From positions 64,013 to 128,012 of the forward strand of contig JACPHO010000002.1 in assembly GCA_016188545.1 (NCBI GenBank): a stretch of DNA of 64,000 nucleotides, in the 5' to 3' direction. Both the position numbers and the translations under genes were made by a program. The first letter of the stretch is position 1; each line of letters opens with the position of its first letter. The notes below the pieces were generated by a model, which had not been told where the DNA came from, made no database searches, and was given only the letters and a program-made list of their open reading frames with translations. Origin of the DNA: Candidatus Shapirobacteria bacterium. Lineage in GTDB: Bacteria > Patescibacteriota > Microgenomatia > UBA12405. Shown here one piece after another: positions 1 through 64,000 of the stretch.

Positions 1-1
1 A

Positions 2-232
2 CCTAAAACATTTGGGAGTCTGGATTATTTTCCACTTATCCCCTGGTTTGGGGTGATGTTGTTGGGTGTGATAATTGGGAAAAGTTTATCTAAAAAGCTA
101 GAATTGAATGTGGGAGCGGTAAGTGGTATGTGTAAACTTTTGACTATGATAGGACAAAAATCACTGCTGGTGTATTTGGTACACCAGCCAATATTGTGGG
201 GAGTAATGACTCTGATCACTATTTTACGATAA
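2..232 (+). CDS. 3'-partial CDS: C-terminus of a membrane protein (…LVYLVHQPILWGVMTLITILR*)
   Basis: Open frame runs off the 5' edge and ends at TAA 230-232. The hydrophobic, protein-like translation is more plausible than the overlapping 64-aa minus-strand ORF. Confidence 0.3.
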   Translation, partial: PKTFGSLDYFPLIPWFGVMLLGVIIGKSLSKKLELNVGAVSGMCKLLTMIGQKSLLVYLVHQPILWGVMTLITILR

Positions 233-689
233 GGTTGGCATGAGGTATTCCCATGCCACAGGTTATATAATGAAGTCCTTTAGAGGTTGGAATGAACTCA
301 ATAACATTGGTTTTACCTTTTTCAAAAAACTCGACTTGAGAAGAAAAATCCGGAATCATCAAACTCCCCATACAACCGATACCATCCTCAGTGGCAGTGA
401 CTTCGAGGCGAAGTGGGACACCAAGCTTAACAGCGAACTGGGTGGGGACAAATCCATTAGGCGGTCCATAGGTGGCTCTAATAACTTCAACACTTGAATC
501 TGGCGGTGGTACTTGTGAAGGTGGAATATTTGCCGGAGGAGTCGAGACTTTAATAATCGTAGGTGTTGGCGTGATTGGCTGTCCAGAGGGGGCAAGAGAT
601 TCGGCATTTACATACCTAAACGAGTGGAGAATTACAAAACTAGCGAGAGTGAATAAAACAAATGACAATAAAGCATACTTTATTTTCAT
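219..689 (-). CDS. Secreted or membrane-anchored cupredoxin-like domain protein
   Basis: N-terminal hydrophobic leader. C-terminal HYITCGMGIPH motif resembles the C-x-M-G-M cupredoxin-like domains of the two downstream paralogs. Lies in the copper locus. Confidence 0.5.
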   Translation of the reverse strand: MKIKYALLSFVLFTLASFVILHSFRYVNAESLAPSGQPITPTPTIIKVSTPPANIPPSQVPPPDSSVEVIRATYGPPNGFVPTQFAVKLGVPLRLEVTATEDGIGCMGSLMIPDFSSQVEFFEKGKTNVIEFIPTSKGLHYITCGMGIPHANLIVK

Positions 690-731
690 ATAAGCTATGG
701 CACCCTGGGGTTACCTAGGTTACCGGTAGAG

Positions 732-3700
732 TTAGTTTACTGAATCTTCAGAAGTTGGCATGACCGATGATTCGGTTTTTAAGGAGTTCAAATAATTGTC
801 TTTAAACTCGCGGGGGACGAAGTGCATCATGTCTAAACTGGTCAAAGTTCTTTTGGGTAAGCCAGCAACAATGACATTGTTGCCAAAGAAGTCTTTGAGT
901 GTATCTAGTTTCTTACTAATCAACTTCTCAGACTTCATCATGGCTGCTTCGTCGTAACCAATAGTTACCGGGAGGAATTTCATATTCCCCATGGTATAGC
1001 TGCGCTTGAGAGGGTTAACCACACTGCGAAGTAAGGCTGGGATATTGTTTCTATCGTAGAGGTAGAACATCTTCAACTCCCCCATACCAGTCTCGGTTAC
1101 AAGAATATCTTCTTTGGCAAGAAGCTTGTCAAAAGTTGAACGATTAAAAACGTGATATTCATCTAGAGCGGTTCCAGTTTGTTCGAGTATGCCAACTATT
1201 TTTACACTAGGCAGTCCAAAGAAATCTTTTAGCTCGGAGCCGACTCCGCTAATTAGTCCCTCTCCCTTCATCATTGAAGCTTCTACTGAGCCAATAATGA
1301 CACTGTTTTCTGCCGAAAGATCAAGTGAACCTTCCGCCAGTTTTAGACTTTGAGGTAAGCTGTCTAGACCCAAGAAAAGCTTGGGGAGTTTACCTACCAT
1401 TCCAATTCTTGATGGATTGTTAATAAGTGCTTGGTTTATTTCAGTCTGAACTGAGGGATTATTGACTAGATAAGCAGCTAGAGCAGTTGATTTTTCCATA
1501 CCTCCCATTTGTGACGAGAAGCGGGCAAATTCAAAGAAAATGGTGATAAAGACAGCTACCATAGCATAGGGTGCCAGCTTGGAAACCCAGTTAAATTTAC
1601 CGGGTTTATACAACTTCAGTGTCAAAGAATTGGTAACGACCGAGACTGAAGAGAGAGCCATAGCAAGACCGGCCAACTCTGGTTTTAGGACAATACCAGC
1701 GAATGCTAGGGCACGAGCGGCAATGGGGATTCCTAAGACATTGTAAAATAAGGCAAAGAACATATTTTGGCGTATTTTACCGACTGTTTCTCGCGACAAG
1801 CTGATGGCGGTTAAGACACCATTTAGGTCATTACTAATAATGACTATGCCTCCTGATTCCATGGCGACGTCAGCACCGGAACCCATAGCAATACCAAGAT
1901 CAGCTTGAGTAAGTGCGGGAGCGTCATTGATACCGTCTCCAACCATGGCAACTTTGAGGCCACTGTCTTGGAGTTTTTTGACTTCTTCGGCTTTGTTCTG
2001 AGGTAGAACTTCAGCTAAAACGTTAGTGATACCAACCTGACGAGCAATAGCCTCGGCGGTGCGTCGATTGTCGCCAGTGATCATATAAACGGTTATTCCT
2101 ATTTTTTGTAATTTGGAAACTACATGAGCTGAGGTTTCTTTTAACTGATCGGCGACCGCAATGACACCGAGAATTTTTTGACTATCAGCTATGATCATGG
2201 CAGTTTTGCCGTCATTTTCAAATCGCTCCATATCGAAAGAAGCTGAAAGTGGAATTCCGTTTTGTTCCATTAATTTGCGGTTACCAACATAATAGACACG
2301 ACCATTAACTTTGGCTTTGACACCGTGACCAGGAATGGCTTGAAAATCATCAAGAGGATAATTCACAGCACCGGAACTTTGACCATATTTAACAATGGCT
2401 TCTGCCAAAGGATGCTCTGATTTTTGCTCTATTGAATACAAAATAGAGAGAATTGAAGTATCACCTGGGAGATAGTTGATAAAATCGGTAACTTCAGGTT
2501 TACCCTTAGTAAGGGTACCGGTTTTGTCAAAGACAATAGCCTTGATTTTTTCGGCCATTTCTAATGGTTCCCCTCCTTTAATAAGAACACCGTATTCAGC
2601 ACCCTTACCTGTACCAACCATAATGGAAGTTGGAGTGGCCAATCCAAGAGCACAGGGACAGGCAATAACAATGACAGCGACAAAGGCGAGGAGTGAAAAG
2701 GTCAGAGTGGCACCGAGGAAGAAGTACCAAACAACGAATGTCAGAATAGCAATGGCGATAACTATCGGGACAAAGACAGAAGAAATTTTATCGGCGACTG
2801 CCTGAATTGGGGCTTTTGACCCCTGGGCATCTTCAATTAATTTGACGATTTGACTCAAGGCAGTATCGGCACCAATCTTGGTAGTTCGAAATTCGAACGA
2901 ACCAGTTTTATTGATCGAAGCAGTGAATATTTTGGAACCCACCTGTTTTTCGACAGGTAAAGATTCTCCGGTAAGAATAGATTCATCGACTGCGGAGTAA
3001 CCGGAAGTTATTTCACCATCTACTGGGATACGGTCACCAGGCCGAACGATAACAATATCACCAACGATAACCTGCTCAACTGGGATATCAATCTGTTGAC
3101 CATTTCGACTTACACGGGCAGTCTTAGGTGCTAGACCCATGAGTTTTTCAATAGCTTGCGAAGTTTTACCCTTAGCCTTGGCTTCCATGAATTTGCCTAG
3201 AGCAACGAAGGTTATTAAAAAAGCAGCTACTTCGAAATAAAGATTAGGGACTTTAAATCCGTTTAGACCAACCAGAGACCCTGTTTGCTGAAAATATTTG
3301 ACATATTCATAAACGCTGTAGGTGAAAGCAGTACCAGTACCAATAGCGATTAGTGAATCCATGCTAAAAGTACGCATTTTTAGAGCAGACCAAAATCCGG
3401 CAAAGAAATTGCTACCGACATAAAAAAGTACCGGGGTGGACAGAATAAGCGAGGCAATACCAGCATAGGGCATGATGGTGGATTCGAGGGGAACCTTAGA
3501 GGTGAAATCGTAAACCATGAAGAGAATCATGGGGATACTCAAAACAAAACCCAGGAAAAATTTGGTGAACCAGTAGCTAATTTCTTTTTGGCGTTTTTCT
3601 TTTTGGTTTTCTTCTTTTTCACCGGGAAGTGAGGCAGAGTAACCAGCCGATTCCACCCCTTTGATTAAGTCCTCCACTTTAGCTGTTGATGGATTGTAAA

Positions 3701-4172
3701 CAATACGAGCTTTTTCGGAAGCAAAGTTGACATTTACTTCGGTGACACCGTTGACTTTTTTGAGTGATCTTTCGATAAGACCGGCACATGAAGAACAGTG
3801 CATACCAGTTAAATTAAGAAGGGTGACTTGGGAAGTAGATGAAACATCTGAAGCTGGTGATATTACTTCTGTGGGCATTGTCGAATGATCATGTTCTGTT
3901 TTGTCTACAGCTATAGTATTTGAGCCCTCCTTCGCTAAAGCTACGGCGGGTAAAGCAGCATAACCAGACTCTTTAATATTGGCTACCAAGTCGTTTATTT
4001 TGATTTTGGATGGGTCAAAGTCGACAGTGACTTTTTTGGTATCCAATGAGGTGGCGACAGAGGTAACACCCTTGAGATCCTTGAGACCGATGGTAATTAT
4101 CTTGGGACAGGAGGCACAATGCATGTCGGGAACCGATAAAACTACCTGCTTTGATTTTGTTTTTGATTTCAT
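732..4172 (-). CDS. copA: Copper-translocating P1B-type ATPase with two N-terminal HMA domains and an atypical ~300-aa C-terminal extension
   Basis: Two MxCxxC motifs ([16 protein letters not shown]). Membrane CPC motif ([11 protein letters not shown]). DKTGTLT phosphorylation site, GDGINDAP hinge and TGES-like actuator (LTGESLP). 1146 aa versus ~800 aa typical. Confidence 0.9.
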
Positions 4173-4214
4173 AGTTTTTTGTACTACTTGCGTAGTAGTT
4201 AATAATAAAAAAAA

Positions 4215-4433
4215 TTAAATTGTGGTGGCAGTGTACCCGCTTTCTTTGATAGTACTAATTAATTCTACAGGGGAAACTGTATCGGGGTCATATTCAACGA
4301 CAACAAGTTTTGTGTCGAGAGAAGCGTTAGCAACGACAACTCCCTGCCTATCTTGAAGGTCTAACTGAATAAGACGTGGGCAAGAGGGACAGTGCATGTC
4401 ATCTACTTTAAAGGTGATAGTTTGAGTAGTCAT
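4215..4433 (-). CDS. copZ: HMA-domain copper chaperone
   Basis: 72-aa protein with DDMHCPSCP (MxCxxC) ferredoxin-like HMA fold signature, immediately upstream of copA. Confidence 0.8.
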   Translation of the reverse strand: MTTQTITFKVDDMHCPSCPRLIQLDLQDRQGVVVANASLDTKLVVVEYDPDTVSPVELISTIKESGYTATTI

Positions 4434-4500
4434 TGGGAATAATTAAGAATTAATAATTAGGAATTAGGAATTTAGTTTGCTTAATAAATTATTAAAATAT

Positions 4501-4887
4501 TTAATTGACGACTTCGAAGGAACCGGTGTACATGCCCATGCTACAACTAAATTTGTAAACTCCAGGTTTTGCGGCAGTAAACTCTTGGGTAACGGTTGTA
4601 TTTGGTGAGAGAGCAATCATGCCAGAAAAAAATGAAGGGGCAACAAGCGCACTGGCGCAGCCAGCGTTGCCAACACTGGTAATCTGCCAAGAGACAGGGA
4701 TGCCGGCACGAATTTTGAGACGAGACGGTGAATAGCCCGAGCCAGAGGCGGACATCTTGACAATTTGCTTACCATTAACAATTTCAGGAAGATTGGCAGC
4801 TGAGACATTACCTGGCTGACGACTAAAGAACCAAAAGACAAAACCGGCTAACATTACAAAAATTCCAACTAAATAAAAGTTTTTCAT
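4501..4887 (-). CDS. Membrane-anchored cupredoxin-like domain protein
   Basis: N-terminal TM helix. C-terminal GVYKFSCSMGMYTGSFEVVN is almost identical to the C-terminus of the 502-aa fusion protein. Cupredoxin_1-type domains commonly flank CopA. Confidence 0.6.
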   Translation of the reverse strand: MKNFYLVGIFVMLAGFVFWFFSRQPGNVSAANLPEIVNGKQIVKMSASGSGYSPSRLKIRAGIPVSWQITSVGNAGCASALVAPSFFSGMIALSPNTTVTQEFTAAKPGVYKFSCSMGMYTGSFEVVN

Positions 4888-4901
4888 ATTTTTTTAAATT
4901 A

Positions 4902-6410
4902 TTAACGGACACCTCCACAGGTAGCTCCCCCACCGCCACCACAACCCTGCCGGTCGGCAGGCAGGCTTTGGCTCAGATCGGAGTTGTTAATTGCCCCAGT
5001 TGATCCACTTGTGTCGACTACTTCGACGGTACCAGTGACCATGCCCATCCAACAACTGAATTTGTAAACCCCAGGCTTGGGTGAAGTAAATTCTTTGACG
5101 GAAGTAGTGCCATCGACAAGATCAATTTGACCTTCGAATAGACCACGGGACATAATGGCGTTGGTGCAGCCGCTGATGTTGTTGGAAGTGATTTCCCAAC
5201 GAGTTAGGGTATTGGCTCTCATTACTATACGGTTGGGGGTGTATCCAGAGGCAGAGGCGTTTATTTTTATAATCTGTTTACCGTTTACTAAAGCTGGTAA
5301 TTCACCAGCATTTAACGTTGACTGGCTAGTGGGTTGACTACCAACAAGATCATTGATGTTGGTAATGCCCAGGACAGATAATTGGGCATTAATATTGAAA
5401 GCTGCAAAAAATAAGACCAATAGACCAGCTATCATGGAAAAGTTTGAAGCCAGACGTGGATTGCTATAGAACTTAACACTACTAAGACCTATGGCCAGAA
5501 GTCCTGGTACTGTTCCAAGAGCAAACAGACCCATGATCAGAGATCCAGTCAATGGACTTCCTGAAGCTAGGGCAAGTGCCTGGGCAGTGATGGTAAACCC
5601 GCAAGGGAGAAAAAAGGTAAGGGCACCCATTAGAAGTGGCGCCAACTTACCAGTAAAATTTGACTCATCTGAAAGCCTTCCGGTAAGTGATTTTGGTAAT
5701 CTAATCTGGAATCGCTGGAGTGACTTGATGCCAAGCATTTGGAGACCAAGTAAAATCATCAAAAGAGAGACTCCAATTACCATGGAGGCTGAAACTAAAG
5801 GTGAAAGTCGAAAATAGTTTCCAATTAACCCAAGCATACCGCCAAAAAATGCATAACCTAACACGCGACCTGCGTTAAAGAGGAGGTGTGGTTGGGCTTT
5901 TTTGGCAAACGAGTCACCTGGACTGTAGAGCGATAGCCATTGTTTACTAACTGAGAGGACAATACCTCCGACTAGAGCAGCACAACTACTGACTCCGGCC
6001 AATAAACCAAAAAAGAAGAAAACTATCAGAGAAGACTGGGCGTTAACAGATATAGCTGAAGAAAATCCGGTTTGAGAAAGAAAAATATATCCGAGTATAA
6101 ATAGAAGTGCGTAGAATATTGATGAAATTATGGTTGAGGGCTGGTTTGATGGTGTGGGACAGGTGTCATCTTGAATGATGGTGGTGTGCTTAAATGGATT
6201 TAAAGAAAAAGAATAACCATCTACTTCAAACATTTCATTTAGTTTTTTGTGGGTAAGCTTGAATCCTGGGATTGTTTCTAAAGTGAGTGTATTTTTAGTA
6301 AGAGAGACGTCGGCGAAGTTGACACCGGCGGTTTTCTTAAGACGTTTTTCAATTAGAAGTTCGCAGGAGGGACAATGGAGACCTTTGATGAAATAGACTG
6401 TACGTTTCAT
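4902..6410 (-). CDS. Fusion protein: N-terminal HMA domain, polytopic DsbD/CcdA-like transmembrane core, C-terminal cupredoxin-like domain, Gly/Cys-rich tail
   Basis: GLHCPSCELLIE (MxCxxC). About 8 TM helices with membrane-embedded Cys (SSCAALVGG, FLPCGFT) as in CcdA/DsbD_2. C-terminal GVYKFSCWMGMVTGTVEVVD. Tail CGGGGGATCGG. Confidence 0.5.
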   Translation of the reverse strand: MKRTVYFIKGLHCPSCELLIEKRLKKTAGVNFADVSLTKNTLTLETIPGFKLTHKKLNEMFEVDGYSFSLNPFKHTTIIQDDTCPTPSNQPSTIISSIFYALLFILGYIFLSQTGFSSAISVNAQSSLIVFFFFGLLAGVSSCAALVGGIVLSVSKQWLSLYSPGDSFAKKAQPHLLFNAGRVLGYAFFGGMLGLIGNYFRLSPLVSASMVIGVSLLMILLGLQMLGIKSLQRFQIRLPKSLTGRLSDESNFTGKLAPLLMGALTFFLPCGFTITAQALALASGSPLTGSLIMGLFALGTVPGLLAIGLSSVKFYSNPRLASNFSMIAGLLVLFFAAFNINAQLSVLGITNINDLVGSQPTSQSTLNAGELPALVNGKQIIKINASASGYTPNRIVMRANTLTRWEITSNNISGCTNAIMSRGLFEGQIDLVDGTTSVKEFTSPKPGVYKFSCWMGMVTGTVEVVDTSGSTGAINNSDLSQSLPADRQGCGGGGGATCGGVR

Positions 6411-6443
6411 ATACTACACAGTGTAGTACATGCTAAATATTTG

Positions 6444-7391
6444 TCAAGAAGATAAACTGGGGAAGTCACAGTTTTGGTTGTTAATAATTGGTGGGGGCAT
6501 AAGATGGTCTGGAGTGACTAAGTTTTGGAAACATTTGACAAGATGTTGACATTGATAAAAGAAGTCAGTCTGATTTAAATAAGCCACAGAAACTATCAAG
6601 AGACTGATCATTAACAGATTAGGATAGAGTATGGAGCCGAAGAATAATTTCTTCTTACCAACTAATATTTTGATACGTTCAGATTGGGCGGAAAAGTGAC
6701 TTAGATAATAATATTTAGGACGAAAAGACTCTTGGATCTTAATTAGGGCGGTTATAAGGGAGTCAGGATGAGTGGTTGAATTTTGGGAGTGAATATCACA
6801 ACCTATTTCGATAAGAGTGTAATACTGTCCAAAAAACCAACTTTTACAGGGGAAGTAAGGGGTAATATAGGAAATAAAATCTACAAAGAGATTTTTAAGT
6901 GGATCAAAATTATGACGATGAGATTGTTCGTGGTTTAGGATGGAGCTTAGTTCGTCCGGAGTGGAGACTTGGATGACCTTATCTGAAACAAAGACTTGCG
7001 GTTTTAGCAAACCGGCAGTAAAAACAGTGGCATAGTTGGAGCTGAATACTTTATAGAGAGCATTTGTTTTAATAATGTTTAACGAGCTTAAATATTTTGA
7101 AGTGTTAATTACTTGGCTAAGCAGCCGATAGAATCCAGATACGACTAAAGTGAGAAGGTATGTCCAAAGTATTCCGGCGGAAAACTGAGTTAAAAAATCC
7201 TGACGGGTAAAAAGAGTCGATATAGAATTGGGATGAACAATAAGTGAATCAAAAAGATAAATAAACTGCATAAGAAACCCAGAATATATTTTTTGACTAA
7301 AGAACGTCAGTGAGGTGAAATAGGTTAGACCAACTAAGATAATAAGAATAAATGAAAGCTGGCGATAGAAATTGACAGCTGTTGATTTCAT
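6444..7391 (-). CDS. M56-family (BlaR1-like) membrane metallopeptidase lacking an extracellular sensor domain
   Basis: Polytopic N-terminus. HExxH in ILNHEQSHRHNFDPLKN, typical of the BlaR1/MecR1 M56 loop. Start overlaps the upstream BlaI-family repressor stop by 4 nt. 315 aa, so no penicillin-binding sensor. Confidence 0.7.
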   Translation of the reverse strand: MKSTAVNFYRQLSFILIILVGLTYFTSLTFFSQKIYSGFLMQFIYLFDSLIVHPNSISTLFTRQDFLTQFSAGILWTYLLTLVVSGFYRLLSQVINTSKYLSSLNIIKTNALYKVFSSNYATVFTAGLLKPQVFVSDKVIQVSTPDELSSILNHEQSHRHNFDPLKNLFVDFISYITPYFPCKSWFFGQYYTLIEIGCDIHSQNSTTHPDSLITALIKIQESFRPKYYYLSHFSAQSERIKILVGKKKLFFGSILYPNLLMISLLIVSVAYLNQTDFFYQCQHLVKCFQNLVTPDHLMPPPIINNQNCDFPSLSS

Positions 7392-7786
7392 TTTTTATTT
7401 AGATAGTTTTTAAGAAGCTCCAGATCTTCATTGTTTGACTTGAGAGAATCGACAAACTGGGATATGGCTAATTTGCCGTAGGAATGTACCAGACCATTAT
7501 AGATTCCAGAGAGATTGGTTTTGACAAAATCTTCACGGCAGTGACAAGGAGCATAGAGAAAAGCTTTTCCAGCTAGCTTACGACAGGCAAAGTTTTTGTC
7601 AGTAAGTCTTTTGAGGATGGTCATGACGGTAGTGTAGGCGTAATCCCCTTTTAGAAGATTTTTGACATCCTGTGGTTTTAGGGGATTCTCTGAGTTCCAA
7701 AGGATTTCCATTACTTGCTGTTCGAGTGGACCCAACATATCAGTTTTCATACTACTGAGTGTAGTAGATAACCACAAGGAAGTCAA
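7388..7786 (-). CDS. BlaI/MecI/CopY-family winged-helix transcriptional repressor
   Basis: LGPLEQQVMEILW…YAYTTVMTILKRLTDKNF…FLYAP is the penicillinase-repressor-family signature. Translationally coupled to the M56 gene. A CHC motif follows the wing. Confidence 0.75.
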   Translation of the reverse strand: MTSLWLSTTLSSMKTDMLGPLEQQVMEILWNSENPLKPQDVKNLLKGDYAYTTVMTILKRLTDKNFACRKLAGKAFLYAPCHCREDFVKTNLSGIYNGLVHSYGKLAISQFVDSLKSNNEDLELLKNYLNKK

Positions 7787-7808
7787 TTATTGTCAATGAT
7801 AAAATAAT

Positions 7809-8603
7809 TTGGTGAGCAAACTAAATTTGGCGGTCATATTTTGGTTTTATAAAGAACCGGAAATTTGTATCAATAGGCTTATGTTAATAAAAAAACATAA
7901 CCCTGATTTAAAAATATTTGGAGTTTTTGGAGGTAAGCGGGAAGAAGAGTATTTGTATAAAGAAAAACTTGGTAAATATCTGGATGATTTTTATTGCCAC
8001 ACATCAACGGATAATGATTGGAAATGGATACATGGAGATTTGATGTTACTAGATTGGTATCGAGAAAGAGGAAACAAACTAGATTGGGATAGTGTAGTAA
8101 TAGTGCAATGGGATATGCTAGTTTTTGATAGTTTTAATAATCAATTTCCAAATATAAAGAAAAATGAAATGTTTTTGTCTGGATTACAAACTTTAGATAA
8201 ATACACAGAAGTTAATTGGGAGTGGACTAGCCCACTTCGAGAATATCGAAAAGATTTTGATAATTTTTTAAAATTTGCTAAAGAAAAATATGGATATAAG
8301 AAAGATGAATTGCCATGTTGTTTGTTTATTATTGAAATAATACCGAGAATATTTTTTGAAAAATACTTGACTGTGGAAAATAAGGATGTGGGAATGTTGG
8401 AATACAAAATACCTATTTATAGAGAAATATTTGATATTCCTATATACAAGAAAAACGTCGGGGCTCATTGGTGGGGAAATGTAGAACAATTCCCGTTAAA
8501 CGCAGAACCAACTGAAATAAAAACTAGATATATTGAAGCAGAACTAGAAAAGGAATATGGATGGAGAATTTTCCATCCATATTTTAAAATTTGGGATAAA
8601 TAA
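7809..8603 (+). CDS. Hypothetical protein (264 aa, Trp/Tyr-rich, no recognisable motif)
   Basis: Long clean ORF with plausible coding composition. No confident family assignment. Confidence 0.45.
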   Translation: MVSKLNLAVIFWFYKEPEICINRLMLIKKHNPDLKIFGVFGGKREEEYLYKEKLGKYLDDFYCHTSTDNDWKWIHGDLMLLDWYRERGNKLDWDSVVIVQWDMLVFDSFNNQFPNIKKNEMFLSGLQTLDKYTEVNWEWTSPLREYRKDFDNFLKFAKEKYGYKKDELPCCLFIIEIIPRIFFEKYLTVENKDVGMLEYKIPIYREIFDIPIYKKNVGAHWWGNVEQFPLNAEPTEIKTRYIEAELEKEYGWRIFHPYFKIWDK

Positions 8604-8627
8604 CGAGGGTTATAAATACCTTGAATA

Positions 8628-8984
8628 CTAAGGTTCAATCTTTTGGAGCTTGGCCATGCGATTGAAAGAAGCGATAACTTCGTCACCGTAACTATCAAAA
8701 AGCCTCTCAAAAAGATCATCGAGACAGCCACAGGCATAGGTAGATTTATCCTGGACCGGTGTGTAATAAAAAACATTCCCCTTCTGCTTTCGGGTTACTA
8801 AATCTTTGTCAAACATCCTTTTAAGGACGGTGGTGATAGTGGTGTAGGCATGGCTATTACCAAGGGTTTTGACGATTTGAGAAGGCTTCTGGGCTGTAGT
8901 ACTATGCCAGAGGGCATCCATGATTTTTTGTTCGAGTCCCCCGAGCATTTTACACTTGGCATTACAGTTACAATCACAGCTCAT
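8628..8984 (-). CDS. BlaI/CopY-family repressor with N-terminal Cys cluster (CDCNCNAKC)
   Basis: GGLEQKIMDALW…HAYTTITTVLKRMFDKDLVTRKQKGNVFYYTP is the same winged-helix signature as the 132-aa paralog. N-terminal MSCDCNCNAKCK and an internal YACGCL motif. Confidence 0.65.
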   Translation of the reverse strand: MSCDCNCNAKCKMLGGLEQKIMDALWHSTTAQKPSQIVKTLGNSHAYTTITTVLKRMFDKDLVTRKQKGNVFYYTPVQDKSTYACGCLDDLFERLFDSYGDEVIASFNRMAKLQKIEP

Positions 8985-9057
8985 AGCCCATTATACTACG
9001 ACGTGTGTCGCTACTGAAACTGAGCTGAAAACAGCTATCGGGTATACTAGTTAAGCT

Positions 9058-10218
9058 ATGATAAATCTTCTAAGACCATATTTAGTAATTCCAAAACTAA
9101 TTCAACAAAAGACATGGGGTGGTGAATACATATCATCGAAAAAAGGAATCCAGCTCGACAGTAATAATTCCTTAAAATTGGGACAGAGTTACGAACTCTT
9201 TTCTGGATCGAAGTTGACGTTGATGAACGAAGGTAAACAATATGAGGTGGGACACCCAGACCGGGATGAAATTGATAAGGAGTTGTCGATACCCATTGTC
9301 GAAGGTATAAGCCTTTTTGAACTGTCAGAGATAAATCCGGAAATGGCACTGGGGACCAACGTTACAAAAAATGGCAATGCAATGCCACTACTTTTAAAAT
9401 TGACCCAAGCTAAAGGTAACTCTTTCCAGCTACATATTAAACCAGGAACAAGCGATCCTCGGTGGCTGTCAAAATCGGAGACTTGGTATTTTTTTGAGAA
9501 AGGAAAAGTGACTTACGGTATTTCTAGAGGAATTTCGGTAAAGGACTATAAGGATGCATGTGTATTAATTGATCGAGAAATGAAAGAAATTAGCCAACTA
9601 ATTGTCGGCCAGAAACTGTCTGTAGATGAAGCAAGAATAAGGGCGAATGAACTCACTAAAAAAATAAATCCATGGCAATTTGTACAGCGCAGAACAGCAG
9701 AGGTTGGGCAAATATTTGACTTAAGTCAGGGGGGAATTCACCATTCGTGGGAAGAAGACTCTTTGAACAGTAATGGAAATATACTTTATGAAGTTCAAAA
9801 AGACCGAATGGATCCTTTTTCGACTATCAGGGCATTTGACCAAGGGAAAATTGATGATAAGGGAAATATCCGAGAGGTAAATATTGATGACTATTTTAAG
9901 TATTTGGATACTAGTGATGAGTTAAACATGGGAAGTTTTTCGGGTAAGAGTGATGGTTTAAACAATGCATTTACAACAAAGGACTATGCTATGGACATCA
10001 TTGAGTTTGAAAAAAATGTAAGTGATTCGACAGATGCTTCTTTTTGCCATTACTTCGTAAAGAATGGGAGGATAAAAGTAGAGACTGACGAAGGGTGGGT
10101 AACGGTGGAGAGAGGGTGGAGTTGTTTTGTGCCAGCTGCGGCCGCAAACGAAGTCAAAATTGAAAGTTTAGACGACAGAGCAACCATACTAAAGACTTAT
10201 GTCCCGACAAAAAACTGA
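9058..10218 (+). CDS. Cupin-fold protein resembling class I phosphomannose isomerase
   Basis: N-terminal QQKTWGGEYIS resembles the ManA (QNYAWGS) motif. FQLHIKP gives Q-x-H metal ligands, with a later GGIHHSWEED His. ~390 aa, like type I PMI. Confidence 0.4.
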   Translation: MINLLRPYLVIPKLIQQKTWGGEYISSKKGIQLDSNNSLKLGQSYELFSGSKLTLMNEGKQYEVGHPDRDEIDKELSIPIVEGISLFELSEINPEMALGTNVTKNGNAMPLLLKLTQAKGNSFQLHIKPGTSDPRWLSKSETWYFFEKGKVTYGISRGISVKDYKDACVLIDREMKEISQLIVGQKLSVDEARIRANELTKKINPWQFVQRRTAEVGQIFDLSQGGIHHSWEEDSLNSNGNILYEVQKDRMDPFSTIRAFDQGKIDDKGNIREVNIDDYFKYLDTSDELNMGSFSGKSDGLNNAFTTKDYAMDIIEFEKNVSDSTDASFCHYFVKNGRIKVETDEGWVTVERGWSCFVPAAAANEVKIESLDDRATILKTYVPTKN

Positions 10219-10738
10219 CGAAGAAATTATAGGGAGGATAAAGAATGGGAATAGCGAACTATATGGGGTGATAGTGAAAAAATATCAGAGTTTATTGATG
10301 AGATATGTCAGAAGAGTAACAAATCAAGCCGAAGAGGAGGTTGAAGATATTGTCCAGGAGGTGTTTATTAAGGGATATGAAAACGTTCAGAGCTTTGATC
10401 AAACCAAGAAGTTTAGTAGCTGGATATATAGAATTGCCCACAACCTTTGTATTGATTTTTTTCGCAAAAAAACACCAATAACCTCGGTGATTGAAGACGG
10501 TGAGGAATTGTTTGAGTCCGGAGAAAAATTAATAGAAGAACTGACTATTGAAAAAGAAAAGCGAAAAGAGATATTAAGGGCAGTTGAAAAACTAGAGCTA
10601 AAATATAGGGAGGTAGTACTCCTCTACTACTTTGAAGAAAAAAGTTATGAAGAAATAAGTGATATTTTGCATATAAATACTTCAAATGTGGGGGTGTTAT
10701 TACTACGAGCTAGAGAAAAGCTGAAAAAATTAATATGA
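10199..10738 (+). CDS. ECF-type RNA polymerase sigma-70 factor
   Basis: Region 2 (IVQEVFIKGYENVQSFDQTKKFSSWIYRIAHNLCIDFFRKK) and region 4 HTH (SYEEISDILHINTSNVGVLLLRAREKLKK). Confidence 0.8.
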   Translation: MSRQKTDEEIIGRIKNGNSELYGVIVKKYQSLLMRYVRRVTNQAEEEVEDIVQEVFIKGYENVQSFDQTKKFSSWIYRIAHNLCIDFFRKKTPITSVIEDGEELFESGEKLIEELTIEKEKRKEILRAVEKLELKYREVVLLYYFEEKSYEEISDILHINTSNVGVLLLRAREKLKKLI

Positions 10739-11136
10739 AAAAAAATATTCAAAAGGAAATACTAGACAAGATCAAGAGAGGTGAACTAAAAATGAAACCA
10801 AGGTGGCAATTTGAAGTAAAAGAGAAAGGTAAAAAAGGTGTGGCTTTGGGAACATTGATTTTGGCGGCGATAGCAATAACGACAGTAATTTTCTTTGTTA
10901 GAGAATACGAACCTTGGACTTTGTGGGAGTTGGGTGAAGTGGGAAAACAGATTGTGATTGAGGACTTTCCATACTGGTGGTTCTTGGCCGGAGCAACAAT
11001 GGTAGTTGGTTCAACTGCGGTGATAAAGAATGTGGGAGATAACTACAAAAGAAGTGCTCGTGATATCTGGACGATGACAATTATCACTACAGTAGTGATA
11101 ACAACACTAGTGTGGTTGATTTGGGGATTATTCTAG
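10735..11136 (+). CDS. Small membrane protein, putative anti-sigma factor
   Basis: Start overlaps the sigma-factor stop (ATGA). Charged N-terminus followed by TM helices. Assignment is by position only. Confidence 0.4.
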   Translation: MKKNIQKEILDKIKRGELKMKPRWQFEVKEKGKKGVALGTLILAAIAITTVIFFVREYEPWTLWELGEVGKQIVIEDFPYWWFLAGATMVVGSTAVIKNVGDNYKRSARDIWTMTIITTVVITTLVWLIWGLF

Positions 11137-11391
11137 CTCGGAGTCGAGGCGGGAAAACTCTTGGTCGATTTGAGCGTTACTTTCTGACTCCATCTGGAGC
11201 AGAAGCTGATCATCGGAAAGGGTTGAGGGATCAGTTGTGGGTGCAGTCGAAATATCTTCTGAATAAGTTTGAGTATCAGAGTCAGTCTCAGTTTCAACAT
11301 TAACTCTCAGCTTGTCCACAGAGGAACAAGCTGAGAGGAGAAGAGAGAATGACGATAAAACAATGGTGGTTAGAATTATTTTTTTGGTCAT
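11128..11391 (-). CDS. Small acidic lipoprotein
   Basis: Signal peptide with lipobox LLLSAC-SS. Asp/Glu/Thr-rich mature part. Confidence 0.45.
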   Translation of the reverse strand: MTKKIILTTIVLSSFSLLLSACSSVDKLRVNVETETDSDTQTYSEDISTAPTTDPSTLSDDQLLLQMESESNAQIDQEFSRLDSELE

Positions 11392-11413
11392 GTAATGATT
11401 TTACAACACAAAC

Positions 11414-12076
11414 TTATTTTGCCTTGACAACCAATCGTAGATCAACGACTAAGAATTGACGAATAGCTTTGAGGTCTTCGTTGATTTTCTTAGCTTGAGT
11501 ACGAAGATCATTTAGAAGTGATTTTGGATCACTGGCAGTAGCTACAGCCTTGATGGAAACTTCATATTTGGCGACATCAGCTTTAAAATTGGCCCAAAGA
11601 GTTTTTTGCTCATCAGAACCAAGGGAAGCTTGAGCTTTTAACAAATCTTGATTGCCAGGCAATTTGACTAGCTTTTGGGTAATACGGTCAGCAATAAGTT
11701 TTTGATATCTCTCAAGAGCAGAGGCTCTGACAGTGAAACTTCTGAGTAAGCCGTTTTGACTAGTAGTGAGGAGTTTGCGACGGAGATCGGTTTTATCTGG
11801 ATTTTCTGTGCCATTAAGATCTTTGCGGATTTCTTTAACATCTTCTTTGATTTCTTTACGGTTTTCTTTGACATCTTCGCGCATTTCTTTACGATTTAAT
11901 TGAAACTGGCGAAAGAGTCCAGACTTAGGGGTAACCGTGGCTGTAGTAGTAGCAGTAACTGTTGGAGAGGTAGCGGTAACCGCTACAGTAGAGGTTAGAG
12001 ATACTTCAGCATGAGCAGCGGTAGGAAAAAATAAAGCTGCAAAAAGAGCGACTGGGACTAGGTTGGTTGTTTTCAT
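11414..12076 (-). CDS. Secreted coiled-coil protein with KE-rich repeats
   Basis: Signal peptide ending AAHA-EV. Repeats REDVKENRKEIKEDVKEIRKDL. Confidence 0.5.
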   Translation of the reverse strand: MKTTNLVPVALFAALFFPTAAHAEVSLTSTVAVTATSPTVTATTTATVTPKSGLFRQFQLNRKEMREDVKENRKEIKEDVKEIRKDLNGTENPDKTDLRRKLLTTSQNGLLRSFTVRASALERYQKLIADRITQKLVKLPGNQDLLKAQASLGSDEQKTLWANFKADVAKYEVSIKAVATASDPKSLLNDLRTQAKKINEDLKAIRQFLVVDLRLVVKAK

Positions 12077-12175
12077 ATTTATATAAAAAATAACTTGGTT
12101 ACCTACTGATACGTCAGTTGGGGATAAAATATTACAAATGAATTGTTCGAAAAAATCAGGGTGATAATTAGCACC

Positions 12176-13039
12176 TTAACCAATTAGTTTTTGACAACTT
12201 GGGCAGTAAAATGTTCCACGTCCACCAAGGGTAATCTTTTTAATAGGATCTTTACAGATCAAACAAGGTTCACCAAGTCGTTGGTAGACACGAAAGAAAA
12301 ACTGGTTACTACCAAAAGTGCCGTCGGGACGGACATATTTATTGTCTTTCATAGTGGAACCTCCGACAGAAACCGACTGACGCATAATGTCGATTAAGTG
12401 TTGGTGAATTTTAGTTGATTGTTCCTTGGTTATCTTATTGGCTGGGGTTGTGGGGTGGATGCGTGATAAAAACAGAGAATCGTTGGCATAAATATTGCCA
12501 ATACCAGCAAAATAGTGCTGATCCAGCAAGACAACTTTGACGGCTTGGGAAGATCTGTGGAGTTGGTGAAAAAGATAGTCGGCAGTAAAATTTTCACTAA
12601 AGATATCGTGACCTAAACTACTCTGAAAAGTTGCAAGTGATTTTGGATCAAAAGTTTGGATCCAGCCAAATTTTCGCTGATCGTTAAAATAGAGAGTAAA
12701 ATTGTTTTTAAACTTTAAAATTATTCTGGTCGATTTACTAGGGAGAGATGATGAGAGAGAGTCTTTGGTAGGGTGCCCCATAACTGTCCGAGCAGAATTG
12801 TTTACCAAAACAAGCTGGCCGGTCATTTTTAGATGAACCAAAACAATGTAGCCATTTTTTAGGTATATAGATAGTTGCTTACCAACTCGAGAAAAGCTAG
12901 TAATAGATTGGCCCACTACCAAGCTTTGATCACCAATAAAACTTTTTGGATTGAGAATATCCAAAGAAGCTATCTGTTGATGAAGCAGCTTGTCTTCTAA
13001 ATAAATTTTAACTACTTCGACTTCGGGTAATTCAGGCAT
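12176..13039 (-). CDS. mutM: Formamidopyrimidine-DNA glycosylase (Fpg/Nei family)
   Basis: N-terminal MPELPEVEV catalytic motif. C-terminal zinc finger CLICKDPIKKITLGGRGTFYCPSCQ. Confidence 0.85.
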   Translation of the reverse strand: MPELPEVEVVKIYLEDKLLHQQIASLDILNPKSFIGDQSLVVGQSITSFSRVGKQLSIYLKNGYIVLVHLKMTGQLVLVNNSARTVMGHPTKDSLSSSLPSKSTRIILKFKNNFTLYFNDQRKFGWIQTFDPKSLATFQSSLGHDIFSENFTADYLFHQLHRSSQAVKVVLLDQHYFAGIGNIYANDSLFLSRIHPTTPANKITKEQSTKIHQHLIDIMRQSVSVGGSTMKDNKYVRPDGTFGSNQFFFRVYQRLGEPCLICKDPIKKITLGGRGTFYCPSCQKLIG

Positions 13040-13111
13040 ACCTTGTGAAAAATCCTAAATCCTAAATTCAAAAGTAAAAAATAAAAACATGATTAGGAAT
13101 TATAGAACAAA

Positions 13112-14032
13112 TCAGATTAGATCGTCGAGGTCGATGGTGGAGACATTGTGGTTGGCAGCGAGTCGCTCGAGTCCAACTAACATGTCGGTGACACTATCCT
13201 GGATACTTGAAAATGAATTTAAAAATACTTGAGTTTGAGTAACATATCCCATTATTAATACCAAATGCGAGACATGTTGCACCCCGCTTGAAGTGGCATA
13301 TATCAGATAAAAAAGAATGAGTGAATAAAATAAAACTGATAGGTTCTGTAAAAGTGACCATTCGGTAAAGCCCCAATTGGTGACACGGCTATAGTGACGA
13401 CTCCATGATTTTTGTTCGAGGTCGAAATCATCACTTTCCTGGAGCTTGGCATAATAACTTTCGGTCTTGTAATTTAAATGGTCTTTAAGCTCGGCATAAT
13501 GGTTGGTGGTATAGTAGTCGATAGCTAAATAGATAAGAATGTAAGCAGTGGTTAGGACGAAGGTGCGAAAGTCGAGTGAATACAAAATTACCGGAATAAA
13601 GAGAAAAGAAACTAGACTATCGATTCCTGGCTGCTTGACCAAATCCAGGGTTACGGCTGAAGCATCGGCAAAATTTCGAATGGCTTGGACGGCCGCGTGC
13701 CGCTCCTCTTTGGTATCGGTTTTGAGTGTGGTTAAGAAATAGTTGTGGATATCAAAAGAGATATTGGAGATCTCGTGCTCGAGTCTGGTTATGGACTTGA
13801 GACGGAGAACGTTATCGATTACCCGAACAATAAATATCCAAACAACCGAAGAAAGAATATTTTTAATAGGGGCACCAGTTTCGACTTGTTTAATTACTTC
13901 GGAAAACTGATAGATAGTTACTAGCGGTAAGATGGCAGAAATAAAGCGAACAAGTAGCCAGAAAAATAAGGGGGCCTTCTGCTTGGCAACTTTGTAAATA
14001 AATCCAATTACTTTATGAGGACGGGGCTTCAT
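13112..14032 (-). CDS. Polytopic membrane protein, possibly an ABC-exporter-like transmembrane domain without an ATPase
   Basis: About 6 predicted TM helices across 306 aa. No Walker motifs. Confidence 0.4.
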   Translation of the reverse strand: MKPRPHKVIGFIYKVAKQKAPLFFWLLVRFISAILPLVTIYQFSEVIKQVETGAPIKNILSSVVWIFIVRVIDNVLRLKSITRLEHEISNISFDIHNYFLTTLKTDTKEERHAAVQAIRNFADASAVTLDLVKQPGIDSLVSFLFIPVILYSLDFRTFVLTTAYILIYLAIDYYTTNHYAELKDHLNYKTESYYAKLQESDDFDLEQKSWSRHYSRVTNWGFTEWSLLQNLSVLFYSLILFYLIYATSSGVQHVSHLVLIMGYVTQTQVFLNSFSSIQDSVTDMLVGLERLAANHNVSTIDLDDLI

Positions 14033-14084
14033 TAATCAATTATCAATTAGGAATTAGGAATTAGCAATTTGTTAAAATGGGAGC

Positions 14085-15053
14085 ATGAGTGAAAATATAT
14101 ACGACACTATAATAATTGGTTCTGGCCCGGCTGGGTTGACGGCGGCAATTTATAACATTAGGGCGAACCTAAGGACAATTGTACTTGGAGGAGATCAGCC
14201 TGGTGGACAACTAACGCTAACAACTGTGGTGGAAAATTATCCCGGGTTTGCCACCGGAATTGGTGGACTAAAACTGATGATGGATATGCAAACTCAAGTA
14301 AAAAATTTGGGGGTGGAGATAAGAAACGCCAAAGTAATGGGCATTTCAAAATTCAAAATTCAAAATTCAAAATTCAAAATTGAATTAGAGGATGGACGGG
14401 TACTGGAGACAAAAGCGGTGATAGTAACGACAGGGGCGAAGGCAAGATGGCTTAATTTACCAAAAGAGAAGGAGCTAATTGGTAAGGGAGTATCAGCCTG
14501 TGCGACTTGTGATGGAATGTTTTTCCGAGACAAGACCGTAGTGGTGGTTGGAGGTGGTGATGTAGCTTGCGAAGATGCAATGTTTTTAAGTAAATTCGCC
14601 TCTAAGGTTTATTTGATTCATAGAAGAGATACTTTACGCGCCCAGGTTTATATCAGAGAAAAAATAAAACTAAATCCAAAAATTGAATTTGTTTGGGATA
14701 CTGAAGTAATAAATATAAATTCAAAAAATGAAAGTCAAAATTCAAAACTTGAAGATATTAAAATAAAAAATAACAAAACTGGTGAGGAAAAGGTTATGCA
14801 AATAGACGGATTGTTTGTGGCGATTGGACACGATCCGGCGACGAGTTTTGTCAAAGATTTGGTGGAATTGAAAGAAACAGGTCATGTGATCGTAGGAAAA
14901 AGTGAAAAGTATCCAACAATGACATCTGTTCCAGGAGTTTTTGCAGCCGGCGACAATGTTGACGACGTATATCGACAGGCAATTATCGCCGCGGGACATG
15001 GAGCAATGGCGGGAATGGATGCTGAGAGATGGCTGGGGGAGAATAAATCTTAA
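14085..15053 (+). CDS. trxB: Thioredoxin-disulfide reductase with an in-frame (AAAATTC)n insertion
   Basis: FAD motif IIIGSGPAGLTAAIY. Redox-active CATCDG. NADPH motif VVVVGGGDVACEDA. A heptamer tandem repeat at 14345-14377 encodes the duplicated KFKIQNSKFKI. Confidence 0.9.
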   Translation: MSENIYDTIIIGSGPAGLTAAIYNIRANLRTIVLGGDQPGGQLTLTTVVENYPGFATGIGGLKLMMDMQTQVKNLGVEIRNAKVMGISKFKIQNSKFKIELEDGRVLETKAVIVTTGAKARWLNLPKEKELIGKGVSACATCDGMFFRDKTVVVVGGGDVACEDAMFLSKFASKVYLIHRRDTLRAQVYIREKIKLNPKIEFVWDTEVININSKNESQNSKLEDIKIKNNKTGEEKVMQIDGLFVAIGHDPATSFVKDLVELKETGHVIVGKSEKYPTMTSVPGVFAAGDNVDDVYRQAIIAAGHGAMAGMDAERWLGENKS

Positions 15054-15085
15054 ATCCCAAACTCAAAAGTAAAAAGTAAAAACAT

Positions 15086-15750
15086 ATGACAATTTTAGAC
15101 AAGAACAATCAACTACCAATACAAATTGACTATTCTAGACAATATAAACAGGGTGAAACATTTAGGACTTCGGCATTTGTCTTGGAAGTACAACATCCTA
15201 ATCCAACACAAAATGATGTTGCAAAAATCGAAGGTTTGAGATAGGGAGGAATGCAGTGCTTCTCTACTTGCTTTGCTGCTTGGGCAGTTATGCAAGATCT
15301 CGTCCAAAAAAATGAAGTTAGATCTCTTATTAACAAAATAGACCGTGCTCTAGAAAATAATGGGGGGGTGTTTATGGATATAGCAGCTTGGCAATTGAAC
15401 AACTCTCAATAAACGCCGAACAAAAAGAAGAGATTCAATCAGCAACAAAAAATTCAAGCGTTTCGGCCGAGTGGAATTCTCTATCAGAAACTGAGAGGGG
15501 AAGAAATAATGCAAATCTATTGAAAAATGGTGGAGCACTAATTTTACAAAGCGGAAATCATTACAGACTGGTCTGCATTGACAATACTTCTAGGTTAGTA
15601 ATATTTGACCCATTACTTGGTAAAGTGACACCCATCAATTCTGAAACGGTATATGATTACGCTCGGCCAGAAACTATTGGAAGAACCGGCGCTGTAATAA
15701 TTGAGCTACCAACCTTCAAGGGACAAGATGAGGATTTTATAATGAACTAG
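15086..15750 (+). pseudogene. Possible frameshifted C39-like (papain-fold) peptidase gene split into three ORFs of 52, 52 and 120 aa
   Basis: Consecutive ORFs in different frames. The middle ORF has MQCFSTCFAAWAV (candidate catalytic Cys region). The last ORF has GNHYRLVCIDNTSRLVIFDPLLG, matching the His/Asp C39-like motif GGHFVLGVAV…IVTADP of the 1156-aa T4SS hydrolase. A G7 homopolymer lies at 15362-15368 near one frame break. Confidence 0.3.
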
Positions 15751-15807
15751 GTGTTAATGTACATCACATTGACAAGTTGTACAAAATAGTTTAGAATTTT
15801 TGTACAA

Positions 15808-16074
15808 ATGACTATAACAGTGCAAATATCAGACTTTCGAAATAACATGGCAATGTATTTAGCAAAATTGAAAGTGGGACAAATTATTGATATCAAAAAA
15901 GGAGGTAAGTATTTAGCAAAACTTTCAAAACATCCTAAGGCAGTTGAAACTAGAGAATATAAAGATGCTGACGAATTTATGGCTAAGTTGAAGAAAATAT
16001 GGTCAATGCAGGCAAAAAGTAAAAAGAAGACCAATTACAGTATGAGAGTGGATGAAATCTTGTATGGTAAATAA
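15808..16074 (+). CDS. Phd/YefM-like antitoxin
   Basis: 88-aa protein. N-terminal ISDFRNNMAMYLAKLKVGQIIDI resembles the antitoxin fold. 3' end overlaps the downstream PIN gene by 23 nt. Confidence 0.55.
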   Translation: MTITVQISDFRNNMAMYLAKLKVGQIIDIKKGGKYLAKLSKHPKAVETREYKDADEFMAKLKKIWSMQAKSKKKTNYSMRVDEILYGK

Positions 16075-16474
16075 AAAAATCCTGATCGATAGTTGTGTTT
16101 GGATTGCGTTTTATGACAAAAACGACAGACAGCATGAAAAAGCAGTAGAATATTTTGAAAAAAATAAAGAGAAACAGTTTTTATATGTTATACATTTTTT
16201 GGTGTTAATCGAAACTTTGTCAATTTTGAAATATAAAAAGTTCGACCCTGAGATATTAAAAGAAATTAGAAGGCATGCCTCTGGTACTGAAGAAATTGAG
16301 ATTGTTAAAAGGGGTGAAATTAACTTATCACCAAAGATGTGGGGGTTATTTGAAACGGTTAACAGACTTGGAGTAGTAGACGTAATTTTGCTTGACTATT
16401 GTCTTAAAAATAATATGGAGATAGTTACTTTTGATGTGGCATTGAATGAATTGTGGAAGAAACTAGTTTTTTGA
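16052..16474 (+). CDS. vapC: PIN-domain ribonuclease toxin (VapC-like)
   Basis: N-terminal ILIDSCVWIAFYDKND (acidic D-x-x-x-x-D start) and C-terminal VVDVILLDYCLKNNMEIVTFD, typical of the PIN fold. Paired with the upstream antitoxin. Confidence 0.65.
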   Translation: MKSCMVNKKILIDSCVWIAFYDKNDRQHEKAVEYFEKNKEKQFLYVIHFLVLIETLSILKYKKFDPEILKEIRRHASGTEEIEIVKRGEINLSPKMWGLFETVNRLGVVDVILLDYCLKNNMEIVTFDVALNELWKKLVF

Positions 16475-17543
16475 TTTTCTGAGCAAAAATGTCGTGGCTA
16501 AATTTTTGAGAGTGCATGATACAAACTGCAGAATCGAATTTTAGTTTTTCAAAGCGTTTGATAGCTGTAATAAGGGAGTCCACAGTAGGTTCATCAAAAA
16601 AAACACCTGTTTTATTCTCAACAACTGACTCAAGGTAGCCACCGCCACGAAAGGCAATGACCGGAGTTCCAAAATGCATAGCTTCGACGGGAGTCATTCC
16701 AAAGTCTTCATCGACAGACAGCGCAAAAAAGGCCTTGGCTTTGGCATAACAGAGATTGCGATCTTCATCAGAAAGTCGGCCGAGAAATTCGACTCGGTCA
16801 CCGGCTATTTTTTGGAGGTGGTGGTACTCCGTGTAATATCCAGCCGACTCTCCAATTATTTTTAGTTTAAAACCAAGCTTAATAGCGGCGTTTACAGCTA
16901 AATCTAGACCCTTGGCACCGACAATTCGCGAAGTGATTAGATAATAATTTTCTTTGGATACTTTTGGAACTGGTGGAAGTGAAACAGGTGGGTAAATAAC
17001 AATAGAATCACGGCGATAAAACTTTTTAATACGATTGGCTACATTATGAGAATTGGCGACAAACACATCTACTTTTTGAGCCTGTGAAAAATCGTAAAGT
17101 CGCATAAAGTGACCAACAATCGCGGCATAAATACGAACTGGCCAATACTTTTGAAACTCGATGGAAGTTTTGAAACCATAAAGCCAACGAGGTGGGGTGT
17201 GACAATAGCAGATTTCTTTGGTGGAAGGACCTTTGCGAAAGCCCTTGGTGATATACCAACTGGCTGAACCGATAACGACGTCGTACTGTGAGAAGTCAAA
17301 ACTACCCCAAATAAGTGGGGTTAGAAAACGAAGAGGACTATGGAGCTTGCTACTAAAAAATGGAATGTAGTGTGCCCAAGATGGAACAATAGTACGGTGC
17401 TTAAAGTGGTTGTAGGCAGTCGAGTTCTTTTTGTAAAAGGCGGTAAATATAGGGGCGTTGGGATAAATATCGGCTAACTCCGAGAGTACCCGTTCAGCTC
17501 CTCCAAACTCATTGAGATAGTCGTGAACGAGGGCGATCTTCAT
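16425..17543 (-). CDS. GT4-family glycosyltransferase
   Basis: C-terminal EDFGMTPVEAMHFGTPVIAFRGGGYLESVVENKTGVFFD matches the GT-B/GT4 E-x7-E region. Confidence 0.8.
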   Translation of the reverse strand: MKIALVHDYLNEFGGAERVLSELADIYPNAPIFTAFYKKNSTAYNHFKHRTIVPSWAHYIPFFSSKLHSPLRFLTPLIWGSFDFSQYDVVIGSASWYITKGFRKGPSTKEICYCHTPPRWLYGFKTSIEFQKYWPVRIYAAIVGHFMRLYDFSQAQKVDVFVANSHNVANRIKKFYRRDSIVIYPPVSLPPVPKVSKENYYLITSRIVGAKGLDLAVNAAIKLGFKLKIIGESAGYYTEYHHLQKIAGDRVEFLGRLSDEDRNLCYAKAKAFFALSVDEDFGMTPVEAMHFGTPVIAFRGGGYLESVVENKTGVFFDEPTVDSLITAIKRFEKLKFDSAVCIMHSQKFSHDIFAQKIKKLVSSTIHSMPHQK

Positions 17544-17579
17544 GATTTATGATATATGATTTATGAGATATGAATAAAA

Positions 17580-18596
17580 CTAGAAAAGGGTAGTTTGAGT
17601 GGATGTTGACACAGGCTGGGGAGGTTTTTGAGGATGGCGACGACGGATTCGTGATAAGAGAGATTTGAAGTTGTATTCTGCAAACAACTTTTCTAAGGAG
17701 AGGTAGGTGCCGGGGAGTAACTTGGCAGAACGGAGGGTAAATTTGAGTGGAATATTGGTAACCAAAGAGGCTAACTTTTGACTAAGATAGGCATTTTCCT
17801 TGTCTTTGAGGAGCTTTGATTTGACGGTGTCTTTGATCTCTGATGATTTTTCAAGAGCGGAATAGATATTATCCAAAGTTCGATACTTGGTTAATAGATC
17901 AGTAGCGGTCTTGGGACCAATGCCTTCAATCCCAGGATAATTATCCGATTGATCCCCCATCAAGGCCTTGAGGTCAACCACCTGATTGGGATTGACACCC
18001 AGTCGCTCTTTAACTGCCTCCGAGTCATAGACCTTGGTAACTGACAACCCTTGAACTGGCACGAAAAGATTAACTTTGTCGTCAACCAGTTGCATTAGAT
18101 CTTTATCGCCAGTAATAATGGTGACTTGGGTAATGATTTTTTTACCCTTTTTATGGCGCCTCAATGATTTTTTGGTGATTGTAGCGATAAGGTCGTCGGC
18201 TTCAAAGCCACCCATGGAATAATGAGAGATTCCAGCAGATTCTAATGTTTTAGGTAGGAGCGGAAGCTGAGTTTTAAGGTCAACATCGGCGGGTTTTCGT
18301 TGGGCGCGGTAACCGACAAACTCTTCATTTCGAAAATTGGGGCCTGGTGAGTCAAGACAGACAATAAGATACTTTGGTTTGAGGGTGTCGAGAGCCGAAA
18401 GAATCATCGAATAAAAACCATAAATAGCGTTGACAGGCTGACCATTGGAAGTAAGTGGGGGGATGGAGTGATAAGCACGGTGGGCTATGGCGTGACCGTC
18501 GACTATGACTAGATGAGACATAGGATAGTTTAGCAAGTTCATAAAGTTGGAGAGATAAGGTAGAATTTTAGGAGATGGAACAGCACGCAATTCCAC
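17580..18596 (-). CDS. Stand-alone 5'-3' exonuclease / flap endonuclease (Pol I N-terminal-domain-like)
   Basis: HLVIVDGHAIAHRAYHSIPPLTSNGQPVNAIYGFYSMI…YLIVCLDSPGPNFRNEEFVGYRAQR (PIN-like 5'-3' exo N domain). H3TH motif GDQSDNYPGIEGIGPKTATDLL. Confidence 0.8.
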   Translation of the reverse strand: MELRAVPSPKILPYLSNFMNLLNYPMSHLVIVDGHAIAHRAYHSIPPLTSNGQPVNAIYGFYSMILSALDTLKPKYLIVCLDSPGPNFRNEEFVGYRAQRKPADVDLKTQLPLLPKTLESAGISHYSMGGFEADDLIATITKKSLRRHKKGKKIITQVTIITGDKDLMQLVDDKVNLFVPVQGLSVTKVYDSEAVKERLGVNPNQVVDLKALMGDQSDNYPGIEGIGPKTATDLLTKYRTLDNIYSALEKSSEIKDTVKSKLLKDKENAYLSQKLASLVTNIPLKFTLRSAKLLPGTYLSLEKLFAEYNFKSLLSRIRRRHPQKPPQPVSTSTQTTLF

Positions 18597-19504
18597 AGCA
18601 GATTTCGTCGTACGAATTCAAACTGGTGGGAGACATGACACTTAAGCAATTTTTGAAGGCCGCAGTGGGAATAGTATTGGCGGTAGCTATTAATGCAACT
18701 AATTTGATTTTTTTCCTTAAATATCCGCTAATGTTGATATTTGGTGGAGGTGGACTGATGATGGCATTTGTACCCTTTCAAGATAGACCACTAGAAACTT
18801 GGGTAATTGCATTCTTAAGATCAATTTATTCTCCGACAATTTATACATACAAAAAAATGCCGGATAAAGACTGGATAAGTTTGATGAATAGCAAATCTGT
18901 AGGAAGAGATAAGACCCTTGATGAAGCAGAAGAAGTGTCAGTGCCAGTGAAAGACAGTAATAAGGTCAGGGAGTTTATAGAATCTTTGCCAACAGTAAAA
19001 ATGAGCGAAGCGGTGATAGATGAACCAATAGAGGAAGACGAGAGGACATTGATTGGAAAAATCGGAATGGGGGGAAATACTAACAAACTTCCTGAAAGAG
19101 AATCTGATGTACCAGTAAAAACAGAGGAACCACCAAAAGAAAATTGGCGTGACAAAAAAGCAGAACTGGGGTTGAAAGCTGATAAAGTCGAGGCAACGGC
19201 TAAAGTTGTTTTTGGCGAAATTCCAATGCCAGATAAACCAGATATTCCAAATATGATGGTAGGAATGGTAACTAACAGTGAGGAGAAAATTGTAGATGGG
19301 GCAATTGTAGAGGTACAGGATAGTAAAGGAAACCCGAGTAGAGTGCTAAAGACAAACTCCCTGGGACAATTTAGAACAACCACTCCACTTTCGAATGGTA
19401 AATATTTGATCATTACTGAAAAAGAAAAGCTAGAATTTGACAGAGTCGAAGTCGAACTGGTCGGCAAAATAGTAGAACCAGTAAAAATAAAGGCGATAGT
19501 ATGA
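18575..19504 (+). CDS. PrgI/VirB3-like T4SS membrane protein
   Basis: N-terminal ISSYEFKLVGDMTLKQFLKAAVGIVLAV followed by a second TM helix, then a soluble tail. Resembles PrgI-family proteins that sit directly upstream of VirB4 in Gram-positive-type T4SS. Confidence 0.45.
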   Translation: MEQHAIPQQISSYEFKLVGDMTLKQFLKAAVGIVLAVAINATNLIFFLKYPLMLIFGGGGLMMAFVPFQDRPLETWVIAFLRSIYSPTIYTYKKMPDKDWISLMNSKSVGRDKTLDEAEEVSVPVKDSNKVREFIESLPTVKMSEAVIDEPIEEDERTLIGKIGMGGNTNKLPERESDVPVKTEEPPKENWRDKKAELGLKADKVEATAKVVFGEIPMPDKPDIPNMMVGMVTNSEEKIVDGAIVEVQDSKGNPSRVLKTNSLGQFRTTTPLSNGKYLIITEKEKLEFDRVEVELVGKIVEPVKIKAIV

Positions 19505-19579
19505 GGAAAAGTTAAAACATAAAAGTTAAAAGTAAAAAATAAAGAAATTTTTGACTCGAATATATGGTTAAATTAAACA

Positions 19580-20299
19580 ATGGGTGTTGATCCACTAAAG
19601 ATTGCAATTAGAGGTAGTACTCAGGAGCATTTGCCGATTGAGGATATTATCGATGGAATGGTGTTACTTAAAGATGGTTCTTGCGTGAGCATTTTACAGA
19701 TTTCTTCGGTAAACTTTGACCTACTATCAGAGCGTGAACAAGGTGCTTTGATTTTTTCTTATGGGGGAATATTAAACTCTCTCAACTTCCCAGTTGAAAT
19801 TGTGATTTACTCAAACACGAAGGATGTAACTTTTTATCTTAATAACTTGAAGAAAGCAGAGGAAAAACAGACGAACATGCTTTTACGGGAACGGATTGTT
19901 CAGTACAGAAAATTTATTGAAGAAACTGTCAAGAAAAATGATGTTTTGTCAAAAGCTTTTTATGTGGTGGTGCCTTTTTCGATTTTGGAACTAGGAATCA
20001 AGAGTATGTCTTCGCAGATGATGGGGGGGATGCCAGTGTTTACAAAGAAAGAGGCAAAAGAACTACCTTTTGCGAAAAGTTATATCTTAGAAAAAGCTAA
20101 GGCAAGTTTGGAACCAAAGAAGAACCATTTGAGTCGCCTTTTTTCAAGACTTGGGCTGGAAATTAGAACACTATCAACTCGGGAATTGATTGAATTATTT
20201 TATAAAATCTATAATGAAGATACTGCAGCCGTACAGCGGGTTTCATCTTTGAACTACGACTCACCGATGATTACTACTAAAGAAAACCCAAAATCCTAA
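19580..20299 (+). CDS. Protein resembling the VirB4/TraC N-terminal domain
   Basis: PIEDIIDGMVLLKDGSCVSILQISSVNFDLLSEREQGALIFSYGGILNSLNFPVEIVIYS resembles the N-terminal domain of VirB4-family proteins. Sits immediately 5' of the VirB4 gene. Confidence 0.4.
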   Translation: MGVDPLKIAIRGSTQEHLPIEDIIDGMVLLKDGSCVSILQISSVNFDLLSEREQGALIFSYGGILNSLNFPVEIVIYSNTKDVTFYLNNLKKAEEKQTNMLLRERIVQYRKFIEETVKKNDVLSKAFYVVVPFSILELGIKSMSSQMMGGMPVFTKKEAKELPFAKSYILEKAKASLEPKKNHLSRLFSRLGLEIRTLSTRELIELFYKIYNEDTAAVQRVSSLNYDSPMITTKENPKS

Positions 20300-20354
20300 A
20301 TCCAAAAGCCATGCCTACCGGCAGGCAGGTAAAAAATAAAAAGCAAAAACAATA

Positions 20355-22973
20355 ATGGATATTTTTAACTTAATTAAAAAAAACAAAAAAACTCCGGCAG
20401 AAATGGCAGCAGCGGTGGTGGATGTTAAAACTGGATTGATTGATCAGGGTAAGACTAAAGAGAGACAATTTGTAGAAGGGTTGGTCTCAACTAAAGATAT
20501 TATTGCTCCTGGTGCTTTGGAGGTTGAAACTGATTTTATCAAGATCGGAACTAAATTCTATCGAACTCTTTTTACAGTAATAAACAGACGTTTTGTGGAA
20601 ATTAACTGGCTATCAACTTTAATCAATTTCGATGCATCCTTGACGGTAGCCATGTACATCTACCCATCAGATGGTAAGGAAATTTTGGATGATCTTCGAC
20701 GTAAAATCACAGAAATGGAGGCAGAACTAACAACTGATATCCAAAGAGGGAGGATTGTAAACCCAGCAACACAAGCCAAACTTGAGGATGCCCTGAATCT
20801 ACAAGCTGACTTGGTTAAAGGTGAGGAAAGATTTTTCCAAATGGGTTTGTATATTACGGTAAGTGCTGAAAGTAAAGAACAGATGGATAAGGTGACCAAG
20901 AACTTAGAGGCAGCTATGGGTGCTCTAATGGTATTGACCAAGAGAACAACATTTGATGCTGAGAATGCCTTTATTACTACCCTACCACTTGGTTCTGATC
21001 GACTTAACCTTACTCGGAACATGGATACAACCTCACTGGCGACAACATTTCCATTTGTTTCATCTGATCTTTCTGACGATAAAGGGATTATGTTTGGAAT
21101 TAATGAACATAATGGATCACTAGTTATTTTCGACCGATTCTCAATGCAAAACTACAACTCTGTAGTATTTGCAACAGCTGGAGCTGGAAAGTCTTACATG
21201 ATTAAATTGGAGGCTTTACGGTCGCTAATGATGGGAACAGATATTATTGTAATCGACCCGGAAAATGAGTACAAAGATTTGTGTGAGGCGGCTGGTGGAC
21301 AATACATTGCTTTTGGGTATGGTGAAGCATCGAAGATTAATCCTTTTGACTTGTCTCTAATTGTTGATGAAGGTGATAATGCACTGAATGCCAAGATTTT
21401 GGGGGTACATAAACTACTAAAAGTAATGCTTGGTGAACTGGATCCAATCGAAGAATCCATTCTTGACCGAGCGGTAGTTGACGCTTACAAAATGAAAGGA
21501 ATTACTCCAGATCCAGAGACACAGTCAAAAGAGCCGCCATTGGTCGAAGATTTGTATAAATCACTAATTGGAATGGAGGATAAACAGGCGCAGATGATAG
21601 CGGCTCGGCTGGAAAAATATATTAAAGGATCGTTTGCGGGGATTTTTAACCAAAAAACAACAGTTAATTTGAAAAGCGAGTTTGTGGTTTTTGGAATAAA
21701 AAACCTGGAAGATACTCTGCGACCGGTGGCCATGCATATTATTCTTGACTACATCTGGACAGTAGTTAAGAAAGAAATGAGAAGAAGAATCTTAGTTGTC
21801 GACGAGGCGTGGTACCTAATGCAATACCCCGATTCGGCAGCATTCTTACGAGGAATTGTTAAACGAGGAAGGAAATACTATCTTGGGGTAACTACAATCA
21901 CTCAGGATGTAGATGACTTTTTGGAAACAGCCTATGGACGCGAAATCGTAACTAACAGCGCCATTCAAATTCTTCTAAAACAACACAGTGCGGCAATTGA
22001 CCAAATTGGGGAGGTTTTTTACTTATCTGAGGGAGAAAAACAACTACTTTTGTCAGCGGACAAAGGAGAAGGTATTTTCTTTGCCGGCCAAAATCATGTG
22101 GCAATTAGAGTGGTGGCGTCGGAAGATGAACATAAACTAATTACATCTAACCCAGAAGAGGTAATGAAGATGAAACAACAACTGAAGTTGCAGAGAGCAA
22201 AAGAGGCTGAAGATAGGCGGGTGGAAAGAGAAGCAATGGGACCACTTGGGACTAGCGACATCATTAAACAAATGGGTAAAACAGAGGAACCCTTAGTAAA
22301 AACAACAGAACCAGAATTGGTACTAACTAAACCTCCTGAAACGCTGGAAAAAACGGTAGTTCAATCACCTATAATGGTAACTGAGGTGGTGGGAGATACT
22401 AAACCAGAAGAAGAGCTGCAAAAAAGAATTGCTGAAATGGAGGCAGTTGAAAAAGAAAAGGTGGAAGAACATAAGAAAAAAGTTGCGGCAGAGGCTGAAG
22501 TATTAGCAAAAGAAGAAGTCGAAAAAAAGAAGCTTCAAGGAACTTTGGGTGGTTTTGGAACTCTACCAAAATATCAGGATTTATTTGTTAATAAAAATAA
22601 ACTACCTCCATTACCACCATTGCCTCCCCTTCCAAAATTCCAACCATCTACTGCACCATCAGCAAGTTCGGGGCTAAATAGTGCACCAGCACCAGTAGCA
22701 CCAACAACGCTTCCAAAATCACCACAATTTGCGACCGAGGTAGTATCTAATACTGGCAAACCGACTTTTGTGAATTTACCGAAAGAAGAAGTAAAAGTAC
22801 CACAACCACCTCAATTGTCGAAGAAACCCCAACCAGTATTTGAAAATCAAACAATGCCACAGCCAGTAAGTACTCAACCGTCTACAGCAGCGACCATGCC
22901 AACTGATAAACCAAAAGATAACCAAAATAACGCTCCTGGAATGGACTATGACAAACTGTTTGGGAACGTGTAG
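20355..22973 (+). CDS. VirB4/TrbE/CagE-family T4SS ATPase with a ~250-aa Pro/Ala/Ser-rich C-terminal tail
   Basis: CagE_TrbE_VirB-type region (FYRTLFTVINRRFVEINWLSTLINFDASLTVAMYIYP). Walker A VVFATAGAGKSYMIK. Walker B ILVVDEAWYLM. Tail …KLPPLPPLPPLPKFQPSTAPSASS…. Confidence 0.85.
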   Translation: MDIFNLIKKNKKTPAEMAAAVVDVKTGLIDQGKTKERQFVEGLVSTKDIIAPGALEVETDFIKIGTKFYRTLFTVINRRFVEINWLSTLINFDASLTVAMYIYPSDGKEILDDLRRKITEMEAELTTDIQRGRIVNPATQAKLEDALNLQADLVKGEERFFQMGLYITVSAESKEQMDKVTKNLEAAMGALMVLTKRTTFDAENAFITTLPLGSDRLNLTRNMDTTSLATTFPFVSSDLSDDKGIMFGINEHNGSLVIFDRFSMQNYNSVVFATAGAGKSYMIKLEALRSLMMGTDIIVIDPENEYKDLCEAAGGQYIAFGYGEASKINPFDLSLIVDEGDNALNAKILGVHKLLKVMLGELDPIEESILDRAVVDAYKMKGITPDPETQSKEPPLVEDLYKSLIGMEDKQAQMIAARLEKYIKGSFAGIFNQKTTVNLKSEFVVFGIKNLEDTLRPVAMHIILDYIWTVVKKEMRRRILVVDEAWYLMQYPDSAAFLRGIVKRGRKYYLGVTTITQDVDDFLETAYGREIVTNSAIQILLKQHSAAIDQIGEVFYLSEGEKQLLLSADKGEGIFFAGQNHVAIRVVASEDEHKLITSNPEEVMKMKQQLKLQRAKEAEDRRVEREAMGPLGTSDIIKQMGKTEEPLVKTTEPELVLTKPPETLEKTVVQSPIMVTEVVGDTKPEEELQKRIAEMEAVEKEKVEEHKKKVAAEAEVLAKEEVEKKKLQGTLGGFGTLPKYQDLFVNKNKLPPLPPLPPLPKFQPSTAPSASSGLNSAPAPVAPTTLPKSPQFATEVVSNTGKPTFVNLPKEEVKVPQPPQLSKKPQPVFENQTMPQPVSTQPSTAATMPTDKPKDNQNNAPGMDYDKLFGNV

Positions 22974-22994
22974 GTGAACTGTATAATAAATTGA

Positions 22995-25900
22995 ATGAAG
23001 AAGTTTGAATTGTATGAAGAACTAGGGCGGCTATCCGGCAGAGGTGAAATACTGGAAATATCTAATGCGGCTTACAATACCTGCAGTAGGTTATTTTCTG
23101 ACTTGGGAATGGGTGGAAAGTTTGATCCGACAAACCCAGGAAGGATGTTGGATGCTTTATATGGATTTGAAACAACGACAGGTAATAACAATAAAGTCAC
23201 TCAAGCATTGGAAGTAATTGAAGCAGACTTGAATCCTGCTGTGGAAACAAGAAATGACAAGGTGGGTCCAATGTCACTTAGGTCAGATCAATTAAAAGTG
23301 CTGCTTGATAAAGTTGATGAGAAAAAACATAGGGATGACGTAGAAGCGATGGCAACTGAAGCAACAAGAGAAAGATTGCTAAGGAATGCAGACCGTAACA
23401 TAGTGGTGGCAACACTAATAAAAAAGTTTGAAATACAGGAAAAACTCCATTCGATGGGAAAAACGAAGGCAGAGGCAGATAGACTTTCCGACCTAATCCT
23501 GGAGACTGGGCAAGTAGTAACGACCATTGTTGAAGATGATGAGTTTTTAGGAAAGGAATCACTTAGGCTAGCCGAAGAAATTGTGGAGCTGTCAGAGAAA
23601 GCCAAAACAACGGTCGAGGCAGTAGAGCTAGCAAAATCACTACAAGCTGAAAACTCAATTATAGATGCCAATGAAATGTTGCAGTACTTAGTAGAGACGA
23701 ACAGAGCCAGCCGAGAACTAGAAATAAAAATTGATGAAATAGCTAGAGATGTGGTAGCTGATGTTGAAAGAGAAGGAGGTTCGCTTGGGGGTAGGAAAGA
23801 TGAAGTACTAAAACTAATTGAAGAGAGATATGAGAAGGTACTAGTACATCCTGAGTATAATATTAATGAAGCAAAATACGAAACGAGAATAGGTGAAAAC
23901 GGAAGGTATGAGCGGGTAGTTGTCGAAAGAGGACTGACTGAAGAAATAGTTGAAATACTGAAAGGCGGAGCCAGAGGAAATATTCCAGGTAGACAGGAAA
24001 AAATAATTGAAGCAGTGGTGGAAAATAAGCTGGGAGCATCAGCAACTCCACTAACTGACGTGACCAATGCATCAACCGGAAATGAAGCAAAAATGATGAT
24101 GGAGAAACTCACATCACATGGTTTTGGGGCGGCAGATTTGAAAGCATTAATGAGATTGAGGTCGGGAGCGACAGAGTCGGGAATTGAGGGGATTGAAAAT
24201 GGATTGACACAAGAACATGAAATAAAAATAAAGATGGTAGGAAAGGGAGTGCCAGCAACGAAAATTGCTGAGGTGGAAATGGGAACTGTGGTAACGTCGA
24301 TGTTAAATGGCGATGAACCAATACCAGAGTTAGTTCAGAGAATTGAAAATGACTACAAAGCGAAGTTAGTCGGCACAGAGCATGGTGAAAGGAGACGACT
24401 AAAAGATGGTGATGTGCGTGTTGTTTCAAGGGGGTCAATTCCGGAAATGGAAGCTGTAGTAAAGGTAGCTGATAGGCTAAAAGACAGACCGGATTTGCAG
24501 GGCAGAATGGAGCTAATTCGAAAAATTGAAAAGGCAAAGAATTTTATTGATAGATATTCAGGTGGAGCAATAAGCAAAGCAATGGGAAACTCATCAATCC
24601 AAATTGGGAGAATAATGAAGATTGAGGGACTACAGCAGTTTGGAATGCAACTGGCTAGTCGTTATGGCGGGGTTATGGGGGAGGCAATGGCCTCTCAAAT
24701 AGTGAATTTTGGTTTTGAAAAGGGCTTACAAAACATCTTAGTCCAATTGCTTAGAACTGGAACTGTAAAGGCAGTGGAAGTGGGAGCAACAGGTGCAACA
24801 GCGGCCGCGGGAACAGCCGCAACCGGAACAGCACTTGCGGCTGGAGGACCGCCGACATGGATAGTAGCAGCGGTTTTGGCGGCAATAGCAGTGGTAAAAA
24901 AGGCCTGGAGTGGAATGGAAAAGGGTTTGATAAAAATGTTGGAGTTTTTGGGATTTGACTCGTACAAAACCCGAGAGTTTTTGAAAAACGGGGTGGGAAA
25001 AATAGTAACCGTTGGGGGAATGGCCATTGGTGGGGCAACAACAGTGATAATTGGTATTGGAGGGATGTTGATGTCTATACCGACAGGGATAATAGGGACA
25101 GTTTTTGCGATTGTATTGGCAGTATTGATTGGATACAACCTGCTTCAAGTGGCAACAACCCAAGTATCAAGTTTGGTGGTGCCAAAATCAGATCCGATTG
25201 TGGGGGCATGTATCAAAAAAGAGGATTTAACAGATCCCCCAACCGGACCGTTGGCCAATTGTAATGTAAACGCACCAGCATCGAATTATGGAGGAATAAG
25301 TAAAGATGCGTTTGTAACCCTAGCAGAAAGTTGGTCGGCAGGTGGCGGAGTCAATGCGGCAAGATGTTTTAATGATGTGGTTTGTAAGGCTTTAAGTGCT
25401 GGCATTAATCCGACATATGCACTGTGGGCATGGCTACATGAATCAGGAGCTAGTAACTATTCACTCGGGAGTGATATTGAAGATTTTGGGATACATTACA
25501 TCCCAGAAAATAATAATTTTAATGCGCAATGGGAGGCATTTGCCAAACTTGATCCAGCCTCAGGCTGCTCAGGGATTTCAGATTATTGGTTGGCTTTTGC
25601 CACTAATTATCTGAATGGCTCAGACCATTGCGACCCTGATTATCAGAATCCAACTTCAGGACAAACAGGAAGACAATATTTAGCCGAACTGCAAAGTACT
25701 TGGGAATGGTTAAATGCTGGGCCAATGCCAACATCGATACATGTGCCAAAACAAGCTTGTGGTGGAGGATCTCCTGAGGGTGGGGTAGAAGAAACGGATC
25801 CGAATACAGGCGAGAACTTTGTCTGCTTTGGGGGAGCAAAACTAGGCCCAAGTACCCCTTTAAACGGAGCTAAGAGTGGTGGATCGGTGTACAATCCAAA

Positions 25901-26465
25901 CGCGACAGGGCTAGAGGGAGAGAAAATACCAGGTGAATGTACTGTGTCTGATAAAGTGGTGTTGACAAAGCAGTGTGGACAGGCCTGGTCAAATAAAGGG
26001 TTACCTGGAGGATCGGGGACAATCTGCACAGCCGGCTGTGGACCAACCTCAGTCTCAATGATGCTGAGACACTTTAATGGGAGCCTAACACCAGATTCGG
26101 TTATATTTTCACCAGGGTCGGCATACAACTCAATGAACAACGATGGATCTAGTTTGGGACAAGCAACGGCGGAAATAAATAAATATTTTCCAGGAGCGGC
26201 TAGTAGTTCACAACCATGTGATGCTAAAGCAATTGGTGGTTGGATCTGTGCTGGAAAGGTGGTAATGGTGCTAGCTGATTTTTATAACAGCAACAGCTTG
26301 ACAGTGGGAGGACATTTTGTGTTGGGAGTGGCGGTTCAGAATGGAAGCATTGTAACTGCTGATCCTTACTATGCTACCAAAACTCCGTTTGATGGAACTA
26401 AAAAATATGGGTATGCTAGAAATATTCGGAGTTGTATTACTATTGATGCGAGTAAAATTAAATAA
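22995..26465 (+). CDS. Large T4SS-associated membrane protein with C-terminal C39-like papain-fold domain (VirB1/PrgK-type hydrolase analog)
   Basis: N-terminal ~550-aa coiled-coil region. Gly/Ala-rich TM helices at about residues 590-710. C-terminal CTAGCGPTSVSMMLRHF (nucleophile Cys) and GGHFVLGVAVQNGSIVTADPYY (His/Asp) as in Peptidase_C39-like domains. Positioned right after VirB4. Confidence 0.55.
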   Translation: MKKFELYEELGRLSGRGEILEISNAAYNTCSRLFSDLGMGGKFDPTNPGRMLDALYGFETTTGNNNKVTQALEVIEADLNPAVETRNDKVGPMSLRSDQLKVLLDKVDEKKHRDDVEAMATEATRERLLRNADRNIVVATLIKKFEIQEKLHSMGKTKAEADRLSDLILETGQVVTTIVEDDEFLGKESLRLAEEIVELSEKAKTTVEAVELAKSLQAENSIIDANEMLQYLVETNRASRELEIKIDEIARDVVADVEREGGSLGGRKDEVLKLIEERYEKVLVHPEYNINEAKYETRIGENGRYERVVVERGLTEEIVEILKGGARGNIPGRQEKIIEAVVENKLGASATPLTDVTNASTGNEAKMMMEKLTSHGFGAADLKALMRLRSGATESGIEGIENGLTQEHEIKIKMVGKGVPATKIAEVEMGTVVTSMLNGDEPIPELVQRIENDYKAKLVGTEHGERRRLKDGDVRVVSRGSIPEMEAVVKVADRLKDRPDLQGRMELIRKIEKAKNFIDRYSGGAISKAMGNSSIQIGRIMKIEGLQQFGMQLASRYGGVMGEAMASQIVNFGFEKGLQNILVQLLRTGTVKAVEVGATGATAAAGTAATGTALAAGGPPTWIVAAVLAAIAVVKKAWSGMEKGLIKMLEFLGFDSYKTREFLKNGVGKIVTVGGMAIGGATTVIIGIGGMLMSIPTGIIGTVFAIVLAVLIGYNLLQVATTQVSSLVVPKSDPIVGACIKKEDLTDPPTGPLANCNVNAPASNYGGISKDAFVTLAESWSAGGGVNAARCFNDVVCKALSAGINPTYALWAWLHESGASNYSLGSDIEDFGIHYIPENNNFNAQWEAFAKLDPASGCSGISDYWLAFATNYLNGSDHCDPDYQNPTSGQTGRQYLAELQSTWEWLNAGPMPTSIHVPKQACGGGSPEGGVEETDPNTGENFVCFGGAKLGPSTPLNGAKSGGSVYNPNATGLEGEKIPGECTVSDKVVLTKQCGQAWSNKGLPGGSGTICTAGCGPTSVSMMLRHFNGSLTPDSVIFSPGSAYNSMNNDGSSLGQATAEINKYFPGAASSSQPCDAKAIGGWICAGKVVMVLADFYNSNSLTVGGHFVLGVAVQNGSIVTADPYYATKTPFDGTKKYGYARNIRSCITIDASKIK

Positions 26466-26468
26466 CCT

Positions 26469-26882
26469 ATGTGGAAAAATAAATTACTTTTGATAGCACT
26501 AGTACTGTTGGCAGTAGTAGCAGGACTAATTGCGTTGTTTGATAAACCCAGCGATGAGGAAGTAAAAAGTGTTCCGGCGGAAAAGGTGGTAATTCCAACC
26601 AGAATTAATGAGCCGTTTTTTAGTGATACCGGTGCTAAGGATGAACCGATGAGTGATGATGAGTACCGGGTGGGACAATTGATAAATAAATTTAGAAATG
26701 TCTGTCCAGTGAATAACGAATTTTTTGTAGTCGATTTTGATTATAAGATTGATAAATTTGTGGTGTATATAAAAGATTATTCGGAAAAAAACAGACTGGT
26801 ATTTCAAAAATATCTTGAAGATGCTGGGTATATTGAGATTCCTAGTTCATGGTTTGTTTATACTAATAATGTCTACAGGTAA
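26469..26882 (+). CDS. Small membrane-anchored protein
   Basis: N-terminal TM helix (LLLIALVLLAVVAGLIALF) and small soluble domain. In the T4SS module. Confidence 0.4.
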   Translation: MWKNKLLLIALVLLAVVAGLIALFDKPSDEEVKSVPAEKVVIPTRINEPFFSDTGAKDEPMSDDEYRVGQLINKFRNVCPVNNEFFVVDFDYKIDKFVVYIKDYSEKNRLVFQKYLEDAGYIEIPSSWFVYTNNVYR

Positions 26883-27258
26883 AGAAATATTGGCTAAAAA
26901 TCAAGTAGTGGTTTTCTTGGTAATTACGATTGTGTTGTTGGCAGGATTGAAGATAAAATATGGATACAGGGGAGAAGGTGAAAGTCAAAAGTCAAAAGTC
27001 AAAAGTCAAAACGAAGAAGTAAACATAACACCGACAATGACGATGGTGCCAACGACGGATCCGAAAAAGGATTTTCCGTTGAGAAACGAACTACCGTATT
27101 ACGGAAAAGGGTTTGTGGTGGAGAAATACACTTCACCATTGACTTTAAAAATGATTCTTAATGGCGCGACTGAGACATACGCTACCAAAGCGGTTACCGA
27201 CTGGATTAACTCATTTGGTGATGCGATAGGGCAACATAAAATAGAGATACAAAATTAA
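26815..27258 (+). CDS. Small membrane protein with an in-frame (AAAAGTC)n repeat
   Basis: Two TM helices. (AAAGTC/AAAAGT) repeats at 26975-27005 encode QKSKVKSQ. True start may be the internal Met at 26869, which would reduce overlap with the preceding gene. Confidence 0.4.
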   Translation: MKMLGILRFLVHGLFILIMSTGKEILAKNQVVVFLVITIVLLAGLKIKYGYRGEGESQKSKVKSQNEEVNITPTMTMVPTTDPKKDFPLRNELPYYGKGFVVEKYTSPLTLKMILNGATETYATKAVTDWINSFGDAIGQHKIEIQN

Positions 27259-27284
27259 AAATTCAAAAGTAAAAAGTAAAAAAT

Positions 27285-27584
27285 ATGAAAAAAATAATTT
27301 TAGGAATTGTTTTATCAACTTTAATTTTAAGTGGGTGTACAACAAAACAGAATACAGTTAAGACGGCTGAGGAGAAGTTGCAGGAAAGTGTGGTGACAAA
27401 AACAGGGACAATATCAACTAAAGTGGGAGATGAATATTTACTATCAACCAGAGATGGGATCGTAAATATTACCAGTAATAAAGTAAATCTTGATACTTAT
27501 ATGAAAAAACCAGTCAGAGTTACAGGGATGTTTTCTGGATCAACTCTTTACGTCGATAAAATCGAGAGTGCAATAACAAACTAG
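27285..27584 (+). CDS. Small lipoprotein
   Basis: Signal peptide with lipobox ILSGC-TT. Preceded by an (AAAAGT)n motif. Confidence 0.5.
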   Translation: MKKIILGIVLSTLILSGCTTKQNTVKTAEEKLQESVVTKTGTISTKVGDEYLLSTRDGIVNITSNKVNLDTYMKKPVRVTGMFSGSTLYVDKIESAITN

Positions 27585-27802
27585 AAACAGGAATATATCT
27601 AAACTACAGATATTCTTTTCTGAGCTCCATCCAGGTTTTGCCGAGGCGATTTTCGCCCAACTGATCCGCACCCCAACCCCAAACATTATCACGCCAGGAA
27701 TCTTCGATAATTTCCCACGATTTTTAGTTAGCTAAATTTTCTTCAAAAAAAATAGTGATCGGTTTGATTTAGTTCAACCCATTCAAACAGTTTAGTGTCA
27801 GA

Positions 27803-28159
27803 TTAAAGGATTTTTTTATATTCTTCTTGAACGTCAACATAAAATGCGGCTGTTTGAAGCATACTAATGCGCAAGTCAGCGTAACTAGCAGACTTTTTAG
27901 CATCAGGAGCTCCTGGATTTAACTTGCCTTTTTGCTGTTGTGCAGCAAATATTGCTGCATCAAGAGCGATACGACCGGCCTTACTTTCATTTCCAATCAC
28001 AATAAGCCCACCAAGATCTGGTTGTGGATTTTGGTGATTTGCTTCTATACTAACGATTTGATCGCTGATTTGTGCGTATTTCGGAGCGATAGCTTCACGA
28101 CTGGGACTGTTTTCGGGAATTTGAAAACCGGTTGGAAGATCAGGTACACTTGTTGGCAT
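27803..28159 (-). CDS. Hypothetical protein downstream of the transglutaminase-like gene (candidate partner or immunity protein)
   Basis: 118-aa ORF co-directional with and 77 nt after the transglutaminase-like gene. Region is GC-richer than its surroundings. Confidence 0.35.
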   Translation of the reverse strand: MPTSVPDLPTGFQIPENSPSREAIAPKYAQISDQIVSIEANHQNPQPDLGGLIVIGNESKAGRIALDAAIFAAQQQKGKLNPGAPDAKKSASYADLRISMLQTAAFYVDVQEEYKKIL

Positions 28160-28236
28160 TTTTGTTTTTTAATTATTAATTTATAAAATTAGTTTCGTTT
28201 TGGTTAGTAATTAATTATACAGTAATACTAGTTTTT

Positions 28237-28920
28237 TTAATGATCTTCTGGTCGATTATAATTCCGATTGAAGGTTTGGTTGGCTTCGGCTAATGTTCCG
28301 GCAAAACCATCGTTGGCAACATCAATAACATATATTGCACTCTTGGGGTTTGTATACCTTACCCACGCATGACCACCAAGTTCTTCGTCTAAATTTCTAT
28401 CGAGTGAAGCTTTTCCTCTCAAGAGTTGATCAGCGGTTAACCTTTGGGTAAGATATCCTGCTAATAGTGATTCATGGCGACAAACTCCGACATGGTTGTT
28501 AATGTAATAATCTAAACCAACCGGCTCTCCAGACGAAAAACCTTGATTGTAGACAGTTAGTTTTTTTTCGGAATAAGGTATATATTGCTCAACAATTTTA
28601 GCGATAGGTTTTAAGACCCTGTCTTTGAATGAAAATTTATTTTTATCAACCGGAGTATCTATTCTAGCTAAAAGATAACGATAAATATCGTGCAATATTG
28701 GCATTTTTCGATCATCAACATAGCACGCCTCTTCGTAGATATTTTTCCCGTCTGACATTACAAAAATACCACCGTTTATTGGGCCATCGCGATGAATGAG
28801 AGGCATGCCCTGATAGGTAGCTACTTCTGGTTGAGACTTATCAAAGAACAATTTTTTCTTGGGAGAAACAAATACTTTTGCATTTTCGGTATAGTTCCAA
28901 TTCTTAAGATCACCATTCAT
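28237..28920 (-). CDS. Transglutaminase-like / papain-fold cysteine enzyme
   Basis: Cys-His-Asp order: GVCRHESLLAGYL (Cys), GGHAWVRYTNP (His), IDVANDGF (Asp), as in transglutaminase-like cores. No signal peptide. Confidence 0.5.
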   Translation of the reverse strand: MNGDLKNWNYTENAKVFVSPKKKLFFDKSQPEVATYQGMPLIHRDGPINGGIFVMSDGKNIYEEACYVDDRKMPILHDIYRYLLARIDTPVDKNKFSFKDRVLKPIAKIVEQYIPYSEKKLTVYNQGFSSGEPVGLDYYINNHVGVCRHESLLAGYLTQRLTADQLLRGKASLDRNLDEELGGHAWVRYTNPKSAIYVIDVANDGFAGTLAEANQTFNRNYNRPEDH

Positions 28921-28928
28921 TTTAGAAT

Positions 28929-30053
28929 TTAATCCTGTATTCGAACAGGCATGATAATGTGGGTTAGTGTTGGATTGGAAGTATCTTGAAATAATCCAGG
29001 AGTCAGAGGTTCGTTGAGACTGATGATAATATTTTCACCTTGACAGATAGATAAAAAATCGGAAATAAATTTGTAGTTAAAGGCAATCTCAAGTGGTTCA
29101 CCTTCCACTTTGGAATCGACTGTGACTTTGTTTTGACCAACCTGGACAGCATTAGCTGAGACTTCAACTTGGTTGTTTTTGACAGACAGCTTAACAACAT
29201 TGGCTGATTCACGGGCAAAAACTGAAGCAATTTTTATGGACTGAGCGAACTCATCTTTGGAAAGGTTGATGGTAGTAGAAAAAGCACTAGGGATAATTCG
29301 GTTGTAATCAGGAAAGTCACCTTCAATAAGACGCGAAGATAGTTCAATATCAGGAGTAACAAAAACTAATTGATGAGAATCTTCACTGAGACCAAATTTT
29401 AATTTATCGACCGATTTTGTCATCTTGGAGACTTCAGACAAACTCTTTGAAGGAATCAGAAAAGTCAGTTGATCAACACTAGAGGGAAGAGTAATCGGTT
29501 CTACATGAACAATTTCTTTGACTGAGAGACGAAAACCGTCAGTAGCAACTAACTTGAAACTAGTAGAAGTAAAGATACAAAGAACAGCAGTGAGCACAGG
29601 TCGGGAATCGTCGGTAGATGAGGCAAAAACAACTTCAGATATGGCTGAGGAAAACTCCTTTAAAGAAATGTCGATGGCGGTTTTAGTGTTAATTGAAGGA
29701 ATGGCTGGATAATCAGAAGTTGGCGAAGTGGTAAAGGAAGAGTTGGCTTTTGATGAGGAAATTTCGAGTAAAGACTGTGGGTTGAGAGTAAGATCGAGTT
29801 TACCTGAAGGTAGATAGGAAATGAATTCAGTGATTTCTTTGGCGGGAATTGCCAAACTACCCTCGACATCAATCTTGCCACCAATCCAATAATTTATACC
29901 CATTTCAAGATTGGTAGCGGAGAGCTTGAGTCGGCCGTTGTTGGTGGTAAAAAGAATATGGCTGAGAATGGGTAACTGTGCTCTTAGGGCAACAAATCTA
30001 GAGACAGTGGAAAGAGCTGGGCTTAACGTTTCCTGGAGAAGTGACACCTTCAT
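28929..30053 (-). CDS. dnaN: DNA polymerase III beta sliding clamp
   Basis: 374 aa. Three-domain clamp-like composition. Immediately downstream of dnaA in the canonical dnaA-dnaN arrangement. Confidence 0.8.
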   Translation of the reverse strand: MKVSLLQETLSPALSTVSRFVALRAQLPILSHILFTTNNGRLKLSATNLEMGINYWIGGKIDVEGSLAIPAKEITEFISYLPSGKLDLTLNPQSLLEISSSKANSSFTTSPTSDYPAIPSINTKTAIDISLKEFSSAISEVVFASSTDDSRPVLTAVLCIFTSTSFKLVATDGFRLSVKEIVHVEPITLPSSVDQLTFLIPSKSLSEVSKMTKSVDKLKFGLSEDSHQLVFVTPDIELSSRLIEGDFPDYNRIIPSAFSTTINLSKDEFAQSIKIASVFARESANVVKLSVKNNQVEVSANAVQVGQNKVTVDSKVEGEPLEIAFNYKFISDFLSICQGENIIISLNEPLTPGLFQDTSNPTLTHIIMPVRIQD

Positions 30054-30403
30054 ATCTACAGTTTATAAAGTTTATAAGGTTTGTAAAGTTCATAAAGATT
30101 TGATGATGGTTGACGGTGAGGTGAATATGCGTTATTAGGTAAAAATGCTTTGTAGAACAGTAGTGTTAGTAGTAGAGTAGGTGAACAAGTTAATAATTAA
30201 CAATTAATAGTTAATAGTTGGGGATATTTTGAATATAAAATAATGTTAGTAAGCCGATAACCTTGGAGGTTAGTAGTAGATTTGCACGTTTTGGCTTATA
30301 AAACGAGCTTAGATTGGGGTAACCTTCGGGGGATAATGTGAGGATAAAATGTGGACAACTAAGTGGATAAGTATGTCAAGAAAGTGGATAACTTTAGTGA
30401 AGT
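30054..30403. promoter_or_regulatory. dnaA-dnaN intergenic origin element: DnaA-box cluster plus AT-rich 9-mer repeats
   Basis: TGAGGATAA 30338-30346, TGTGGACAA 30349-30357, AGTGGATAA 30361-30369 and 30382-30390 (consensus TGTGGATAA). Four tandem TTYRTAARG 9-mers at 30062-30097. Confidence 0.6.
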
Positions 30404-31756
30404 TTAAAAGGTCGACTTGATTTGGTTGATAAGTGTCCGCAATTGTGGATTAGTTGATAAGTCGGCGGCAACCTTGTCTCGGGCGTGCATGATACTGGTG
30501 TGATCCCGACCACCTAAAAGATGACCAACTTCTTTTAGAGGTAGGTTGATTTCATTGAGAAGGAGGTAGGCGGTAAGATGGCGGGCGGTGACTAAGTCTT
30601 TACGTCGACTGTTACCGCACAGTTCACTAGTTTTTAGATTAAAGTGTTTAGCACAAACGGAAATTATATGGCGAGGAGTGACTTTTTGAGAAAAGGTTGA
30701 GGCTGATGGAGAATCCGGGCTGAGAAAACTTTCAACAGTCTCAATGGTAATTGTGTGGATATTCTGGGATAGAGCAATGGCAGCAAGCTGCTGGACTTTA
30801 CCTTCGATATCTCGAGTGTTTGATTGGAGGTTATCAGCTAGAAACTGAGTGGCATCTGAGGCAATGACTATCCCCTTTTCGTTCGCTTTTTGGGTGATAA
30901 TAGCTGACCTCATTTCATAATCTGGGGGTTGGATGTCAACTGTTAATCCACCCATAAAACGTGAAACTAGCCGATCTTCTAGATCTTTAATATCGGATGG
31001 TTTACGATCCGAAGTGAGAATAACTTGCTTGCCGGCCATGTGAAGGGCATTGAAAGTGTGGAAAAATTCTTCTTGGGTGTAATCTTTACCGGCTATAAAC
31101 TGGATATCATCGACCAGGATACAGTCGAGATGGCGATATCTTTCTTTGAATTGATTGATGGATTTTGATTTTAGAGCTGCAATAAGCTCATTTCCAAAAG
31201 TTTCGGCGGGAAAGTATTTTATTTTGAGCGAAGAATTATTCTTGAGTAATTCATGTCCGATAGCTTGCATTAAGTGGGTTTTTCCAACCCCTACCCCACC
31301 CCAAATAAAGAAGGGATTGTAGGAAAGTCCGGGATTTTTGACGATTCCTTGGGCGGCGGCATAAGCGAAGTTATTACTGTTACCAACAATTAGATTTTCA
31401 AATGTGTATTTGGGGTGTAAGTTGGAACGGATAGAGTTGCTGTTTTGGATGGATGGTGGATTGTAAGTAAATAATGGGCCAGCTGGAGTGGCGACTGACT
31501 CGGCTTTAATAGGTTCTTGAACGATGAATTCAAGACTGTTGCTATTCTTGGTTTGGTTATCGAGAGCACTTTTAAAGAAAGAGTAGTACCTTTTTTGATT
31601 TATATCTGCGAGGTAGGCATTGGAACAGGCAATAGTAGCGACATTATTAGAGATGGCAATTAACTGAGTTTTTATTATAAAGGTCTGGTAAATTGAAGGC
31701 GCCAAAATTACATGAAGTTCCTCCTGAGTATTTTTCCAAAGTTGATCTAAGTCCAT
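30404..31756 (-). CDS. dnaA: Chromosomal replication initiator DnaA
   Basis: Walker A GGVGVGKTHLM. Box VII DDIQFIAGK. C-terminal DNA-binding HTSIMHARDKV. The ORF extends to 31843 but the extra 29 aa (…YVFTFYFLLFTLEV) come from an (AAAAGT)n repeat. The likely start is Met at 31756 (MDLDQLWKNTQEEL). Confidence 0.9.
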   Translation of the reverse strand: MDLDQLWKNTQEELHVILAPSIYQTFIIKTQLIAISNNVATIACSNAYLADINQKRYYSFFKSALDNQTKNSNSLEFIVQEPIKAESVATPAGPLFTYNPPSIQNSNSIRSNLHPKYTFENLIVGNSNNFAYAAAQGIVKNPGLSYNPFFIWGGVGVGKTHLMQAIGHELLKNNSSLKIKYFPAETFGNELIAALKSKSINQFKERYRHLDCILVDDIQFIAGKDYTQEEFFHTFNALHMAGKQVILTSDRKPSDIKDLEDRLVSRFMGGLTVDIQPPDYEMRSAIITQKANEKGIVIASDATQFLADNLQSNTRDIEGKVQQLAAIALSQNIHTITIETVESFLSPDSPSASTFSQKVTPRHIISVCAKHFNLKTSELCGNSRRKDLVTARHLTAYLLLNEINLPLKEVGHLLGGRDHTSIMHARDKVAADLSTNPQLRTLINQIKSTF

Positions 31757-31852
31757 GGGAGAAACTTCTAAAGTAAAAAGTAAGAAATAAAAAGTAAAAA
31801 CATAGTATAGATACGTTAAATTTAAACAACGATACTGGGGCAAAGTTTCGAG

Positions 31853-31884
31853 TTATCCACATCATAATAAATTAGTTTTCCACA
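31853..31884. promoter_or_regulatory. DnaA boxes upstream of dnaA (TTATCCACA 31853-31861, TTTTCCACA 31876-31884)
   Basis: One perfect consensus DnaA box and one 8/9 match in the dnaA 5' region. Coding-strand bias switches here. Confidence 0.55.
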
Positions 31885-31981
31885 TTTAACAAGATGTCAA
31901 ATCCCCTCTGTCTGCTGAATGGCGGACATCTCCCCTTGATACCCTAACGGGCACAGGTAAAGGGAGAAACACAAACTTGTT

Positions 31982-32437
31982 TTATAGACCGGCGGAGTAT
32001 TTAGCAGCCAGGCGAATTCTTGCTTGACCACCAATATCTTTTGGGTTAAATTTGAGAATCTTAGCATCGCCTATACCATCATTGTTTAATTTTTCAGCTG
32101 GTGATTCAGCAATTCTTGGTCTTTCAAAATCTGCCGTTGAGGCTATTTTAATAAAAGCTTCTGGGTGGGTGTAAAGTCGATCATCAAATCCAGTGACGGT
32201 AAAAGTTACGTCTGGAGTGGCGATTAAAACTTGTGAGTCTCCACCAGGATCAAATATGTTTTTACTAATCATAATGGGTTTTCCGTCCGGGAGAGTTGCA
32301 AGCATTAATCCATTTTTTTCTAAGTTGCCAATACTTAAAATTTCTTTGGCAAATTCCGGTAATCCTTCTAGTGTATCTTCAACGTCAGTAATGGGGATGG
32401 TATTTTCGTTTAAGTAGTATCTAGTACCGTCTGGCAT
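31982..32437 (-). CDS. Hypothetical protein (151 aa) between dnaA and rpmH
   Basis: Clean ORF with balanced protein-like composition. No motif recognised. Confidence 0.45.
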   Translation of the reverse strand: MPDGTRYYLNENTIPITDVEDTLEGLPEFAKEILSIGNLEKNGLMLATLPDGKPIMISKNIFDPGGDSQVLIATPDVTFTVTGFDDRLYTHPEAFIKIASTADFERPRIAESPAEKLNNDGIGDAKILKFNPKDIGGQARIRLAAKYSAGL

Positions 32438-32535
32438 AAGAATTTATAAAATAATAAATGTTATAAAATTATATCATTGGAAACAGCAGAGATTTGTCTA
32501 TTGGGAATTGGAGATAAGTAAGGTAGAATACTAGT

Positions 32536-32688
32536 TATGAAAGAGAAGGGAACATACCAACCAAAATCAAAAAAACGTCTACGAGTTCATGGGTTTCTAA
32601 AAAGAATGGCAACTCAGGATGGTAGGAATGTCATTAAAAGACGACGAGCGAAAGGTAGAACTAGACTGACTGTGTCTTCGGAAAAATA
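32536..32688 (+). CDS. rpmH: 50S ribosomal protein L34
   Basis: 50-aa product [46 protein letters not shown] matches the L34 consensus (…RKRTHGFRARMAT…GRKVLARRRAKGRKRLTV). Absent from the ORF track because it is under 60 aa. Confidence 0.85.
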
Positions 32689-32712
32689 AATTGTCAACTT
32701 ACACTCACAACA

Positions 32713-32761
32713 TTTTTTTCTCGCTAGTCAATGCTGGCGCGTTGAAGGCTTCGAAAAAAAA
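32713..32761. repeat. Conserved hairpin-forming intergenic element, copy 1 (T-run/stem-loop/A-run)
   Basis: TTTTTTTCTCGCTAGTCAATGCTGGCGCGTTGAAGGCTTCGAAAAAAAA. One of three copies sharing CTCGCTAGTCAATG…GTTGAAGGCTTCGAAAAAAA. Confidence 0.6.
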
Positions 32762-32807
32762 CATTATCTCGCTTTGTTGATCATTACTTTTTCAAGTAGA
32801 ATAGGAT

Positions 32808-33146
32808 GTGTTGAAGAAAATTAATCGTGGTTTAACTAAAAAAGACTTTGCCAGTATTTTGGGTGGGGGTAAGACCATCCAGACCCCCCTATTTGGAGTT
32901 AGATATATAAAATCGGAAGAAACAAAATATGGTTGGATTGTGTCGAAAAAAATTTCAAAAAAGGCTGTTGATCGAAATAAAATAAAAAGAAGGTTGGCAG
33001 AGGTTATTGCTAAAAAGATACTGCAAAATGTTCACCTGGTGGTATTGGTGAAGAAAAGTATATTAGCTGCGAAGATAATTGAAATTAAACAGTGTTGGAA
33101 TGGAATTTATGAAAAAGTTAGTTCTAAAAATAATTTTTTGGTATAA
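32808..33146 (+). CDS. rnpA: Ribonuclease P protein component
   Basis: 112 aa, basic, with AVDRNKIKRRLAE (RNR-like motif). Sits between rpmH and yidD. Confidence 0.75.
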   Translation: MLKKINRGLTKKDFASILGGGKTIQTPLFGVRYIKSEETKYGWIVSKKISKKAVDRNKIKRRLAEVIAKKILQNVHLVVLVKKSILAAKIIEIKQCWNGIYEKVSSKNNFLV

Positions 33147-33312
33147 AAAGTACCTTTCTGGGGGCTATTACTGCCGTTTTGCCCCGACTTGTAGTGAATA
33201 TACTTATGAGGCGGTGGAAAAGTATGGAGTTATAAAAGGGTTATGGCTCGGTACTAAACGAGTGGCAAAATGTCATCCTTTTGGGAAAAGTGGAATTGAT
33301 TTGGTACCATAG
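33079..33312 (+). CDS. yidD: Membrane protein insertion efficiency factor YidD
   Basis: YYCRFAPTCSEYTYEAVEKYGVIKGLWLGTKRVAKCHPFGKSGIDLVP is the YidD signature. Overlaps the rnpA 3' end as usual. Confidence 0.8.
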   Translation: MKLNSVGMEFMKKLVLKIIFWYKKYLSGGYYCRFAPTCSEYTYEAVEKYGVIKGLWLGTKRVAKCHPFGKSGIDLVP

Positions 33313-33315
33313 TCC

Positions 33316-34479
33316 ATGGGTTTTGGTAATGAAATAATACAAAAAATGGACGGGGTGCCTCCATATTTAAAAGAAGTTTCAATGGTGTTTGACCGAAAAG
33401 TGACTGCTTTAAGAAGTGAGTTTTTCGTGAATTGCAAAGACGGAGATCCTGAAGAAGTAGTTGGATTGTTTAAAAAAGTGTATTGTGATCGTGTGAAAAG
33501 TGAAGATGGGATGCGAGAGTCGATCTTTATTAGAAAGCCGTTAAAATTGGTTGATTGGTCTGATTTAAAGAATGAATTGTCTGAGTCTGAAAGAAGTGAA
33601 TACATAGTTAATGATTTAATTGAATCAACGGGTGAAGAAATAGCAAAAGTGGCAAAACATGATAGGAGTAAGGGAGCGGTTGAAGCGGCGTTTTTACTTT
33701 TAAACGGGATGCCTATTAACGTCGTAACTGCTGAATTAAGGCGTCAAGAGGTTCCATTTAATACTGAAAAAGCCGATGATCCATTATTTGCGGTGCTTAA
33801 TGAGGCAGTAATGGTGAGAAAAAGTATGGGTGAATATGTAAACACTCAGGAAATTTTCAATTATAAAGGTTTAAAAATAAATATAAATAATGAAGTAGAT
33901 AGCATCGGGATTCCGTTGACGGTATTTAAGTATTCAAGTGACGAATCTGATAGGCTCAGATTATTTCTTAAGGCAAATTTAGGAATAAATAATAAAACTA
34001 TAAGTGCGGATGATGCGACAAAGACGTGTAAGTGGTTACTGGAAAATTATGAGAAGGTTTATCGAGCTCAGGTGATAGATGGGGAAACAATTGCCCAGAG
34101 AATGGGAGAATGGCAATTCGCGAGAGAATATTTAGCTGATGTAAAAGTAAAAGATGTTAAAGACCTAAAAAATCAACATCAACTACAGTCCCACAGAAGA
34201 TCAATCGGTAACATGGTGGCCTTAAGAGGTGTGGAGCTATATTCTGAGGGTGACTATTATGAGGCATATACACAAATTGCTTTTGCTTTGTTTATTGGAA
34301 TACCGACAGATAAAATTATTGAGTTGTTAGATACTTATAAAAATGTTAGTTATGATTTGAGTGGAAAATCGAAAGAGTTTTTGTCGAAAATGTTGGTGAA
34401 TGCTAAAAAAGTTGAAGATAAAGTCAGACAGGAATTTGCAGAATTAATGCCGGAGCAAGTAGTCGAATTAATAGTTTGA
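33316..34479 (+). CDS. Hypothetical soluble protein (387 aa) inserted between yidD and yidC
   Basis: Long ORF with protein-like composition. No motif recognised. Confidence 0.5.
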   Translation: MGFGNEIIQKMDGVPPYLKEVSMVFDRKVTALRSEFFVNCKDGDPEEVVGLFKKVYCDRVKSEDGMRESIFIRKPLKLVDWSDLKNELSESERSEYIVNDLIESTGEEIAKVAKHDRSKGAVEAAFLLLNGMPINVVTAELRRQEVPFNTEKADDPLFAVLNEAVMVRKSMGEYVNTQEIFNYKGLKININNEVDSIGIPLTVFKYSSDESDRLRLFLKANLGINNKTISADDATKTCKWLLENYEKVYRAQVIDGETIAQRMGEWQFAREYLADVKVKDVKDLKNQHQLQSHRRSIGNMVALRGVELYSEGDYYEAYTQIAFALFIGIPTDKIIELLDTYKNVSYDLSGKSKEFLSKMLVNAKKVEDKVRQEFAELMPEQVVELIV

Positions 34480-34517
34480 TTTAGATATTGGACAGTTTCT
34501 TGCTAGAATAGAGGATT

Positions 34518-35348
34518 ATGAACATACTCGTCTCCCCTTTTGTTAATGCATTGTTTGGGTTTTATTATTTGCTGGGTAATTTGGGTTGGTCGGTAATAGT
34601 AGTGACTGTATTGATTAGGGTTTTGTTGATTCCATTAGTACTTCCAAGCTTAAAGTCGGCTAAGAAAATGGCAGTATTGCAACCGAGACTAAAGAAGTTA
34701 CAAGAAAAATATGCGGGGAATAAAGAAGGTTTGGCTAAAGCACAGATGGATTTGTACAAAGAAGAGGGAATAAACCCACTATCCGGGTGTTTGCCGCAAA
34801 TTTTGCAAATTGCTGTATTGATAATGTTCTTCTCGGCTTTCAACTTGGTGACTAACTACACAATCGGAAAAAGTGACGTAAACAGTATGAATAAGGAATT
34901 GGTTTCTAGCTTTAAAATCAGTGAAGGTTTCAAATTTGAAACTATGTTTTTGGGAAGTAATTTATCCCAAACTCCTGCGGATATTTATAAAACAGGTTTG
35001 GGGATGGAGTTCATCTTACCTTTAATCCTGCTATTAGGGTCGGGAGTGTTGCAGTACTTTAGTTCTAAGTTGATGATGCCGTCCTCCGCTGCTTCGCAGC
35101 TTCGGACTGGCAAGCCTGTTGGCAAAATTGACCAGTCGGCATATGTTAAAGCTACTCCAGAAAAGAGTGATGACATGATGGAGATGATGAGAATGCAATC
35201 GACTTATATGATGCCCCTAATGACTATTTTTATTGGTTGGAACTTTTCACTAGGAATGCTTCTCTACTGGTTTGTGAATAGTGGGGTGATGTTGGTGCAA
35301 CAGTTGGTGGTGGGGAAGATGGATAAAGATAAAAAGACTAAACTCTAA
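34518..35348 (+). CDS. yidC: Membrane protein insertase YidC/Oxa1 (short form)
   Basis: LQPRLKKLQEKYAGNKEGLAKAQMDLYKEEGINPLSGCLPQILQIAVLIMFF matches the YidC core. About 5 TM helices. Confidence 0.8.
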   Translation: MNILVSPFVNALFGFYYLLGNLGWSVIVVTVLIRVLLIPLVLPSLKSAKKMAVLQPRLKKLQEKYAGNKEGLAKAQMDLYKEEGINPLSGCLPQILQIAVLIMFFSAFNLVTNYTIGKSDVNSMNKELVSSFKISEGFKFETMFLGSNLSQTPADIYKTGLGMEFILPLILLLGSGVLQYFSSKLMMPSSAASQLRTGKPVGKIDQSAYVKATPEKSDDMMEMMRMQSTYMMPLMTIFIGWNFSLGMLLYWFVNSGVMLVQQLVVGKMDKDKKTKL

Positions 35349-35445
35349 ATACTAAAGTGAAAATTCAAAAGTAAAAAGTAAAAGCAAGGCGGTGGGCATG
35401 GCCCAGCCTACGATAAAGCTACGGTGGGCATGGTAGAATAGGCGC

Positions 35446-35916
35446 ATGGAAAATAAAGAACGTAATCAAACAATCCTTCAAATCACATGTGAAATGTTGG
35501 AAAAAATGAACTTCGAAGTTGACGATGCTTTCGTCGAAGACGTGGCTGAAGAAGAAAATCAAGTTTTGGTAAGCGTAACTGTGGCTAACCCAGCTGGGTT
35601 GATTGGATTTCGAGGTCGCAATTTGGCGGCTATCCAACTGGTTCTTTCCTTGGTTGTTAAAAACAAACTCGGTGAATGGGTAAGAGTACTCCTTGATATC
35701 AACAACTATCGTCAAGAACAGAAAGAAAGACTAACAAATATGGCGTTGAATTTGGCTGAAAAAGTCAAAGCAACTGGAAATGAAGTGGTAATGGCCAACA
35801 TGAGTTCTTACGAGAGAAGGTTGTGCCATATGGCTCTCGTTGAAATCGAAGGAATTACTTCGGATTCTGAGGGAGAAGGTGAAGATCGACATATTGTCAT
35901 TAAGCCAATAGCTTAA
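35446..35916 (+). CDS. jag: Jag/KhpB-like RNA-binding protein (KH + R3H)
   Basis: KH-like VANPAGLIGFRGRNLAAIQLVL. R3H-like SYERRLCHMAL. Canonical position after yidC. Confidence 0.7.
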   Translation: MENKERNQTILQITCEMLEKMNFEVDDAFVEDVAEEENQVLVSVTVANPAGLIGFRGRNLAAIQLVLSLVVKNKLGEWVRVLLDINNYRQEQKERLTNMALNLAEKVKATGNEVVMANMSSYERRLCHMALVEIEGITSDSEGEGEDRHIVIKPIA

Positions 35917-35964
35917 TGACAAATTCTAAAGTCAAAACCCAAAAATTAAAACACAAAAAAGAGT

Positions 35965-37221
35965 GTGGTATATTGGGGCGTGAAGGCTTTTTGGGAAAAA
36001 ATAGATGAAATGCTGTTGATTTTGCTACTTCTTCTGGTACCAACACAGCTTGGAAAACATTTCTGGCCGGAATGGAGTATGGTAATGGGGGTGAGAGTTG
36101 ACTATTTGTCCCCTACTTTATACCTAATTGATTTGGTGTGGCTGGCTTGGGTGATGGTGAAGGGAATGTTTTTGATCTCTAAAAAAAGAAAAATAGAGTT
36201 TAAAACAGTGGTAAATTTTCAAAACATTATTGCCACCCTACTGGTGGTATTGAATATTGCAATTGCTGGAAACAGATGGGTGGCGGTTTATAGGTGGTTA
36301 AGGGTGTTCCAGTGGGTAGTAACTTTTGGGTTGATTAGAGGAGATAAGTTGCTGGTGGTGAAACAGTTATTGTGGATTGTGCCGGTGTGGGTATTGGCAG
36401 AGACTATTTTGGGGGTAAGTCAGGTGGTTAAGGGTGGAAGTATTGAGGGGTGGTGGTACTGGTTTGGTGAGCGAAGATTTGGTTATAGTGGAATTGGAGT
36501 AGCTCAAATATCGTGGTTGGGTCAGGGAGTAGTAAGAGCATATGGAACTTTTTCTCACCCAAATAGTATGGCAGGGTTCTTTCTTTTGGTTTTGGCTTGG
36601 TGGAATGGGCAGAAAAAAGTGGAAAAAATAACTTGGTGGTGGGTGTTTTGGATGTTGATTGTGGGGATCATTGTTTGTGGTAGTCGGGTGGTATGGCTTA
36701 TGGCTGGAGCGATGGTAGTGTGGAGGTTTTGGATAGCCAGTGGGATGAAATTTGGTAAAAAAATACTCGGATATGGGGCGATATTGTTGGGACTAGTGTT
36801 AATTGTGATGGGGGTGGTGGGGATGAACTATCGACTGAGTGACTTTGTAGGTGGCTGGGATAGTGATAGCTCAATGAAGCGGATGACACTGAATTGGTCG
36901 GCTATGAAGATGTGGAAGGATAATTTTATTTTGGGGGTGGGGCTGGGGAACTTCACCAGTCGACTACCTTACTTTGTCCAAGGATTATCATTTTACTGGT
37001 GGCAACCAGTACATAATATTTTCTTACTATTGGCTTCAGAAACTGGAATATTGGGGGTAATGGGGATGGTGTGGGTGGTGGCTTCTTGGTGGCGAAATAG
37101 ATTGTGGAAAGAGTGGAAAATACTTTTGATATGTCTTATCTTTACTGGGATGTTGGATCACTATTGGGTTACTCTACCCCAGAATAATTGGTTGCTGGCG
37201 GTGATACTGGCGGTGTTGTAG
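35965..37221 (+). CDS. Trp-rich polytopic membrane protein, possibly an O-antigen-ligase/polymerase-like (Wzy_C-type) protein
   Basis: About 10-12 TM helices. Adjacent to Wzx-like flippase and DUF4012 genes. Assignment by topology and context only. Confidence 0.3.
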   Translation: MVYWGVKAFWEKIDEMLLILLLLLVPTQLGKHFWPEWSMVMGVRVDYLSPTLYLIDLVWLAWVMVKGMFLISKKRKIEFKTVVNFQNIIATLLVVLNIAIAGNRWVAVYRWLRVFQWVVTFGLIRGDKLLVVKQLLWIVPVWVLAETILGVSQVVKGGSIEGWWYWFGERRFGYSGIGVAQISWLGQGVVRAYGTFSHPNSMAGFFLLVLAWWNGQKKVEKITWWWVFWMLIVGIIVCGSRVVWLMAGAMVVWRFWIASGMKFGKKILGYGAILLGLVLIVMGVVGMNYRLSDFVGGWDSDSSMKRMTLNWSAMKMWKDNFILGVGLGNFTSRLPYFVQGLSFYWWQPVHNIFLLLASETGILGVMGMVWVVASWWRNRLWKEWKILLICLIFTGMLDHYWVTLPQNNWLLAVILAVL

Positions 37222-37440
37222 TTGAATTAGACCGATAATCGGCTAGCTTATTTAATCTCAAGCGCACGTACCGCCGTTATCTGAATTCTCGAAGATCTCC
37301 AAAGGGTAAAACAGATCTTCTGCGAAATCTCTACTCCGGAAACATGTTTGACTTTGAATTGACTTGATCGCTAAAGGTTATTTTGTTTAAGGTTTTGTTT
37401 GTAAACGATGAAAATTAATTAGTAGAAGGTAGAATACACT

Positions 37441-38652
37441 ATGTTGAGGAAATCACTGGAAAATACGGCGGTGCAAATTATAGGGAAGGCGGTGATGGTA
37501 ATAATCAGCCTGGTGACAACTGGAATACTGACTAGAAAGCTGGGTGCAACTGGTTACGGAGGTTTTGTATTAATTTCATCGTTGTTTGTATTTTTGGACT
37601 CATTGGCCGATTTTGGAACAAAGACGATAGGAGTTAGAGAAGTGTCTAGGAGTCCGGAAAAAGACTTGATGGGACACATTTTTAACCTGAGGATGACAAT
37701 GACTACGATTTCCTTCATTTTGGGGTTGTTGGTGGTGTGGGGTTGGGATGGACTTGCCCATTTTAGGTGGGAAGCGACAGTGGCACTAATGATGATTTTT
37801 CTAACATCCGTAGGTGGATTTATGGAAATAATCTTTCAAAGTAGATTGAGAATGGAACTGAAGGTGCTGATGGATATCACCTTTCCCCTCACCTTTCTAA
37901 TTGGATTATGGAAATGGAGTGGTGAAATTACTCTGCTGTGGGTGATGACGGCTTATGTAGTCGCTCGTGCGGTAAGCTTAATGGTCGGGTGGTGGTTGGT
38001 ATCAGGAATAGAAAAAGTTGAGTTTAGGAAGTTGAATTGGACCAAGGTTAAAACAATTTGGGATTCATCATGGCCAATGGGACTTTTTTTGATTATTTTT
38101 GCGACCTATGACAAGGCAGTTGATTCACTACTTATCCAACATTTTTTGGGACCACTGGAGGTGGCTTATTATGGACTGGCTTACAAAATTCATGGAGTAA
38201 TGTTGCAACCGGCTTATTACTTTGTGAACAGTATTTTTCCGATACTATCGAATCGGGAAAGTAAAACACCTGGACTAATGAGAACATCATTGGTAATACT
38301 CCTCGTCATGGTAGCTGGGGCAATGATGGTGGTGTGGATGTTGGCGCCGTGGATGATATATGTGTTGGGTGGAGCTGAATTTGCTCCATCTGTGGGGATA
38401 TTGAGAACACTGATGTGGGCAATGTTGTTTTCGTACGTGGGACATCTAGTTGGATTTGCGCTGATCGCTGACGGTGGGCAGAAGGAAATGTTGAAACTGG
38501 GAATAGTGGCCTTGGTGGTGAACCTGAGTTTGAATATGCTACTAATCCCCCGCTTTGGGGTTTTGGCGGCAGCATGGGTAACTGTTTTTACAGAGATGGT
38601 TGATATGGGGATGATGATTTGGTTTTGGAAGAATAGAAATAGAGCGCAGTAA
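37441..38652 (+). CDS. MOP-superfamily polysaccharide flippase (Wzx / Polysacc_synt-like)
   Basis: N-terminus SLENTAVQIIGKAVMVIISLVTTGILTRKLGATGYGGFVLISSLFVFLDSLADFGTKTIGVREVS is typical of Wzx-family proteins. 12-TM topology. Confidence 0.6.
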   Translation: MLRKSLENTAVQIIGKAVMVIISLVTTGILTRKLGATGYGGFVLISSLFVFLDSLADFGTKTIGVREVSRSPEKDLMGHIFNLRMTMTTISFILGLLVVWGWDGLAHFRWEATVALMMIFLTSVGGFMEIIFQSRLRMELKVLMDITFPLTFLIGLWKWSGEITLLWVMTAYVVARAVSLMVGWWLVSGIEKVEFRKLNWTKVKTIWDSSWPMGLFLIIFATYDKAVDSLLIQHFLGPLEVAYYGLAYKIHGVMLQPAYYFVNSIFPILSNRESKTPGLMRTSLVILLVMVAGAMMVVWMLAPWMIYVLGGAEFAPSVGILRTLMWAMLFSYVGHLVGFALIADGGQKEMLKLGIVALVVNLSLNMLLIPRFGVLAAAWVTVFTEMVDMGMMIWFWKNRNRAQ

Positions 38653-38988
38653 CAAGTAACTAGAAATTAGTAACCAGTAACAAGAATAAAACAGTGAATT
38701 TGGATTAGGATGCTTCGGAAAGAGTTTTTTTGTGAGGTTTTTTGATATATAAATCGCTTGGGAGTTGGGACATTTTTTTCTTATTAAAAACGTGGAAAAA
38801 TGGCTGTTCGGACAATTTTTGCAGGCATAAACAAAGCCGTATATCCCCTTATTGGGTACTGACAATTTATAAAGTTAACAGTGCACGTCATTACGTTTTT
38901 TCACGTTTCAAACCCCAATTCTAACATCTTGATACAGTCTATTGACCAATAACCGCATAATAACCGATTATTAACCGCCATCCTTCGC

Positions 38989-41900
38989 TTGCTCAGCTAC
39001 GGACTGGTAAATACTATTAAGTTTGAGTTAGTTAAATTAGAATTAGGAATGCGCGATGGATTACCGGTGGCTTTAGTAAACGGATTGGGGCTTTTGGGGA
39101 CTTCTGGTTTGGTGGAAAAACTGAGCGAAAACGAGATGAAAGTAGTTGCTGTTGGTGAGTTTGAGTCGAGGTTGACAACAATGCCTTCGGTGGTTGTAAA
39201 AGGAGAAATACCAACTGACCTGAAGGGAGTAGATTATGTTTTTGACTTTATCGGAGAGCCAAGATTGTGGACAAAGTTAGTTGGGAGTGAGACTAGATTG
39301 ATGGTAATCGGTGTTAATGGGGAGGATGTGGCGGATTTGAGGGAGCTAGGGGGGAGTGTTAACTGGAGAGTGTTAAGGGCGCACGGGGTGTCAGGAAGGG
39401 GAAGAAATCTAAGTGCGTTAAACCAAGAGGTGGGTTTTTTGGTTCGAGCAATGGAACTGGCGGTAAAAAACCAAAACTTAGTACTGCCGGCAAGAAAATC
39501 CAACATAAGACTTTTAGGTGAACCGTCGTTTGTGGATGTAATGATGAGAGGGATGTTTTTGTCTAACACTCAGAATAATATTTTTGATGTTTGGGGTGAA
39601 GTTGTTGAGGTAGAAGATTTGGCCAAATGGCTGATTGATGAAGCTAAAATGACTCGGAGTAAGGTGTTGGAAAGCGAGGAACAACAACCATTACCTGAAG
39701 GTGAGATGGTAGAGGCTGAGTGGGGGAGGTTGAGGTGGAAACCAGGATCGGACGTGGGCATAACGGTGGCCCAAGCGCTGCAATACTTTTTTGCTAAGGC
39801 TGATGAAGAAAGCCGGAGGCCAAAAAGTGCACCTGAGATAAAGCCGGCCAAGTTTGAGGAAAAAGTAAATGTACCAAGAAGATTTGAGGTAGTAGTTGAG
39901 TCAGCTGTGGTAAGTGGAGATATTGAAGCGGTGGTGGAACATGAGGGGAACGGAGAACTGTTAACAGAGTCAGAAGTAATTGGAGCTGAGCCTGAAACAA
40001 TAGTAGAACCTGAAGCAGAGGTGGCAAAAGTAGTGCCGACTCCTAGGGTAGAAATCCAGGAAGATAGACACGATTCGATCGCGAAAATTATGAGGGAGGA
40101 GTATGGGGAGTCGCTGAAAAAAGAAGCGGTAAAACCGATAGAAATAACCCCATTTTTGGTAAAAAATTCTAACAGCCGTTTTGTGAAGCCACAGGAGGAT
40201 GAACTTACGGAAGTGATTGAAAAAGAAGAGCCAAGACTGGCGGCAAAACCCGTGCATGAAGAAAAAAAACTGGAAATATTAGAAAAAGTTACTAATAAAA
40301 CCTTGCCTTGGAAATGGCTGGCAGCAATGGGGATATCAATAATCACCGTAACTGTTTTGTTGTTGGTTTTTTGGGGAGTTGATAATTACCGCATGGTTAG
40401 GAGTATCTATGCAATTGCTCAAATGGCAAATGAAAAGAAATATGATGAGGCTTCGACCGTGGCTGGTGCGACTATAAAGCGGGTGTTGGCTAATCAAACA
40501 ATGGTAGATAAGTGGAAGTGGAATAGATGGGTGTGGGGAAGACGATATCAGGATCTGTTGAGAGTGGCTGAACAGGGATTGAAGCTGGAAACAGAAGTGG
40601 TGACTGTGGCCAAGAGGTCGGAGACAATAAATGCAGGAATGTTTAAGGAAAAGGACATCGACTGGAAGAAGGAGCTGGAAGGACTAAAGAAAGAGATGGA
40701 AGATGTGAGAGGGACGATGTCGATGTTATCAGCCAGAATGGCTGGGGACTGGTCGTGGATCCCGAATAGATGGAGGGGGGACTTTAATAATGCAAGAACA
40801 AAAGTAACGGAAATCAACGGAGTAATAGGAAAAGTGACCAGGGCAGTTGACTTTTTACCGGAAATGTTGGGAACTGACGGGAAGAGAAGAGAGTTTATGG
40901 TTCTATTACAGAACGAAAGTGAAATTCGTCCGGGAGGTGGATTTATTGGTTCGTACGGAATATTGAGTTTTGAAAATGGAAAATTGCTCAACTTTGAGAT
41001 AAGCGATATTTATGAGGCGGATGGGCAACTGAAGGGACATGTGGAACCACCGGCAGCGATTAAAAAATATTTGGGAGAAGCAAAGTGGTACATGAGAGAT
41101 GCAAATTGGCAGGCTGATTTTGGAATGTCGGCGAAAGACATCCAGTGGTTTATGGAAAAAGAGACGGGTAGAAAAGTGGATGGTGTAATTGGAGTGGACC
41201 TGGCGGTGGCAAAAGCAATTCTGGGTGTAACTGGGGAGATCTATGTGCCGGACTTTAAAGAAAAAATTAATAAAAATAACTTATATGAACAGGCAGAATT
41301 TTATTCAGAGACAAAATTTTTCCCTGGATCAAAGCAAAAAGCCAGTTTTTTAGGTGGTTTGGGGCGACAACTGTTTGAGGAAATAAAGAATCTTAAGGGT
41401 GAGCAGAGATTAAAGATGGTACTAGCACTGGTAGACATGATGGAGAGAAATGAAATCCAAATTGCCTTGACCAATGAACCAGCGGCAAAGGTGGTGGCAG
41501 AATTGGGGTGGAATGGAGCATTGTACGAAGGAAAATGTGCGGTTGATCGCTGTTTTGCAGATTATTTGTACGTGGTGGAGGCTAACTTGGGGGTTAATAA
41601 AGCCAATTATTTTTTGTATCGAAGTATTGATCAGACGATTGATATAGGAACTCAGACTATTGGGCGGGTGGTAAAAATTAGCTACGAAAATACGGCAAAA
41701 AACAACAGCTGGCCGGGAGGTGATTATAAGAATTATGTGAGGATGTATATTCCTTCAAGCGCAAACTTAGCTGAGGTGAGCGTGACTGATATGGAGGCAA
41801 ACGGAGTAAAAACAATATTTTCTGGAGAAAGCTTGGATGTCTCAACTAGCAGAGGTAAAAAAGAAATAGGTTTTTTAGTAGTAGTACCGGCGGGGAAGAA

Positions 41901-42144
41901 GCGAATGGTGGAGGTAAGGTATGTAGATCAAGTTGATCTGACAAAAAAGGAAAAATTTTCCTATCTACACTACATTCAAAGGCAACCAGGGTATGGTGAT
42001 ACTGGCCTAGTCTCTTTGGTTACTCTACCAACTGGATGGCAAGTAAATCAGGTGGAGCCGGCGGCGAGTATGGTTGGGGAGAAATTATTGTTTAATCAAA
42101 AATTGGATAGAGATATAAAGCTAGGAGTTGAAATTTCAAAATAA
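38989..42144 (+). CDS. Large single-pass membrane protein with C-terminal DUF4012 domain
   Basis: TM helix around residue 450. Extracytoplasmic FMVLLQNESEIRPGGGFIGSYGIL…ISDIYEADGQL matches the DUF4012 core (LLqNnaElRptGGfiGsy). Cell-envelope gene context. Confidence 0.6.
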   Translation: MLSYGLVNTIKFELVKLELGMRDGLPVALVNGLGLLGTSGLVEKLSENEMKVVAVGEFESRLTTMPSVVVKGEIPTDLKGVDYVFDFIGEPRLWTKLVGSETRLMVIGVNGEDVADLRELGGSVNWRVLRAHGVSGRGRNLSALNQEVGFLVRAMELAVKNQNLVLPARKSNIRLLGEPSFVDVMMRGMFLSNTQNNIFDVWGEVVEVEDLAKWLIDEAKMTRSKVLESEEQQPLPEGEMVEAEWGRLRWKPGSDVGITVAQALQYFFAKADEESRRPKSAPEIKPAKFEEKVNVPRRFEVVVESAVVSGDIEAVVEHEGNGELLTESEVIGAEPETIVEPEAEVAKVVPTPRVEIQEDRHDSIAKIMREEYGESLKKEAVKPIEITPFLVKNSNSRFVKPQEDELTEVIEKEEPRLAAKPVHEEKKLEILEKVTNKTLPWKWLAAMGISIITVTVLLLVFWGVDNYRMVRSIYAIAQMANEKKYDEASTVAGATIKRVLANQTMVDKWKWNRWVWGRRYQDLLRVAEQGLKLETEVVTVAKRSETINAGMFKEKDIDWKKELEGLKKEMEDVRGTMSMLSARMAGDWSWIPNRWRGDFNNARTKVTEINGVIGKVTRAVDFLPEMLGTDGKRREFMVLLQNESEIRPGGGFIGSYGILSFENGKLLNFEISDIYEADGQLKGHVEPPAAIKKYLGEAKWYMRDANWQADFGMSAKDIQWFMEKETGRKVDGVIGVDLAVAKAILGVTGEIYVPDFKEKINKNNLYEQAEFYSETKFFPGSKQKASFLGGLGRQLFEEIKNLKGEQRLKMVLALVDMMERNEIQIALTNEPAAKVVAELGWNGALYEGKCAVDRCFADYLYVVEANLGVNKANYFLYRSIDQTIDIGTQTIGRVVKISYENTAKNNSWPGGDYKNYVRMYIPSSANLAEVSVTDMEANGVKTIFSGESLDVSTSRGKKEIGFLVVVPAGKKRMVEVRYVDQVDLTKKEKFSYLHYIQRQPGYGDTGLVSLVTLPTGWQVNQVEPAASMVGEKLLFNQKLDRDIKLGVEISK

Positions 42145-42164
42145 TGATCAATCTCTCGATAACA

Positions 42165-42214
42165 TTTTTTCTCGCTAGTCAATGTGCAACGCACGTTGAA
42201 GGCTTCGAAAAAAA
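42165..42214. repeat. Conserved hairpin-forming intergenic element, copy 2
   Basis: TTTTTTCTCGCTAGTCAATGTGCAACGCACGTTGAAGGCTTCGAAAAAAA. Inner stem CAATGTGC/GCACGTTG with G-U wobble. 20 nt after the DUF4012 gene stop. Confidence 0.6.
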
Positions 42215-42341
42215 CATTATCATCGAGATCGATATTATTTAAATGAAAATTTCTAACTCCTAACTTCTAAAATAAAAATTCAAAAGTAAAAAGTAAAAAC
42301 ATAGACTTGAAAATTAACTTCCAATTTCCAAACAAACAACA

Positions 42342-42662
42342 ATGACCAATGACCAAAACCTCAAAAAAAACTTCATTAGGAAGAAGGAAGATTTTGTGTG
42401 CGAGCATTGTGGAGAATTGGTGGTGGGAGATGGATATACTGATCATTGTCCAAAATGTTTGTGGGCAAAACATGTGGATCGATTAATTCCTGGGGATCGG
42501 GAAAGTGACTGCAAGGGGATGATGGAACCAATTGGGACAAAATTCAAAATTCAAAATTCAAAATTCAAAATAAATTACAGATGTAATAGATGTGGGCATG
42601 AGTTTGGAGTGAGAGAGGGGAAGGGGGATGATAGAGAGAAGTTGATGGGGCTAATGTTATAA
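42342..42662 (+). CDS. Zinc-ribbon protein (RNHCP-like Cys clusters) with in-frame (AAAATTC)n insertion
   Basis: CEHCGE…HCPKC…CNRCGH Cys/His pairs. Heptamer repeat at 42536-42568 encodes KFKIQNSKFKI, the same peptide as the trxB insertion. Confidence 0.45.
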   Translation: MTNDQNLKKNFIRKKEDFVCEHCGELVVGDGYTDHCPKCLWAKHVDRLIPGDRESDCKGMMEPIGTKFKIQNSKFKINYRCNRCGHEFGVREGKGDDREKLMGLML

Positions 42663-42672
42663 TCGGAAAAAT

Positions 42673-42918
42673 ATGACAAGATCAAGAAAGAGCACGATGA
42701 GTGAGTTGGTGGATCGTAGTCCAGGTCTGGTTTTTACAGCGACAACCAAATATTTAGTAGATGATGAGTTATCTTCTGAATTGAGGCCAAAGGCAGTGGA
42801 AATTCGTAAAAGGGCAGCTTCGAAGTTGGGAGTAGGCTGGCTTACTAATCCAGAAACATCGGCACTAGAAAGAAAAGAGAAGGGTGTAAGGTTGATTCTT
42901 GAAGACTGCGGAGTATAA
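42673..42918 (+). CDS. Small hypothetical protein (81 aa)
   Basis: More protein-like than the overlapping 112-aa minus-strand ORF. Local GC is elevated. Confidence 0.2.
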   Translation: MTRSRKSTMSELVDRSPGLVFTATTKYLVDDELSSELRPKAVEIRKRAASKLGVGWLTNPETSALERKEKGVRLILEDCGV

Positions 42919-42969
42919 ACGGTTAAATTGCGGTTATTGGATAGGGTGATTTTTTTAGAAATTTGACAG

Positions 42970-44958
42970 GTGTTCAATGGTATAATCCTACGCATGCAAA
43001 ATAAAGAGAGTATTTGGAAAAAAATTGTAAAGATACTGGGAATAGGTTCAAAGAAAGCCGAAAAAGAGAAAGATAGTGGTATACCGGATGAGGTAATGAA
43101 GAATCTGCCTCCAGGGGTGAAAATAAAGAGAATTGAAATAGGGCCGTCGCAAATAATGAAGGGGATACTTTACGTAGTAATAATTTATTGGACTCTAACA
43201 GTACTAAAACAAGTCTTCTTGCCGGAAGAAATTGTAAAAGCACCACTGTCACAAGTGGTTGAGGTAATTAAGAAAAATGAAGCGGAAGAAATAACGGTGA
43301 TGGATAATGAGATTGTTGTAAAGCTGAAAAATGAGGGGAAATTATTGGTATCGTCAAAGGAACCCTCAACTTCAATGGCGGAGTTGTTGCAAAGAGAAGG
43401 AGTCGACGTGGCTAGCGTCAAGTTTAGTGTTGAGAATAGAACTGGCTGGAAGATGTTTTTGGAAATATTTGGAACACTAATATCAATTGGGTTGCCAATA
43501 CTATTTATCATCTGGTTTTTTGGGCGACAGCAAGGAGGGGCAGGAGGAATCTTTGGCTTTGGGAAATCGACCGCCAAACTATTTATTAAAGGTAAACAAA
43601 ACTTAACATTTAAGGATGTGGCTGGGGTTACGGAAGCTAAAAAAGACCTGGAAGAAATTGTTGATTTTTTGAAACATCCGGAAAAATACAGAAAAATGGG
43701 AGCAAGGGCACCTAAGGGGGTACTGTTGGTTGGACCGGCGGGGGTGGGAAAAACACTTCTGGCCAAGGCGGTAGCGGGAGAGGCGAATGTGCCTTTTTAT
43801 GCAATGGCTGGTTCGGAATTTATGGAAATGTTGGTGGGAGTTGGAGCTTCTAGAGTTCGAGATCTGTTTGGGACTGCTAAAAAAGCAGGTAAGGCAATTA
43901 TTTTTATTGATGAAATCGACGCTATTGGGAGAATGAGAGGTGGACTTGAAGGGGGACATGGAGAAAGGGAGCAAACATTAAATCAAATTTTGGTAGAAAT
44001 GGATGGTTTTGAGGCAAATACTGCGGTAGTAGTATTGGCGGCAACTAATCGAGGAGATCTGTTGGATTCGGCATTACTTCGTCCGGGTAGATTTGATCGA
44101 AGGGTGATGTTGGAAATGCCAGACTTGGCAGCGCGTGAAGATATCATAAAGATTCATGCTAAGGGCAAACCTTTTGGTAAATCGGTCCGTTGGCCGGCAG
44201 TGGCAAGAAGAACAGTAGGGTTTTCAGGAGCTGATCTGGAAAATATGCTAAACGAGTCGGCAATTAAAGCAGCGAGGGAGAATAAAACAAAAATCGAAAT
44301 GGTAGATATTGAAGAGGCAGCCTTGAAGGCAAAACTTGGCTCGGAAAAGAAAAGGGAACAGTCTGATGAGGATAAATTAATGACGGCTTATCATGAGGCG
44401 GGACATGCAATCGTAAACTATGTGGAGGGATTGGACCCGGTTCACCGGATTTCGATCGTTTCACGAGGAATGGCACTGGGATTTACATTGATTCCACCAC
44501 AGAAAGATAGGGTTCACGAAACAAGGTCAAGATTGGTAAAACAGATGGCAATGGCAATGGGTGGAAGAGCGGCTGAAGAAATTATATTTAAAGATATTAC
44601 AACGGGAGCTAGTAGTGACATTAGTCATGTAACCAATATTGCCAGAAATATGGTGGTGGATTGGGGAATGTCAGAACTGGGACCAGTAAATTATGGACCA
44701 CAGATGGATATAAGTGAAATGGGTAGAGCGTGGATGGAGCCGGCCAAAATATCTGATGGAATGCAACAGAAAGTTGACGATGAAATTAAAAAATTCGTTA
44801 ATATCGCATTGGATAGGGCTAGAGAAATCCTTAAGAAGGAACGTAAAAAGATGGATGAGCTGGCTAAAGTGTTAATGATCAAGGAAAGCTTGGATGATGT
44901 GGAGTTTGAAGAGTTGATGTCTAAAGAAGTAAAGCCAAAAGTAAAAAGTAAAAAGTAA
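42970..44958 (+). CDS. ftsH: ATP-dependent zinc metalloprotease FtsH
   Basis: Two N-terminal TM helices. Walker A LLVGPAGVGKTLLAKA. Walker B IIFIDEIDAIG. SRH ATNRGDLLDSALLRPGRFDRRV. Zn site HEAGHAIV. C-terminal KPKVKSKK encoded by the (AAAAGT)n repeat. Confidence 0.9.
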   Translation: MFNGIILRMQNKESIWKKIVKILGIGSKKAEKEKDSGIPDEVMKNLPPGVKIKRIEIGPSQIMKGILYVVIIYWTLTVLKQVFLPEEIVKAPLSQVVEVIKKNEAEEITVMDNEIVVKLKNEGKLLVSSKEPSTSMAELLQREGVDVASVKFSVENRTGWKMFLEIFGTLISIGLPILFIIWFFGRQQGGAGGIFGFGKSTAKLFIKGKQNLTFKDVAGVTEAKKDLEEIVDFLKHPEKYRKMGARAPKGVLLVGPAGVGKTLLAKAVAGEANVPFYAMAGSEFMEMLVGVGASRVRDLFGTAKKAGKAIIFIDEIDAIGRMRGGLEGGHGEREQTLNQILVEMDGFEANTAVVVLAATNRGDLLDSALLRPGRFDRRVMLEMPDLAAREDIIKIHAKGKPFGKSVRWPAVARRTVGFSGADLENMLNESAIKAARENKTKIEMVDIEEAALKAKLGSEKKREQSDEDKLMTAYHEAGHAIVNYVEGLDPVHRISIVSRGMALGFTLIPPQKDRVHETRSRLVKQMAMAMGGRAAEEIIFKDITTGASSDISHVTNIARNMVVDWGMSELGPVNYGPQMDISEMGRAWMEPAKISDGMQQKVDDEIKKFVNIALDRAREILKKERKKMDELAKVLMIKESLDDVEFEELMSKEVKPKVKSKK

Positions 44959-45034
44959 AAAACTATTTTGCTTGTTCTTCGAGATTGATTATCCGTTGCC
45001 ATCCTGCGCTAAAGCTACGGACTGGTAAAGAGGA

Positions 45035-46726
45035 CTATGTTTGTTCCTCTAAATTAATTATGCGTTGGAGTATCGATAGTGTTCCTAAATATACAGGTTC
45101 GGCACCATTGAGCTGAAGGCTTCCGGTTCCTAAATTCTTGGCCTTGGAATAGGGAGTGTCGCTTGTGTAATTGATGATACCGACATCAAATGGTGCCTGG
45201 TGTAAATCAACAATGGAATTTCTGGGAAATTGTTGATCGTAGGTGGCTTCGGAAATAGCGGAAAGATAGGGACCTGATTCCATTTCAATAATAGTTAGAT
45301 TATTGTCGAAATATTTTTTGAGGAGGGCTTCATTTTCGAGAAATGTGCCGAGGACTGAAACAGCTTTTTGATTGGTCAAAATAGATCCTTGGTTGTTGGA
45401 AAATGGAAAAAAGGTGTTGAAACAGTTGTTAAACATGTAGGTATTTTGAGTGTGTTCGTCAAAAACCACTTTGGGCACTTCAACATCACCTAATTCTGAG
45501 TTTAGAACAGCTGCTTTTCCGAGGACGTAGACACCATTGAGCTGGTAAACGTTTTCGAGGACTTCATTGAGGATGTGATAGGCAGCAAAACCCAAGGGGT
45601 AGTCAATGTTGAAGATCAGAGCTTTGGAACGAGCAATGCGGCGACGATCTTTGATAGAAATTTGAGGAGAAAGATATTTTGATTTGACTAAGTTTTTTAG
45701 TGGAAATATCTGAACGTTAATATCAAGGATGTGAGATGAGGGAATGGTTATGACATCAAGTTGCTTTTGGAGGTCGGAATGCATTTTTTTGAGAATGGGG
45801 TCGTTGGCATAAAATTTGGAAACATAGAAGAGAAAATCAGGTTCGGGAAGGGAATTGTTGCCGGCTTGAATTTGTTGCCAGAGTTCATATAACTGGGGTC
45901 GATCTTTTTTTATTTTTGAGATGAGAATGTTTTTGGCTTTGATGGGAAATCCGGTGAAAAGATTGAGTAAACTATGGGTGTTGCTACTAACAAAGTAGAT
46001 GGAACTTTTGGACATGTGGATGGGGGATTTGGTAGTGGAGTGAGAAACAGTGGAAGCAACGTTTTTCCACCATCTTTGAACTGTTTTGGTGTAGTCAATC
46101 CATGAGCCAGCTAAGAGGCGGATGCGGAGGTCGTGAAATTTTTCATAGATAGTAAAAAAGCGTTTTTGAAAGTCTTGGCCAAGGGCGGAAGTGAAATTGG
46201 ACCAGTCTTCGGGGGTGGCGTTAAGATCCTGGGCAATTTTGCCGGATTTAACGGCGGTACGGAATTCTTTGATGGTTTTGTATTTTTCTACGAAAATAAG
46301 GTGGAGTTTGTTCCACTCAACTTGGTAGGCAATAAGGTTGTTGATGATATCGTCCACGTCAGATATTGACCCGATTAGGCTAGCGATGATTCCGGAGCTA
46401 ATATTAACAAAGTTGGTGCGGCGGCGGGCGGGGGAGGGGCATTGGGGCCAGGTGTCGATGTGAGGAAACCCATGTTGGGAAAAAACATCGGGGTTTTGGC
46501 CCATAACAACTAAATTGAGGTGATCAATTTCACTGGGGAGTCGTAATAGAGAATATACGAGGGCGGAAAAGTCGATGACTGCGGGGTTTTCACCGTAGGG
46601 ATGGAGAATTGATTCTAGTCGATTGTGAGGATTGGTAAGAGAATTGATGGTAATCTCGAGATTACTTTTGAGGGCACTGCGATAAGATCTAACGTGAAAT
46701 TCGATGTCGTTGATGGTGGCGGGCAT
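45035..46726 (-). CDS. Hypothetical 563-aa protein with C-terminal nucleoside-phosphorylase-like (PNP_UDP_1-type) region
   Basis: C-terminal GKAAVLNSELGDVEVPKVVFDEHT…LTIIEMESGPYLSAI resembles the PNP/MTA-nucleosidase Gly-rich and ME(S/A) motifs. N-terminal ~350 aa unassigned. Confidence 0.35.
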   Translation of the reverse strand: MPATINDIEFHVRSYRSALKSNLEITINSLTNPHNRLESILHPYGENPAVIDFSALVYSLLRLPSEIDHLNLVVMGQNPDVFSQHGFPHIDTWPQCPSPARRRTNFVNISSGIIASLIGSISDVDDIINNLIAYQVEWNKLHLIFVEKYKTIKEFRTAVKSGKIAQDLNATPEDWSNFTSALGQDFQKRFFTIYEKFHDLRIRLLAGSWIDYTKTVQRWWKNVASTVSHSTTKSPIHMSKSSIYFVSSNTHSLLNLFTGFPIKAKNILISKIKKDRPQLYELWQQIQAGNNSLPEPDFLFYVSKFYANDPILKKMHSDLQKQLDVITIPSSHILDINVQIFPLKNLVKSKYLSPQISIKDRRRIARSKALIFNIDYPLGFAAYHILNEVLENVYQLNGVYVLGKAAVLNSELGDVEVPKVVFDEHTQNTYMFNNCFNTFFPFSNNQGSILTNQKAVSVLGTFLENEALLKKYFDNNLTIIEMESGPYLSAISEATYDQQFPRNSIVDLHQAPFDVGIINYTSDTPYSKAKNLGTGSLQLNGAEPVYLGTLSILQRIINLEEQT

Positions 46727-46832
46727 ACCTTAGAAAAAAATTTTCAATTTTTAATTTTTAATCAATTTCCAATTTTTATATTTTAAAATTTAAAAAACAG
46801 AATGCGATTTGGTAGGTAAGATTATACAGGAT

Positions 46833-46925
46833 CGTAAAACGTAATATGTAACACGTAAAACGTAATACGTAACATGTAACACGTAATACGCAATCAGTAA
46901 AATGTAACAAGTAACAAGTAACAAG
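46833..46925. repeat. Degenerate tandem 8-mer array (GTAAYAYG / GTAACAAG) in a divergent intergenic region
   Basis: cgtaaaacgtaatatgtaacacgtaaaacgtaatacgtaacatgtaacacgtaatacg…gtaacaagtaacaagtaacaag lies between the divergently transcribed 563-aa and AAA-ATPase genes. Confidence 0.6.
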
Positions 46926-47066
46926 AAACTGGAAATTGGTTGTTTAAAAGACAAACGTGGTTAGAGAGAAAATATATAGGATCCACCTACGCAATGCTAT
47001 GGCGGACAAGTAAAATTGAAGCAGGAATAAGTTCAGACGTTTATTTTTTTTGGTGATTTTAGTACT

Positions 47067-48329
47067 TTGATCGTTGACATAACAATGATTCTAGTACTAA
47101 AATATGATATGAAAATAACAAATAGAGATGATTTTGAGAGAATTTTGCCAACAAAGGTAATTAATAGAAAAATTCACAGTGAATTTATTGAAAGTATGGA
47201 TCGGGAAGAAGTGAGCATTTTGTATGGGGCTAGACAGGTGGGAAAAAGTGTGGAGGTGTGGCAAACAATAAAGGAACTGTTTGACAGGGGTCCGTCCGAA
47301 GTATTTTATTATAACTTTGATGAAATACCGAGTGATGCAAATAATCCAGATGTATTTTTGAATTCTATTTTATCCCAAATGACGACTAAAAAATGTTTTG
47401 TCTTTATTGACGAGGCACAAAGAAAAACAGATGTGGGGAAATGGATAAAATATATGTACGATCAAAAAAAGGGGATTAAATGGGTATTGACTGGGTCGGC
47501 CTCATTGGAACTGAAAAATAAAACAAAAGAATCGCTTGTGGGGAGAAAAATTGAGTTTTACTTGAGTTCACTTGATTTGATGGAAATATTGGGTGATATG
47601 AACATTGATGTTAAGAATATTACGGGAAGATTCGAAAAACTGGACCAGATAGTTGAAGAATACCTGCGGTTTGGTGGGTATCCTGGAGTTTACCAACAAG
47701 TTAGCGCAATAAATAAAATCGAAAAATTAACAGAAGTCGCGGAGACTTATTTGATTTCTGATTTGGCAAACATGTATGGAATTCAAAATAAAGATAGTTT
47801 GAGGCTGGTGGCGAGTTTTGTGGGAGAAAACGTGGGAAGTGTGCTGAGTAAAGATAATATCGCTAAAGTAACAGCTTTGAAAAAAAATGAGGTAGAAAAA
47901 GTACTTGAGGCGTTGGAAGGAGGGTTTGTAGTGAGAAAAATAAAGACTTTTTCAACTGATAGTACAAAAGAGTTGATACATCGTCCAAAAGTATTTTTTG
48001 AAGATTTGGGGATTAGAAATGCATTATTACGGAAACTTGAAGAGGGAAGATTGATGACTGAAAAAGGGAAATTGTGGGAAAATCTGGTGGTAAATTTGGC
48101 GGCAAATAAATGGGGGTGGAGAAATATTCGATATTGGCGGACTATAAATCAGACGGAGGTTGATGTGGTGGTAGTAAAAGATAATGGAAGACTGGAGGTA
48201 ATCGAGGCAAAGTATTCGACGATAGAATATATACCTAAAAATGTAGCCAGTTTTAGTGAGAAATACAGAGATTTGGTAGATAATGTAACAATTGTGAGCC
48301 GAGATAACTGGTGGGGGATGTTGAGTTAA
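47067..48329 (+). CDS. AAA-domain ATPase with C-terminal DUF4143-like domain
   Basis: Walker A ILYGARQVGKSVEV. Walker B CFVFIDEAQR. C-terminal RYWRTINQTEVDVVVVKDNGRLEVIEAKYS is typical of this family. Start may be the internal Met (MKITNRDDF). Confidence 0.7.
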   Translation: MIVDITMILVLKYDMKITNRDDFERILPTKVINRKIHSEFIESMDREEVSILYGARQVGKSVEVWQTIKELFDRGPSEVFYYNFDEIPSDANNPDVFLNSILSQMTTKKCFVFIDEAQRKTDVGKWIKYMYDQKKGIKWVLTGSASLELKNKTKESLVGRKIEFYLSSLDLMEILGDMNIDVKNITGRFEKLDQIVEEYLRFGGYPGVYQQVSAINKIEKLTEVAETYLISDLANMYGIQNKDSLRLVASFVGENVGSVLSKDNIAKVTALKKNEVEKVLEALEGGFVVRKIKTFSTDSTKELIHRPKVFFEDLGIRNALLRKLEEGRLMTEKGKLWENLVVNLAANKWGWRNIRYWRTINQTEVDVVVVKDNGRLEVIEAKYSTIEYIPKNVASFSEKYRDLVDNVTIVSRDNWWGMLS

Positions 48330-48394
48330 AAAATTAATATAGGATAAAATTGAAGCTGGAATAGATAGGGTTGGAGTGATATAATTTCGGATAT

Positions 48395-50542
48395 ATGGCG
48401 ATTGACAAAATTGGCTTGAGGTACATTCCCAGTGAGGCTGTGTTTGTTGGGGAAAAAGTGGTTGATGAAGCATGGAAAAAAGTAGTAGTTGAGAATGCGG
48501 AAATAGCCCGAAGAGAAGTTTTGGGGGTAACTGATACACCCAGAGCTAGAGATGGAATAAATTTGATTTTTAAAAATCTCAATGTGATGACTGGTGGTTC
48601 ATATGGAAATGCGAATGAGTTAGTGGATGCTGTAGAAAATGACCCGGGTAATGAAAACTTGGCTTTAGGACAATTGATGTTGGCCCAAAGTGTGTATTTG
48701 GCAATGAGGGATGGGGGAAATGTAAAAATGGAGGGGGCTTTGGCATCGGGTACGGCTACAACTATTGAAAATGAACTGCCGGCAAGACTAAAAGGGATCG
48801 CAAGAGAAGTGAGAAACTTGGAAATAACAAGTCCTAAATATAGAAATATCTTGGATGAGATGGATGCAAATGCAGCACTTGATAAATGGCAAAAACTTCC
48901 ACCCTCTGTAGATGAACAAAGGAAACTGCTGGAGATGGCTATGACTTCTTTGAAGACTGGTGGTAATGGACCTGTAAATGATGAAGAAAAAAGGGAATAC
49001 AGCCTGGTAGTTAGAAGTTTGAGAGCAAGATTGAATATTTTGGATGCGGGTGGAGATAACGCATTGTTAGTACATTTTGTAAATGAAAAAAAAGAGAGAG
49101 AAAGTAGTGTCGTTGATCAACTTAGGCAGAGAGCCGAAGAAGGATCAAGGCAAAAGGCTGATTATTTTAAGGCTATGGCCGGTGGAGCAACGCCTGATTC
49201 GTTTGTCTCGCCAAGTTCGCCAATGGCCCCTGAGTGGTTGAAAGGGATGGAGCCGAGACATGCTTTGTTACTGACGGAATTAAACAACGCTTCATTTATG
49301 TTGGGTAGGGTTTCGGGAATTGGTGAAGTCGTTCAAGGAAGTGGATTATTTAGAACAGATGATGATGGGATGGATTTTTTATTGAACCAAACACCAGGCG
49401 CCAGAGAGGCATTTGCTTTTATTTTACAAACATATTTTGACCCCGTAGACGAAGAAGGAAATATTTTCGACCCAAGTGTTGATAGAAGATCTATCGTAAA
49501 TGTAAGGCTCAAAGTGGATGACAAAGTACTAATGAGTGACTTTGTCGGAAATAGAGTATTTGACAATGTAAAAGGTTACCTTGTAGGAATGAGGCCACCA
49601 ATAGATTTTGGTGATGGTATTTTGGGGAAAGAAGCTGGGTCGTCAATGGCGGTTGGGGTAGTTTTGGCGTTATCTAGGGTTGGTTTTATGTTTAATGATG
49701 CTGACCCGAAAAGAAAAATGGGAAAATCTAACTTGCAAAATCAGGTATGGAATGCAAATTATCCGGCAGCTAAAGGGGCGCAGAAATTTAAAAAAGCTGA
49801 GCCTTGGGCAGGGTCCCAGGGAGATTGGTTGTTCGCTAGGCAACAAGGGGCAGTAACCGTTTCAAAAAATCAAGCTAAAGAGATAGAATTTGTAGAACGT
49901 TGGGAGAGTGGTGAGATTAATCCTTTGCCGGAAAGATTGATGATAAATTTTTTTGCAAATACAGAAGTGACGACTGCTACTAGTGGTAAAGTATCAATGA
50001 TTGAAGCGTTGTATTTTGGTTATGAAATAATATATGAACAAGGTAGCAATGACGATTGGGTATCTTATCAAGATGTGGTTAGAGCTGCGGCCGGTGCATT
50101 TGAATATATGAAAGGCGGTGATAAGCAAAAGTTAATGTTGGGAAAAAATGAAGGTGAGTGGGCTAATGGAATTAGGTCTATAGTATCTGACTTGAGTAAA
50201 AATGAAGAATTGGCACCTCAGTTTAGTAATGAACCGTTAATGAGTGGTGGAAAATGGGTTGGACCAAGTCCGCTGGCAGAACGGATGTTGTGGTTTATTG
50301 GAGCGTGTGGTGGGCTGGCAAACATTCCAGACTTAATTGTGACTCAGGGGGCAGATAAGTTTCAGGATAATGCGATGCGAAATGTGGTGGATACTACTGC
50401 AATGAAAATAATGTTGCCCAATGAGGCCGATAGAGAATGGATCCTTAAACAATTAAGTTGTGACGGTAAAGGTCAGATACAGATTGAGAAAAATAAATGG
50501 AAAAGAAGATCATTATTGGGATTGCCTAACAGTATTCTCTGA
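48395..50542 (+). CDS. Large hypothetical cytoplasmic protein (715 aa)
   Basis: Clean long ORF with no TM segment and no motif recognised. Convergent with the VirB6-like gene. Confidence 0.5.
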   Translation: MAIDKIGLRYIPSEAVFVGEKVVDEAWKKVVVENAEIARREVLGVTDTPRARDGINLIFKNLNVMTGGSYGNANELVDAVENDPGNENLALGQLMLAQSVYLAMRDGGNVKMEGALASGTATTIENELPARLKGIAREVRNLEITSPKYRNILDEMDANAALDKWQKLPPSVDEQRKLLEMAMTSLKTGGNGPVNDEEKREYSLVVRSLRARLNILDAGGDNALLVHFVNEKKERESSVVDQLRQRAEEGSRQKADYFKAMAGGATPDSFVSPSSPMAPEWLKGMEPRHALLLTELNNASFMLGRVSGIGEVVQGSGLFRTDDDGMDFLLNQTPGAREAFAFILQTYFDPVDEEGNIFDPSVDRRSIVNVRLKVDDKVLMSDFVGNRVFDNVKGYLVGMRPPIDFGDGILGKEAGSSMAVGVVLALSRVGFMFNDADPKRKMGKSNLQNQVWNANYPAAKGAQKFKKAEPWAGSQGDWLFARQQGAVTVSKNQAKEIEFVERWESGEINPLPERLMINFFANTEVTTATSGKVSMIEALYFGYEIIYEQGSNDDWVSYQDVVRAAAGAFEYMKGGDKQKLMLGKNEGEWANGIRSIVSDLSKNEELAPQFSNEPLMSGGKWVGPSPLAERMLWFIGACGGLANIPDLIVTQGADKFQDNAMRNVVDTTAMKIMLPNEADREWILKQLSCDGKGQIQIEKNKWKRRSLLGLPNSIL

Positions 50543-50544
50543 AA

Positions 50545-52071
50545 TTATTTGCGTTTTACCCAGCCAAACAGTCCGGCGGTGTCACCAGCGGCATTTCTTA
50601 ATTTATCGCCAGTAGTAAGATTACCTGCATTATTGGGATCGTTATAGTATTCTTGTTGTTTTTGAGAGGCCAGTTGGGCACCAAGACGACCAGCTCCAGT
50701 AACAGGTGCAAAGGCACCTTTTGTACCTTCACCAATCGCCTTACCCCAGGGAGATGGTTTGATGGCGAAGACAAACTCAGGGATCATTTCAGGCAGTTTT
50801 GAGACTAGGGCAATTACTGAAAGACCAATACCGACAGAAATAATACTAGGTAGATTGGCCGTACCAAGCCCCCATGAGGTAAGGGCAGTGGGAATTGACA
50901 TGTTGGAAATGACGCTAGGAGCCCACATACCTTTTTTGGAAAAATCGACCAGCATGTTGCCAACTACCATGAAAATAAGTGACACAGGGAAAATGGCAAG
51001 ATTGGCGATAAGATCCCAAATCCAGGTACTAAATCCCATCTTGGAATTGGGGAAGGCACCCATAGCTAGCTCAAGAGGGGCGATAACTATTTTGAAAATT
51101 ACCGTAACATAGGCCTTAAGACAGCCAAAATAAAACTTGAACATCCAGATAACAACAAGGATTAGCATAACCAGTAGAACAATAACTGGAACAATTCCGA
51201 GAGCAGTAATCGACCACCCGCCAGTAGGAACGAGAAACATAGCAGCAATAATTGCACCAAGTATAAATCCCCAGTACATAAACATGGTTGTTGGTATAGC
51301 TCGGAAAGTTAAATCGGCGTAGGTACCAATACCGGCATTGGTCAGAGTGTCAAAAGAATAGTTTTTGGTGCCATCAAGAAGGTTGGCAGACAGACCTTTG
51401 CCAGTAACTTCAAAAAGCAGAGCGATAACTACACCCTGGACAAAAGTCATTAGGTCGATAAGTAAACCGGCGATAGCGTAGGAAAAAGTGACTAAAACGA
51501 GAGTGGTGATCAGTTGAGGGACAGCATTTTGGACGGTAACCACAGCTTGGGGGGAGATCTTGACCCGGAGCATAATCATGACACCGATAATGATAAAAAC
51601 AAGTGAGGAAAGCAAATAAACTATGTTACGAAAACCCCGCCAGATAGGTAAAATTGGCTGGAGACCAGCAAACCCAAAACCTTGCTGGGCATAGGCCGGT
51701 TTGCCAAGAAAACTATCCTTGAGGCCAGCCAAATATTGGAATCCAGAAGCGGGAGGAGTCCAGAGACTGGCAATCATTTGGTTGGTAAATCCCAACATGC
51801 CGGCGGGAATATAACTAGTGGCGGTGCCATTGAGAACACTGTCGGGAATCTTACCAGTGAGTATTTCTAGTGCGATAACAGCATTACTGTCAAGAGATTC
51901 TTTGAGCCAACGTTCTTGATTGTTGCCTTTGAGAATGGCGTCACTTTTCTTTTTGTAGACACTGTTTTGAGTCGGGGGAGTCTGAGCAAACAAAGGGGTG
52001 ATAAAAGAGAAAAATAAAAAACAAAAAGTAAAAATAAGAAACAGGCGACGCATGGTGAATAATTTTAACAT
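50545..52071 (-). CDS. VirB6/TrbL-like polytopic T4SS membrane protein
   Basis: Signal peptide MLKLFTMRRLFLIFTFCFLFFSFITPLFA-QTP (likely start 52071 or 52053, since the ORF extends to 52245). At least 6 TM helices. Precedes the pilin array. Confidence 0.4.
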   Translation of the reverse strand: MLKLFTMRRLFLIFTFCFLFFSFITPLFAQTPPTQNSVYKKKSDAILKGNNQERWLKESLDSNAVIALEILTGKIPDSVLNGTATSYIPAGMLGFTNQMIASLWTPPASGFQYLAGLKDSFLGKPAYAQQGFGFAGLQPILPIWRGFRNIVYLLSSLVFIIIGVMIMLRVKISPQAVVTVQNAVPQLITTLVLVTFSYAIAGLLIDLMTFVQGVVIALLFEVTGKGLSANLLDGTKNYSFDTLTNAGIGTYADLTFRAIPTTMFMYWGFILGAIIAAMFLVPTGGWSITALGIVPVIVLLVMLILVVIWMFKFYFGCLKAYVTVIFKIVIAPLELAMGAFPNSKMGFSTWIWDLIANLAIFPVSLIFMVVGNMLVDFSKKGMWAPSVISNMSIPTALTSWGLGTANLPSIISVGIGLSVIALVSKLPEMIPEFVFAIKPSPWGKAIGEGTKGAFAPVTGAGRLGAQLASQKQQEYYNDPNNAGNLTTGDKLRNAAGDTAGLFGWVKRK

Positions 52072-52072
52072 A

Positions 52073-53488
52073 TTAGAACTGCATTGATTCGGGTTGTAAT
52101 TGGCGGGCATAGGTGTTGAGAGTGTAGGGATTGCCTGGATCAAAGCTGTGACTGTCGGTGGAAGAAAAAGGACGATGGGGATCGTTGAGAGTGACGTCGG
52201 CTTCCTGGACATATTCAGGGATGAGGTTTTTGCGAGCGACTTCATCGATTTTCATATTGGCTTCCTGAGCGGGTTCGATGTGGTACTCGTAGGTGAGAGA
52301 GTGGGAGAAGGTCATAGCGGTCTCAAAGACAGTACCAAACTCTTCAAGGGACTGTTTGATGGCATAGAGCAGATCATTTGGTTTGTCGCGAATCTCATTT
52401 TTTTCATAGGTACCACAAAAATTGATGGGTGGAATGTCTTGACCGTCATAGTTGATAATGGCCAGTGAGTTAGCCGAAGCAAGAGATTCACCGCGGGGCA
52501 TGTTAGTTTTTTTGATTTCAGGGTTAACATCACGTTCATGGTCGTCGTTGTAGACAAAGACGCGACGCATACTGGGGCCACTGCCCTCAGGCCCTAAGGT
52601 TTTGTAGAGTTTGCAGGCTTCACTGGGGTCAAGAGCCTGAAAAGAGTCACTGGATGGGTCGGTAAAGTCACTGAGTCGGCCTGGAGTGGGAACGGGGAGG
52701 GAAGGATTAGTAGGATCATTGTTGTAGCAATTGTCATCGGGGTTGTAAAAGATTAGATTTTCTTCGGTGCCAGGAAGACAACGTCCAGTAGCAGGGTCGG
52801 TATTGACCAAAGATAGAGTGGGGTTTTGTTCCATGGTGATAGCAATGTCTTCGAGTTGAACTTTTTGACCGTCATCTTGATCGGAGTCGGTGACTGGTTT
52901 GGCGGAACCACCGTCGTACCAAGCAACTTGTTCATTACTGACAACTCCACCACCGGAGCCATTGGCTAATTTGACCGCTTTGACCAGTCTTTGGCCAACG
53001 AGACATTTGAGGACATCTTCGGGCATATTTTTGTTACCGGTGCCAATTGACCCTTCAGCATTGTCCGGAGTATAGGACATAAAGGAGCGGTTGATACTAT
53101 CAGTGTTGAGAAAATTCTTGGGATGGCTGTTGGTGGCTCGGTCGCGACCAAGGGCGGCAGGATTGGTCCAAAAACCTTTGTTGAATATGGGGGGACGGCC
53201 TTGGATTCGATTGACGTCGTAGGGGACAAAGGTAGTAGTTTGTTCACCAGTATTGGGATCAGTGGTGGTTTTTTCTTCAGGTTGGAAAGTTTGGGAAATG
53301 GTGAATTTACCGGTGCAAACTAGACCGACACTATTGGGATAATAGATGGAGTCATCAGAGAGAGCGGTGTCTGCAGGAGGTGAACCAGGGTCGGATCGTT
53401 TGATGATAATTGGGTTGAGAGCCAGAGCAGGAAAAGTAAAAAGTAAAAAGTTAAAAGTTAAAACAATAAATATGAAAACAGGTTTCAT
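52073..53488 (-). CDS. Secreted 471-aa protein of the T4SS/pilin locus
   Basis: Signal peptide MKPVFIFIVLTFNFLLFTFPALA-LNP encoded by an (AAAAGT)n repeat. Asp/Pro/Thr-rich mature protein. Function unknown. Confidence 0.5.
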   Translation of the reverse strand: MKPVFIFIVLTFNFLLFTFPALALNPIIIKRSDPGSPPADTALSDDSIYYPNSVGLVCTGKFTISQTFQPEEKTTTDPNTGEQTTTFVPYDVNRIQGRPPIFNKGFWTNPAALGRDRATNSHPKNFLNTDSINRSFMSYTPDNAEGSIGTGNKNMPEDVLKCLVGQRLVKAVKLANGSGGGVVSNEQVAWYDGGSAKPVTDSDQDDGQKVQLEDIAITMEQNPTLSLVNTDPATGRCLPGTEENLIFYNPDDNCYNNDPTNPSLPVPTPGRLSDFTDPSSDSFQALDPSEACKLYKTLGPEGSGPSMRRVFVYNDDHERDVNPEIKKTNMPRGESLASANSLAIINYDGQDIPPINFCGTYEKNEIRDKPNDLLYAIKQSLEEFGTVFETAMTFSHSLTYEYHIEPAQEANMKIDEVARKNLIPEYVQEADVTLNDPHRPFSSTDSHSFDPGNPYTLNTYARQLQPESMQF

Positions 53489-53896
53489 TTAGTGGCTGGG
53501 GATAATAAAGTTGGTAACGTCGGCACCGGTAATTTTTTTGATGAGTTGAAGAATTAGGTAGGAAGAGACAACACCAACTAACCCAAGAATAGACATGGTA
53601 AGAGTGGATGAGGCAGTGGCAACTCGTTTTTGATCACCACTACTAAAAAGATATTGAAAACCACCATTGATAAACATGACAAAAAAAATGATACCGGCGA
53701 GACCAACTATGACTTGGAGGATGTTACCAAAAAGACACTCGAGACCTTGGAGAGTAGCGACATCGCCTTGAGCGAGGCATTTTCCAGACCAGGTGGATTG
53801 GGCTTGGGCTGGAATAGCGAAAGAAAAAAGAAAAAAGTAAAAAGTAAAAATAAATTGGAAAAAACGATTTCTCATGGGTAGATTATACAAAATCAA
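53489..53896 (-). CDS. VirB2/TrbC-like pilin paralog 1
   Basis: Sec signal peptide (…AIPAQA-QS), then two hydrophobic helices separated by the loop FSSGDQKRVATAS. About 105-aa mature protein. Confidence 0.45.
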   Translation of the reverse strand: MILYNLPMRNRFFQFIFTFYFFLFSFAIPAQAQSTWSGKCLAQGDVATLQGLECLFGNILQVIVGLAGIIFFVMFINGGFQYLFSSGDQKRVATASSTLTMSILGLVGVVSSYLILQLIKKITGADVTNFIIPSH

Positions 53897-53941
53897 CGTT
53901 GATTTACGAAATATGATTCATGATTTAAGAATAGAACAAAA

Positions 53942-53965
53942 ATATCCCCGAGAAATCGGGGATAT
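53942..53965 (-). terminator. Perfect 10-bp stem hairpin followed (minus sense) by a T-rich tract, between pilin paralogs
   Basis: ATATCCCCGAGAAATCGGGGATAT. Read on the minus strand it is followed by TTTTGTTCTATTC, 25 nt after the stop of the 53990..54385 pilin gene. Confidence 0.55.
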
Positions 53966-53989
53966 TTTGATTTGTGATTGATTCCTTGG

Positions 53990-54385
53990 TTATTGGAAGG
54001 AAGGAACTTTGAATCCAGAGAGAAGCTGAATACCGAAAACGGTTTCGATGAGCTTCATAATGGCAAAAGCAGCAAAGACAATAGCCAAACCAATGAGGGC
54101 ATTGGTGATTTGGGCTCGGGCGGCTTCGACGGCTTTTTGATCACCTTCGGACATGACCCATTTGAGACCACCCCAGATGAGGATGAAGAAGAAAACCAGG
54201 GCGACAACCAACATAACTAAACTAATGGCACCGGAAATGATACCACCAAAGGTTAATTTGGTAAGGTTGTTCCAATTGCTGTCGTTGGGAATCAGTTTGA
54301 TATCTTGGGCGTAAACCGGAGCAGCGATAGCTGCGTATTGGACGAGATCTTTGAACTTTTGGACCATAATAGGTGTGTTTTTCAA
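53990..54385 (-). CDS. VirB2/TrbC-like pilin paralog 2
   Basis: Hydrophobic helix 1 (GGIISGAISLVMLVVALVFFFILIWGG), loop MSEGDQKAVEAARAQ, helix 2 (ALIGLAIVFAAFAIMKLI). Confidence 0.45.
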   Translation of the reverse strand: MKNTPIMVQKFKDLVQYAAIAAPVYAQDIKLIPNDSNWNNLTKLTFGGIISGAISLVMLVVALVFFFILIWGGLKWVMSEGDQKAVEAARAQITNALIGLAIVFAAFAIMKLIETVFGIQLLSGFKVPSFQ

Positions 54386-54430
54386 TAAATTATTAATAAT
54401 TAGCTAATTGTAACAGTAAAGTAAATAAAA

Positions 54431-54820
54431 TTAAAGTGTAGGCCAAGTGATGGTAAGAGTGCTTAGTCCAGGGATACCAAGGACTATACCGACAAACTTG
54501 AGGATGGCAAAAATAGAAAAAACGACAAACAGACCGATGGTGGCATAAGTCATTTCATTCTTGCCTGACTCCCACCTTTTGGGATCACCCTCAGAGGCGA
54601 TCAGGTGATAGCCAGCAAAAACTATGTGCCAAACATAGTAAATTATGCCGACAATGAAAAAGATGGAAAAAACGGTTGAAAGGACGCTGTTAAAATAGGT
54701 TTTGGGAGCTGTAGAAGAGGTACAGTTTTTGAGAATGGGATTGCAAATGACCGCATGGACTGGGGTAGAAAAGTAAAAAGTAAAAAGTAAAAAGTAAAAA
54801 GTGGAAATTAGTTTTTTCAT
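54431..54820 (-). CDS. VirB2/TrbC-like pilin paralog 3
   Basis: Signal peptide MKKLISTFYFLLFTFYFSTPVHA. Helix, loop IASEGDPKRWESGK, helix. Confidence 0.45.
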   Translation of the reverse strand: MKKLISTFYFLLFTFYFSTPVHAVICNPILKNCTSSTAPKTYFNSVLSTVFSIFFIVGIIYYVWHIVFAGYHLIASEGDPKRWESGKNEMTYATIGLFVVFSIFAILKFVGIVLGIPGLSTLTITWPTL

Positions 54821-54822
54821 AT

Positions 54823-55179
54823 TTAGAGACCCATTTGGGTGAATAAAGCATTAATGTCGAGGACATTGGTGATACCAGCCAGGGTGGCAATGAGAGAACC
54901 AAGGCCAACAGCAACGATAACAATGGTAAGACCAAGGACACCATTGGTGAGTCGGCTACGGGCAGCAGCCATATTTTTTTCGTCTCCTTGGGAGTTAATG
55001 TAAGAATAACCGGCGAGAATTATTTGAATGGCAAACCAAATAACAGCAAAGATGGTGAGAACACCAATTACTTGACCAACTATTTTTTCAAGAGCAGCGA
55101 CACCGTTGCCAGCAGGTTTGACACCTGGGCCAATGATTTCGGGAACATTAACATCAGCGAGTAGGCGATTAGGGTCCAT
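54823..55179 (-). CDS. VirB2/TrbC-like pilin paralog 4
   Basis: Same helix-loop-helix architecture with loop YINSQGDEKNMAAARS. No long signal peptide. N-terminal region may be processed differently. Confidence 0.4.
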   Translation of the reverse strand: MDPNRLLADVNVPEIIGPGVKPAGNGVAALEKIVGQVIGVLTIFAVIWFAIQIILAGYSYINSQGDEKNMAAARSRLTNGVLGLTIVIVAVGLGSLIATLAGITNVLDINALFTQMGL

Positions 55180-55555
55180 AAATGACTGGGGCTAAAATTT
55201 TAATCCCGGTAAATCTTTCGACAACCGAGGCAATTACAAAAGCGGAGGCAATAATAACCATACCGAGGATACTCTGCCAGATTTGGGTCCAAGCAGTGGC
55301 GGCAGCTTTAGGGTCGCCAGCCGAGTTGATATAAGCATATCCAGCTAGAATTAGCTGGATGATCATATAGATACCACCAATAGTACCGGCGAATTTTAGG
55401 ACATTACCTAAAAATATGAACAGGCCCTGACCGTTGGGACTGGCGTATTTGGGGAGTGGGTTGGTGATGCCACCGATGACGCCTTGAGCTTGCGCTGGCA
55501 GCGCAGAGTAAAAAGTTAAAAGTAAAAAGTTAAAAGTTAAAAAAACTTGTTTCAT
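55169..55555 (-). CDS. VirB2/TrbC-like pilin paralog 5
   Basis: Signal peptide MKQVFLTFNFLLLTFYSALPAQA-QG. Helix, loop YINSAGDPKAAATA, helix. Confidence 0.45.
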   Translation of the reverse strand: MKQVFLTFNFLLLTFYSALPAQAQGVIGGITNPLPKYASPNGQGLFIFLGNVLKFAGTIGGIYMIIQLILAGYAYINSAGDPKAAATAWTQIWQSILGMVIIASAFVIASVVERFTGIKILAPVIYGP

Positions 55556-55559
55556 TTAT

Positions 55560-55901
55560 TTATAGTCCGGAGTTTAATATTTTTAGACCAGTAGTAACTT
55601 CAACTATTTGAACTATGAAGTAAGCGGTGATCACAATGACGAAGCCAATAATAGCGTCGGTTACTAAGGCTTTGCCTTGAGCAGACTTTTTGGAATCACT
55701 ACTGCCTGCGCCAATTATAACCATTAGACCGCCAAAAATCAAAAGAATAAGTAAAATTGTGCCAGCAATGGTAAATGAGTTTTTTACGATTACCGAAATC
55801 AATGATGAAAGAGTGGGAAAAGTTTGTGAGAGAGTTTTACCTGTGCCAGTGGGTGGATCAATAGCGATGGCGAGGAGGCGATTCATGGCGTAATTATACA
55901 A
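55560..55901 (-). CDS. VirB2/TrbC-like pilin paralog 6
   Basis: 113 aa. Helix (TIAGTILLILLIFGGLMVIIGA), loop GSSDSKKSAQGKA, helix (AIIGFVIVITAYFIVQIV). Confidence 0.4.
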   Translation of the reverse strand: MYNYAMNRLLAIAIDPPTGTGKTLSQTFPTLSSLISVIVKNSFTIAGTILLILLIFGGLMVIIGAGSSDSKKSAQGKALVTDAIIGFVIVITAYFIVQIVEVTTGLKILNSGL

Positions 55902-56049
55902 TTAAATTACAAATTACAAATTTCTAATTACTAATTGATTATACAATAAAATAAAACCGCCGAATATATCGGTAAAATTTGGTATATTGACTGGTGTAAA
56001 ATGATGTTATAATACGCTCAATTAATTATAAAAAACTCCCCTACTCTTT

Positions 56050-56886
56050 ATGAGAAAAATGTGGATCTTTGTGTGGTTTTTGTGTCTAGGGTCTTTGAGT
56101 ATAAGTGCTGATGCCATTGAACGGATCAAGGTGTCACCAACAGCAACAATGACCGCAATAATGGAAACAGCTGTGGGGGAGTCAACACATCCAGTAGTAA
56201 AGATTGAGAAATGGAATGGTTTAAATACAGTAAAAGTAGCTTCAAAAGTGGCCATGAGTCGGGGGGTGTCTGAGATCACCATAGTATTGTTGCTACTTCT
56301 ACCACTTCTAGCCACCTTAATATCGGTACTCCACTATATATTTGGCTTTTCTGGATATGGAATTTTTATACCATCAATGATTGCGGTAGCATTCTTGGCT
56401 ACTGGGGTGACAGTTGGTCTGCTTTTATTTGCAATGATTTTAGTAATGTCACTTCTTAGTAATGTGATGTTGAGAAGGTTCCGACTACATTTTTGGCCAT
56501 CAAGAGCGATTAACCTGGTGTTTATATCATTGGGAACTTTGGGACTGATGTTGGTGATGTCATATGTTCCGATGGCGGAGATGAGTAAAATTTCTATTTT
56601 CCCGATACTACTAATGGTATTGTTATCAGAGGAATTTGTGAGAACTCAATTGGCTAAGAGTCGAAGTGAAGCTAAGAAGTTGACTTTGGGAACACTAATT
56701 TTGGCCGGGGTGGGAGCGGGAATGATGAGTGTAAGAGAGGTTCAAGAAGCGGTACTTTCGTATCCAGAATTGTGTTTGTTTACTGGACTCTTGATAAATC
56801 TTTTAGTCGGGAACTATAGTGGAATTAGATTGTCAGAAATAAAAAGGTTTGGAAAAGCTATTCGAAAGAAGGGAAGTATGAAGTAA
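56050..56886 (+). CDS. Polytopic (7TM-like) membrane protein with ~80-aa extracytoplasmic N-terminal domain
   Basis: Signal peptide MRKMWIFVWFLCLGSLSISADA, then about 7 TM helices. Directly upstream of the ATP-grasp cluster. 7TM proteins are known companions of RimK-like ligases. Confidence 0.45.
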   Translation: MRKMWIFVWFLCLGSLSISADAIERIKVSPTATMTAIMETAVGESTHPVVKIEKWNGLNTVKVASKVAMSRGVSEITIVLLLLLPLLATLISVLHYIFGFSGYGIFIPSMIAVAFLATGVTVGLLLFAMILVMSLLSNVMLRRFRLHFWPSRAINLVFISLGTLGLMLVMSYVPMAEMSKISIFPILLMVLLSEEFVRTQLAKSRSEAKKLTLGTLILAGVGAGMMSVREVQEAVLSYPELCLFTGLLINLLVGNYSGIRLSEIKRFGKAIRKKGSMK

Positions 56887-56912
56887 GATTTATGATTTAT
56901 GAATAGAACAAA

Positions 56913-58310
56913 ATGTTTGGAATTAACCTTAAACAATATAGACAATTTTTGACTAAAAATGAGCGGAATAAGGTATATCTAAGAAAAAACAGCTCATTAG
57001 GTAGAGCAATCGCAGATAGTAAGCATAGAACAAAGATACTTTTAGGAAAGGCTGGTGTGGGTGTACCAGCGTTAATAAAGAGATTCAGAGACAGCTTCGA
57101 GGTGGAGAAATTTAAATGGGAAAAATTAGATGGTAATTTTGTAGTTAAACCGGTATCAGGATATGGGGGGGAGGGAATACTGATAATTAGAAAAATCCTA
57201 AATCCTAAATCCCAAGTCCAAAATAAAGAGACGAGGTGGCAAATGATGGATGGGAAAATAATCTCGGAATCAGGAATAAAAAACCACTGTCAAGACATAT
57301 TAGCTGGAAAATACAGTCTACATGGCATGCCAGATACAGTACTAGTAGAAGAACGAATAAAAATTCATCCAATGTTTTTGGCGATTACAAAGTCGGGGAC
57401 TCCAGATATTAGAGTTATTGTTTATAACAAGGTACCAGTGATGGCGATGTTTAGAATTCCAACTGAAAAAAGTAAGGGTAAAGCAAACCTGCAACAAGGA
57501 GCGATGGGTCTTGGGGTAGACCTGGCAACTGGAATTACCACTTTTGGAATTGAGGGAAAAAGTGAAGAGATAAAAAAATTATATGACAGTGGTAAGAAGA
57601 AGTGGATTAAAGTCAATGGAATTAAAGTACCTTTGTGGAGAGAAATACTTGAAACAGCGGTAAATTGTCAGAAGGCAATACCAGGGCTGGGGTTTTTGGG
57701 AGTGGATGTGGTGTTGGATAAAGAAAGGGGCCCCATGGTGTTGGAGGTAAATTCGCGTCCGGGGTTGTCAATTCAAATATGTAACAAAGCTGGATTAAAA
57801 CAGAGAATGGAGAAGGTGGATGATATCGACGTGAGAAGTACAAACCATGCAGTGACTTTGGCAAAGTATTTGTTTGGTGAAAGTTTTTTTGAAAAGGTAG
57901 AGCAGAAGGAAAAAATAAAAACAGTGGAGCCTTTGGAAACAATTAAAGTAAAAATTCCTAAGGGATTTCGACCGGAACTGAGTAAAAGTCCGATTTTACG
58001 CATGGGTAAACATCGAGTGGTAGAAGTGAGGGCGAAAATTGATACAGGAGCGTTTAGAAGTTCGATTGATGTAGTCTTGGCTGAAAAGTTGGGTTTACTC
58101 CAAGATAATCGGGTACTATATTATCGACATTACCGATCATCCCTGGGGAAAAATAAAGATCGACCAGTAGTGGGAGCAACTTTTTGGCTAAATGGTAAAA
58201 AGGTAACTACGGCGGTAAACGTAGCCGATAGAGCAAAATTGAGGACAAAATTTCTCTTAGGTCGAAAAGACTTGGAGGGTTTTCTTATTAGTGCAAAAAG
58301 AGAAAAATGA
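56913..58310 (+). CDS. Alpha-L-glutamate-ligase-related ATP-grasp enzyme fused to a C-terminal retropepsin-like (DTGA) aspartic protease domain
   Basis: ATP-grasp motifs VKPVSGYGGEGILIIRK and VLEVNSRPGLSIQ. C-terminal VRAKIDTGAFRSSIDVVLAEKLGL carries the D-T-G-A aspartyl-protease signature. Contains an in-frame (AAATCCT) repeat encoding KILNPKSQ. Confidence 0.65.
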   Translation: MFGINLKQYRQFLTKNERNKVYLRKNSSLGRAIADSKHRTKILLGKAGVGVPALIKRFRDSFEVEKFKWEKLDGNFVVKPVSGYGGEGILIIRKILNPKSQVQNKETRWQMMDGKIISESGIKNHCQDILAGKYSLHGMPDTVLVEERIKIHPMFLAITKSGTPDIRVIVYNKVPVMAMFRIPTEKSKGKANLQQGAMGLGVDLATGITTFGIEGKSEEIKKLYDSGKKKWIKVNGIKVPLWREILETAVNCQKAIPGLGFLGVDVVLDKERGPMVLEVNSRPGLSIQICNKAGLKQRMEKVDDIDVRSTNHAVTLAKYLFGESFFEKVEQKEKIKTVEPLETIKVKIPKGFRPELSKSPILRMGKHRVVEVRAKIDTGAFRSSIDVVLAEKLGLLQDNRVLYYRHYRSSLGKNKDRPVVGATFWLNGKKVTTAVNVADRAKLRTKFLLGRKDLEGFLISAKREK

Positions 58311-58334
58311 TTTATGATTTAAGATTTATGATAT

Positions 58335-59345
58335 ATGAATAAAACAAAAAAACAGACAAAGGTAGCATTATTTTTTGGAGGAATGATAAGTCAACACTTG
58401 GTAATGATCCGTAAGGCAGCTAAAAAATTAGGAGTGGATCTTGACTTGGTTTCCTACAACAGAGTCTGTTTTGACAGTCAGGAAAAAAGAGTAAAAATTC
58501 GGGGAAACTTGGGAAGATGGGGGAGTGCTGAGGAATGGATCAACTTGGGAGATTATGACGTTCTTTTTTTTCGGACAACCGGAAAACACTGGGAAGAAGT
58601 AGATTTGGTGGTTAAAGAGGTGAAACAGATGAATGGTAAAAAACCAGTGATTGTTGATCCAATCATTTTAAATGGAAAACCCTCAATGGCTTGCAAAGCA
58701 TACCAAATGTTGGCACTGGGTGAAGCAGGGATTGATGTACCAAGAAGCATTTATGGAAGTTTGTGGTATTTATACGATACAATGAAAGAAATATCCAATA
58801 ACCAAATTTCAAGAAACAAACAATTACCAATATCCAAATTTCAATTTCCAATAATAATTAAAGGGTCAGGAGGAGATCGGGGGACAAGAGTATTTAAAGC
58901 AGACAACTTAGGAAAAATGGAAATTTTGGTAAGAGATTTACGAAAAACTGAAACAGAAGAAGGCAAGAGATATATGTTGCAGGAATTTATTCCAAATGAT
59001 GGGGATTTTAGAGTATTTGTATTGGGTGGAAAAGTGTTAGGAGTGATGAAGCGTTCTGCAAAGCAGAATTCAACAGAATTTAGAAATAATTATAGCGCGG
59101 GTGGAAGTGTTGAAGTGGCGGAATTACCGGTGGAAATAAAACAATTGGCGGTAAAAGCGGCTAAGGCATGCGGTCTGGCTGTGGCTGGTGTTGACGTGGC
59201 TTTTAGAAATAACGATCGAAGCCGACCGGTAATCTGGGAAGTAAACAAAGGGCCACAGTTTAAGGGGTTTATGGAAGCGACTGGGATTGATGTACCGAGA
59301 GAGATAGTTAAATATTTAGTTAGCTTACGTGATAATTCTCAATAA
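58335..59345 (+). CDS. RimK-family ATP-grasp ligase
   Basis: FRVFVLGGKVLGVMKRSAKQNSTEFRNNYSAGGSVEVAELP…CGLAVAGVDVAF…PVIWEVNKGPQFKGFMEATGIDVPREI matches the RimK core (fRv.V.ggk…R.NlhrGG…GvD…lEvN.sPg). Confidence 0.75.
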   Translation: MNKTKKQTKVALFFGGMISQHLVMIRKAAKKLGVDLDLVSYNRVCFDSQEKRVKIRGNLGRWGSAEEWINLGDYDVLFFRTTGKHWEEVDLVVKEVKQMNGKKPVIVDPIILNGKPSMACKAYQMLALGEAGIDVPRSIYGSLWYLYDTMKEISNNQISRNKQLPISKFQFPIIIKGSGGDRGTRVFKADNLGKMEILVRDLRKTETEEGKRYMLQEFIPNDGDFRVFVLGGKVLGVMKRSAKQNSTEFRNNYSAGGSVEVAELPVEIKQLAVKAAKACGLAVAGVDVAFRNNDRSRPVIWEVNKGPQFKGFMEATGIDVPREIVKYLVSLRDNSQ

Positions 59346-59347
59346 TC

Positions 59348-59397
59348 TTTTTTCTCGCTAGTCAATGTGCGGCGCATGTTGAAGGCTTCGAAAAAAA
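59348..59397. repeat. Conserved hairpin-forming intergenic element, copy 3
   Basis: TTTTTTCTCGCTAGTCAATGTGCGGCGCATGTTGAAGGCTTCGAAAAAAA. A single C-to-U change in the inner stem (G-C becomes G-U) relative to copy 2. Starts 3 nt after the RimK-like stop codon. Confidence 0.6.
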
Positions 59398-59436
59398 TAT
59401 TTTCGAATTATTACTTTTTATTAATATATATAGTAT

Positions 59437-60348
59437 ATGAACAAAAAAATCGTTACATTTACAATGTCTTTGAAGCAAAGCCAGTTTGAGGTGAATCGAC
59501 TTGAGGAAGAGGCTAATAAGCTGGGAGTGGAAGTAAACCGAGCGTTATACCGAGACTTAAGATTTGATCTAAAGAACGAAAAGCCACGAGTATTGGTTAA
59601 GGGAGAGGAAGTTACAATGGAGAATACTATAGGAATGTGGTTTAGGGTGGCAGGGACAGTTAGTGGAAAATACACCGAGGGTAGAAATTTGGCGATAAGA
59701 ATGTTAAAGAATAGAATATTTTGTGCCAATCATGCGGGATACTTGGAATGGACAAGAATGGGAAAGATTAGTCAGCATGGGGTGTTTTTGGGGAGTGGGA
59801 TACCAATCGTACCAACTAAAGTTATCTATTCAAGAGCACAAATTATAGAACTTAGAGATGAAATGGAGAGAGATTGGGGGTTTCCAATAATTGCTAAACA
59901 CGAGAGGGGTTATCAGGGGAAGAGTGTAAAAAAGTTCGACAATGCAAAACAAATGGAAAAGTGGGCAAATAAAATTCAAGAGAAAAACCTAGGTATGTTT
60001 TTATGGCAAAAATTTTTGCCAACCAGATGGGATATTCGGGTAATAGTTCTGGATGGTAAAGCTATGGGAGGAATGAAAAGATCGGCTGTTGGAAACGAGT
60101 TCAGAAGTAACTACAGCTTGGGTGGAGAAGTTCAAAAATGGGAATTATCAACTGCCGACTCTGAATTGGCGGAAAAAGTGGCTAAAATTTGTGGTCTAGA
60201 TTATTGTGGGGTAGATATTATGAAAGATGAGAGCGATAAAAGTTACATTCTGGAAGTTAACCGACAATGTCAATTCAAAGGTTTTGAAGAGTCTACTGGC
60301 ATTAATGTGGCCAAACTAGTAGTTGAAATGTTCATGAAAAGAGCATAG
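59437..60348 (+). CDS. RimK-family ATP-grasp ligase (second paralog)
   Basis: IRVIVLDGKAMGGMKRSAVGNEFRSNYSLGGEVQKWEL…CGLDYCGVDIM…SYILEVNRQCQFKGFEESTGINVAKLVV. Confidence 0.75.
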   Translation: MNKKIVTFTMSLKQSQFEVNRLEEEANKLGVEVNRALYRDLRFDLKNEKPRVLVKGEEVTMENTIGMWFRVAGTVSGKYTEGRNLAIRMLKNRIFCANHAGYLEWTRMGKISQHGVFLGSGIPIVPTKVIYSRAQIIELRDEMERDWGFPIIAKHERGYQGKSVKKFDNAKQMEKWANKIQEKNLGMFLWQKFLPTRWDIRVIVLDGKAMGGMKRSAVGNEFRSNYSLGGEVQKWELSTADSELAEKVAKICGLDYCGVDIMKDESDKSYILEVNRQCQFKGFEESTGINVAKLVVEMFMKRA

Positions 60349-60357
60349 ATTAATTGT

Positions 60358-61218
60358 ATGAGGAAAAGTTTGTTGATTACTTACTTGGTTTTGACGGTGG
60401 TTTTTGGTTTTAATTCGAGGGTGATGGCGGTAGGTGAACCAGCTAAAGAAGGTCAATTGTGTGGTGGAATTGCAGGGATAATCTGTGCTAGTGGATTGAC
60501 ATGTAAATATTCGAACAATACTGGAGTGGACAGAAGTGGGGTGTGTGTTAGAGTCTTAACTCCGACACCAAGAAGACCAGCCCAAGAAGGTCAATTGTGT
60601 GGTGGAATTGCAGGGACAATCTGTGCTAGCGGATTGAAGTGTGAAATGAATCGGTGTGGAGATGGTGGTCAGAAGTGTCCTGATGGATCCGGGGTATGTG
60701 TGAAAATGGCAACGCCGACACCAGTTAGGTTGGCGCAGGAAGGACAGGTGTGTGGTGGCATATCTGGGATAATGTGTGCCAGTGGACTAACTTGTAAATA
60801 TTCGAGTAATACAGGAACAGATAGAAGTGGGGTATGTGTGAAAAGTGTGGCGAAGGTAACTCCAACTTGTGTACCCAGACCAGCATGTTTGGACTTACCA
60901 AATCCATGTCGAATGCCGGAATTACCAGAATATTGTCGAAAACCGAGAGTAACTCCAACCTGTGTTCCAAGACCGGCGTGTTTGGATTTACCAAATCCAT
61001 GTCGAATGCCGGAATTACCAGAATATTGTCCAAAGAGAGGGGTGAAAGGTGACGCTAATGGTGATAGTAAAGTTGATCTGGCGGATTTTTCTATTTGGAA
61101 GAAAGAGTATATAGGTGAGATAAAGACAAAGAGAGCTGATTTTAACGGTGATAGTAAAGTTGATCTGGCGGATTTTTCTATTTGGAAAACTGGTTATTTA
61201 GTTAATATTAAAAAATGA
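60358..61218 (+). CDS. Secreted Cys-rich repeat protein with C-terminal dockerin-type double repeat
   Basis: Signal peptide. Four copies of a ~34-aa module (EGQLCGGIAGIICASGLTCKYSNNTGVDRSGVCV). Two near-identical VTPTCVPRPACLDLPNPCRMPELPEYC modules. C-terminal DANGDSKVDLADFSIWK twice (Ca-binding dockerin pattern). Confidence 0.6.
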   Translation: MRKSLLITYLVLTVVFGFNSRVMAVGEPAKEGQLCGGIAGIICASGLTCKYSNNTGVDRSGVCVRVLTPTPRRPAQEGQLCGGIAGTICASGLKCEMNRCGDGGQKCPDGSGVCVKMATPTPVRLAQEGQVCGGISGIMCASGLTCKYSSNTGTDRSGVCVKSVAKVTPTCVPRPACLDLPNPCRMPELPEYCRKPRVTPTCVPRPACLDLPNPCRMPELPEYCPKRGVKGDANGDSKVDLADFSIWKKEYIGEIKTKRADFNGDSKVDLADFSIWKTGYLVNIKK

Positions 61219-63209
61219 AAGGAATACTGAAAATATTGTCGATGGTGATCTTATTGGCTGCTCTGGTTGGGGCGGGTATTTTGGTAAAAAATAACCAAGA
61301 AACAAGGAGGGGAGCTGCGGCGAGTGAGACTAGTACTCAGATATTGCCGGATAAAGTAACGGCTGGAGTGGGGAAGTCGATTGGGGTTCAGTTGTGGGTT
61401 AATACGGGTAAAGTGACTGATAAATTAACTGGGACAGAATTAAAAGTCTCATATGACTCAAAAATGTTGAAGTTTACAGGGTTTACAGCGGCATCTAGTG
61501 ATTACACACTAATTAACGACCCTGGGACGATGGCGGCTAATACTGGAGTGGTTGATGTGCGGATGGTGGCAATGGGCGTTGAGAAAGGGGGGGCGATCAA
61601 TTTAGGAAAGTTGAGTTTTTCAGTTTTGACCAGTGATAGTGGAAAAGTGGTAGTAATGCCAGGAAGTAAGTTAATGATTTCAGGTCAATCAGCAACATGG
61701 GATGTAGCAAAAAATAATCCAAGTGATATATCAACTGGTGGAGTTACTGCAACAAAAATACCCACCAAGATTCCGACTGTGGGACCAAGTGTTATACCAA
61801 CTGTGTCGGCTGGTCTTTGTGGTTGGTGTGGAATAAATTGCCAGAGACTAGATCCTTTGGCTGACTGTCCTGCTATAGCTTCACCGGTGGGTAAGGTATG
61901 TAAAGAAGTGAGAGGAAGCTGTGTAGTCCAAAATAAATTAGCACAAGAGGGAGAGTTGTGTGGTGGGATAGCAGGAATAATGTGTGCCAGTGGACTAACT
62001 TGTAAATATTCGAGTAATACCGGAGCGGACAGAAGTGGGGTGTGTGTGAAGACAACATCTCCAACTCCGACAGGACAAGTAGCAAGGTGTGGTTGGTGTG
62101 GAATAAATTGTCAGAGACTAGATCCTTTGACTGACTGTGTCGCAATGGCGCCTCCGGCGGGAAAGGTGTGTCGTGAAGTAAGTGGAAGCTGTAAGATATT
62201 ACCTAATATAACGCCAACTCCGGTGGCGACATGTGGACAAAGATGCACAACAAATGCCCAGTGTAAGGGAGGACTGACATGCTCACCAATTTGGTGGCCA
62301 TGCGGTACAATGCCTTCAGTTGAGGTGATGGCCAAACTACAGGCAAGTGAAGGTTTAAGTAAAATACTGGTTGCCCAGATGATTAGAGAGTGTCCGGCTG
62401 TCAAGTCGGTTTTGCCAACTGGATATGCTGGAATGACACTAGTCAAGATGCCAACTTTTTACGGTGTTTGTCGAAATCCTAAGTGTACGTCGAGTCTAAC
62501 TTGTGGTTGTGGTTTAGGAGTAACGCCAACACCAACGATTAGACCAGGTGAGAATATTGGTACATATAGTATGCAATTTTCTAGGACACAAATGACAAAA
62601 GGAGAAGAGGTAATGTTGAATTTGGCGGCAGATGTGGGCGGTAATAGAAAAATATCAGCTGTTAACGTCAAGATAAATTATGGCGGAGCAAATTTTGATG
62701 TAGTTGATATTCAACCTGAAGGGAGAGGGGTTGAAGTTAAAAAAATAATTGATCCTGTGGCAGGAACGATAACACTGTATTACACCTGGAGCTTGCCGGC
62801 TGATAGATTGTTTAATCGGTATACAGTGGCGAATATTAAATTGAAAGCCAAATCTGCAGGTGTAGTAAGTGCGACTTTTGATTCAAGTTATAAGCATGAG
62901 ATATCAGGGCTTGATGAAAATGGTCGGAGCGTTGGTTTTAAAGTAGCTACTTATAGCAGTGGACCAGTGTCGATAACTGATGGCACGCTTGTTTGTAAGC
63001 AATGTGCCGATTCAGCAAGCAAATCGAAAGGTGATGCTAACTGTGATGGTCAAATAAACTCGGTTGACTTTGAGATATGGCGGAGTGAAATGTTTGATCA
63101 AGGTGGCTTAGCTGGTGATACAAAATCGACATGGATGGCTGACTTTAACTGCGACCTTAAGGTCAGTGGTATTGATTTTGAGATCTGGCGGAAGACAGTG
63201 TTTCAATAA
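61215..63209 (+). CDS. Large secreted Cys-rich repeat protein with C-terminal dockerin-like repeats
   Basis: Signal peptide. Shares the LCGGIAGIMCASGLTCKYSSNTGADRSGVCV module at near-identical DNA sequence with the upstream gene. Repeated CGWCGINCQRLDPL(A/T)DC modules. C-terminal DANCDGQINSVDFEIWR and DFNCDLKVSGIDFEIWR. Confidence 0.6.
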   Translation: MKGILKILSMVILLAALVGAGILVKNNQETRRGAAASETSTQILPDKVTAGVGKSIGVQLWVNTGKVTDKLTGTELKVSYDSKMLKFTGFTAASSDYTLINDPGTMAANTGVVDVRMVAMGVEKGGAINLGKLSFSVLTSDSGKVVVMPGSKLMISGQSATWDVAKNNPSDISTGGVTATKIPTKIPTVGPSVIPTVSAGLCGWCGINCQRLDPLADCPAIASPVGKVCKEVRGSCVVQNKLAQEGELCGGIAGIMCASGLTCKYSSNTGADRSGVCVKTTSPTPTGQVARCGWCGINCQRLDPLTDCVAMAPPAGKVCREVSGSCKILPNITPTPVATCGQRCTTNAQCKGGLTCSPIWWPCGTMPSVEVMAKLQASEGLSKILVAQMIRECPAVKSVLPTGYAGMTLVKMPTFYGVCRNPKCTSSLTCGCGLGVTPTPTIRPGENIGTYSMQFSRTQMTKGEEVMLNLAADVGGNRKISAVNVKINYGGANFDVVDIQPEGRGVEVKKIIDPVAGTITLYYTWSLPADRLFNRYTVANIKLKAKSAGVVSATFDSSYKHEISGLDENGRSVGFKVATYSSGPVSITDGTLVCKQCADSASKSKGDANCDGQINSVDFEIWRSEMFDQGGLAGDTKSTWMADFNCDLKVSGIDFEIWRKTVFQ

Positions 63210-63224
63210 TAGTTAAACAAGAAC

Positions 63225-63710
63225 ATGACTAAATTAATAGTAATAGTGTTGGTAGTAATAGTGTTGGGGGGGGGTGTAATTGCTAGGTATATGATTCGAC
63301 CTGAGGAAGTGGAGATGAATCAGGTTAATGAGCTGGTTGAAAGCGGGGCGATGGCGGTGGTTGAGGGAAGCGAATTAAGAATAAATGTAGCAAAAAAAAT
63401 ATCAATGGTTGATATAACAGTAAAGTTGTCTGAAGGTGTGATTGGTGGATTTGAGACGAATAAGGAGGTGTTTAATTCCGAGTTGTTGAATAGTGTAGGG
63501 GAGGATGGCAGTTTACATCTAGTTCTGGGGATCATGAAAGCAACAAATGAGTTGCCTGACGGTGATATTTTGGTGGGGAAGTTGGTTAATAGCGATGAAC
63601 CTAATGGACAGATTGAGGTGAGTGGAAAAGTAACTGTATCGTCGGATGGCGATAGTCCACCGAGTGAGGTGGAAGTTGGTACAGGAGGAGTAAATGATGC
63701 AGGTGAGTAG
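63225..63710 (+). CDS. Membrane-anchored hypothetical protein
   Basis: N-terminal TM helix (LIVIVLVVIVLGGGVIA). Acidic Gly/Val-rich soluble part. Confidence 0.4.
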   Translation: MTKLIVIVLVVIVLGGGVIARYMIRPEEVEMNQVNELVESGAMAVVEGSELRINVAKKISMVDITVKLSEGVIGGFETNKEVFNSELLNSVGEDGSLHLVLGIMKATNELPDGDILVGKLVNSDEPNGQIEVSGKVTVSSDGDSPPSEVEVGTGGVNDAGE

Positions 63711-64000
63711 AGTCTGGTTGATGATAAACTTGGTCTGGGGATTAGGGTGGATACTGACTTTTCCGGGACAGATTGAGGCCTATTTGGGGAAGGTTGAGGG
63801 ATATATGAGTCCATCGACAGAGGTGTTAAACGTTGGCGAGAAATTGTCAACCAAGGTAATGTTGAATACAGGATCAAGTAAATTATCAGTAGTCTATCTT
63901 AATTTACAAATCGACACTTCAAGATTGAAGGTGACAAGTGTTATCGTAAATAGAAATGTATTTTCAGGCGTGTACATGGAGAAAGAAAGTGGCGGAGTGG
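63694..64000 (+). CDS. 5'-partial CDS (N-terminus of a hypothetical secreted or membrane protein, runs off the window end)
   Basis: ATG at 63694, then MMQVSRVWLMINLVWGLGWILTFPGQIEA… open to the end of the window. Confidence 0.3.
   Translation, partial: MMQVSRVWLMINLVWGLGWILTFPGQIEAYLGKVEGYMSPSTEVLNVGEKLSTKVMLNTGSSKLSVVYLNLQIDTSRLKVTSVIVNRNVFSGVYMEKESGGV

Follow-up and report, generated by a model that had tools for sequence, protein, structure and literature searches.

A copper-export gene cluster that appears to be turned on by a membrane protease destroying its repressor

The window analysed here, a 64,000-nucleotide stretch of a contig from an uncultured Candidatus Shapirobacteria bacterium, contains a copper-export cluster of seven co-directional open reading frames (nt 219–7786, minus strand; all features below are on this strand). 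An initial annotation had read these genes as a copper-export locus, and this was borne out, as all seven were recovered with the coordinates and domains it listed. The first two genes encode a BlaI/MecI/CopY-family winged-helix repressor (R1, nt 7388–7750, 120 aa from the ATG at 7750) and an M48/M56 BlaR-like membrane zinc protease (M, nt 6444–7391, 315 aa). Next is a fusion protein (F, nt 4902–6410) with matches to HMA, DsbD_2 and Cupredoxin_1: its HMA domain is cytoplasmic, its DsbD_2/CcdA-like membrane domain carries two membrane cysteines, its C-terminal cupredoxin is CupA-like, and a CxMxM motif is present. From its hydropathy segments, F is read as having about seven membrane helices. 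A membrane-anchored CupA-like cupredoxin (nt 4501–4887, Cupredoxin_1) follows, a candidate Cu(I) chaperone whose best PDB sequence matches are the N-terminal cupredoxin of Streptococcus pneumoniae CopA (4F2F) and CupA (4F2E), with the C...CxMxM residues aligned. The remaining genes encode a CopZ-like HMA metallochaperone with an MxCxxC motif (nt 4215–4433), the P1B-1-type Cu(I) ATPase CopA (nt 732–4172; TIGR01511, 626.9 bits), with two HMA domains and the CPC, YN and MxxSS motifs, and a second stand-alone cupredoxin-like protein (nt 219–689; weak Cupredoxin_1 match) with a signal/anchor helix and a Pro-rich linker. A terminator-like hairpin with a T-run (nt 166–188), 3' of the last gene, is likely the operon end. 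Taken together, CopZ, CopA, the CupA-like cupredoxins placed outside the membrane and the HMA-DsbD_2-cupredoxin membrane protein make this a system for detoxifying and exporting copper(I).

CopA reaches 1146 aa because it has an extra membrane helix and a C-terminal domain of about 260 aa (nt 735–1517), predicted to be extracytoplasmic and containing an internal repeat. A Pfam search with this domain gave no match, and fold matches to its model (pLDDT 91) revealed a weak likeness to the MacB/LolCE periplasmic domain. It is kept in most related loci and occurs also as stand-alone proteins.

The related loci comprise 14 further CPR loci (L001–L004 and L006–L015) with different flanks, which makes 15 loci with that of the window. 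M proteins are 31–72% identical across them. Gene order is the same in 13 of the 14, the exception being L015, which has its copA genes upstream of R1-M. Since this order recurs in independent loci, the cop arrangement is, by sequence comparison, not a product of chance.

Two perfect TACTAC-N5-GTAGTA dyads, the only ones in the 64 kb, both lie on -10 boxes. Operator O1 (nt 7750–7766) covers the -10 box of the R1 promoter (TTGACT-17-TACACT, nt 7758–7786, 9/12 consensus matches) and abuts the R1 ATG, so that the R1 transcript would be leaderless or nearly so. Operator O2 (nt 6412–6428) covers the -10 box of the cop promoter (TTGACA-16-TACACT, nt 6420–6447, 10/12 consensus matches), which is the top-scoring promoter-like site within nt 1–9200, and is separated from the fusion-gene ATG by 1 nt. 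The operator takes the form T(A/G)CTACA(C/A)T-nn-GTAGTA and spans the -10 box and transcription start of each promoter. Allowing up to two mismatches, seven sites were found in the 64 kb against 1.44 expected, a number reached in no shuffle. A dyad is present at the R1 start in all 14 related loci; in 13 of them a second one precedes the HMA fusion gene, and a TTGACA spacing like that of the R1 promoter is kept in most other loci. The operator search proposed initially has thus returned the same dyad at the repressor and cop promoters, both in the window and in 13/14 related loci. By sequence and comparison, the first promoter was assigned to R1-M and the second to the cop genes. The seven genes are therefore not obviously transcribed as one unit, at least two promoters being present (one ahead of R1, one ahead of the HMA fusion). 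Separate transcription of R1-M had been named as grounds for rejecting co-regulation; the pair does have its own promoter, yet co-regulation is not refuted, because this promoter carries the same operator. DsbA/thioredoxin genes lie nearby in L001–L004, with extra dyads beside a Thioredoxin_4 gene in L002.

The open reading frame of R1 extends to a TTG at 7786 (nt 7388–7786; Penicillinase_R, 79.9 bits, 2e-22), but the ATG at 7750 is most likely the start, because the promoter (7786–7758) falls inside the longer frame and all homologues begin at the equivalent MKT. Its best PDB sequence match is Mycobacterium tuberculosis BlaI (2G9W, Rv1846c). The motif AI[SA][QN]FVD is invariant at the position where BlaI, MecI and PetR are cleaved, and aligns with the N|F site of BlaI/MecI and with PetR AAFAD. 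No conserved Cys or His, that is, no conserved metal ligand, was found in the R1 family alignment. The retained cleavage motif and the missing copper ligand favour proteolytic control over direct sensing of the CopY type.

The M gene starts within the R1 stop through a 4-nt ATGA overlap that is kept across the family, which upholds the proposed translational coupling of the repressor to a membrane protease devoid of a penicillin-binding domain; a domain search of M found no transpeptidase or penicillin-binding domain. Four membrane helices are predicted. The HExxH (residues 154–158, HEQSH) and ExxxD (195–199) motifs and the Arg of QSERIKIL are invariant among M homologues. An AF2 model (pLDDT 77) had as top PDB fold matches the Staphylococcus aureus BlaR1 structures 8EXQ, 8EXP and 8EXR, at modest TM-scores of 0.43–0.46. 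Sequence motifs and model together make it credible that M is an active BlaR-like protease. Lys and Arg number 16 in the 90–251 loop, versus one in the tail that follows the last membrane helix.

This tail sits where BlaR1 has its sensor domain, and contains C281, H283, C287 and C308; it is modelled with low confidence, pLDDT being below 50 from residue 291. The CxHx3C formed by the first three is invariant (18/18 aligned homologues, 15/15 loci), and the third tail cysteine, C308, is shared by 14 of 15 loci (missing in L012). M had been described initially as sensor-less, which in view of this invariant motif, usually with its third Cys, is probably wrong: the tail, predicted to face outward, is a candidate metal sensor.

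The closest precedent for R1-M is PetR/PetP of cyanobacteria (Synechocystis Slr0240/Slr0241; Garcia-Canas et al. 2021, bioRxiv 10.1101/2020.07.31.226407). PetP, a BlaR homologue lacking the sensor domain, degrades the BlaI-family factor PetR in a strictly copper-dependent manner, both in vivo and in E. coli extracts, and PetR binds DNA equally well as apoprotein or treated with Cu(I) (10.1101/2020.07.31.226407). There too, the factor gene lies just upstream of that for a BlaR-like protease of about 300 aa, which has four membrane helices and a cytoplasmic domain with HExxH but is devoid of a penicillin-binding domain. R1 and PetR share an LGxLE N-terminal motif and the F-x-D cleavage region, at an identity of only about 29%; in most loci R1 scores 45–57 bits against PetR, above the 14–44 bits obtained with staphylococcal BlaI/MecI. 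Both operators are dyads with a 5-nt spacer, but GAC-N5-GTC for PetR versus CTAC-N5-GTAG here. The systems differ in other respects: PetRP controls the choice between plastocyanin and cytochrome c6 (four genes) rather than metal export, with PetR acting on one gene as an activator; copper does not regulate petRP mRNA, whereas the R1-M pair carries its own operator. Copper sensing by PetP was proposed to involve two Met of the loop that joins helices 2 and 3 (10.1101/2020.07.31.226407); this loop is not conserved in M, whose conserved extracytoplasmic feature is the Cys/His tail.

BlaI/BlaR1 and MecI/MecR1 of Staphylococcus and Bacillus resemble R1-M in pairing a repressor with a membrane zinc protease (HExxH and ExxxD), in the N/Q-F cleavage motif, in the dyad overlapping the promoter and in autoregulation. 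They differ in cargo (beta-lactamase or PBP2a versus copper export), in operator (TACA/TGTA boxes) and in the transpeptidase sensor domain, in place of which M has the tail of about 40 aa. A beta-lactam sensor domain is present in only about 6% of M56 proteins. Short BlaR proteins lacking it also occur in M. tuberculosis Rv1846c/Rv1845c, M. abscessus, Pseudomonas aeruginosa PvmSR and Clostridioides difficile CenIR; these pairs govern energy metabolism, virulence or envelope genes in response to unknown signals, whereas here the cargo points straight to the signal.

We therefore lean towards a BlaI/BlaR-type proteolytic switch controlling cop transcription. At low copper, an R1 dimer would sit on both operators and block RNA polymerase. 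M, a membrane zinc protease of four helices whose catalytic domain would be cytoplasmic as in BlaR1, would be activated through its short outward-facing tail (CxHx3C, usually plus the third Cys), which would stand in for the penicillin sensor of BlaR1, either by binding copper (possibly silver) or by copper-driven oxidation of the tail. It would then cleave the dimerisation helix of R1 at its conserved (Q/N)-F site, in the way that BlaI is cut by BlaR1 and PetR by PetP. Cleaved R1 would leave the DNA, and both promoters would fire; the additional R1 and M produced would reset the system once copper falls. The initial annotation had called this an unusual regulatory route. No description of such a copper switch wired to metal export was found in the literature, but copper-dependent BlaI/BlaR proteolysis as such has a precedent in PetR/PetP. 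Experimentally, copper-triggered repressor proteolysis has been shown only in cyanobacteria; here it would involve a candidate metal-sensing tail.

M relatives beyond the CPR loci were also inspected. Distant relatives with Cys/His tails, in which the three tail Cys align, lie in BlaI-M-(small protein)-OEP-CusB-like-RND operons in all six cases with enough flank. TTCTAC-N5-GTAGAA precedes the repressor in these operons and is repeated before the pump genes, so that the CTAC-N5-GTAG core stands ahead of CusCBA-like pumps. A metagenome scan for this promoter element found M in 31 of 36 repressor-first matches and pump genes in 14/14 long ones. Pairs of the R1-M type thus recur beside copper pumps in other bacteria. 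M is missing from five metagenomic loci that do have repressor and pump genes, hence the repressor can function with no protease next to it.

The signal may reach M otherwise than by copper binding. M could answer an effect of envelope copper stress (tail thiol oxidation, damaged membrane proteins) and then cleave R1. The tail Cys, lying outside the cytoplasm, may become disulfide-bonded, and the three of them could also serve a structural role as disulfides, or bind zinc, instead of sensing copper; thiol-redox parts abound in the locus and its relatives (the DsbD_2 fusion, nearby DsbA/thioredoxin genes), and most transpeptidase-less BlaR proteins have signals that are unknown. However, CxHx3C plus HC resembles a metal site, the recognised cargo under this operator family is all metal-related (CopA, CusCBA-like pumps, TRASH and HMBD-like proteins), and copper alone suffices for PetP in E. 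coli extracts. We consider such indirect sensing unlikely.

Alternatively, R1 itself could bind Cu(I), through a CxC or by transfer from CopZ, and leave the DNA, M merely clearing the released repressor. The CopY/CopR repressors of Lactobacillales (Enterococcus hirae copYZAB, S. pneumoniae copY-cupA-copA) belong to the superfamily of R1, have the repressor gene first and control CopZ, CopA and a CupA-like cupredoxin; R1 has a weak CopY_TcrY match, the locus does encode CopZ, and a CxC follows the wing in 8/15 R1 proteins, through which some family members might bind metal directly. But the match, at 46 bits, is far under the equivalog cut-off (122 bits), the CxCx4CxC Zn/Cu site at the C terminus of CopY is missing from R1, and no TACAnnTGTA cop box occurs in the locus. 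The CxC is wholly absent in L007 and L015 and is down to one Cys in five other loci, and nothing else in R1 is ligand-like, which makes direct copper sensing by R1 unlikely. Given also the strict R1-M coupling and the kept cleavage motif, this scheme is distinctly improbable.

Finally, that M is an HtpX/M48-type protease serving the quality control of membrane proteins damaged by copper, co-transcribed with the repressor by happenstance, is very hard to credit: M passes the Pfam M48 threshold (22.7 bits, cut-off 20.3) and falls just below that of M56 (29.9 bits, gathering score 31), bears the NCBI name M48 family metalloprotease and matches HtpX in the PDB by sequence profile, but its best fold matches are to BlaR1, about 96% of M56 proteins adjoin a BlaI-like gene, its overlap with R1 is a family trait and R1 keeps the BlaI cleavage motif.

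A second BlaI-family repressor, R2 (nt 8628–8984), absent from the initial annotation, lies 0.8 kb upstream and has no protease partner. Its N-terminal MSCDCNCNAKC motif (Cys4, of the form CxCxCx3C) was found in 29/29 full-length homologues, which makes R2 more CopY-like in logic than R1, with the motif at the opposite protein end; its best PDB sequence match is also Rv1846c. An N4-spaced dyad, TACTAC-N4-GTAGTA (nt 4182–4197), a candidate R2 operator, lies 10 nt before the copA ATG, and is found before copA in L001, L006, L010, L012 and L013, and before R2 in L001, L010 and L013. From this co-occurrence we infer that R1 binds the N5 dyads and R2 the N4 dyads. R2 probably also controls copA, where it would add direct cytoplasmic copper sensing. 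The -10 box at the copA dyad is weaker than in relatives. At the R2 promoter, a CGAC-N4-GTCG dyad (nt 8999–9010) is followed directly by TAG and a TATAAT -10 box.

The copper-export locus that the initial annotation had placed at 219–7786 was recovered by ORF and domain scans, with seven genes on the minus strand and the domains then named for them. These are a BlaI/MecI/CopY-family repressor (R1, 7388–7786), a 315-aa membrane metalloprotease (M, 6444–7391), an HMA-DsbD_2-cupredoxin fusion (F, 4902–6410), a cupredoxin (4501–4887), CopZ (4215–4433), CopA (732–4172) and a second cupredoxin (219–689), 3' of which lies a terminator-like hairpin. The overlap described between the stop codon of R1 and the start codon of M proved to be a shared ATGA. 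M is 100% identical to the NCBI protein [quoted passage not shown], and the closest genome loci belong to Shapirobacteria or Patescibacteria MAGs. CopA scored 626.9 bits against TIGR01511 (cut-off 397), which places it in the P1B-1 family, and it carries CPC at 505, YN at 810 and MALSS (MxxSS) at 838, motifs which we take to be the signature of a Cu(I)/Ag(I) pump. For the stand-alone cupredoxin, the top PDB sequence matches were 4F2F (cupredoxin domain of pneumococcal CopA) and 4F2E/2MRY (pneumococcal CupA); its copper site C...CxMxM, fsCsMgM, aligned with fsCgMkM and faCgMnM, and the protein is thus CupA-like.

Where the annotation had suggested looking for a BlaI-type dyad, an inverted-repeat search gave a dyad in two perfect copies. 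TACTAC-N5-GTAGTA (5-nt spacer) occurs at 7750–7766 and at 6412–6428, the sole perfect copies in the 64 kb. Each covers the -10 hexamer of a minus-strand promoter that conforms well to the sigma-70 type, TTGACT-17-TACACT before R1 and TTGACA-16-TACACT before F, with its end either at the ATG or 1 nt short of it. It follows from this layout that ATG 7750 is the most likely start of R1, and that the locus consists of two transcription units sharing one type of operator, not of a single seven-gene operon. The R1 and F transcripts would probably be leaderless. A repressor bound at the N5 dyads would block RNA polymerase, and we consider the assignment of these dyads as operators to be very probable. 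The classic cop box TACAnnTGTA was also considered as the operator and rejected, its one match in the window, at 42576, lying beyond the locus and being no more than expected by chance. The -10 boxes of R1 (7750), F (6410) and a second repressor, R2 (8984), lie 5–8 nt upstream of the ATG, and none of these three starts has an apparent Shine-Dalgarno sequence, so that leaderless mRNAs may be common in this genome.

Homologues of M numbered 20 by word search, and 86 with E <= 1e-30 came from a profile search over 1.8 billion cluster representatives. The gene order R1-M-F-(cupredoxin or FtrD-like)-CopZ-CopA-(cupredoxin) was present in 13 of 14 independent loci with unrelated flanks; L015, a related CPR locus, differs in having its copA genes upstream of R1-M. 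In 15/15 loci, the window included, R1 lies directly upstream of M, so that a BlaI-family gene adjoins the protease in each. Across the 14 loci identity was 31–72% for M and 70–97% for the CopA core. A dyad T(A/G)CTACA(C/A)T-nn-GTAGTA abuts the R1 ATG in all 14 related loci and a second copy abuts the F ATG in 13, with TTGACA usually 16–18 nt upstream. Additional copies precede another cupredoxin gene in one related locus (L008) and flank a thioredoxin-like gene in another (L002). Such conservation argues strongly that the dyads would be functional operators of a shared regulon.

M narrowly missed the Peptidase_M56 model PF05569 (29.9 bits, gathering score 31) and passed the M48 Pfam model (22.7 against 20.3 bits); precomputed PF05569 matches exist for many of its homologues. 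Its zinc site, HExxH (H154, E155, H158) with ExxxD (E195, D199), is invariant, and a QSERIKILxGxK motif is kept. Compared with the PDB by sequence, the M profile gave weak HtpX/M48 matches only, whereas the top solved fold match of the AlphaFold model (pLDDT 77) was S. aureus BlaR1, ahead of Ste24 and M48 enzymes. Being rich in Lys/Arg (16 residues) and holding the catalytic site, the loop 90–251, between membrane helices 3 and 4, should be cytoplasmic, as is the catalytic domain of BlaR1 (PMC9834060).

The helix 252–274 must lead to an outward-facing tail, M ending about 40 residues after this fourth helix; no match to PF00905 was found in M, which lacks a penicillin-binding (transpeptidase-like) domain. 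Within the tail, C281, H283 and C287 are invariant in 18/18 aligned homologues and in all 15 loci (the window and the 14 related ones), and C308 is present in 14 of the 15. Since these invariant Cys and His residues stand outside the membrane where BlaR1 carries its penicillin sensor, M, initially called sensor-less, is probably not so. We infer that the tail may bind copper; its role as the sensor is a tentative assignment, held with slightly less than even confidence.

A protease of comparable build is found in the cyanobacterial copper switch PetR/PetP. PetP, a BlaR homologue that spans the membrane with four helices (4–21, 28–50, 65–87 and 256–278) and has no penicillin-binding domain, degrades the BlaI-family PetR only with copper, both in vivo and in E. 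coli extracts (10.1101/2020.07.31.226407). The DNA site of PetR is GAC-N5-GTC, which it binds irrespective of copper (10.1101/2020.07.31.226407). The two systems have in common a four-helix BlaR protease free of the sensor domain and a BlaI-family factor, and the hydrophobic helices of M are comparably placed, the last at 252–274. The operator spacers are equal in length, whereas the half-site differs (CTAC-N5-GTAG here). The loop joining helices 2 and 3 of PetP contains two conserved Met, whereas M has no invariant residue in 55–68; M41 and Q42, within helix 2, are invariant. Mycobacteria, P. aeruginosa and C. difficile also have BlaR homologues without the sensor domain, and in a survey of M56 proteins about 6% had a transpeptidase domain and about 96% were near a BlaI gene. 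Hence there is precedent for proteolysis of a BlaI-type factor triggered by copper, and absence of a beta-lactam sensor is the rule. In 7.7 million open-access papers and bioRxiv, we found no description of a BlaI/BlaR-type pair controlling metal efflux, nor of the Cys/His tail or the CTAC-N5-GTAG operator.

The best-supported reading, in which we have moderate confidence, is a proteolytic switch of the PetRP/BlaIR type that would control copper export and whose likely sensor is the protease tail. One main rival has M activated indirectly, by redox or by envelope stress. A second would give M a non-regulatory role in quality control. The third, direct copper sensing of the CopY type by R1, was rejected as the general mechanism, because the CxC after the R1 wing is not conserved, being wholly absent in two related loci (L007 and L015) and partial in others.

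Other features of R1 were also inspected. R1 and R2 belong to the BlaI/MecI/CopY superfamily by their scores against Penicillinase_R (PF03965; 79.9 and 74.5 bits, cut-off 22.6), and both remained below the equivalog cut-off for CopY/TcrY (TIGR02698; 46.4 and 36.4 bits against 121.95). None of the 15 R1 sequences has a C-terminal Cys, the CopY site CxCx4CxC is absent, and no Cys or His is conserved in their alignment. A segment AI[SA][QN]FVD is invariant and aligns with the N|F cut site of BlaI/MecI and with AAFAD of PetR. For the proteolytic switch, this conserved [QN]-F-V-D at the homologous position is what supports a putative cleavage of R1 by M upon a signal.

The second BlaI-family repressor, R2 (8628–8984, minus strand), which the annotation had overlooked, is without a protease partner and begins with MSCDCNCNAKC. 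An N-terminal M-x-C-x-C-x-C-x3-C was present in 29/29 full-length homologues; database versions of 106 aa start at an internal Met, and many entries are called 12 residues short. R2 is also present in the related loci L001 (3045–3338), L006 (4976–5269), L010 (2210–2494) and L013 (1334–1627). The metal motif of CopY is C-terminal, whereas the Cys4 motif of R2 is at the opposite, N-terminal end; R2 is a candidate direct copper sensor of a CopY-like kind. A dyad with a 4-nt spacer, (A/C)CTAC-N4-GTAG, usually fused to TATAAT in relatives, precedes R2 in L001, L010 and L013; the window (8999–9010) and L006 have CGAC-N4-GTCG instead. The form ACTAC-N4-GTAGT was found just before copA in the window (4182–4197), where the copA -10 box is weak or degenerate, and in L001 (10889), L006 (10150), L010 (10252), L012 (9638) and L013 (9698), and is lacking in loci with no R2 in view. 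Co-occurrence is the basis on which R2 is suggested to act on an internal copA promoter. These elements suggest a two-sensor design, in which outside copper would be perceived via M and R1 and inside copper via the Cys4 repressor R2. In L003, another related locus, a CsoR-family metal repressor gene (PF02583; 6710–6949, minus strand) and a thioredoxin gene are divergent from and adjoin R1, so that some genomes have three kinds of copper regulator.

More distant matches of the M profile bear other Cys/His-rich tails, for example CDMxHC...CxxHC, three Cys of which align with those of M in the window. All six distant relatives with enough flanking DNA (L017, L018 and L021–L024), one of them from a MAG labelled Deltaproteobacteria, have the order BlaI - M - (small YtkA-like protein) - outer-membrane factor - CusB/CzcB-like adaptor - RND pump. 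TM4 of these pumps contains AIGxMxD(A/G)AIVxxEN, a motif presumably typical of monovalent Cu/Ag pumps. TTGACA-TTCTAC-N5-GTAGAA-TATAAT precedes the repressor in these loci, and TTCTAC-N5-GTAGAA recurs before the pump genes; the CTAC-N5-GTAG core and the two-site layout are thus common to them and the window. With a plasmid collection as target, tblastn of a pump-linked relative reached remote Bacillus/Paenibacillus M56 genes only.

Metagenome contigs scanned for the 19-base promoter-operator yielded at least 120 loci (L025–L144). The repressor came first in 53 of the 121 listed instances; M was present in 31 of the 36 repressor-first instances with at least 1.7 kb downstream, and pump genes in all 14 with at least 4 kb. 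Immediately downstream of 27 listed instances are genes for pumps, CopA or small metal proteins, and the promoter-operator is also found before TRASH-domain, His-rich HMBD-like and CopA-linked genes. This points to what would be a copper/silver regulon in uncultured bacteria, one labelled Deltaproteobacteria. About 20 of the 121 listed instances were set aside as an unrelated repeated element, since they precede one conserved 73–84-aa XRE-type HTH gene. They include the metagenome loci L026, L028, L032, L039, L048, L050, L060 and L088, several are from human-gut assemblies, and the shared sequence is probably a chance resemblance in a mobile element or phage that is unrelated.

R1-M would, in a plausible reading that falls a little short of probable, belong to a widespread, undescribed metal-sensing class of BlaI/BlaR proteolytic switches, marked by a short Cys/His-rich extracytoplasmic tail on the protease as sensor and by CTAC-N5-GTAG operators, and controlling copper/silver efflux. 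By the same reading, the class would span very different envelopes, serving CopA systems among CPR bacteria and, in MAGs, RND pumps resembling CusCBA. Most BlaR-like proteases are without a beta-lactam sensor, and PetP is the one copper-responsive case; the locus and its relatives offer a concrete sensor candidate, a three-Cys/His tail at the sensor position of BlaR1. The wider class, if true, would name a signal for part of the approximately 94% of M56 proteins that have no beta-lactam sensor. Some "blaR1/blaI" calls near metal-resistance genes would then be metal regulators, not antibiotic-resistance genes, and such matches in metagenomes of metal-polluted sites may be mistaken for signs of antibiotic-resistance co-selection. 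One review describes a blaR1 adjoining nickel/cobalt resistance genes and reads it as an antibiotic-resistance gene. A defined operator and an obvious output would together make a compact reporter system. CPR/Patescibacteria have very small genomes and few known regulators, and this regulatory circuit would be the first to be described for their copper export.

Several minor observations concern the remainder of the locus. Between R1 and R2, a low-GC stretch (about 0.30) holds a 264-aa ORF on the opposite strand (7809–8603, plus), with no match in Pfam or NCBIfam. A scan of the window with Rfam gave no RNA family, and therefore no known riboswitch or leader. The hydropathy segments of F (4902–6410, minus strand) were read as about seven membrane helices, an arrangement that would put the HMA domain inside and the CupA-like cupredoxin outside, with two membrane helices having one Cys apiece. 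F could pass on thiol reductant and so keep Cys on the outside reduced, or else conduct Cu(I); its C-terminal end is a Gly/Cys-rich tail, CGGGGGATCGG. The C-terminal 261 residues of CopA (735–1517, minus strand) form a domain of about 260 aa with an internal repeat, preceded by an extra membrane helix (approximately residues 863–886), and gave no match in a Pfam search. The domain is kept in most related loci and also exists as stand-alone proteins, two of them labelled Parcubacteria and Patescibacteria. Its AF2 model, a confident one (pLDDT 91), had as sole fold matches, all weak, the periplasmic domains of MacB, LolC and LolE, and the domain may serve the P-type ATPase as a module for hand-off or extrusion that faces outwards.

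Follow-up and report, generated by a model that had tools for sequence, protein, structure and literature searches.

Two unrelated genes in a 64-kb stretch of DNA (64,000 nucleotides; hereafter the window) from an uncultivated Candidatus Shapirobacteria genome (CPR/Microgenomates), one encoding a thioredoxin reductase and the other a zinc-ribbon protein, contain the same heptanucleotide repeat and translate it into the same peptide, KFKIQNSKFKI. The original prediction offered two accounts of these tracts, slipped-strand contingency sites or recent microsatellite intrusions, and the question is whether either one holds or whether the repeats have another source. The window contains at least 21 such arrays, so the tracts are not special to these two genes. 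We consider it more likely that the AAAATTC tracts arose as side effects of a repeat process acting across the genome than that they switch individual genes on and off.

An excess of heptanucleotide repeats in bacteria was described for the cyanobacterial STRR sequences in 1990 and in the 2007 survey by Mrazek, as recounted in PMC4692102 and PMC4679880. As cited in these two papers, the Mrazek survey found heptanucleotides to be the most abundant class of long simple sequence repeat (SSR) in many bacteria and is the source of a polymerase-footprint slippage hypothesis for them. According to PMC4679880, the top ten genomes for repeats of 5-11 nt in that survey came from Burkholderia, cyanobacteria, actinobacteria and Xanthomonas. 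Bacterial heptanucleotide repeats have so far been treated as intergenic features.

Heptanucleotide arrays within trxB and the RNHCP gene

The first gene, trxB (14085-15053, plus strand), encodes a thioredoxin-disulfide reductase of 322 residues, which matches an NCBI protein from Candidatus Shapirobacteria at 100% identity. Judged by its sequence it is a low-Mr thioredoxin reductase (TrxR), with the invariant CATC motif (C139-A-T-C142), the N-terminal Rossmann motif (G12-S-G-P-A-G17) and full-length similarity to solved TrxR structures (E = 5e-83; best 4.6e-83 to 5uth, residues 2-320). The perfect (TTCAAAA)5.3 array ISKFKIQNSKFKI occupies 14345-14381 on the plus strand, corresponding to codons 87-99, and appears in its translated context as GISKFKIQNSKFKIELEDG. 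In the AlphaFold model (strand 84-89, loop 90-96, strand 97-101; pLDDT 80-90) the array peptide makes up the predicted tip of a FAD-domain beta-hairpin; F97 is a conserved anchor residue.

The second gene (42342-42662, plus strand) encodes a protein of 106 residues. An identical protein, P0121, carries the RNHCP domain (PF12647) as a precomputed Pfam hit, and this model together with the pattern of invariant residues (C20, C23, H35, C36, C39, C57, C81 and C84) identifies the product, at the level of sequence, as an RNHCP-domain zinc-ribbon protein. Solved structures searched with this sequence yielded no relative, and Foldseek against the PDB gave no match below E = 0.09, only weak zinc-ribbon resemblances. 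The perfect (CAAAATT)4.9 array TKFKIQNSKFKI lies at 42538-42571 on the plus strand, in codons 66-77 (translated in IGTKFKIQNSKFKINYRC), ahead of the second CxxC knuckle. Here too the AlphaFold model (strand 60-69, turn 70-73, strand 74-81; pLDDT 88-91) predicts that the array peptide forms a beta-hairpin tip; the conserved anchor residues are I77 and Y79.

The original observation of identical heptamer arrays in the two genes was thus correct, but the intervals given for them, 14345-14377 and 42536-42568, needed the adjustment made above. As had been proposed, both tracts are true DNA microsatellites, because a perfect 7-nt period cannot come from selection on the protein. It is also true that either gene would be thrown out of frame downstream of its tract if one or two units were gained or lost.

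TrxB is longer than the solved TrxRs at two places, and the perfect array is found at one of them. At the other, the second variable hairpin loop (residues 212-223, between strands in the AlphaFold model), a decayed array of five units (AATTCAA, AAAATGA, AAGTCAA, AATTCAA, AACTTGA; 14718-14752, plus strand; NSKNESQNSKLE) was read by eye; the TrxB relatives P0059 and P0270 have NYELPITNYEL in this loop. Additional arrays lie outside the two genes. A composite array (ATCAATT x2, AGGAATT x2, AGCAATT; 14035-14069) takes up almost all of the 52-nt spacer that separates trxB from the divergent gene upstream, and an (AAAAGTA)2.6 array (15065-15082) lies 12 nt 3' of the trxB stop codon. Among related loci, L003, L005 and L017 have arrays at the position equivalent to the upstream spacer, and L003 and L025 have arrays downstream of trxB as well. 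Upstream of the RNHCP gene is another composite array (AAAATAA, AAATTCA, AAAGTAA, AAAGTAA, AAACATA; 42265-42299), and in L081 and L082 an (AATTACG)n array extends to the RNHCP start codon.

The period-7 array population of the window

At a cut-off of score >= 11, the census found at least 21 arrays of period 7 (approximately 3.3 per 10 kb) and none of periods 5, 6, 8, 9 or 10, against a mean of 0.05 and a maximum of 1 in 100 third-order Markov simulations. Perfect runs follow the same pattern, with 22 of period 7, five of period 5 and at most one for periods 6 and 8-12. The arrays measure 18-39 nt (2.5-5.3 units), except for a degenerate one at 46833-46925 with about 13 units. At least 12 distinct repeat units occur within the window, and a few of them dominate the set: AAAAGTA makes up five pure arrays and contributes to three composite ones, i.e. 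eight or more loci, and AAAATTC, AAATCCT and AATTAGG are each found at two or more arrays. Within the window, tandem AAAATTC dimers are confined to the trxB and RNHCP arrays. Composite arrays carry blocks of a mutated unit, such as AGTTAAC x3 followed by AGTGAAC x3, which shows that units are duplicated one at a time.

The arrays prefer intergenic DNA, since ten of the 21 are wholly intergenic and three straddle gene ends in a window that is only about 8% non-coding. The intergenic arrays include (AATTAAG/AATTAGG)n at 4441-4472, (AAATCCT)2.6 at 13050-13067, an AT-rich heptamer array at 30184-30219 in the spacer downstream of dnaA, next to a 374-aa ORF that is probably dnaN, and (AAATTAC/TAATTAC)n at 55904-55936 upstream of a cluster of pilin-like genes. 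The longest array of the window, the degenerate (CGTAACA/AGTAACA) tract at 46833-46925, lies within a divergent spacer of 340 nt. At gene ends, a composite array (AAAATTA, AAAATTC, AAAAGTA, AAAAGTA; 27251-27282) spans a stop codon and finishes 2 nt 5' of the next start codon, and (ATGATTT)n at 58307-58338 joins the stop codon of an ATP-grasp gene to the start codon of a RimK-like gene. There is a strong strand polarity: in 19 of the 21 arrays the A-rich strand is the plus strand, which is also the G-rich strand, and (AATTTTT)n at 46739-46762 is one of the two T-rich exceptions. GC skew keeps one sign across the whole window, and A-rich 7-mers outside the arrays are in 2.75-fold excess on the plus strand.

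Inside genes, selection acts as a filter on these arrays. Genic arrays of at least three units are found only where the unit is open in the sense direction and its 7-residue-periodic peptide fits the local structure, namely at the TrxB and RNHCP hairpin tips, in a linker, at an FtsH tail that brings its own stop codon, and in signal-peptide cores on the opposite strand. According to a stop-codon table, the only sense-open units in the window are AAAATTC, AAAGTCA, AAATTAC and AAAGAAA, and the arrays of three or more units inside plus-strand coding sequences are made of AAAATTC (twice) and AAAGTCA. The unit AAAAGTA is closed in sense and open in antisense, and its coding occurrences are limited to minus-strand signal peptides and the ftsH stop.

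Two of these arrays had been taken for hexamers. The supposed (AAAGTC)n in a 147-aa membrane protein is a perfect heptamer array, (AAAGTCA)4.4 at 26981-27011 (plus strand), encoding a linker (ESQKSKVKSQN) after a predicted TM helix. Similarly, the supposed (AAAAGT)n of ftsH is (AAAAGTA)3.6 at 44937-44961 (plus strand), which runs through the stop codon and provides the last six codons (KVKSKK) together with the TAA; FtsH of L081 and L082 lacks this tail. The (AAATCCT)n array reported in the ATP-grasp gene is present (57193-57212, plus strand; KILNPKS) but amounts to merely 2.9 perfect units, and because the unit includes TAA the array is unable to extend further in frame.

On the minus strand, (TACTTTT)n encodes the cores of four signal peptides between 53432 and 55542. 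These belong to a 471-aa secreted protein, with (TACTTTT/AACTTTT)n at 53432-53463 MKPVFIFIVLTFNFLLFTFPALA; a small T4SS pilin-like paralogue, with (TACTTTT/TTTCTTT)n at 53820-53850 MRNRFFQFIFTFYFFLFSFAIPAQA; a T4SS pilin-like protein (PF18895), with a perfect (ACTTTTT)4.9 at 54769-54802 MKKLISTFYFLLFTFYFSTPVHA; and another small T4SS pilin-like paralogue, with (AACTTTT/TACTTTT)n at 55511-55542 MKQVFLTFNFLLLTFYSALPAQA. In L207 the orthologue of the 471-aa protein has a perfect (TTTTTAC)4.9 array and a signal peptide of equal length.

The same considerations account for the unit and peptide shared by trxB and the RNHCP gene. Any heptamer array gives a single cyclic 7-aa peptide, whatever the frame, few units can be translated, and both arrays adjoin a conserved F-x-I strand, whose F-K-I codons in the genome of the window (TTC AAA ATT) already make up 1.3 repeat units. 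The common AAAATTC unit thus does not support a link between trxB and the RNHCP gene. Ectopic conversion between the two arrays was considered and rejected, as homology between the two loci stops at the array.

The same codons in other Microgenomates

The Microgenomates loci examined, 478 kb in total, contain 47 arrays in a patchy distribution (L001 has none), and in 34 of 44 the A-rich strand coincides with the G-rich strand. The trxB loop is encoded by (AATTACG)n in L002 and L023, by (ATGTCAG)3.9 in L012 and by (AGATCTC)4.4 in L016, while L003, L007, L014 and L017 have degenerate arrays at this site and L001 has no array. The RNHCP hairpin is encoded, in equal register and length, by (GAATTTC)n in L081, (NAATTTA)n in L082 and (CAATTTT)n in L084. 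The two sites agree in array presence in five of five genomes. The unit AATTACG occurs at five loci of L081 and in four genomes in all. The presence of arrays with other units at the same trxB and RNHCP codons, with matching register and length, indicates long-lived, repeatedly homogenised sites rather than recent intrusions. In the comparison with orthologues, which the original prediction had put forward as a check, several lineages are array-encoded with other units, but the nearest TrxB relatives (85-87% identity) have a non-repetitive loop of equal length, and the closest relative lacks arrays at both sites.

At the RNHCP hairpin, L085 has (GAATTAC)n and L086 has (AAACTTC)n. The 26 differences between the two involve all bases, so that the sequence has changed and the length has been kept. 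L086 shares its patch, base for base, with the allele of a different lineage (L208), a sign of ordinary homologous recombination over a short tract. Cassette or diversity-generating retroelement-like rewriting was rejected on these grounds, and the adenine-specific substitutions that are the signature of such retroelements were not seen in L085/L086. An assembly chimera is an unlikely source of the L086 patch, given about 9 nt shared at the right junction.

An exact-sequence look-up of the TrxB and RNHCP proteins in a contig index returned nothing; identical NCBI proteins are present in the protein database. No sister strain with at least 90% identity to the window was found. A metagenome scan for (AAAATTC)4 recovered 80 loci, which shows that the AAAATTC unit is widespread; the contigs had 26-65% GC and many bore other period-7 arrays. 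Among these 80 loci there was no RNHCP homologue, and in the single TrxB-like gene (39% identity) the alignment did not reach the tract.

Origin of the arrays and comparison with known systems

The best explanation, which we hold to be probable, combines a genome-wide array process with a selection filter in genes and concerted evolution at old trxB and RNHCP sites. Both AAAATTC tracts would be members of a set of short heptanucleotide arrays that is spread throughout the genome in some Microgenomates (CPR). Strand slippage or template switching in 7-nt steps would create the arrays and keep homogenising them, with a preference for placing the A-rich strand on the G-rich strand. Selection for peptide fit and against stop codons would then decide which arrays survive inside genes. 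At trxB and the RNHCP gene, orthologous codons would stay array-encoded with fixed register and length and a lineage-specific unit, i.e. they may undergo concerted evolution under a length constraint. Unit-by-unit homogenising of coding arrays would pass through frameshifted intermediates, and no frameshifted allele was present among the examined trxB and RNHCP sequences. Purely local, independent slippage does not predict that the same units recur across loci and genomes; this recurrence might reflect dispersal or a sequence-specific factor.

A more far-reaching version of this explanation can be put forward only tentatively. In some Microgenomates a strand-polarised process with a 7-nt ruler may continually rewrite short segments of conserved genes, so that hairpin tips and signal-peptide cores are written by microsatellites whose unit turns over in concert as length and role are kept; it may also make new modules, such as signal peptides and C-terminal tails with a stop codon, from non-coding arrays. 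If true, CPR bacteria would evolve protein segments, and possibly vary their surface proteins, in a way not described before.

It is improbable that the tracts are true phase-variable loci, with the loss or gain of one or two units by slippage turning trxB, the RNHCP gene and above all the pilin-like secreted proteins off and on, and with the OFF/ON cycles keeping the arrays homogeneous. Neisseria opa genes offer a proven precedent, since CTCTT pentamer repeats encode the hydrophobic core of the leader peptide of these surface proteins. The four T/C-rich signal-peptide arrays of the secreted and pilin-like proteins resemble that arrangement, although the unit is 7 nt rather than 5 nt and the L207 orthologue has kept its signal-peptide length. 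Perfect arrays imply recent slippage, and concerted unit change requires repeated loss and gain of units. Furthermore, as in E. coli K1 neuO (PMC13001214), the unit is not divisible by 3. The neuO repeat, (AAGACTC)n, is present in 3-53 copies with a mode of 20 and is read through only at copy numbers divisible by 3, and the heptanucleotide repeats of H. influenzae hmw have 13-38 copies (PMC13001214, PMC2651432). The arrays described here are likewise heptamer SSRs in coding sequence, and like that of neuO they encode a 7-aa-periodic peptide. In contrast to documented heptamer switches (3-53 copies, typically 13-40), which lie in the coding 5' region or the promoter and have documented copy-number polymorphism and OFF alleles (PMC13001214, PMC2651432), they have at most 5.3 units. 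We found no copy-number or frameshift variant among 25 trxB loci (all in frame), 119 RNHCP homologues (all retrieved genes in frame) and 39 cluster members; arrays keep one length across orthologues and within clusters of >= 90% identity, and alleles of near-identical strains vary in sequence with length unchanged. Contingency switching is therefore unsupported, though low-frequency slippage may occur. Most arrays are also intergenic or at places without switching logic, and of the gene classes typical of switching (surface, host interaction, restriction-modification) only the pilin-like genes are represented. An in-frame microsatellite in a housekeeping redox gene such as trxB is thus not automatically a phase-variation switch.

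Another unlikely explanation is that the arrays are cis-elements for a genome-specific trans factor with a 7-nt footprint, such as an OB-fold/cold-shock-type binder or a nucleoid protein, acting on translation initiation, mRNA stability or chromosome organisation, the coding copies being tolerated spill-over. The dominance of a few units per genome and their recurrence between genomes agree with this, as do the consistent strand polarity and the many arrays that touch start or stop codons (the RNHCP ATG in L081 and L082; 27251-27282; 58307-58338). There is also a published parallel in TAACTGA of marine Beggiatoaceae, for which MacGregor (2015) proposed translational regulation and CspB-type heptamer binding (PMC4679880). 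On the other hand, one 64-kb window holds at least 12 units, the 2.75-fold excess of A-rich 7-mers predicts much of the polarity, no candidate factor emerged, and the coding arrays are explained without it. TAACTGA itself is present in 2-6 copies, mostly close upstream of start codons; stop codons in one orientation limit its placement, and the reverse gives a 7-aa-periodic, predicted beta peptide (PMC4679880). The arrays of the window share with it their shortness, the stop-codon restriction and the 7-aa-periodic peptide. They differ in having many units instead of one dominant unit, and in forming part of conserved proteins (TrxB, RNHCP, the FtsH tail and signal peptides).

That the two genes acquired their arrays recently and independently, whether through microsatellite intrusion or from a small mobile element, is very unlikely. 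The identical units, the absence of an array from the closest trxB relatives and the long-hairpin class of RNHCP, which is two residues longer than the majority class, could be read in its favour. However, the TrxB loop is only as long as in its nearest relatives, which is at odds with the array having been inserted as originally described, and distant lineages hold same-register arrays at both sites, which argues against recency. Both arrays are bounded by conserved codons, and a mobile element or MITE was rejected in the absence of terminal inverted repeats, target-site duplications and extra length relative to array-free relatives. Chance matches or assembly artefacts are refuted with near certainty by the simulations (0.05 expected against 21), by array lengths which, apart from the degenerate tract, are below read length, and by equivalent arrays in independent assemblies from NCBI, JGI, ENA and Logan.

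The arrays that we attribute to a genome-wide process are of the same kind as the STRR repeats of cyanobacteria, TAACTGA of Beggiatoaceae and GGGAATC of Xanthomonas. The window's units match none of TAACTGA, GGGAATC and GGGGAYT, so this is the same kind of feature built from a different family of units. With STRR of Calothrix and Nostoc and GGGNATC of Xanthomonas and Nostoc they have in common an exact period of 7, many dispersed short arrays, intergenic preference, few dominant units, variation in length and sequence between related genomes, and polymerase slippage as the favoured origin. Unlike those repeats, they occur in a small-genome CPR bacterium, extending the phenomenon to this lineage at high density. 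Their units are A/T-rich rather than G-rich and consequently have no G-quadruplex potential. About 40% of the window arrays are in or touch coding DNA and are translated, and orthologous coding sites keep the array and swap the unit. In many lineages an array encodes the corresponding codons of TrxB and RNHCP, two conserved proteins, with a unit that differs from lineage to lineage. These sites are therefore natural replicates, and metagenomes allow one to measure how fast, and under which rules, arrays turn over (concerted evolution, length constraint, stop-codon filter).

The tandem repeats of Borg extrachromosomal elements, as outlined in PMC9879509, create new disordered protein regions. 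Based on that outline, they resemble the present arrays as fast-evolving, locally arising repeats that add peptide segments in an uncultivated microbe; the segments described here are instead structured (hairpins and signal peptides) and have a 21-nt/7-aa super-period. The arrays are translated into working protein parts, signal-peptide cores among them. For annotation, low-complexity peptides resembling KFKIQNSKFKI or FTFYFLLFTF in CPR proteins are repeat-derived yet genuine.

Heptamer arrays throughout the window

Two perfect tandem arrays of one heptamer, AAAATTC, lie inside plus-strand genes. The first, (TTCAAAA)5.3 at 14345-14381, is within trxB (14085-15053, + strand), which encodes a 322-residue thioredoxin reductase that is 100% identical to an NCBI Candidatus Shapirobacteria MAG protein and is matched by solved TrxRs at E = 5e-83. 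The second, 4.9 TTCAAAA units at 42538-42571, is within an ORF (42342-42662, + strand) for a 106-residue zinc-ribbon protein with the RNHCP domain (PF12647). Both are translated into the same peptide, KFKIQNSKFKI, as the original prediction had stated, the arrays being slightly longer than it gave. Two repeats that it had described as hexamers, (AAAGTC)n and (AAAAGT)n, are in fact the heptamers (AAAGTCA)4.4 at 26981-27011 and (AAAAGTA)3.6 at 44937-44961.

The trxB and RNHCP tracts are not special, as heptamer arrays fill the whole window. A periodicity scan recovered 21 period-7 arrays but no array with a period of 5, 6, 8, 9 or 10; when the window was simulated 100 times with a third-order Markov model, the average was 0.05 period-7 arrays. 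Counting only perfect runs of 2.5 units or more, there were 22 for period 7, five for period 5, and at most one for periods 6 and 8-12. Of the 21 arrays, ten lie wholly between genes and three overlap a gene end, in a window of which only about 8% is non-coding. The AAAAGTA unit forms five pure and three composite arrays, and AAAATTC, AAATCCT and AATTAGG each occur at least twice. In composite arrays, blocks of one unit give way to blocks of a version that differs by one base, such as AAAGAAA x2 then AAAGTAA x2 in the window or AGTTAAC x3 then AGTGAAC x3 in the related locus L002, and this block structure is the footprint of unit-by-unit duplication. The longest array of the window (46833-46925), with about 13 degenerate CGTAACA/AGTAACA units, sits in a 340-nt divergent spacer between a DUF6909 gene and an AAA_14/DUF4143 gene. 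At the end of another contig, L207, a 100-nt composite array (15263-15365) changes along its length from TTTACTC via TATTACG to (TATATCG)n, showing unit replacement stepwise along one array.

According to passages in PMC4679880 and PMC4692102, an excess of heptanucleotide SSRs in bacteria is already known (Mrazek 2007), as are their preference for intergenic DNA, the few units that dominate each genome, a polymerase-footprint slippage hypothesis, and examples including the Calothrix STRR, TAACTGA and GGGAATC. MacGregor also noted the stop-codon constraint and a beta-prone LSVISYQ peptide (PMC4679880). A search of the accessible literature for SSRs in CPR/Patescibacteria found no report. As far as we found, three features are new: the presence of about 3.3 heptamer arrays per 10 kb in a CPR lineage with small genomes, the translation of about 40% of them into structured parts of conserved proteins, and the conservation of coding arrays in position across lineages, with the unit replaced in concert at constant length.

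Coding arrays in TrxB and RNHCP

The trxB tract had been taken for an in-frame insert. In an alignment of 60 homologues it corresponds to a hypervariable loop flanked by two conserved strands, and in the nearest relatives (80-87% identity) the loop is identical in length, with the non-repetitive sequence KDETNDKLFNL; because the lengths are equal, the array is not an insertion relative to them. Among 25 Microgenomates loci, arrays of other units occupy the same position, running from the V-K codons to the conserved F-E-V-E-L strand. They include (AATTACG)4.6 in L023 and L002, (ATGTCAG)3.9 in L012, (AGATCTC)4.4 in L016, and degenerate AATTTCC-like arrays in L003, L007, L014 and L017; judged from the peptides, the loops of the TrxB homologues P0010 (KLQTSNFKI) and P0035 (NLKFKIFKI) also look array-encoded. 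At a second variable loop, the window has an array of five units that has decayed (14718-14752), and relatives have an NYELPITNYEL array. TrxB is longer than the solved TrxRs at two places, both of which coincide with the two arrays. In the AlphaFold model (mean pLDDT 85), residues 84-89 and 97-101 form hairpin strands and 90-96 the loop. Another small in-frame element is found in the same loop of other Microgenomates (L005, L006 at about 10240-10300, and L009) and of many TrxB matches (P0014, P0034, P0039 and P0057 among them); its peptide is NPSKSPLDRGDF or NPSKSPLSKGDF and its DNA is the hairpin TCTCCCTTGTCAAAGGGAGA.

In the structural model, the RNHCP peptide is at the tip of a long hairpin formed by strand 60-69, turn 70-73 and strand 74-81 (pLDDT 88-91 in this region). 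This hairpin has 15 residues (YEKGxFKI) in 94 of 119 homologues and 17 residues in 24, the longer form having an internal period of 7 aa (FQISNFKFQI, FSISNFQFSI, FRISNFEFQI, CQMTNVKFQI). Four 17-residue forms, the window's included, are heptamer arrays at the DNA level with common register and length, built of GAATTTC/AAATTTC in L081, NAATTTA in L082, CAATTTT in L084 and AAATTCA in the window. The invariant AATTY core of these units encodes the conserved F, I and N in three frames, and differences between lineages are limited to the two free positions. Array presence at the RNHCP and trxB sites was concordant in all five genomes in which both genes could be paired: both sites are arrayed in the window and in the L002/L081 and L082 genomes, and neither in the L001 and P0060/P0218 genomes. 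The N-terminal extension of one RNHCP homologue, P0142, is a hairpin-like segment, PYPQPFPLTGQGSKEG, similar to the TrxB-loop element.

Proposed slippage, the reading frame and possible phase variation

The explanation we favour, and regard as fairly probable, is that a slippage-type 7-nt process makes the arrays and that selection on the peptide filters those inside genes. As 7 and 3 share no common factor, a heptamer array encodes the same cyclic 7-residue peptide in every frame, and the same unit therefore always yields the same peptide up to phase. Of the 14 plus-strand unit families, only four (AAAATTC, AAAGTCA, AAATTAC and AAAGAAA) are free of stop codons when read in the sense direction. 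Inside plus-strand genes, the arrays of three or more units comprise just two of AAAATTC and one of AAAGTCA. In the ATP-grasp gene, (AAATCCT)n, whose unit contains TAA, goes no further than 2.9 units. (AAAAGTA)n also contains TAA, and its sole occurrence in a plus-strand gene is the extreme end of ftsH, where it encodes KVKSKK as well as the stop codon; FtsH of L081 and L082 lacks this tail. Both starting arrays end on a conserved F-x-I strand (F97 of TrxB; I77 and Y79 of RNHCP), and their phase is fixed by structure. The F-K-I codons TTC AAA ATT already amount to 1.3 units of TTCAAAA, and upstream growth by three units would duplicate strand plus turn and lengthen the hairpin. Transient misalignment or template switching may have changed the unit without frameshifted intermediates.

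The coding tracts had also been proposed as contingency sites, and the retrieved orthologues and clusters gave no evidence of unit-number switching. Every retrieved trxB and RNHCP gene is in frame, and array length is constant at each site. The 39 members of seven clusters at ≥90% identity differ by point differences or by wholly different units, with no length change among them. Proven heptamer switches have many more copies, 3-53 and most often 20 in neuO (PMC13001214) and 13-38 in hmw (PMC2651432), whereas the tracts here have at most 5.3 units; neuO is OFF in about 66% of genomes, and 7% of culture cells differ by one unit in either direction (PMC13001214).

The most informative pair was L085 and L086, 4.3-kb contigs that come from separate runs within a single project. 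Their only differences, spanning 2897-2985, are a single base at 2897 and 26 others confined to a 58-nt patch, which is the RNHCP hairpin array. There, L085 has (GAATTAC)n, encoding LRITNYEFQI, and L086 has (AAACTTC)n, encoding LQTSNFKYKI, at equal length. The patch of L086 matches exactly the allele found in a more divergent third lineage (L208, 220-579), with only about 9 nt shared at the right junction; L086 is therefore a genuine recombinant, and its origin as a slippage product or k-mer chimera was rejected. Its sequence indicates short-tract homologous recombination, over 58 to about 175 nt, that moved an array allele between strains.

The best candidates for real phase variation would be arrays in a minus-strand cluster (52073-55901; array-bearing genes 52073-55555) of small T4SS pilin-like proteins and a 471-residue secreted protein. 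The plus-strand unit (AAAAGTA)n is read there as (TACTTTT)n and translated into YFLLFTF. Four arrays (53432-53463, 53820-53850, 54769-54802 and 55511-55542) encode signal-peptide hydrophobic cores, with an AxA-type cleavage motif after each one (MKKLISTFYFLLFTFYFSTPVHA; MKQVFLTFNFLLLTFYSALPAQA; MRNRFFQFIFTFYFFLFSFAIPAQA; MKPVFIFIVLTFNFLLFTFPALA). The proteins that they lead are one T4SS pilin match (PF18895, matched by the one checked of six pilin-like paralogues), two small paralogues of it, and the 471-residue protein. In L207, the orthologue of the latter (62% identical) carries the same unit, as a perfect (TTTTTAC)4.9, and an equally long signal peptide, and the L081 orthologues have another unit, (TAGTTTC/CAGTTTC)n, giving LILVSSFQFPVF. 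The arrangement resembles the leader repeats of Neisseria opa genes.

Strand polarity and occurrence in relatives

Nineteen of the 21 window arrays are A-rich on the plus strand, which is strongly G-rich throughout, and in 34 of 44 arrays from related loci the A-rich strand is also the G-rich one. The window's strand asymmetry is extreme and does not depend on transcription (GC3 skew of +0.48 in plus-strand and +0.45 in minus-strand genes). Background composition predicts part of the array polarity, since A-rich rotations of the main unit outnumber their complements 2.75-fold outside arrays. No reversal of the strong purine skew occurs at an oriC-like spacer (30054-30403) downstream of dnaA (30404-31843, - strand), which contains four DnaA-box-like sites (30339-30391), a heptamer array and an AT-rich 9-mer repeated 4.2 times (30060-30097); two further DnaA-box-like sites lie at 31853-31884. 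In the L002/L081 genome, the skew appears to switch between trxB and dnaA.

Best protein matches and a genome scan placed the window in Candidatus Shapirobacteria, Microgenomates group, CPR. Tandem arrays of period 7 alone were found in many related loci, with several each in L002, L081, L082, L003, L023 and L014, and were absent in others; no period-7 array was found in the 21 kb scanned of L001, the closest relative (TrxB 85% identical). Some units are common to several loci: AATTACG to L002/L081, L003, L023 and L082, AATTAAG to the window and L082, and AGATCTC to L016 and L084. A metagenome scan recovered (AAAATTC)4 or longer in at least 120 contigs of 26-65% GC, many of them with further period-7 arrays and few of other periods, and heptamer-array genomes therefore seem common in environmental data. 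Two Acidobacteria loci, L046 and L066, also have several arrays.

Other repeats were observed in the window. A 93-nt tandem duplication (60856-61034; 1.9 copies, 91% identity) lies within the ORF at 60358-61218, a neighbour of a cohesin/dockerin-like protein ORF. A conserved element, TTTCTCGCTAGTCAATG..., which measures about 60 nt in the two copies read, occurs three times (32717-32775, 42168-42225 and 59351-59367), in each case 6-27 nt past the stop codon of rpmH, a DUF4012 gene or a RimK-like gene, and may be a terminator-like or small-RNA element.

Follow-up and report, generated by a model that had tools for sequence, protein, structure and literature searches.

The window analysed here, a 64-kb stretch of DNA from Candidatus Shapirobacteria (Microgenomatia, Patescibacteria), carries a T4SS gene cluster at positions 18575-27584, where every open reading frame (ORF) of the original prediction was confirmed. 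All on the (+) strand, the genes encode in order a PrgI/VirB3-like protein, a TrsD-like protein, VirB4, a 1156-aa membrane protein, two small bitopic proteins and a lipoprotein. The VirB4 ATPase (20355-22973; 872 aa as an ORF, 856 aa in the NCBI annotation) consists of a core (residues ~37-600) and a low-complexity tail rich in P, K and E (~600-872). With the NCBIfam VirB4-like CD1110 family (cutoff 325) it scores 380 bits, aligning to profile positions 178-734 of 752; it also matches Pfam P-loop_TraG (E 5e-29) and the VirB4 structure 4ag5 of the PDB (E 5e-51), and the Walker motifs A (AGAGKS) and B (LVVDEA) are both legible in its sequence. Judged by these profiles, it is a VirB4 of the monoderm CD1110/MPF-FATA type. 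A sequence search returned a 100% identical Candidatus Shapirobacteria protein at NCBI, and every source-named match among the 120 listed, most of which carry no source name, belongs to the Patescibacteria/CPR lineage.

The first gene of the cluster (18575-19504) encodes a 309-aa PrgI/VirB3-like inner-membrane protein. Pfam PrgI (PF12666) aligns to it over profile positions 2-88 of 91 with E 4.5e-5 and 24.4 bits, just below the gathering score of 27, and matches all 38 of its 38 orthologues (best E 3.7e-9). Hydropathy places two N-terminal hydrophobic segments within residues 21-62, forming a two-helix hairpin, while a C-terminal CarboxypepD_reg-like beta-sandwich (residues 230-284; Pfam CarboxypepD_reg, E 3.8e-4) is matched by 37 of the 38 orthologues. 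The 239-aa protein encoded next (19580-20299) matches NCBIfam TrsD with E 4.4e-11 and 43 bits, which falls short of the curated cutoff (200), and aligns to the N-terminal part of VirB4 profiles (positions 105-233 of Mbov_0397 and 2-104 of CD1110); TrsD and Mbov_0397 are matched by 35 of its 35 orthologues. By these alignments, the VirB4 N-terminal domain is here the product of a gene of its own.

The 1156-aa protein begins with a charged, presumably cytoplasmic soluble region of ~610 aa (22995-24827), which has no Pfam or NCBIfam match and relatives only in four related loci (L001, L004, L067 and L071). A hydropathy scan delimits a membrane-spanning region of about three helices (residues ~612-724; 24828-25166), followed in the consensus of 40 positional orthologues by a conserved VSSLVP motif. 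The C-terminus folds as two domains of putative hydrolase activity. The first is a lysozyme-like domain of the glycoside-hydrolase/lytic-transglycosylase fold (residues ~745-950; 25227-25844), in which a W..HES motif (Glu816) is invariant and four cysteines are conserved, and the second a C39-like/papain-fold cysteine peptidase domain (residues 960-1156; 25872-26465), with invariant Cys1015 (GCGP), His1107 (GGH) and Asp1123 (DPYY). Profile matches and folds therefore agree with the original prediction of a PrgI/VirB3-like protein, a VirB4-N-domain-like protein, a VirB4 ATPase and a large membrane hydrolase. Hydropathy indicates N-terminal anchors in both bitopic proteins that follow. One, of 137 aa (26469-26882), belongs to no family in Pfam or NCBIfam and has homologues in 6 of 80 related species-level loci. 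The other, of ~129 aa (26869-27258), is listed as an ORF from TTG 26815 and probably starts at ATG 26869; it has positional homologues in 25 of these 80 loci, and a 20-sequence profile of it found no match in the PDB. The 99-aa lipoprotein (27285-27584), whose signal peptide and lipobox (LSGC) were read from the sequence, has homologues in 13 of the 80 loci and matches NCBIfam lipoproteins at the signal-peptide level only. Profile and PDB searches identified no VirB8-like protein, nor detectable relatives of known fold for the small bitopic proteins.

Directly after the cluster, on the (-) strand at 28929-31884, lie dnaN (28929-30053) and dnaA (30404-31843), identified with Pfam, together with DnaA-box-like 9-mers that a pattern search found clustered at 30339-30452 and 31853-31884, in keeping with the predicted position beside the replication origin. 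GC skew computed over the window does not change sign at dnaA. The neighbourhood fpg-h306-trxB-GT4-exo-prgI-trsD-virB4-[580-1230-aa ORF]-dnaN-dnaA-yidC recurs in the 80 related loci, with matches to prgI in 74, trsD in 78 and dnaN in 51, many of the contigs being truncated. Because synteny with housekeeping genes is conserved in about 80 species, gene order argues strongly against an ICE and for a fixed chromosomal site, in line with the original prediction. No relaxase, VirD4-type ATPase or integrase was found in Pfam scans of the large ORFs and most of the smaller ones of the window, and no tRNA or flanking direct or att-like repeats in its 64 kb, which extends the earlier remark that relaxase and coupling protein were not in view; the ~7 kb further left likewise contain no relaxase, T4CP, integrase, tRNA or att-like repeats. 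As a positive control, an Embleya plasmid whose VirB4 is 37% identical carries T4CP and relaxase genes directly after virB4. A coupling protein or relaxase could be encoded elsewhere in the genome, the search having covered 64 kb plus ~7 kb; most Patescibacteria genomes encode VirD4 homologues, as a rule at a long distance from virB4, and relaxases occur in only 103 of 3,035 (PMC12102498). A PIN toxin gene is located nearby, at 16052-16474.

A second module, on the (-) strand at 50.5-55.9 kb, comprises six divergent VirB2-like pilin genes, a gene for a secreted protein and one for a 502-aa polytopic protein. The tandem pilin genes (53489-55901; 113, 128, 118, 129, 131 and 135 aa) encode proteins 20-34% identical pairwise, five of which exceed the gathering score of 26.6 of Pfam T4SS_pilin (PF18895), the sixth reaching 19.2 bits; the NCBIfam Mbov_0395 pilin-like family is matched with E 5e-8. 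Between the array and the polytopic protein gene, the 471-aa secreted protein (52073-53488) has a signal-peptide-like N-terminus and no Pfam or NCBIfam match. The module is syntenic in a relative (L081), with a six-gene pilin array and a 448-aa gene in the position of the secreted protein. The 502-aa protein (50545-52053) is 100% identical to the NCBI hypothetical protein P0121 (502 aa) and has 609 homologues at E<=1e-5, with no Pfam domain among the 120 listed. Its AF2 model (pLDDT 75) contains very long hydrophobic helices, and its top five Foldseek matches in the PDB are chains of R388 TrwJ/VirB5-TrwI/VirB6 stalk entries (7o3v, 8rtd, 8rt9), matched by entry and not by a singled-out VirB6 chain, with probability 0.72-1.0, weak E values of 0.03-0.1 and TM 0.31-0.44; the sixth is DotA. 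On the strength of this model, the protein looks like a VirB6-like candidate. The original prediction had missed this module.

The locus is very probably the core of the Patescibacteria-clade T4SS, a system descended from the conjugation machinery of monoderms (MPF-FATA) but now chromosomal, passed on vertically and no longer tied to a relaxase, and we infer that the two modules build one machine. The PrgI/VirB3 protein and the separate VirB4 N-domain (TrsD) would tether hexameric VirB4 to the membrane, where the VirB6-like protein, whose gene lies 25 kb away, would make a platform. On this platform, VirB4 would pull VirB2-like pilins from the membrane for polymerisation into a short pilus or tube, as in the VirB6-platform, VirB4-lever model of pilus biogenesis (PMC9259494). 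The membrane-anchored protein with lysozyme-like and cysteine-peptidase domains would cut peptidoglycan, of its own cell, of the host or of both, allowing the structure to cross the wall. The resulting conduit may act at the epibiont-host contact, either to deliver effectors or to import macromolecules of the host. Since to our knowledge no Shapirobacteria have been cultured, what is said here of epibiosis and of transport is an extrapolation from Saccharibacteria. Epibiotic growth of S. epibionticum is reported to require both the T4SS and the pilin array (PMC12857230, citing Wang et al., 2023). Of the non-conjugative machines originally envisaged, the episymbiont type is now the published view (PMC12102498; PMC12857230), while DNA uptake has lost ground, comEC being dispensable but the T4SS essential in the one experimental system (PMC12857230, citing Wang et al., 2023).

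Three other explanations were considered. First, the T4SS could be a ComB-like or Ced-like nucleic-acid import machine that draws nucleotides from host DNA or RNA and does not secrete protein, a sub-case of the reading above that differs only in transport direction. Patescibacteria do not synthesise nucleotides, DNA import by VirB4 systems is known from ComB of H. pylori and Ced of archaea, the T4SS has been proposed as a candidate route of nucleotide acquisition (PMC11665869), and a 2026 preprint reports feeding on host RNA and, at the interface, what may be T4SS pili (10.64898/2026.06.21.733656). Nevertheless, the CedB profile is matched with a mere 52 bits where the family cutoff is 700, ComB-type VirB7/9/10 are not present, profile scans revealed no nuclease or nucleic-acid-binding component in either module and no experiment ties the T4SS to uptake, so that we regard import as unlikely. 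Second, it is very improbable that the cluster at 18.5-27.6 kb is a cell-wall remodelling or protein-export ATPase complex and the pilin/VirB6-like module an independent surface-filament system: 25 kb separate them in the window and no VirB8 or T4CP links them, but Curtissbacteria-type loci (L079, L080, L075, L077) have pilins and a homologue of the 502-aa protein upstream of prgI-trsD-virB4 at no more than ~2-6 kb, comparable genes are contiguous in a Pontibacillus replicon described below, and assembly of VirB2 pilins is known to depend on VirB4 and VirB6 (PMC9259494). Finally, despite the conjugation-type family of VirB4, the true conjugative modules among its closest non-CPR relatives (Embleya plasmid), the neighbouring PIN toxin gene and the T4CP homologues common elsewhere in Patescibacteria genomes (PMC12102498), an ordinary or decayed ICE with relaxase, coupling protein and integrase outside the window or recently lost is most improbable, given flanks of the same housekeeping genes in ~80 species without insertion polymorphism, the lack of integrase, tRNA and direct repeat in the window, a T4SS stretch whose GC content (0.38-0.45) falls inside the window-wide range (0.36-0.45) and the rarity of relaxases noted above.

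Several known systems can be set beside the preferred reading of a vertically inherited, relaxase-less T4SS. With the VirB systems of R388 and Agrobacterium (MPF-T), it has in common a VirB2 pilin, VirB3, VirB4, a VirB6-like platform and a VirB1-like hydrolase, and the logic of pilus biogenesis would carry over (PMC9259494), whereas VirB5, VirB7-11 and VirD4 were not detected here and sequence similarity is confined to VirB4 (E 8e-5 to TrwK) and the pilin fold family. The MPF-FATA modules of Firmicutes (pCF10 PrgI-PrgJ-PrgK, pIP501 TraG, ICEBs1 ConD-ConE-CwlT) share the monoderm architecture without VirB7/9/10 and the order of VirB3-like protein, VirB4 and large membrane-anchored cell-wall hydrolase of two domains, glycosidase plus cysteine peptidase; the early likening to prgI-prgJ-prgK is borne out. 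In contrast to these modules, no relaxase, T4CP, oriT or adhesin is found here, a separate TrsD supplies the VirB4 N-domain (a split also seen in pGO1), the hydrolase has its long N-terminal soluble region and a C39-like peptidase in place of CHAP or NlpC/P60, and there are VirB2-like pilins, which classical Gram-positive systems are reported to lack (PMC12857230).

An uncharacterised similar cluster lies on the 898-kb non-mobilizable replicon of Pontibacillus sp. ALD_SL1 (NZ_CP062975.1, 351.8-361.4 kb), where two pilin-like genes (Mbov_0395 family) and genes for a 779-aa protein, PrgI-like and TrsD-like proteins, VirB4 and a 1050-aa M23 hydrolase are contiguous. Its PrgI-like protein aligns with that of the window in hhalign (85%), its TrsD-like protein, encoded before virB4, is 29% identical (E 2e-27) and its VirB4 37% (E 9e-138); the annotation shows neither relaxase nor T4CP within 12 kb, the PLSDB gene tables being incomplete. 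This cluster differs in belonging to a free-living member of the Bacillota, in lying beside flagellar genes and not next to dnaA, and in its 779-aa protein, which has no detectable relation to the VirB6-like protein.

The closest counterpart is the Patescibacteria-clade T4SS itself (Quinonero-Coronel et al., 2025, PMC12102498; Wang et al., 2023, for S. epibionticum ML1), from which nothing essential differs. An MPF-FATA-type VirB4, an adjoining TrsD, PrgI/VirB3, divergent VirB2-like pilins in arrays (especially in Microgenomatia; six here), no relaxase nearby and proximity to dnaA/dnaN (reported for Microgenomatia and Paceibacteria) are common to both; here, the pilin/VirB6-like module lies 25 kb from virB4. 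MPF-FATA ancestry, TrsD, pilin arrays, lack of relaxase, the dnaA neighbour and essentiality for epibiotic growth in one Saccharibacterium were already published in 2023-2025, and the locus is a good example of a known, functionally unsolved system of ultrasmall Patescibacteria and not a new one. VirB6 and VirB1 homologues were found scarce or unlinked in Microgenomatia (PMC12102498), whereas the window offers a fold-level VirB6 candidate and a bifunctional hydrolase beside virB4, both of which escape standard HMMs. The small additions made here are this VirB6 candidate for Microgenomatia, the swappable cell-wall-hydrolase domains downstream of virB4 and the similar pilin-bearing cluster in a Bacillota megaplasmid.

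The reading frames that the original prediction described at positions 18575-27584 of the plus strand are present as described, and profile searches support their assignment to the PrgI and VirB4 families. The first gene (18575-19504, plus strand) codes for a PrgI/VirB3-like membrane protein of 309 aa that matches Pfam PrgI with an E-value of 4.5e-5 and a score of 24.4 bits, just below the gathering score of 27, in an alignment spanning nearly the whole profile. The same profile is matched by all orthologues from related genomes (38/38, best E 3.7e-9), of which 37 also keep the CarboxypepD_reg-like beta-sandwich detected by Pfam at the C-terminus of the window protein. A VirB3/PrgI-like protein encoded beside virB4 is a feature of the MPF-FATA class of monoderm T4SSs. 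The second gene (19580-20299, plus strand) encodes a 239-aa TrsD-like protein (NCBIfam TrsD, E 4.4e-11, under the curated cutoff of the family), and a TrsD homologue adjoining virB4 is a feature of the Patescibacteria T4SS clade.

The third gene (20355-22973, plus strand) encodes a VirB4 ATPase of 872 aa, which scores 380 bits against the NCBIfam CD1110-family VirB4 profile (curated cutoff 325), matches the solved VirB4 domain (PDB 4ag5) with an E-value of 5e-51 and, by sequence reading, has intact Walker motifs (Walker A AGAGKS, Walker B LVVDEA); such an ATPase is a further feature of the MPF-FATA class. Its sequence is 100% identical to that of a Candidatus Shapirobacteria protein at NCBI, and the source-named matches among the best 120 listed all belong to Patescibacteria/CPR lineages (57-100% identity). 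The CD1110-family profile is matched at positions 178-734 only, which indicates that the VirB4 N-domain is encoded separately, by the trsD-like gene; the 239-aa protein also matches N-terminal positions of two VirB4 profiles, and all its orthologues examined (35/35) behave alike, for TrsD as well as for VirB4. Direct comparison of the 239-aa protein with VirB4 by BLASTP gave no match, as expected since the 872-aa VirB4 is devoid of that N-domain, and the profile searches settled the question. VirB4 ends in a low-complexity, P/K/E-rich tail of ~270 residues including PPLPPLPPLP (residues ~600-872; 22155-22973). The length of this tail varies across orthologues (VirB4 of 616-983 aa), and the 641-aa VirB4 of L079, a Curtissbacteria-type locus, has none.

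Mapping of the window proteins onto 80 species-level loci fetched from related genomes revealed a gene order that recurs throughout Shapirobacteria and relatives: fpg, a gene for a 306-aa protein, trxB, genes for a GT4 glycosyltransferase and a 5'-3' exonuclease, prgI, trsD, virB4, a large ORF, small ORFs, dnaN, dnaA and yidC. The T4SS genes therefore occupy a fixed site in the chromosome and are not an ICE. Their position near dnaA/dnaN, with no relaxase among the scanned ORFs of the window, is another feature of the Patescibacteria clade. dnaN and dnaA (30404-31843) follow the T4SS cluster, and DnaA-box-like 9-mers cluster between the two genes, with four in 53 bp, and again immediately upstream of dnaA. 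Over the window (1-64000), GC skew of the plus strand has the same positive sign to the left and to the right of dnaA and the box clusters, also at third codon positions whichever way the genes point, and it steps up by ~0.15 at dnaA with no change of sign; gene content and DnaA boxes are thus the basis for placing the locus beside the origin. Of 43 related Shapirobacteria-type loci, 37 likewise have positive skew on the left flank, and Curtissbacteria-type loci have the normal sign change.

Two alternative readings of the locus were considered. The first, an ICE or other conjugative element, is down-weighted. Pfam scans of the large and most of the smaller ORFs of the 64-kb window found neither a MOB relaxase nor an integrase. 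The scans likewise showed no VirD4/TcpA-type coupling ATPase, VirB4 being the only AAA_10/TraG-type ATPase among the window's scanned ORFs, and no tRNA gene or flanking direct repeats were found in the window. The flanks are conserved across species. The absence of a relaxase and coupling protein originally reported thus holds across these scans. Extension of the window through matching contigs gained ~7 kb of sequence to its left and ~1 kb to its right. The second reading, a DNA-import T4SS of the Ced or ComB type, is likewise down-weighted: the CedB profile is matched at 52 bits against a cutoff of 700, and neither VirB9 nor VirB10 families turned up. No VirB8-like (NTF2-fold) protein was recognized either, the small bitopic proteins encoded in the core locus having no family or PDB-profile match. 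Promoter and terminator scans were uninformative, promoter-like sites being fewer than in shuffled sequence.

Several neighbouring features of the chromosome were recorded. A PIN-domain toxin gene (16052-16474) and a small upstream ORF, together at 15808-16474, lie between trxB and the GT4 gene, overlap the 3' end of the latter, and are probably an inserted toxin-antitoxin pair. Two ORFs that match no family (118 and 227 aa; 27803-28920, minus strand) separate the lipoprotein gene from dnaN; they have counterparts in 0/80 loci and are a strain-specific insertion, since in L001, the closest relative, nothing separates the lipoprotein gene from dnaN. Farther away, a copper/heavy-metal cluster (219-7786) codes for a 1146-aa P-type ATPase with HMA domains, cupredoxin-like proteins, a DsbD_2-HMA-cupredoxin fusion, a BlaR1-like M56 peptidase and a BlaI-type repressor.

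Directly after virB4, the gene at 22995-26465 (plus strand) encodes a protein of 1156 aa with three regions: a soluble, charged N-terminal part of ~610 aa with no functionally characterized relatives, a stretch predicted by hydropathy to form about three hydrophobic helices (residues 612-724), and a cysteine-rich C-terminal part. The full-length protein used as a homology query matched only itself, probably because low-complexity words dominated. Residues 725-1156 retrieved 343 representative relatives in an exhaustive search of 1.84 billion proteins, and AlphaFold2 supplied with these relatives as alignment returned a confident two-domain model (pLDDT 88.8). Together with the helices, this model leads us to predict that the product is a membrane-anchored glycosidase plus peptidase, the logic also seen in PrgK, TraG(pIP501) and CwlT. 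A VirB1-type cell-wall hydrolase, one more feature of the MPF-FATA class, is thereby associated with the T4SS cluster at the level of these predicted domains. Sequence-profile searches of the lysozyme-like and C39-like domains against the PDB gave no significant match, and Pfam recognized nothing in 21 homologues of the mid-domain; fold comparison alone succeeded.

An ORF of 580-1230 aa is nearly always found 3' of virB4 in related loci, and its sequence diverges fast. The lysozyme-like domain is common to ~20 loci and the C39-like domain to six. The enzymatic C-terminus is swapped between species: among 40 positional orthologues, Pfam detected Peptidase_M23 in 13, NlpC/P60 in six, C39_2 in five, VanY in two, and CHAP and YkuD in one each. 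In two loci (L035 and L038) no large gene follows virB4, and the virB4-dnaN gap is 448 bp.

A second T4SS module lies outside the coordinates of the original prediction (50545-55901, minus strand) and begins with six tandem genes for VirB2-like pilins of 113-135 aa (53489-55901, minus strand). Pfam T4SS_pilin (PF18895) is matched by all six, five above the gathering score and one at 19.2 bits, and the proteins are also recognized by the NCBIfam profile Mbov_0395, a pilin-like family from Mycoplasma ICEs. With only 20-34% pairwise identity, they form a divergent VirB2-like array, a further feature of the Patescibacteria clade. Downstream, in the region 50545-53488 (minus strand), lie genes for a 471-aa secreted protein and then a 502-aa polytopic protein. 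The 471-aa protein is unrelated to the protein of 1047 aa encoded at the corresponding site of L079. The 502-aa protein carries the annotation 'hypothetical', its 120 listed homologues all lack a Pfam domain, and sequence-profile searches (Pfam, NCBIfam, PDB profiles) gave no match. Its AlphaFold2 model (pLDDT 75) consists of very long hydrophobic helices; VirB6 has seven long, mostly hydrophobic helices (PMC9259494). A Foldseek search of the whole PDB returned as top five hits chains from entries of the R388 stalk (TrwJ/VirB5-TrwI/VirB6) and DotA as the next, with weak scores (E 0.03-0.1, TM 0.31-0.44) and matches assigned at the entry level. The VirB6-like assignment is supported by gene linkage to prgI-trsD-virB4 and to pilins. 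In Curtissbacteria-type loci the homologue of the 502-aa protein is encoded within ~2-6 kb upstream of prgI-trsD-virB4, where pilin genes are also found in L079, and a relative (L081, with a 998-kb contig) has the same module (pilins, 448-aa and 498-aa proteins) between the same flanks. We therefore propose the 502-aa protein as a VirB6 candidate for Microgenomatia. The reading of the two modules, distant in the window, as two independent systems is down-weighted.

The surroundings of this module hold other genes. Next to the pilin array (56050-63209) are a 7TM_transglut membrane protein gene and three ATP-grasp (RimK-like) ligase genes, which also adjoin the pilins in L081, and dockerin- and cohesin-domain proteins are encoded at 60358-63209. 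On the other side lie genes for a DUF6909 protein (45035-46726; 518 bits) and for a protein of 715 aa that belongs to no recognized family (48395-50542), the latter convergent with the VirB6-like gene and replaced at the same position in L081 by an 812-aa gene.

A working model can be drawn from these parts. PrgI and TrsD would dock VirB4 at the membrane, and the VirB6-like protein would form the platform where VirB4 extracts and polymerizes pilins, as modelled for other systems (PMC9259494). The bifunctional hydrolase would open the peptidoglycan, and the resulting conduit could act at contact with the host cell, either to export effectors or to import macromolecules. A bolder and, in our view, improbable version makes the large gene after virB4 a host-directed 'drill' and not a housekeeping VirB1, one that together with the variable pilins sets the host range of the T4SS. 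The enzyme cassette, including the lysozyme-like domain, is swapped between closely related Microgenomatia species; on this version each lineage would fit its hydrolase to the kind of wall its own host has, and the T4SS would be a feeding tube importing host macromolecules. The locus shows that VirB1 and VirB6 functions, described as 'missing', probably do exist in Microgenomatia in forms too divergent for current HMMs.

Much of this agrees with published descriptions. Patescibacteria VirB4 proteins form a monophyletic clade nested in MPF-FATA (Quinonero-Coronel et al. 2025; PMC12102498). According to the same study, TrsD is the commonest companion of virB4, PrgI/VirB3 is also reported, VirB2-like pilin arrays with ~25% internal identity occur notably in Microgenomatia and Saccharimonadia, relaxases are nearly absent, Microgenomatia and Paceibacteria have the T4SS near dnaA/dnaN, few or only unlinked homologues of VirB6 and VirB1 exist in Microgenomatia, and VirB8 is not detected in most Patescibacteria. 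As summarized in a 2025 nomenclature review (PMC12857230) and a 2024 perspective (PMC11665869), Wang et al. (2023) found the T4SS and six-pilin array of S. epibionticum essential for epibiotic growth and comEC dispensable. In these accounts the role of that T4SS is 'completely unknown', and the Patescibacteria T4SS is the first shown to be essential for growth of its carrier, with its substrate and direction of transport unknown. A 2026 preprint describes possible T4SS pili at the parasite-host interface and feeding on host RNA (10.64898/2026.06.21.733656). The original interpretation as a non-conjugative T4SS is supported and matches these reports; finding and interpretation alike therefore reproduce published knowledge. 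The locus adds a further well-preserved example, found in a class that has no cultured member, and leaves the existing picture unchanged; its practical value is that of an annotated reference for Microgenomatia. Beyond the literature, the only additions are the hydrolase cassette, shown to be highly variable between species, the VirB6 candidate and a look-alike in Bacillota.

Outside CPR, the closest plasmid-borne VirB4 proteins are from monoderms and share 30-38% identity with that of the window. An Embleya plasmid has the canonical conjugative layout of PrgI, VirB4, T4CP, relaxase and NlpC/P60. The 898-kb replicon of Pontibacillus sp. ALD_SL1 (L084; NZ_CP062975.1), a megaplasmid or chromid typed as non-mobilizable, carries at 351.8-361.4 kb (7501-17054 of locus L084), beside flagellar genes, a contiguous run of two pilin-like genes followed by genes for a 779-aa protein, PrgI-like and TrsD-like proteins, VirB4 (37% identical) and an M23 hydrolase of 1050 aa; neither a relaxase nor a T4CP is annotated within 12 kb of it. 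The PrgI-like proteins of the two loci compare at 85% by hhalign; the 779-aa protein, considered as a VirB6-like family member, is not detectably related. The pilin-bearing, relaxase-less layout is thus not exclusive to Patescibacteria. Such an architecture may be older than Patescibacteria and survive in some free-living Bacillota. The Pontibacillus cluster could be a tractable model.
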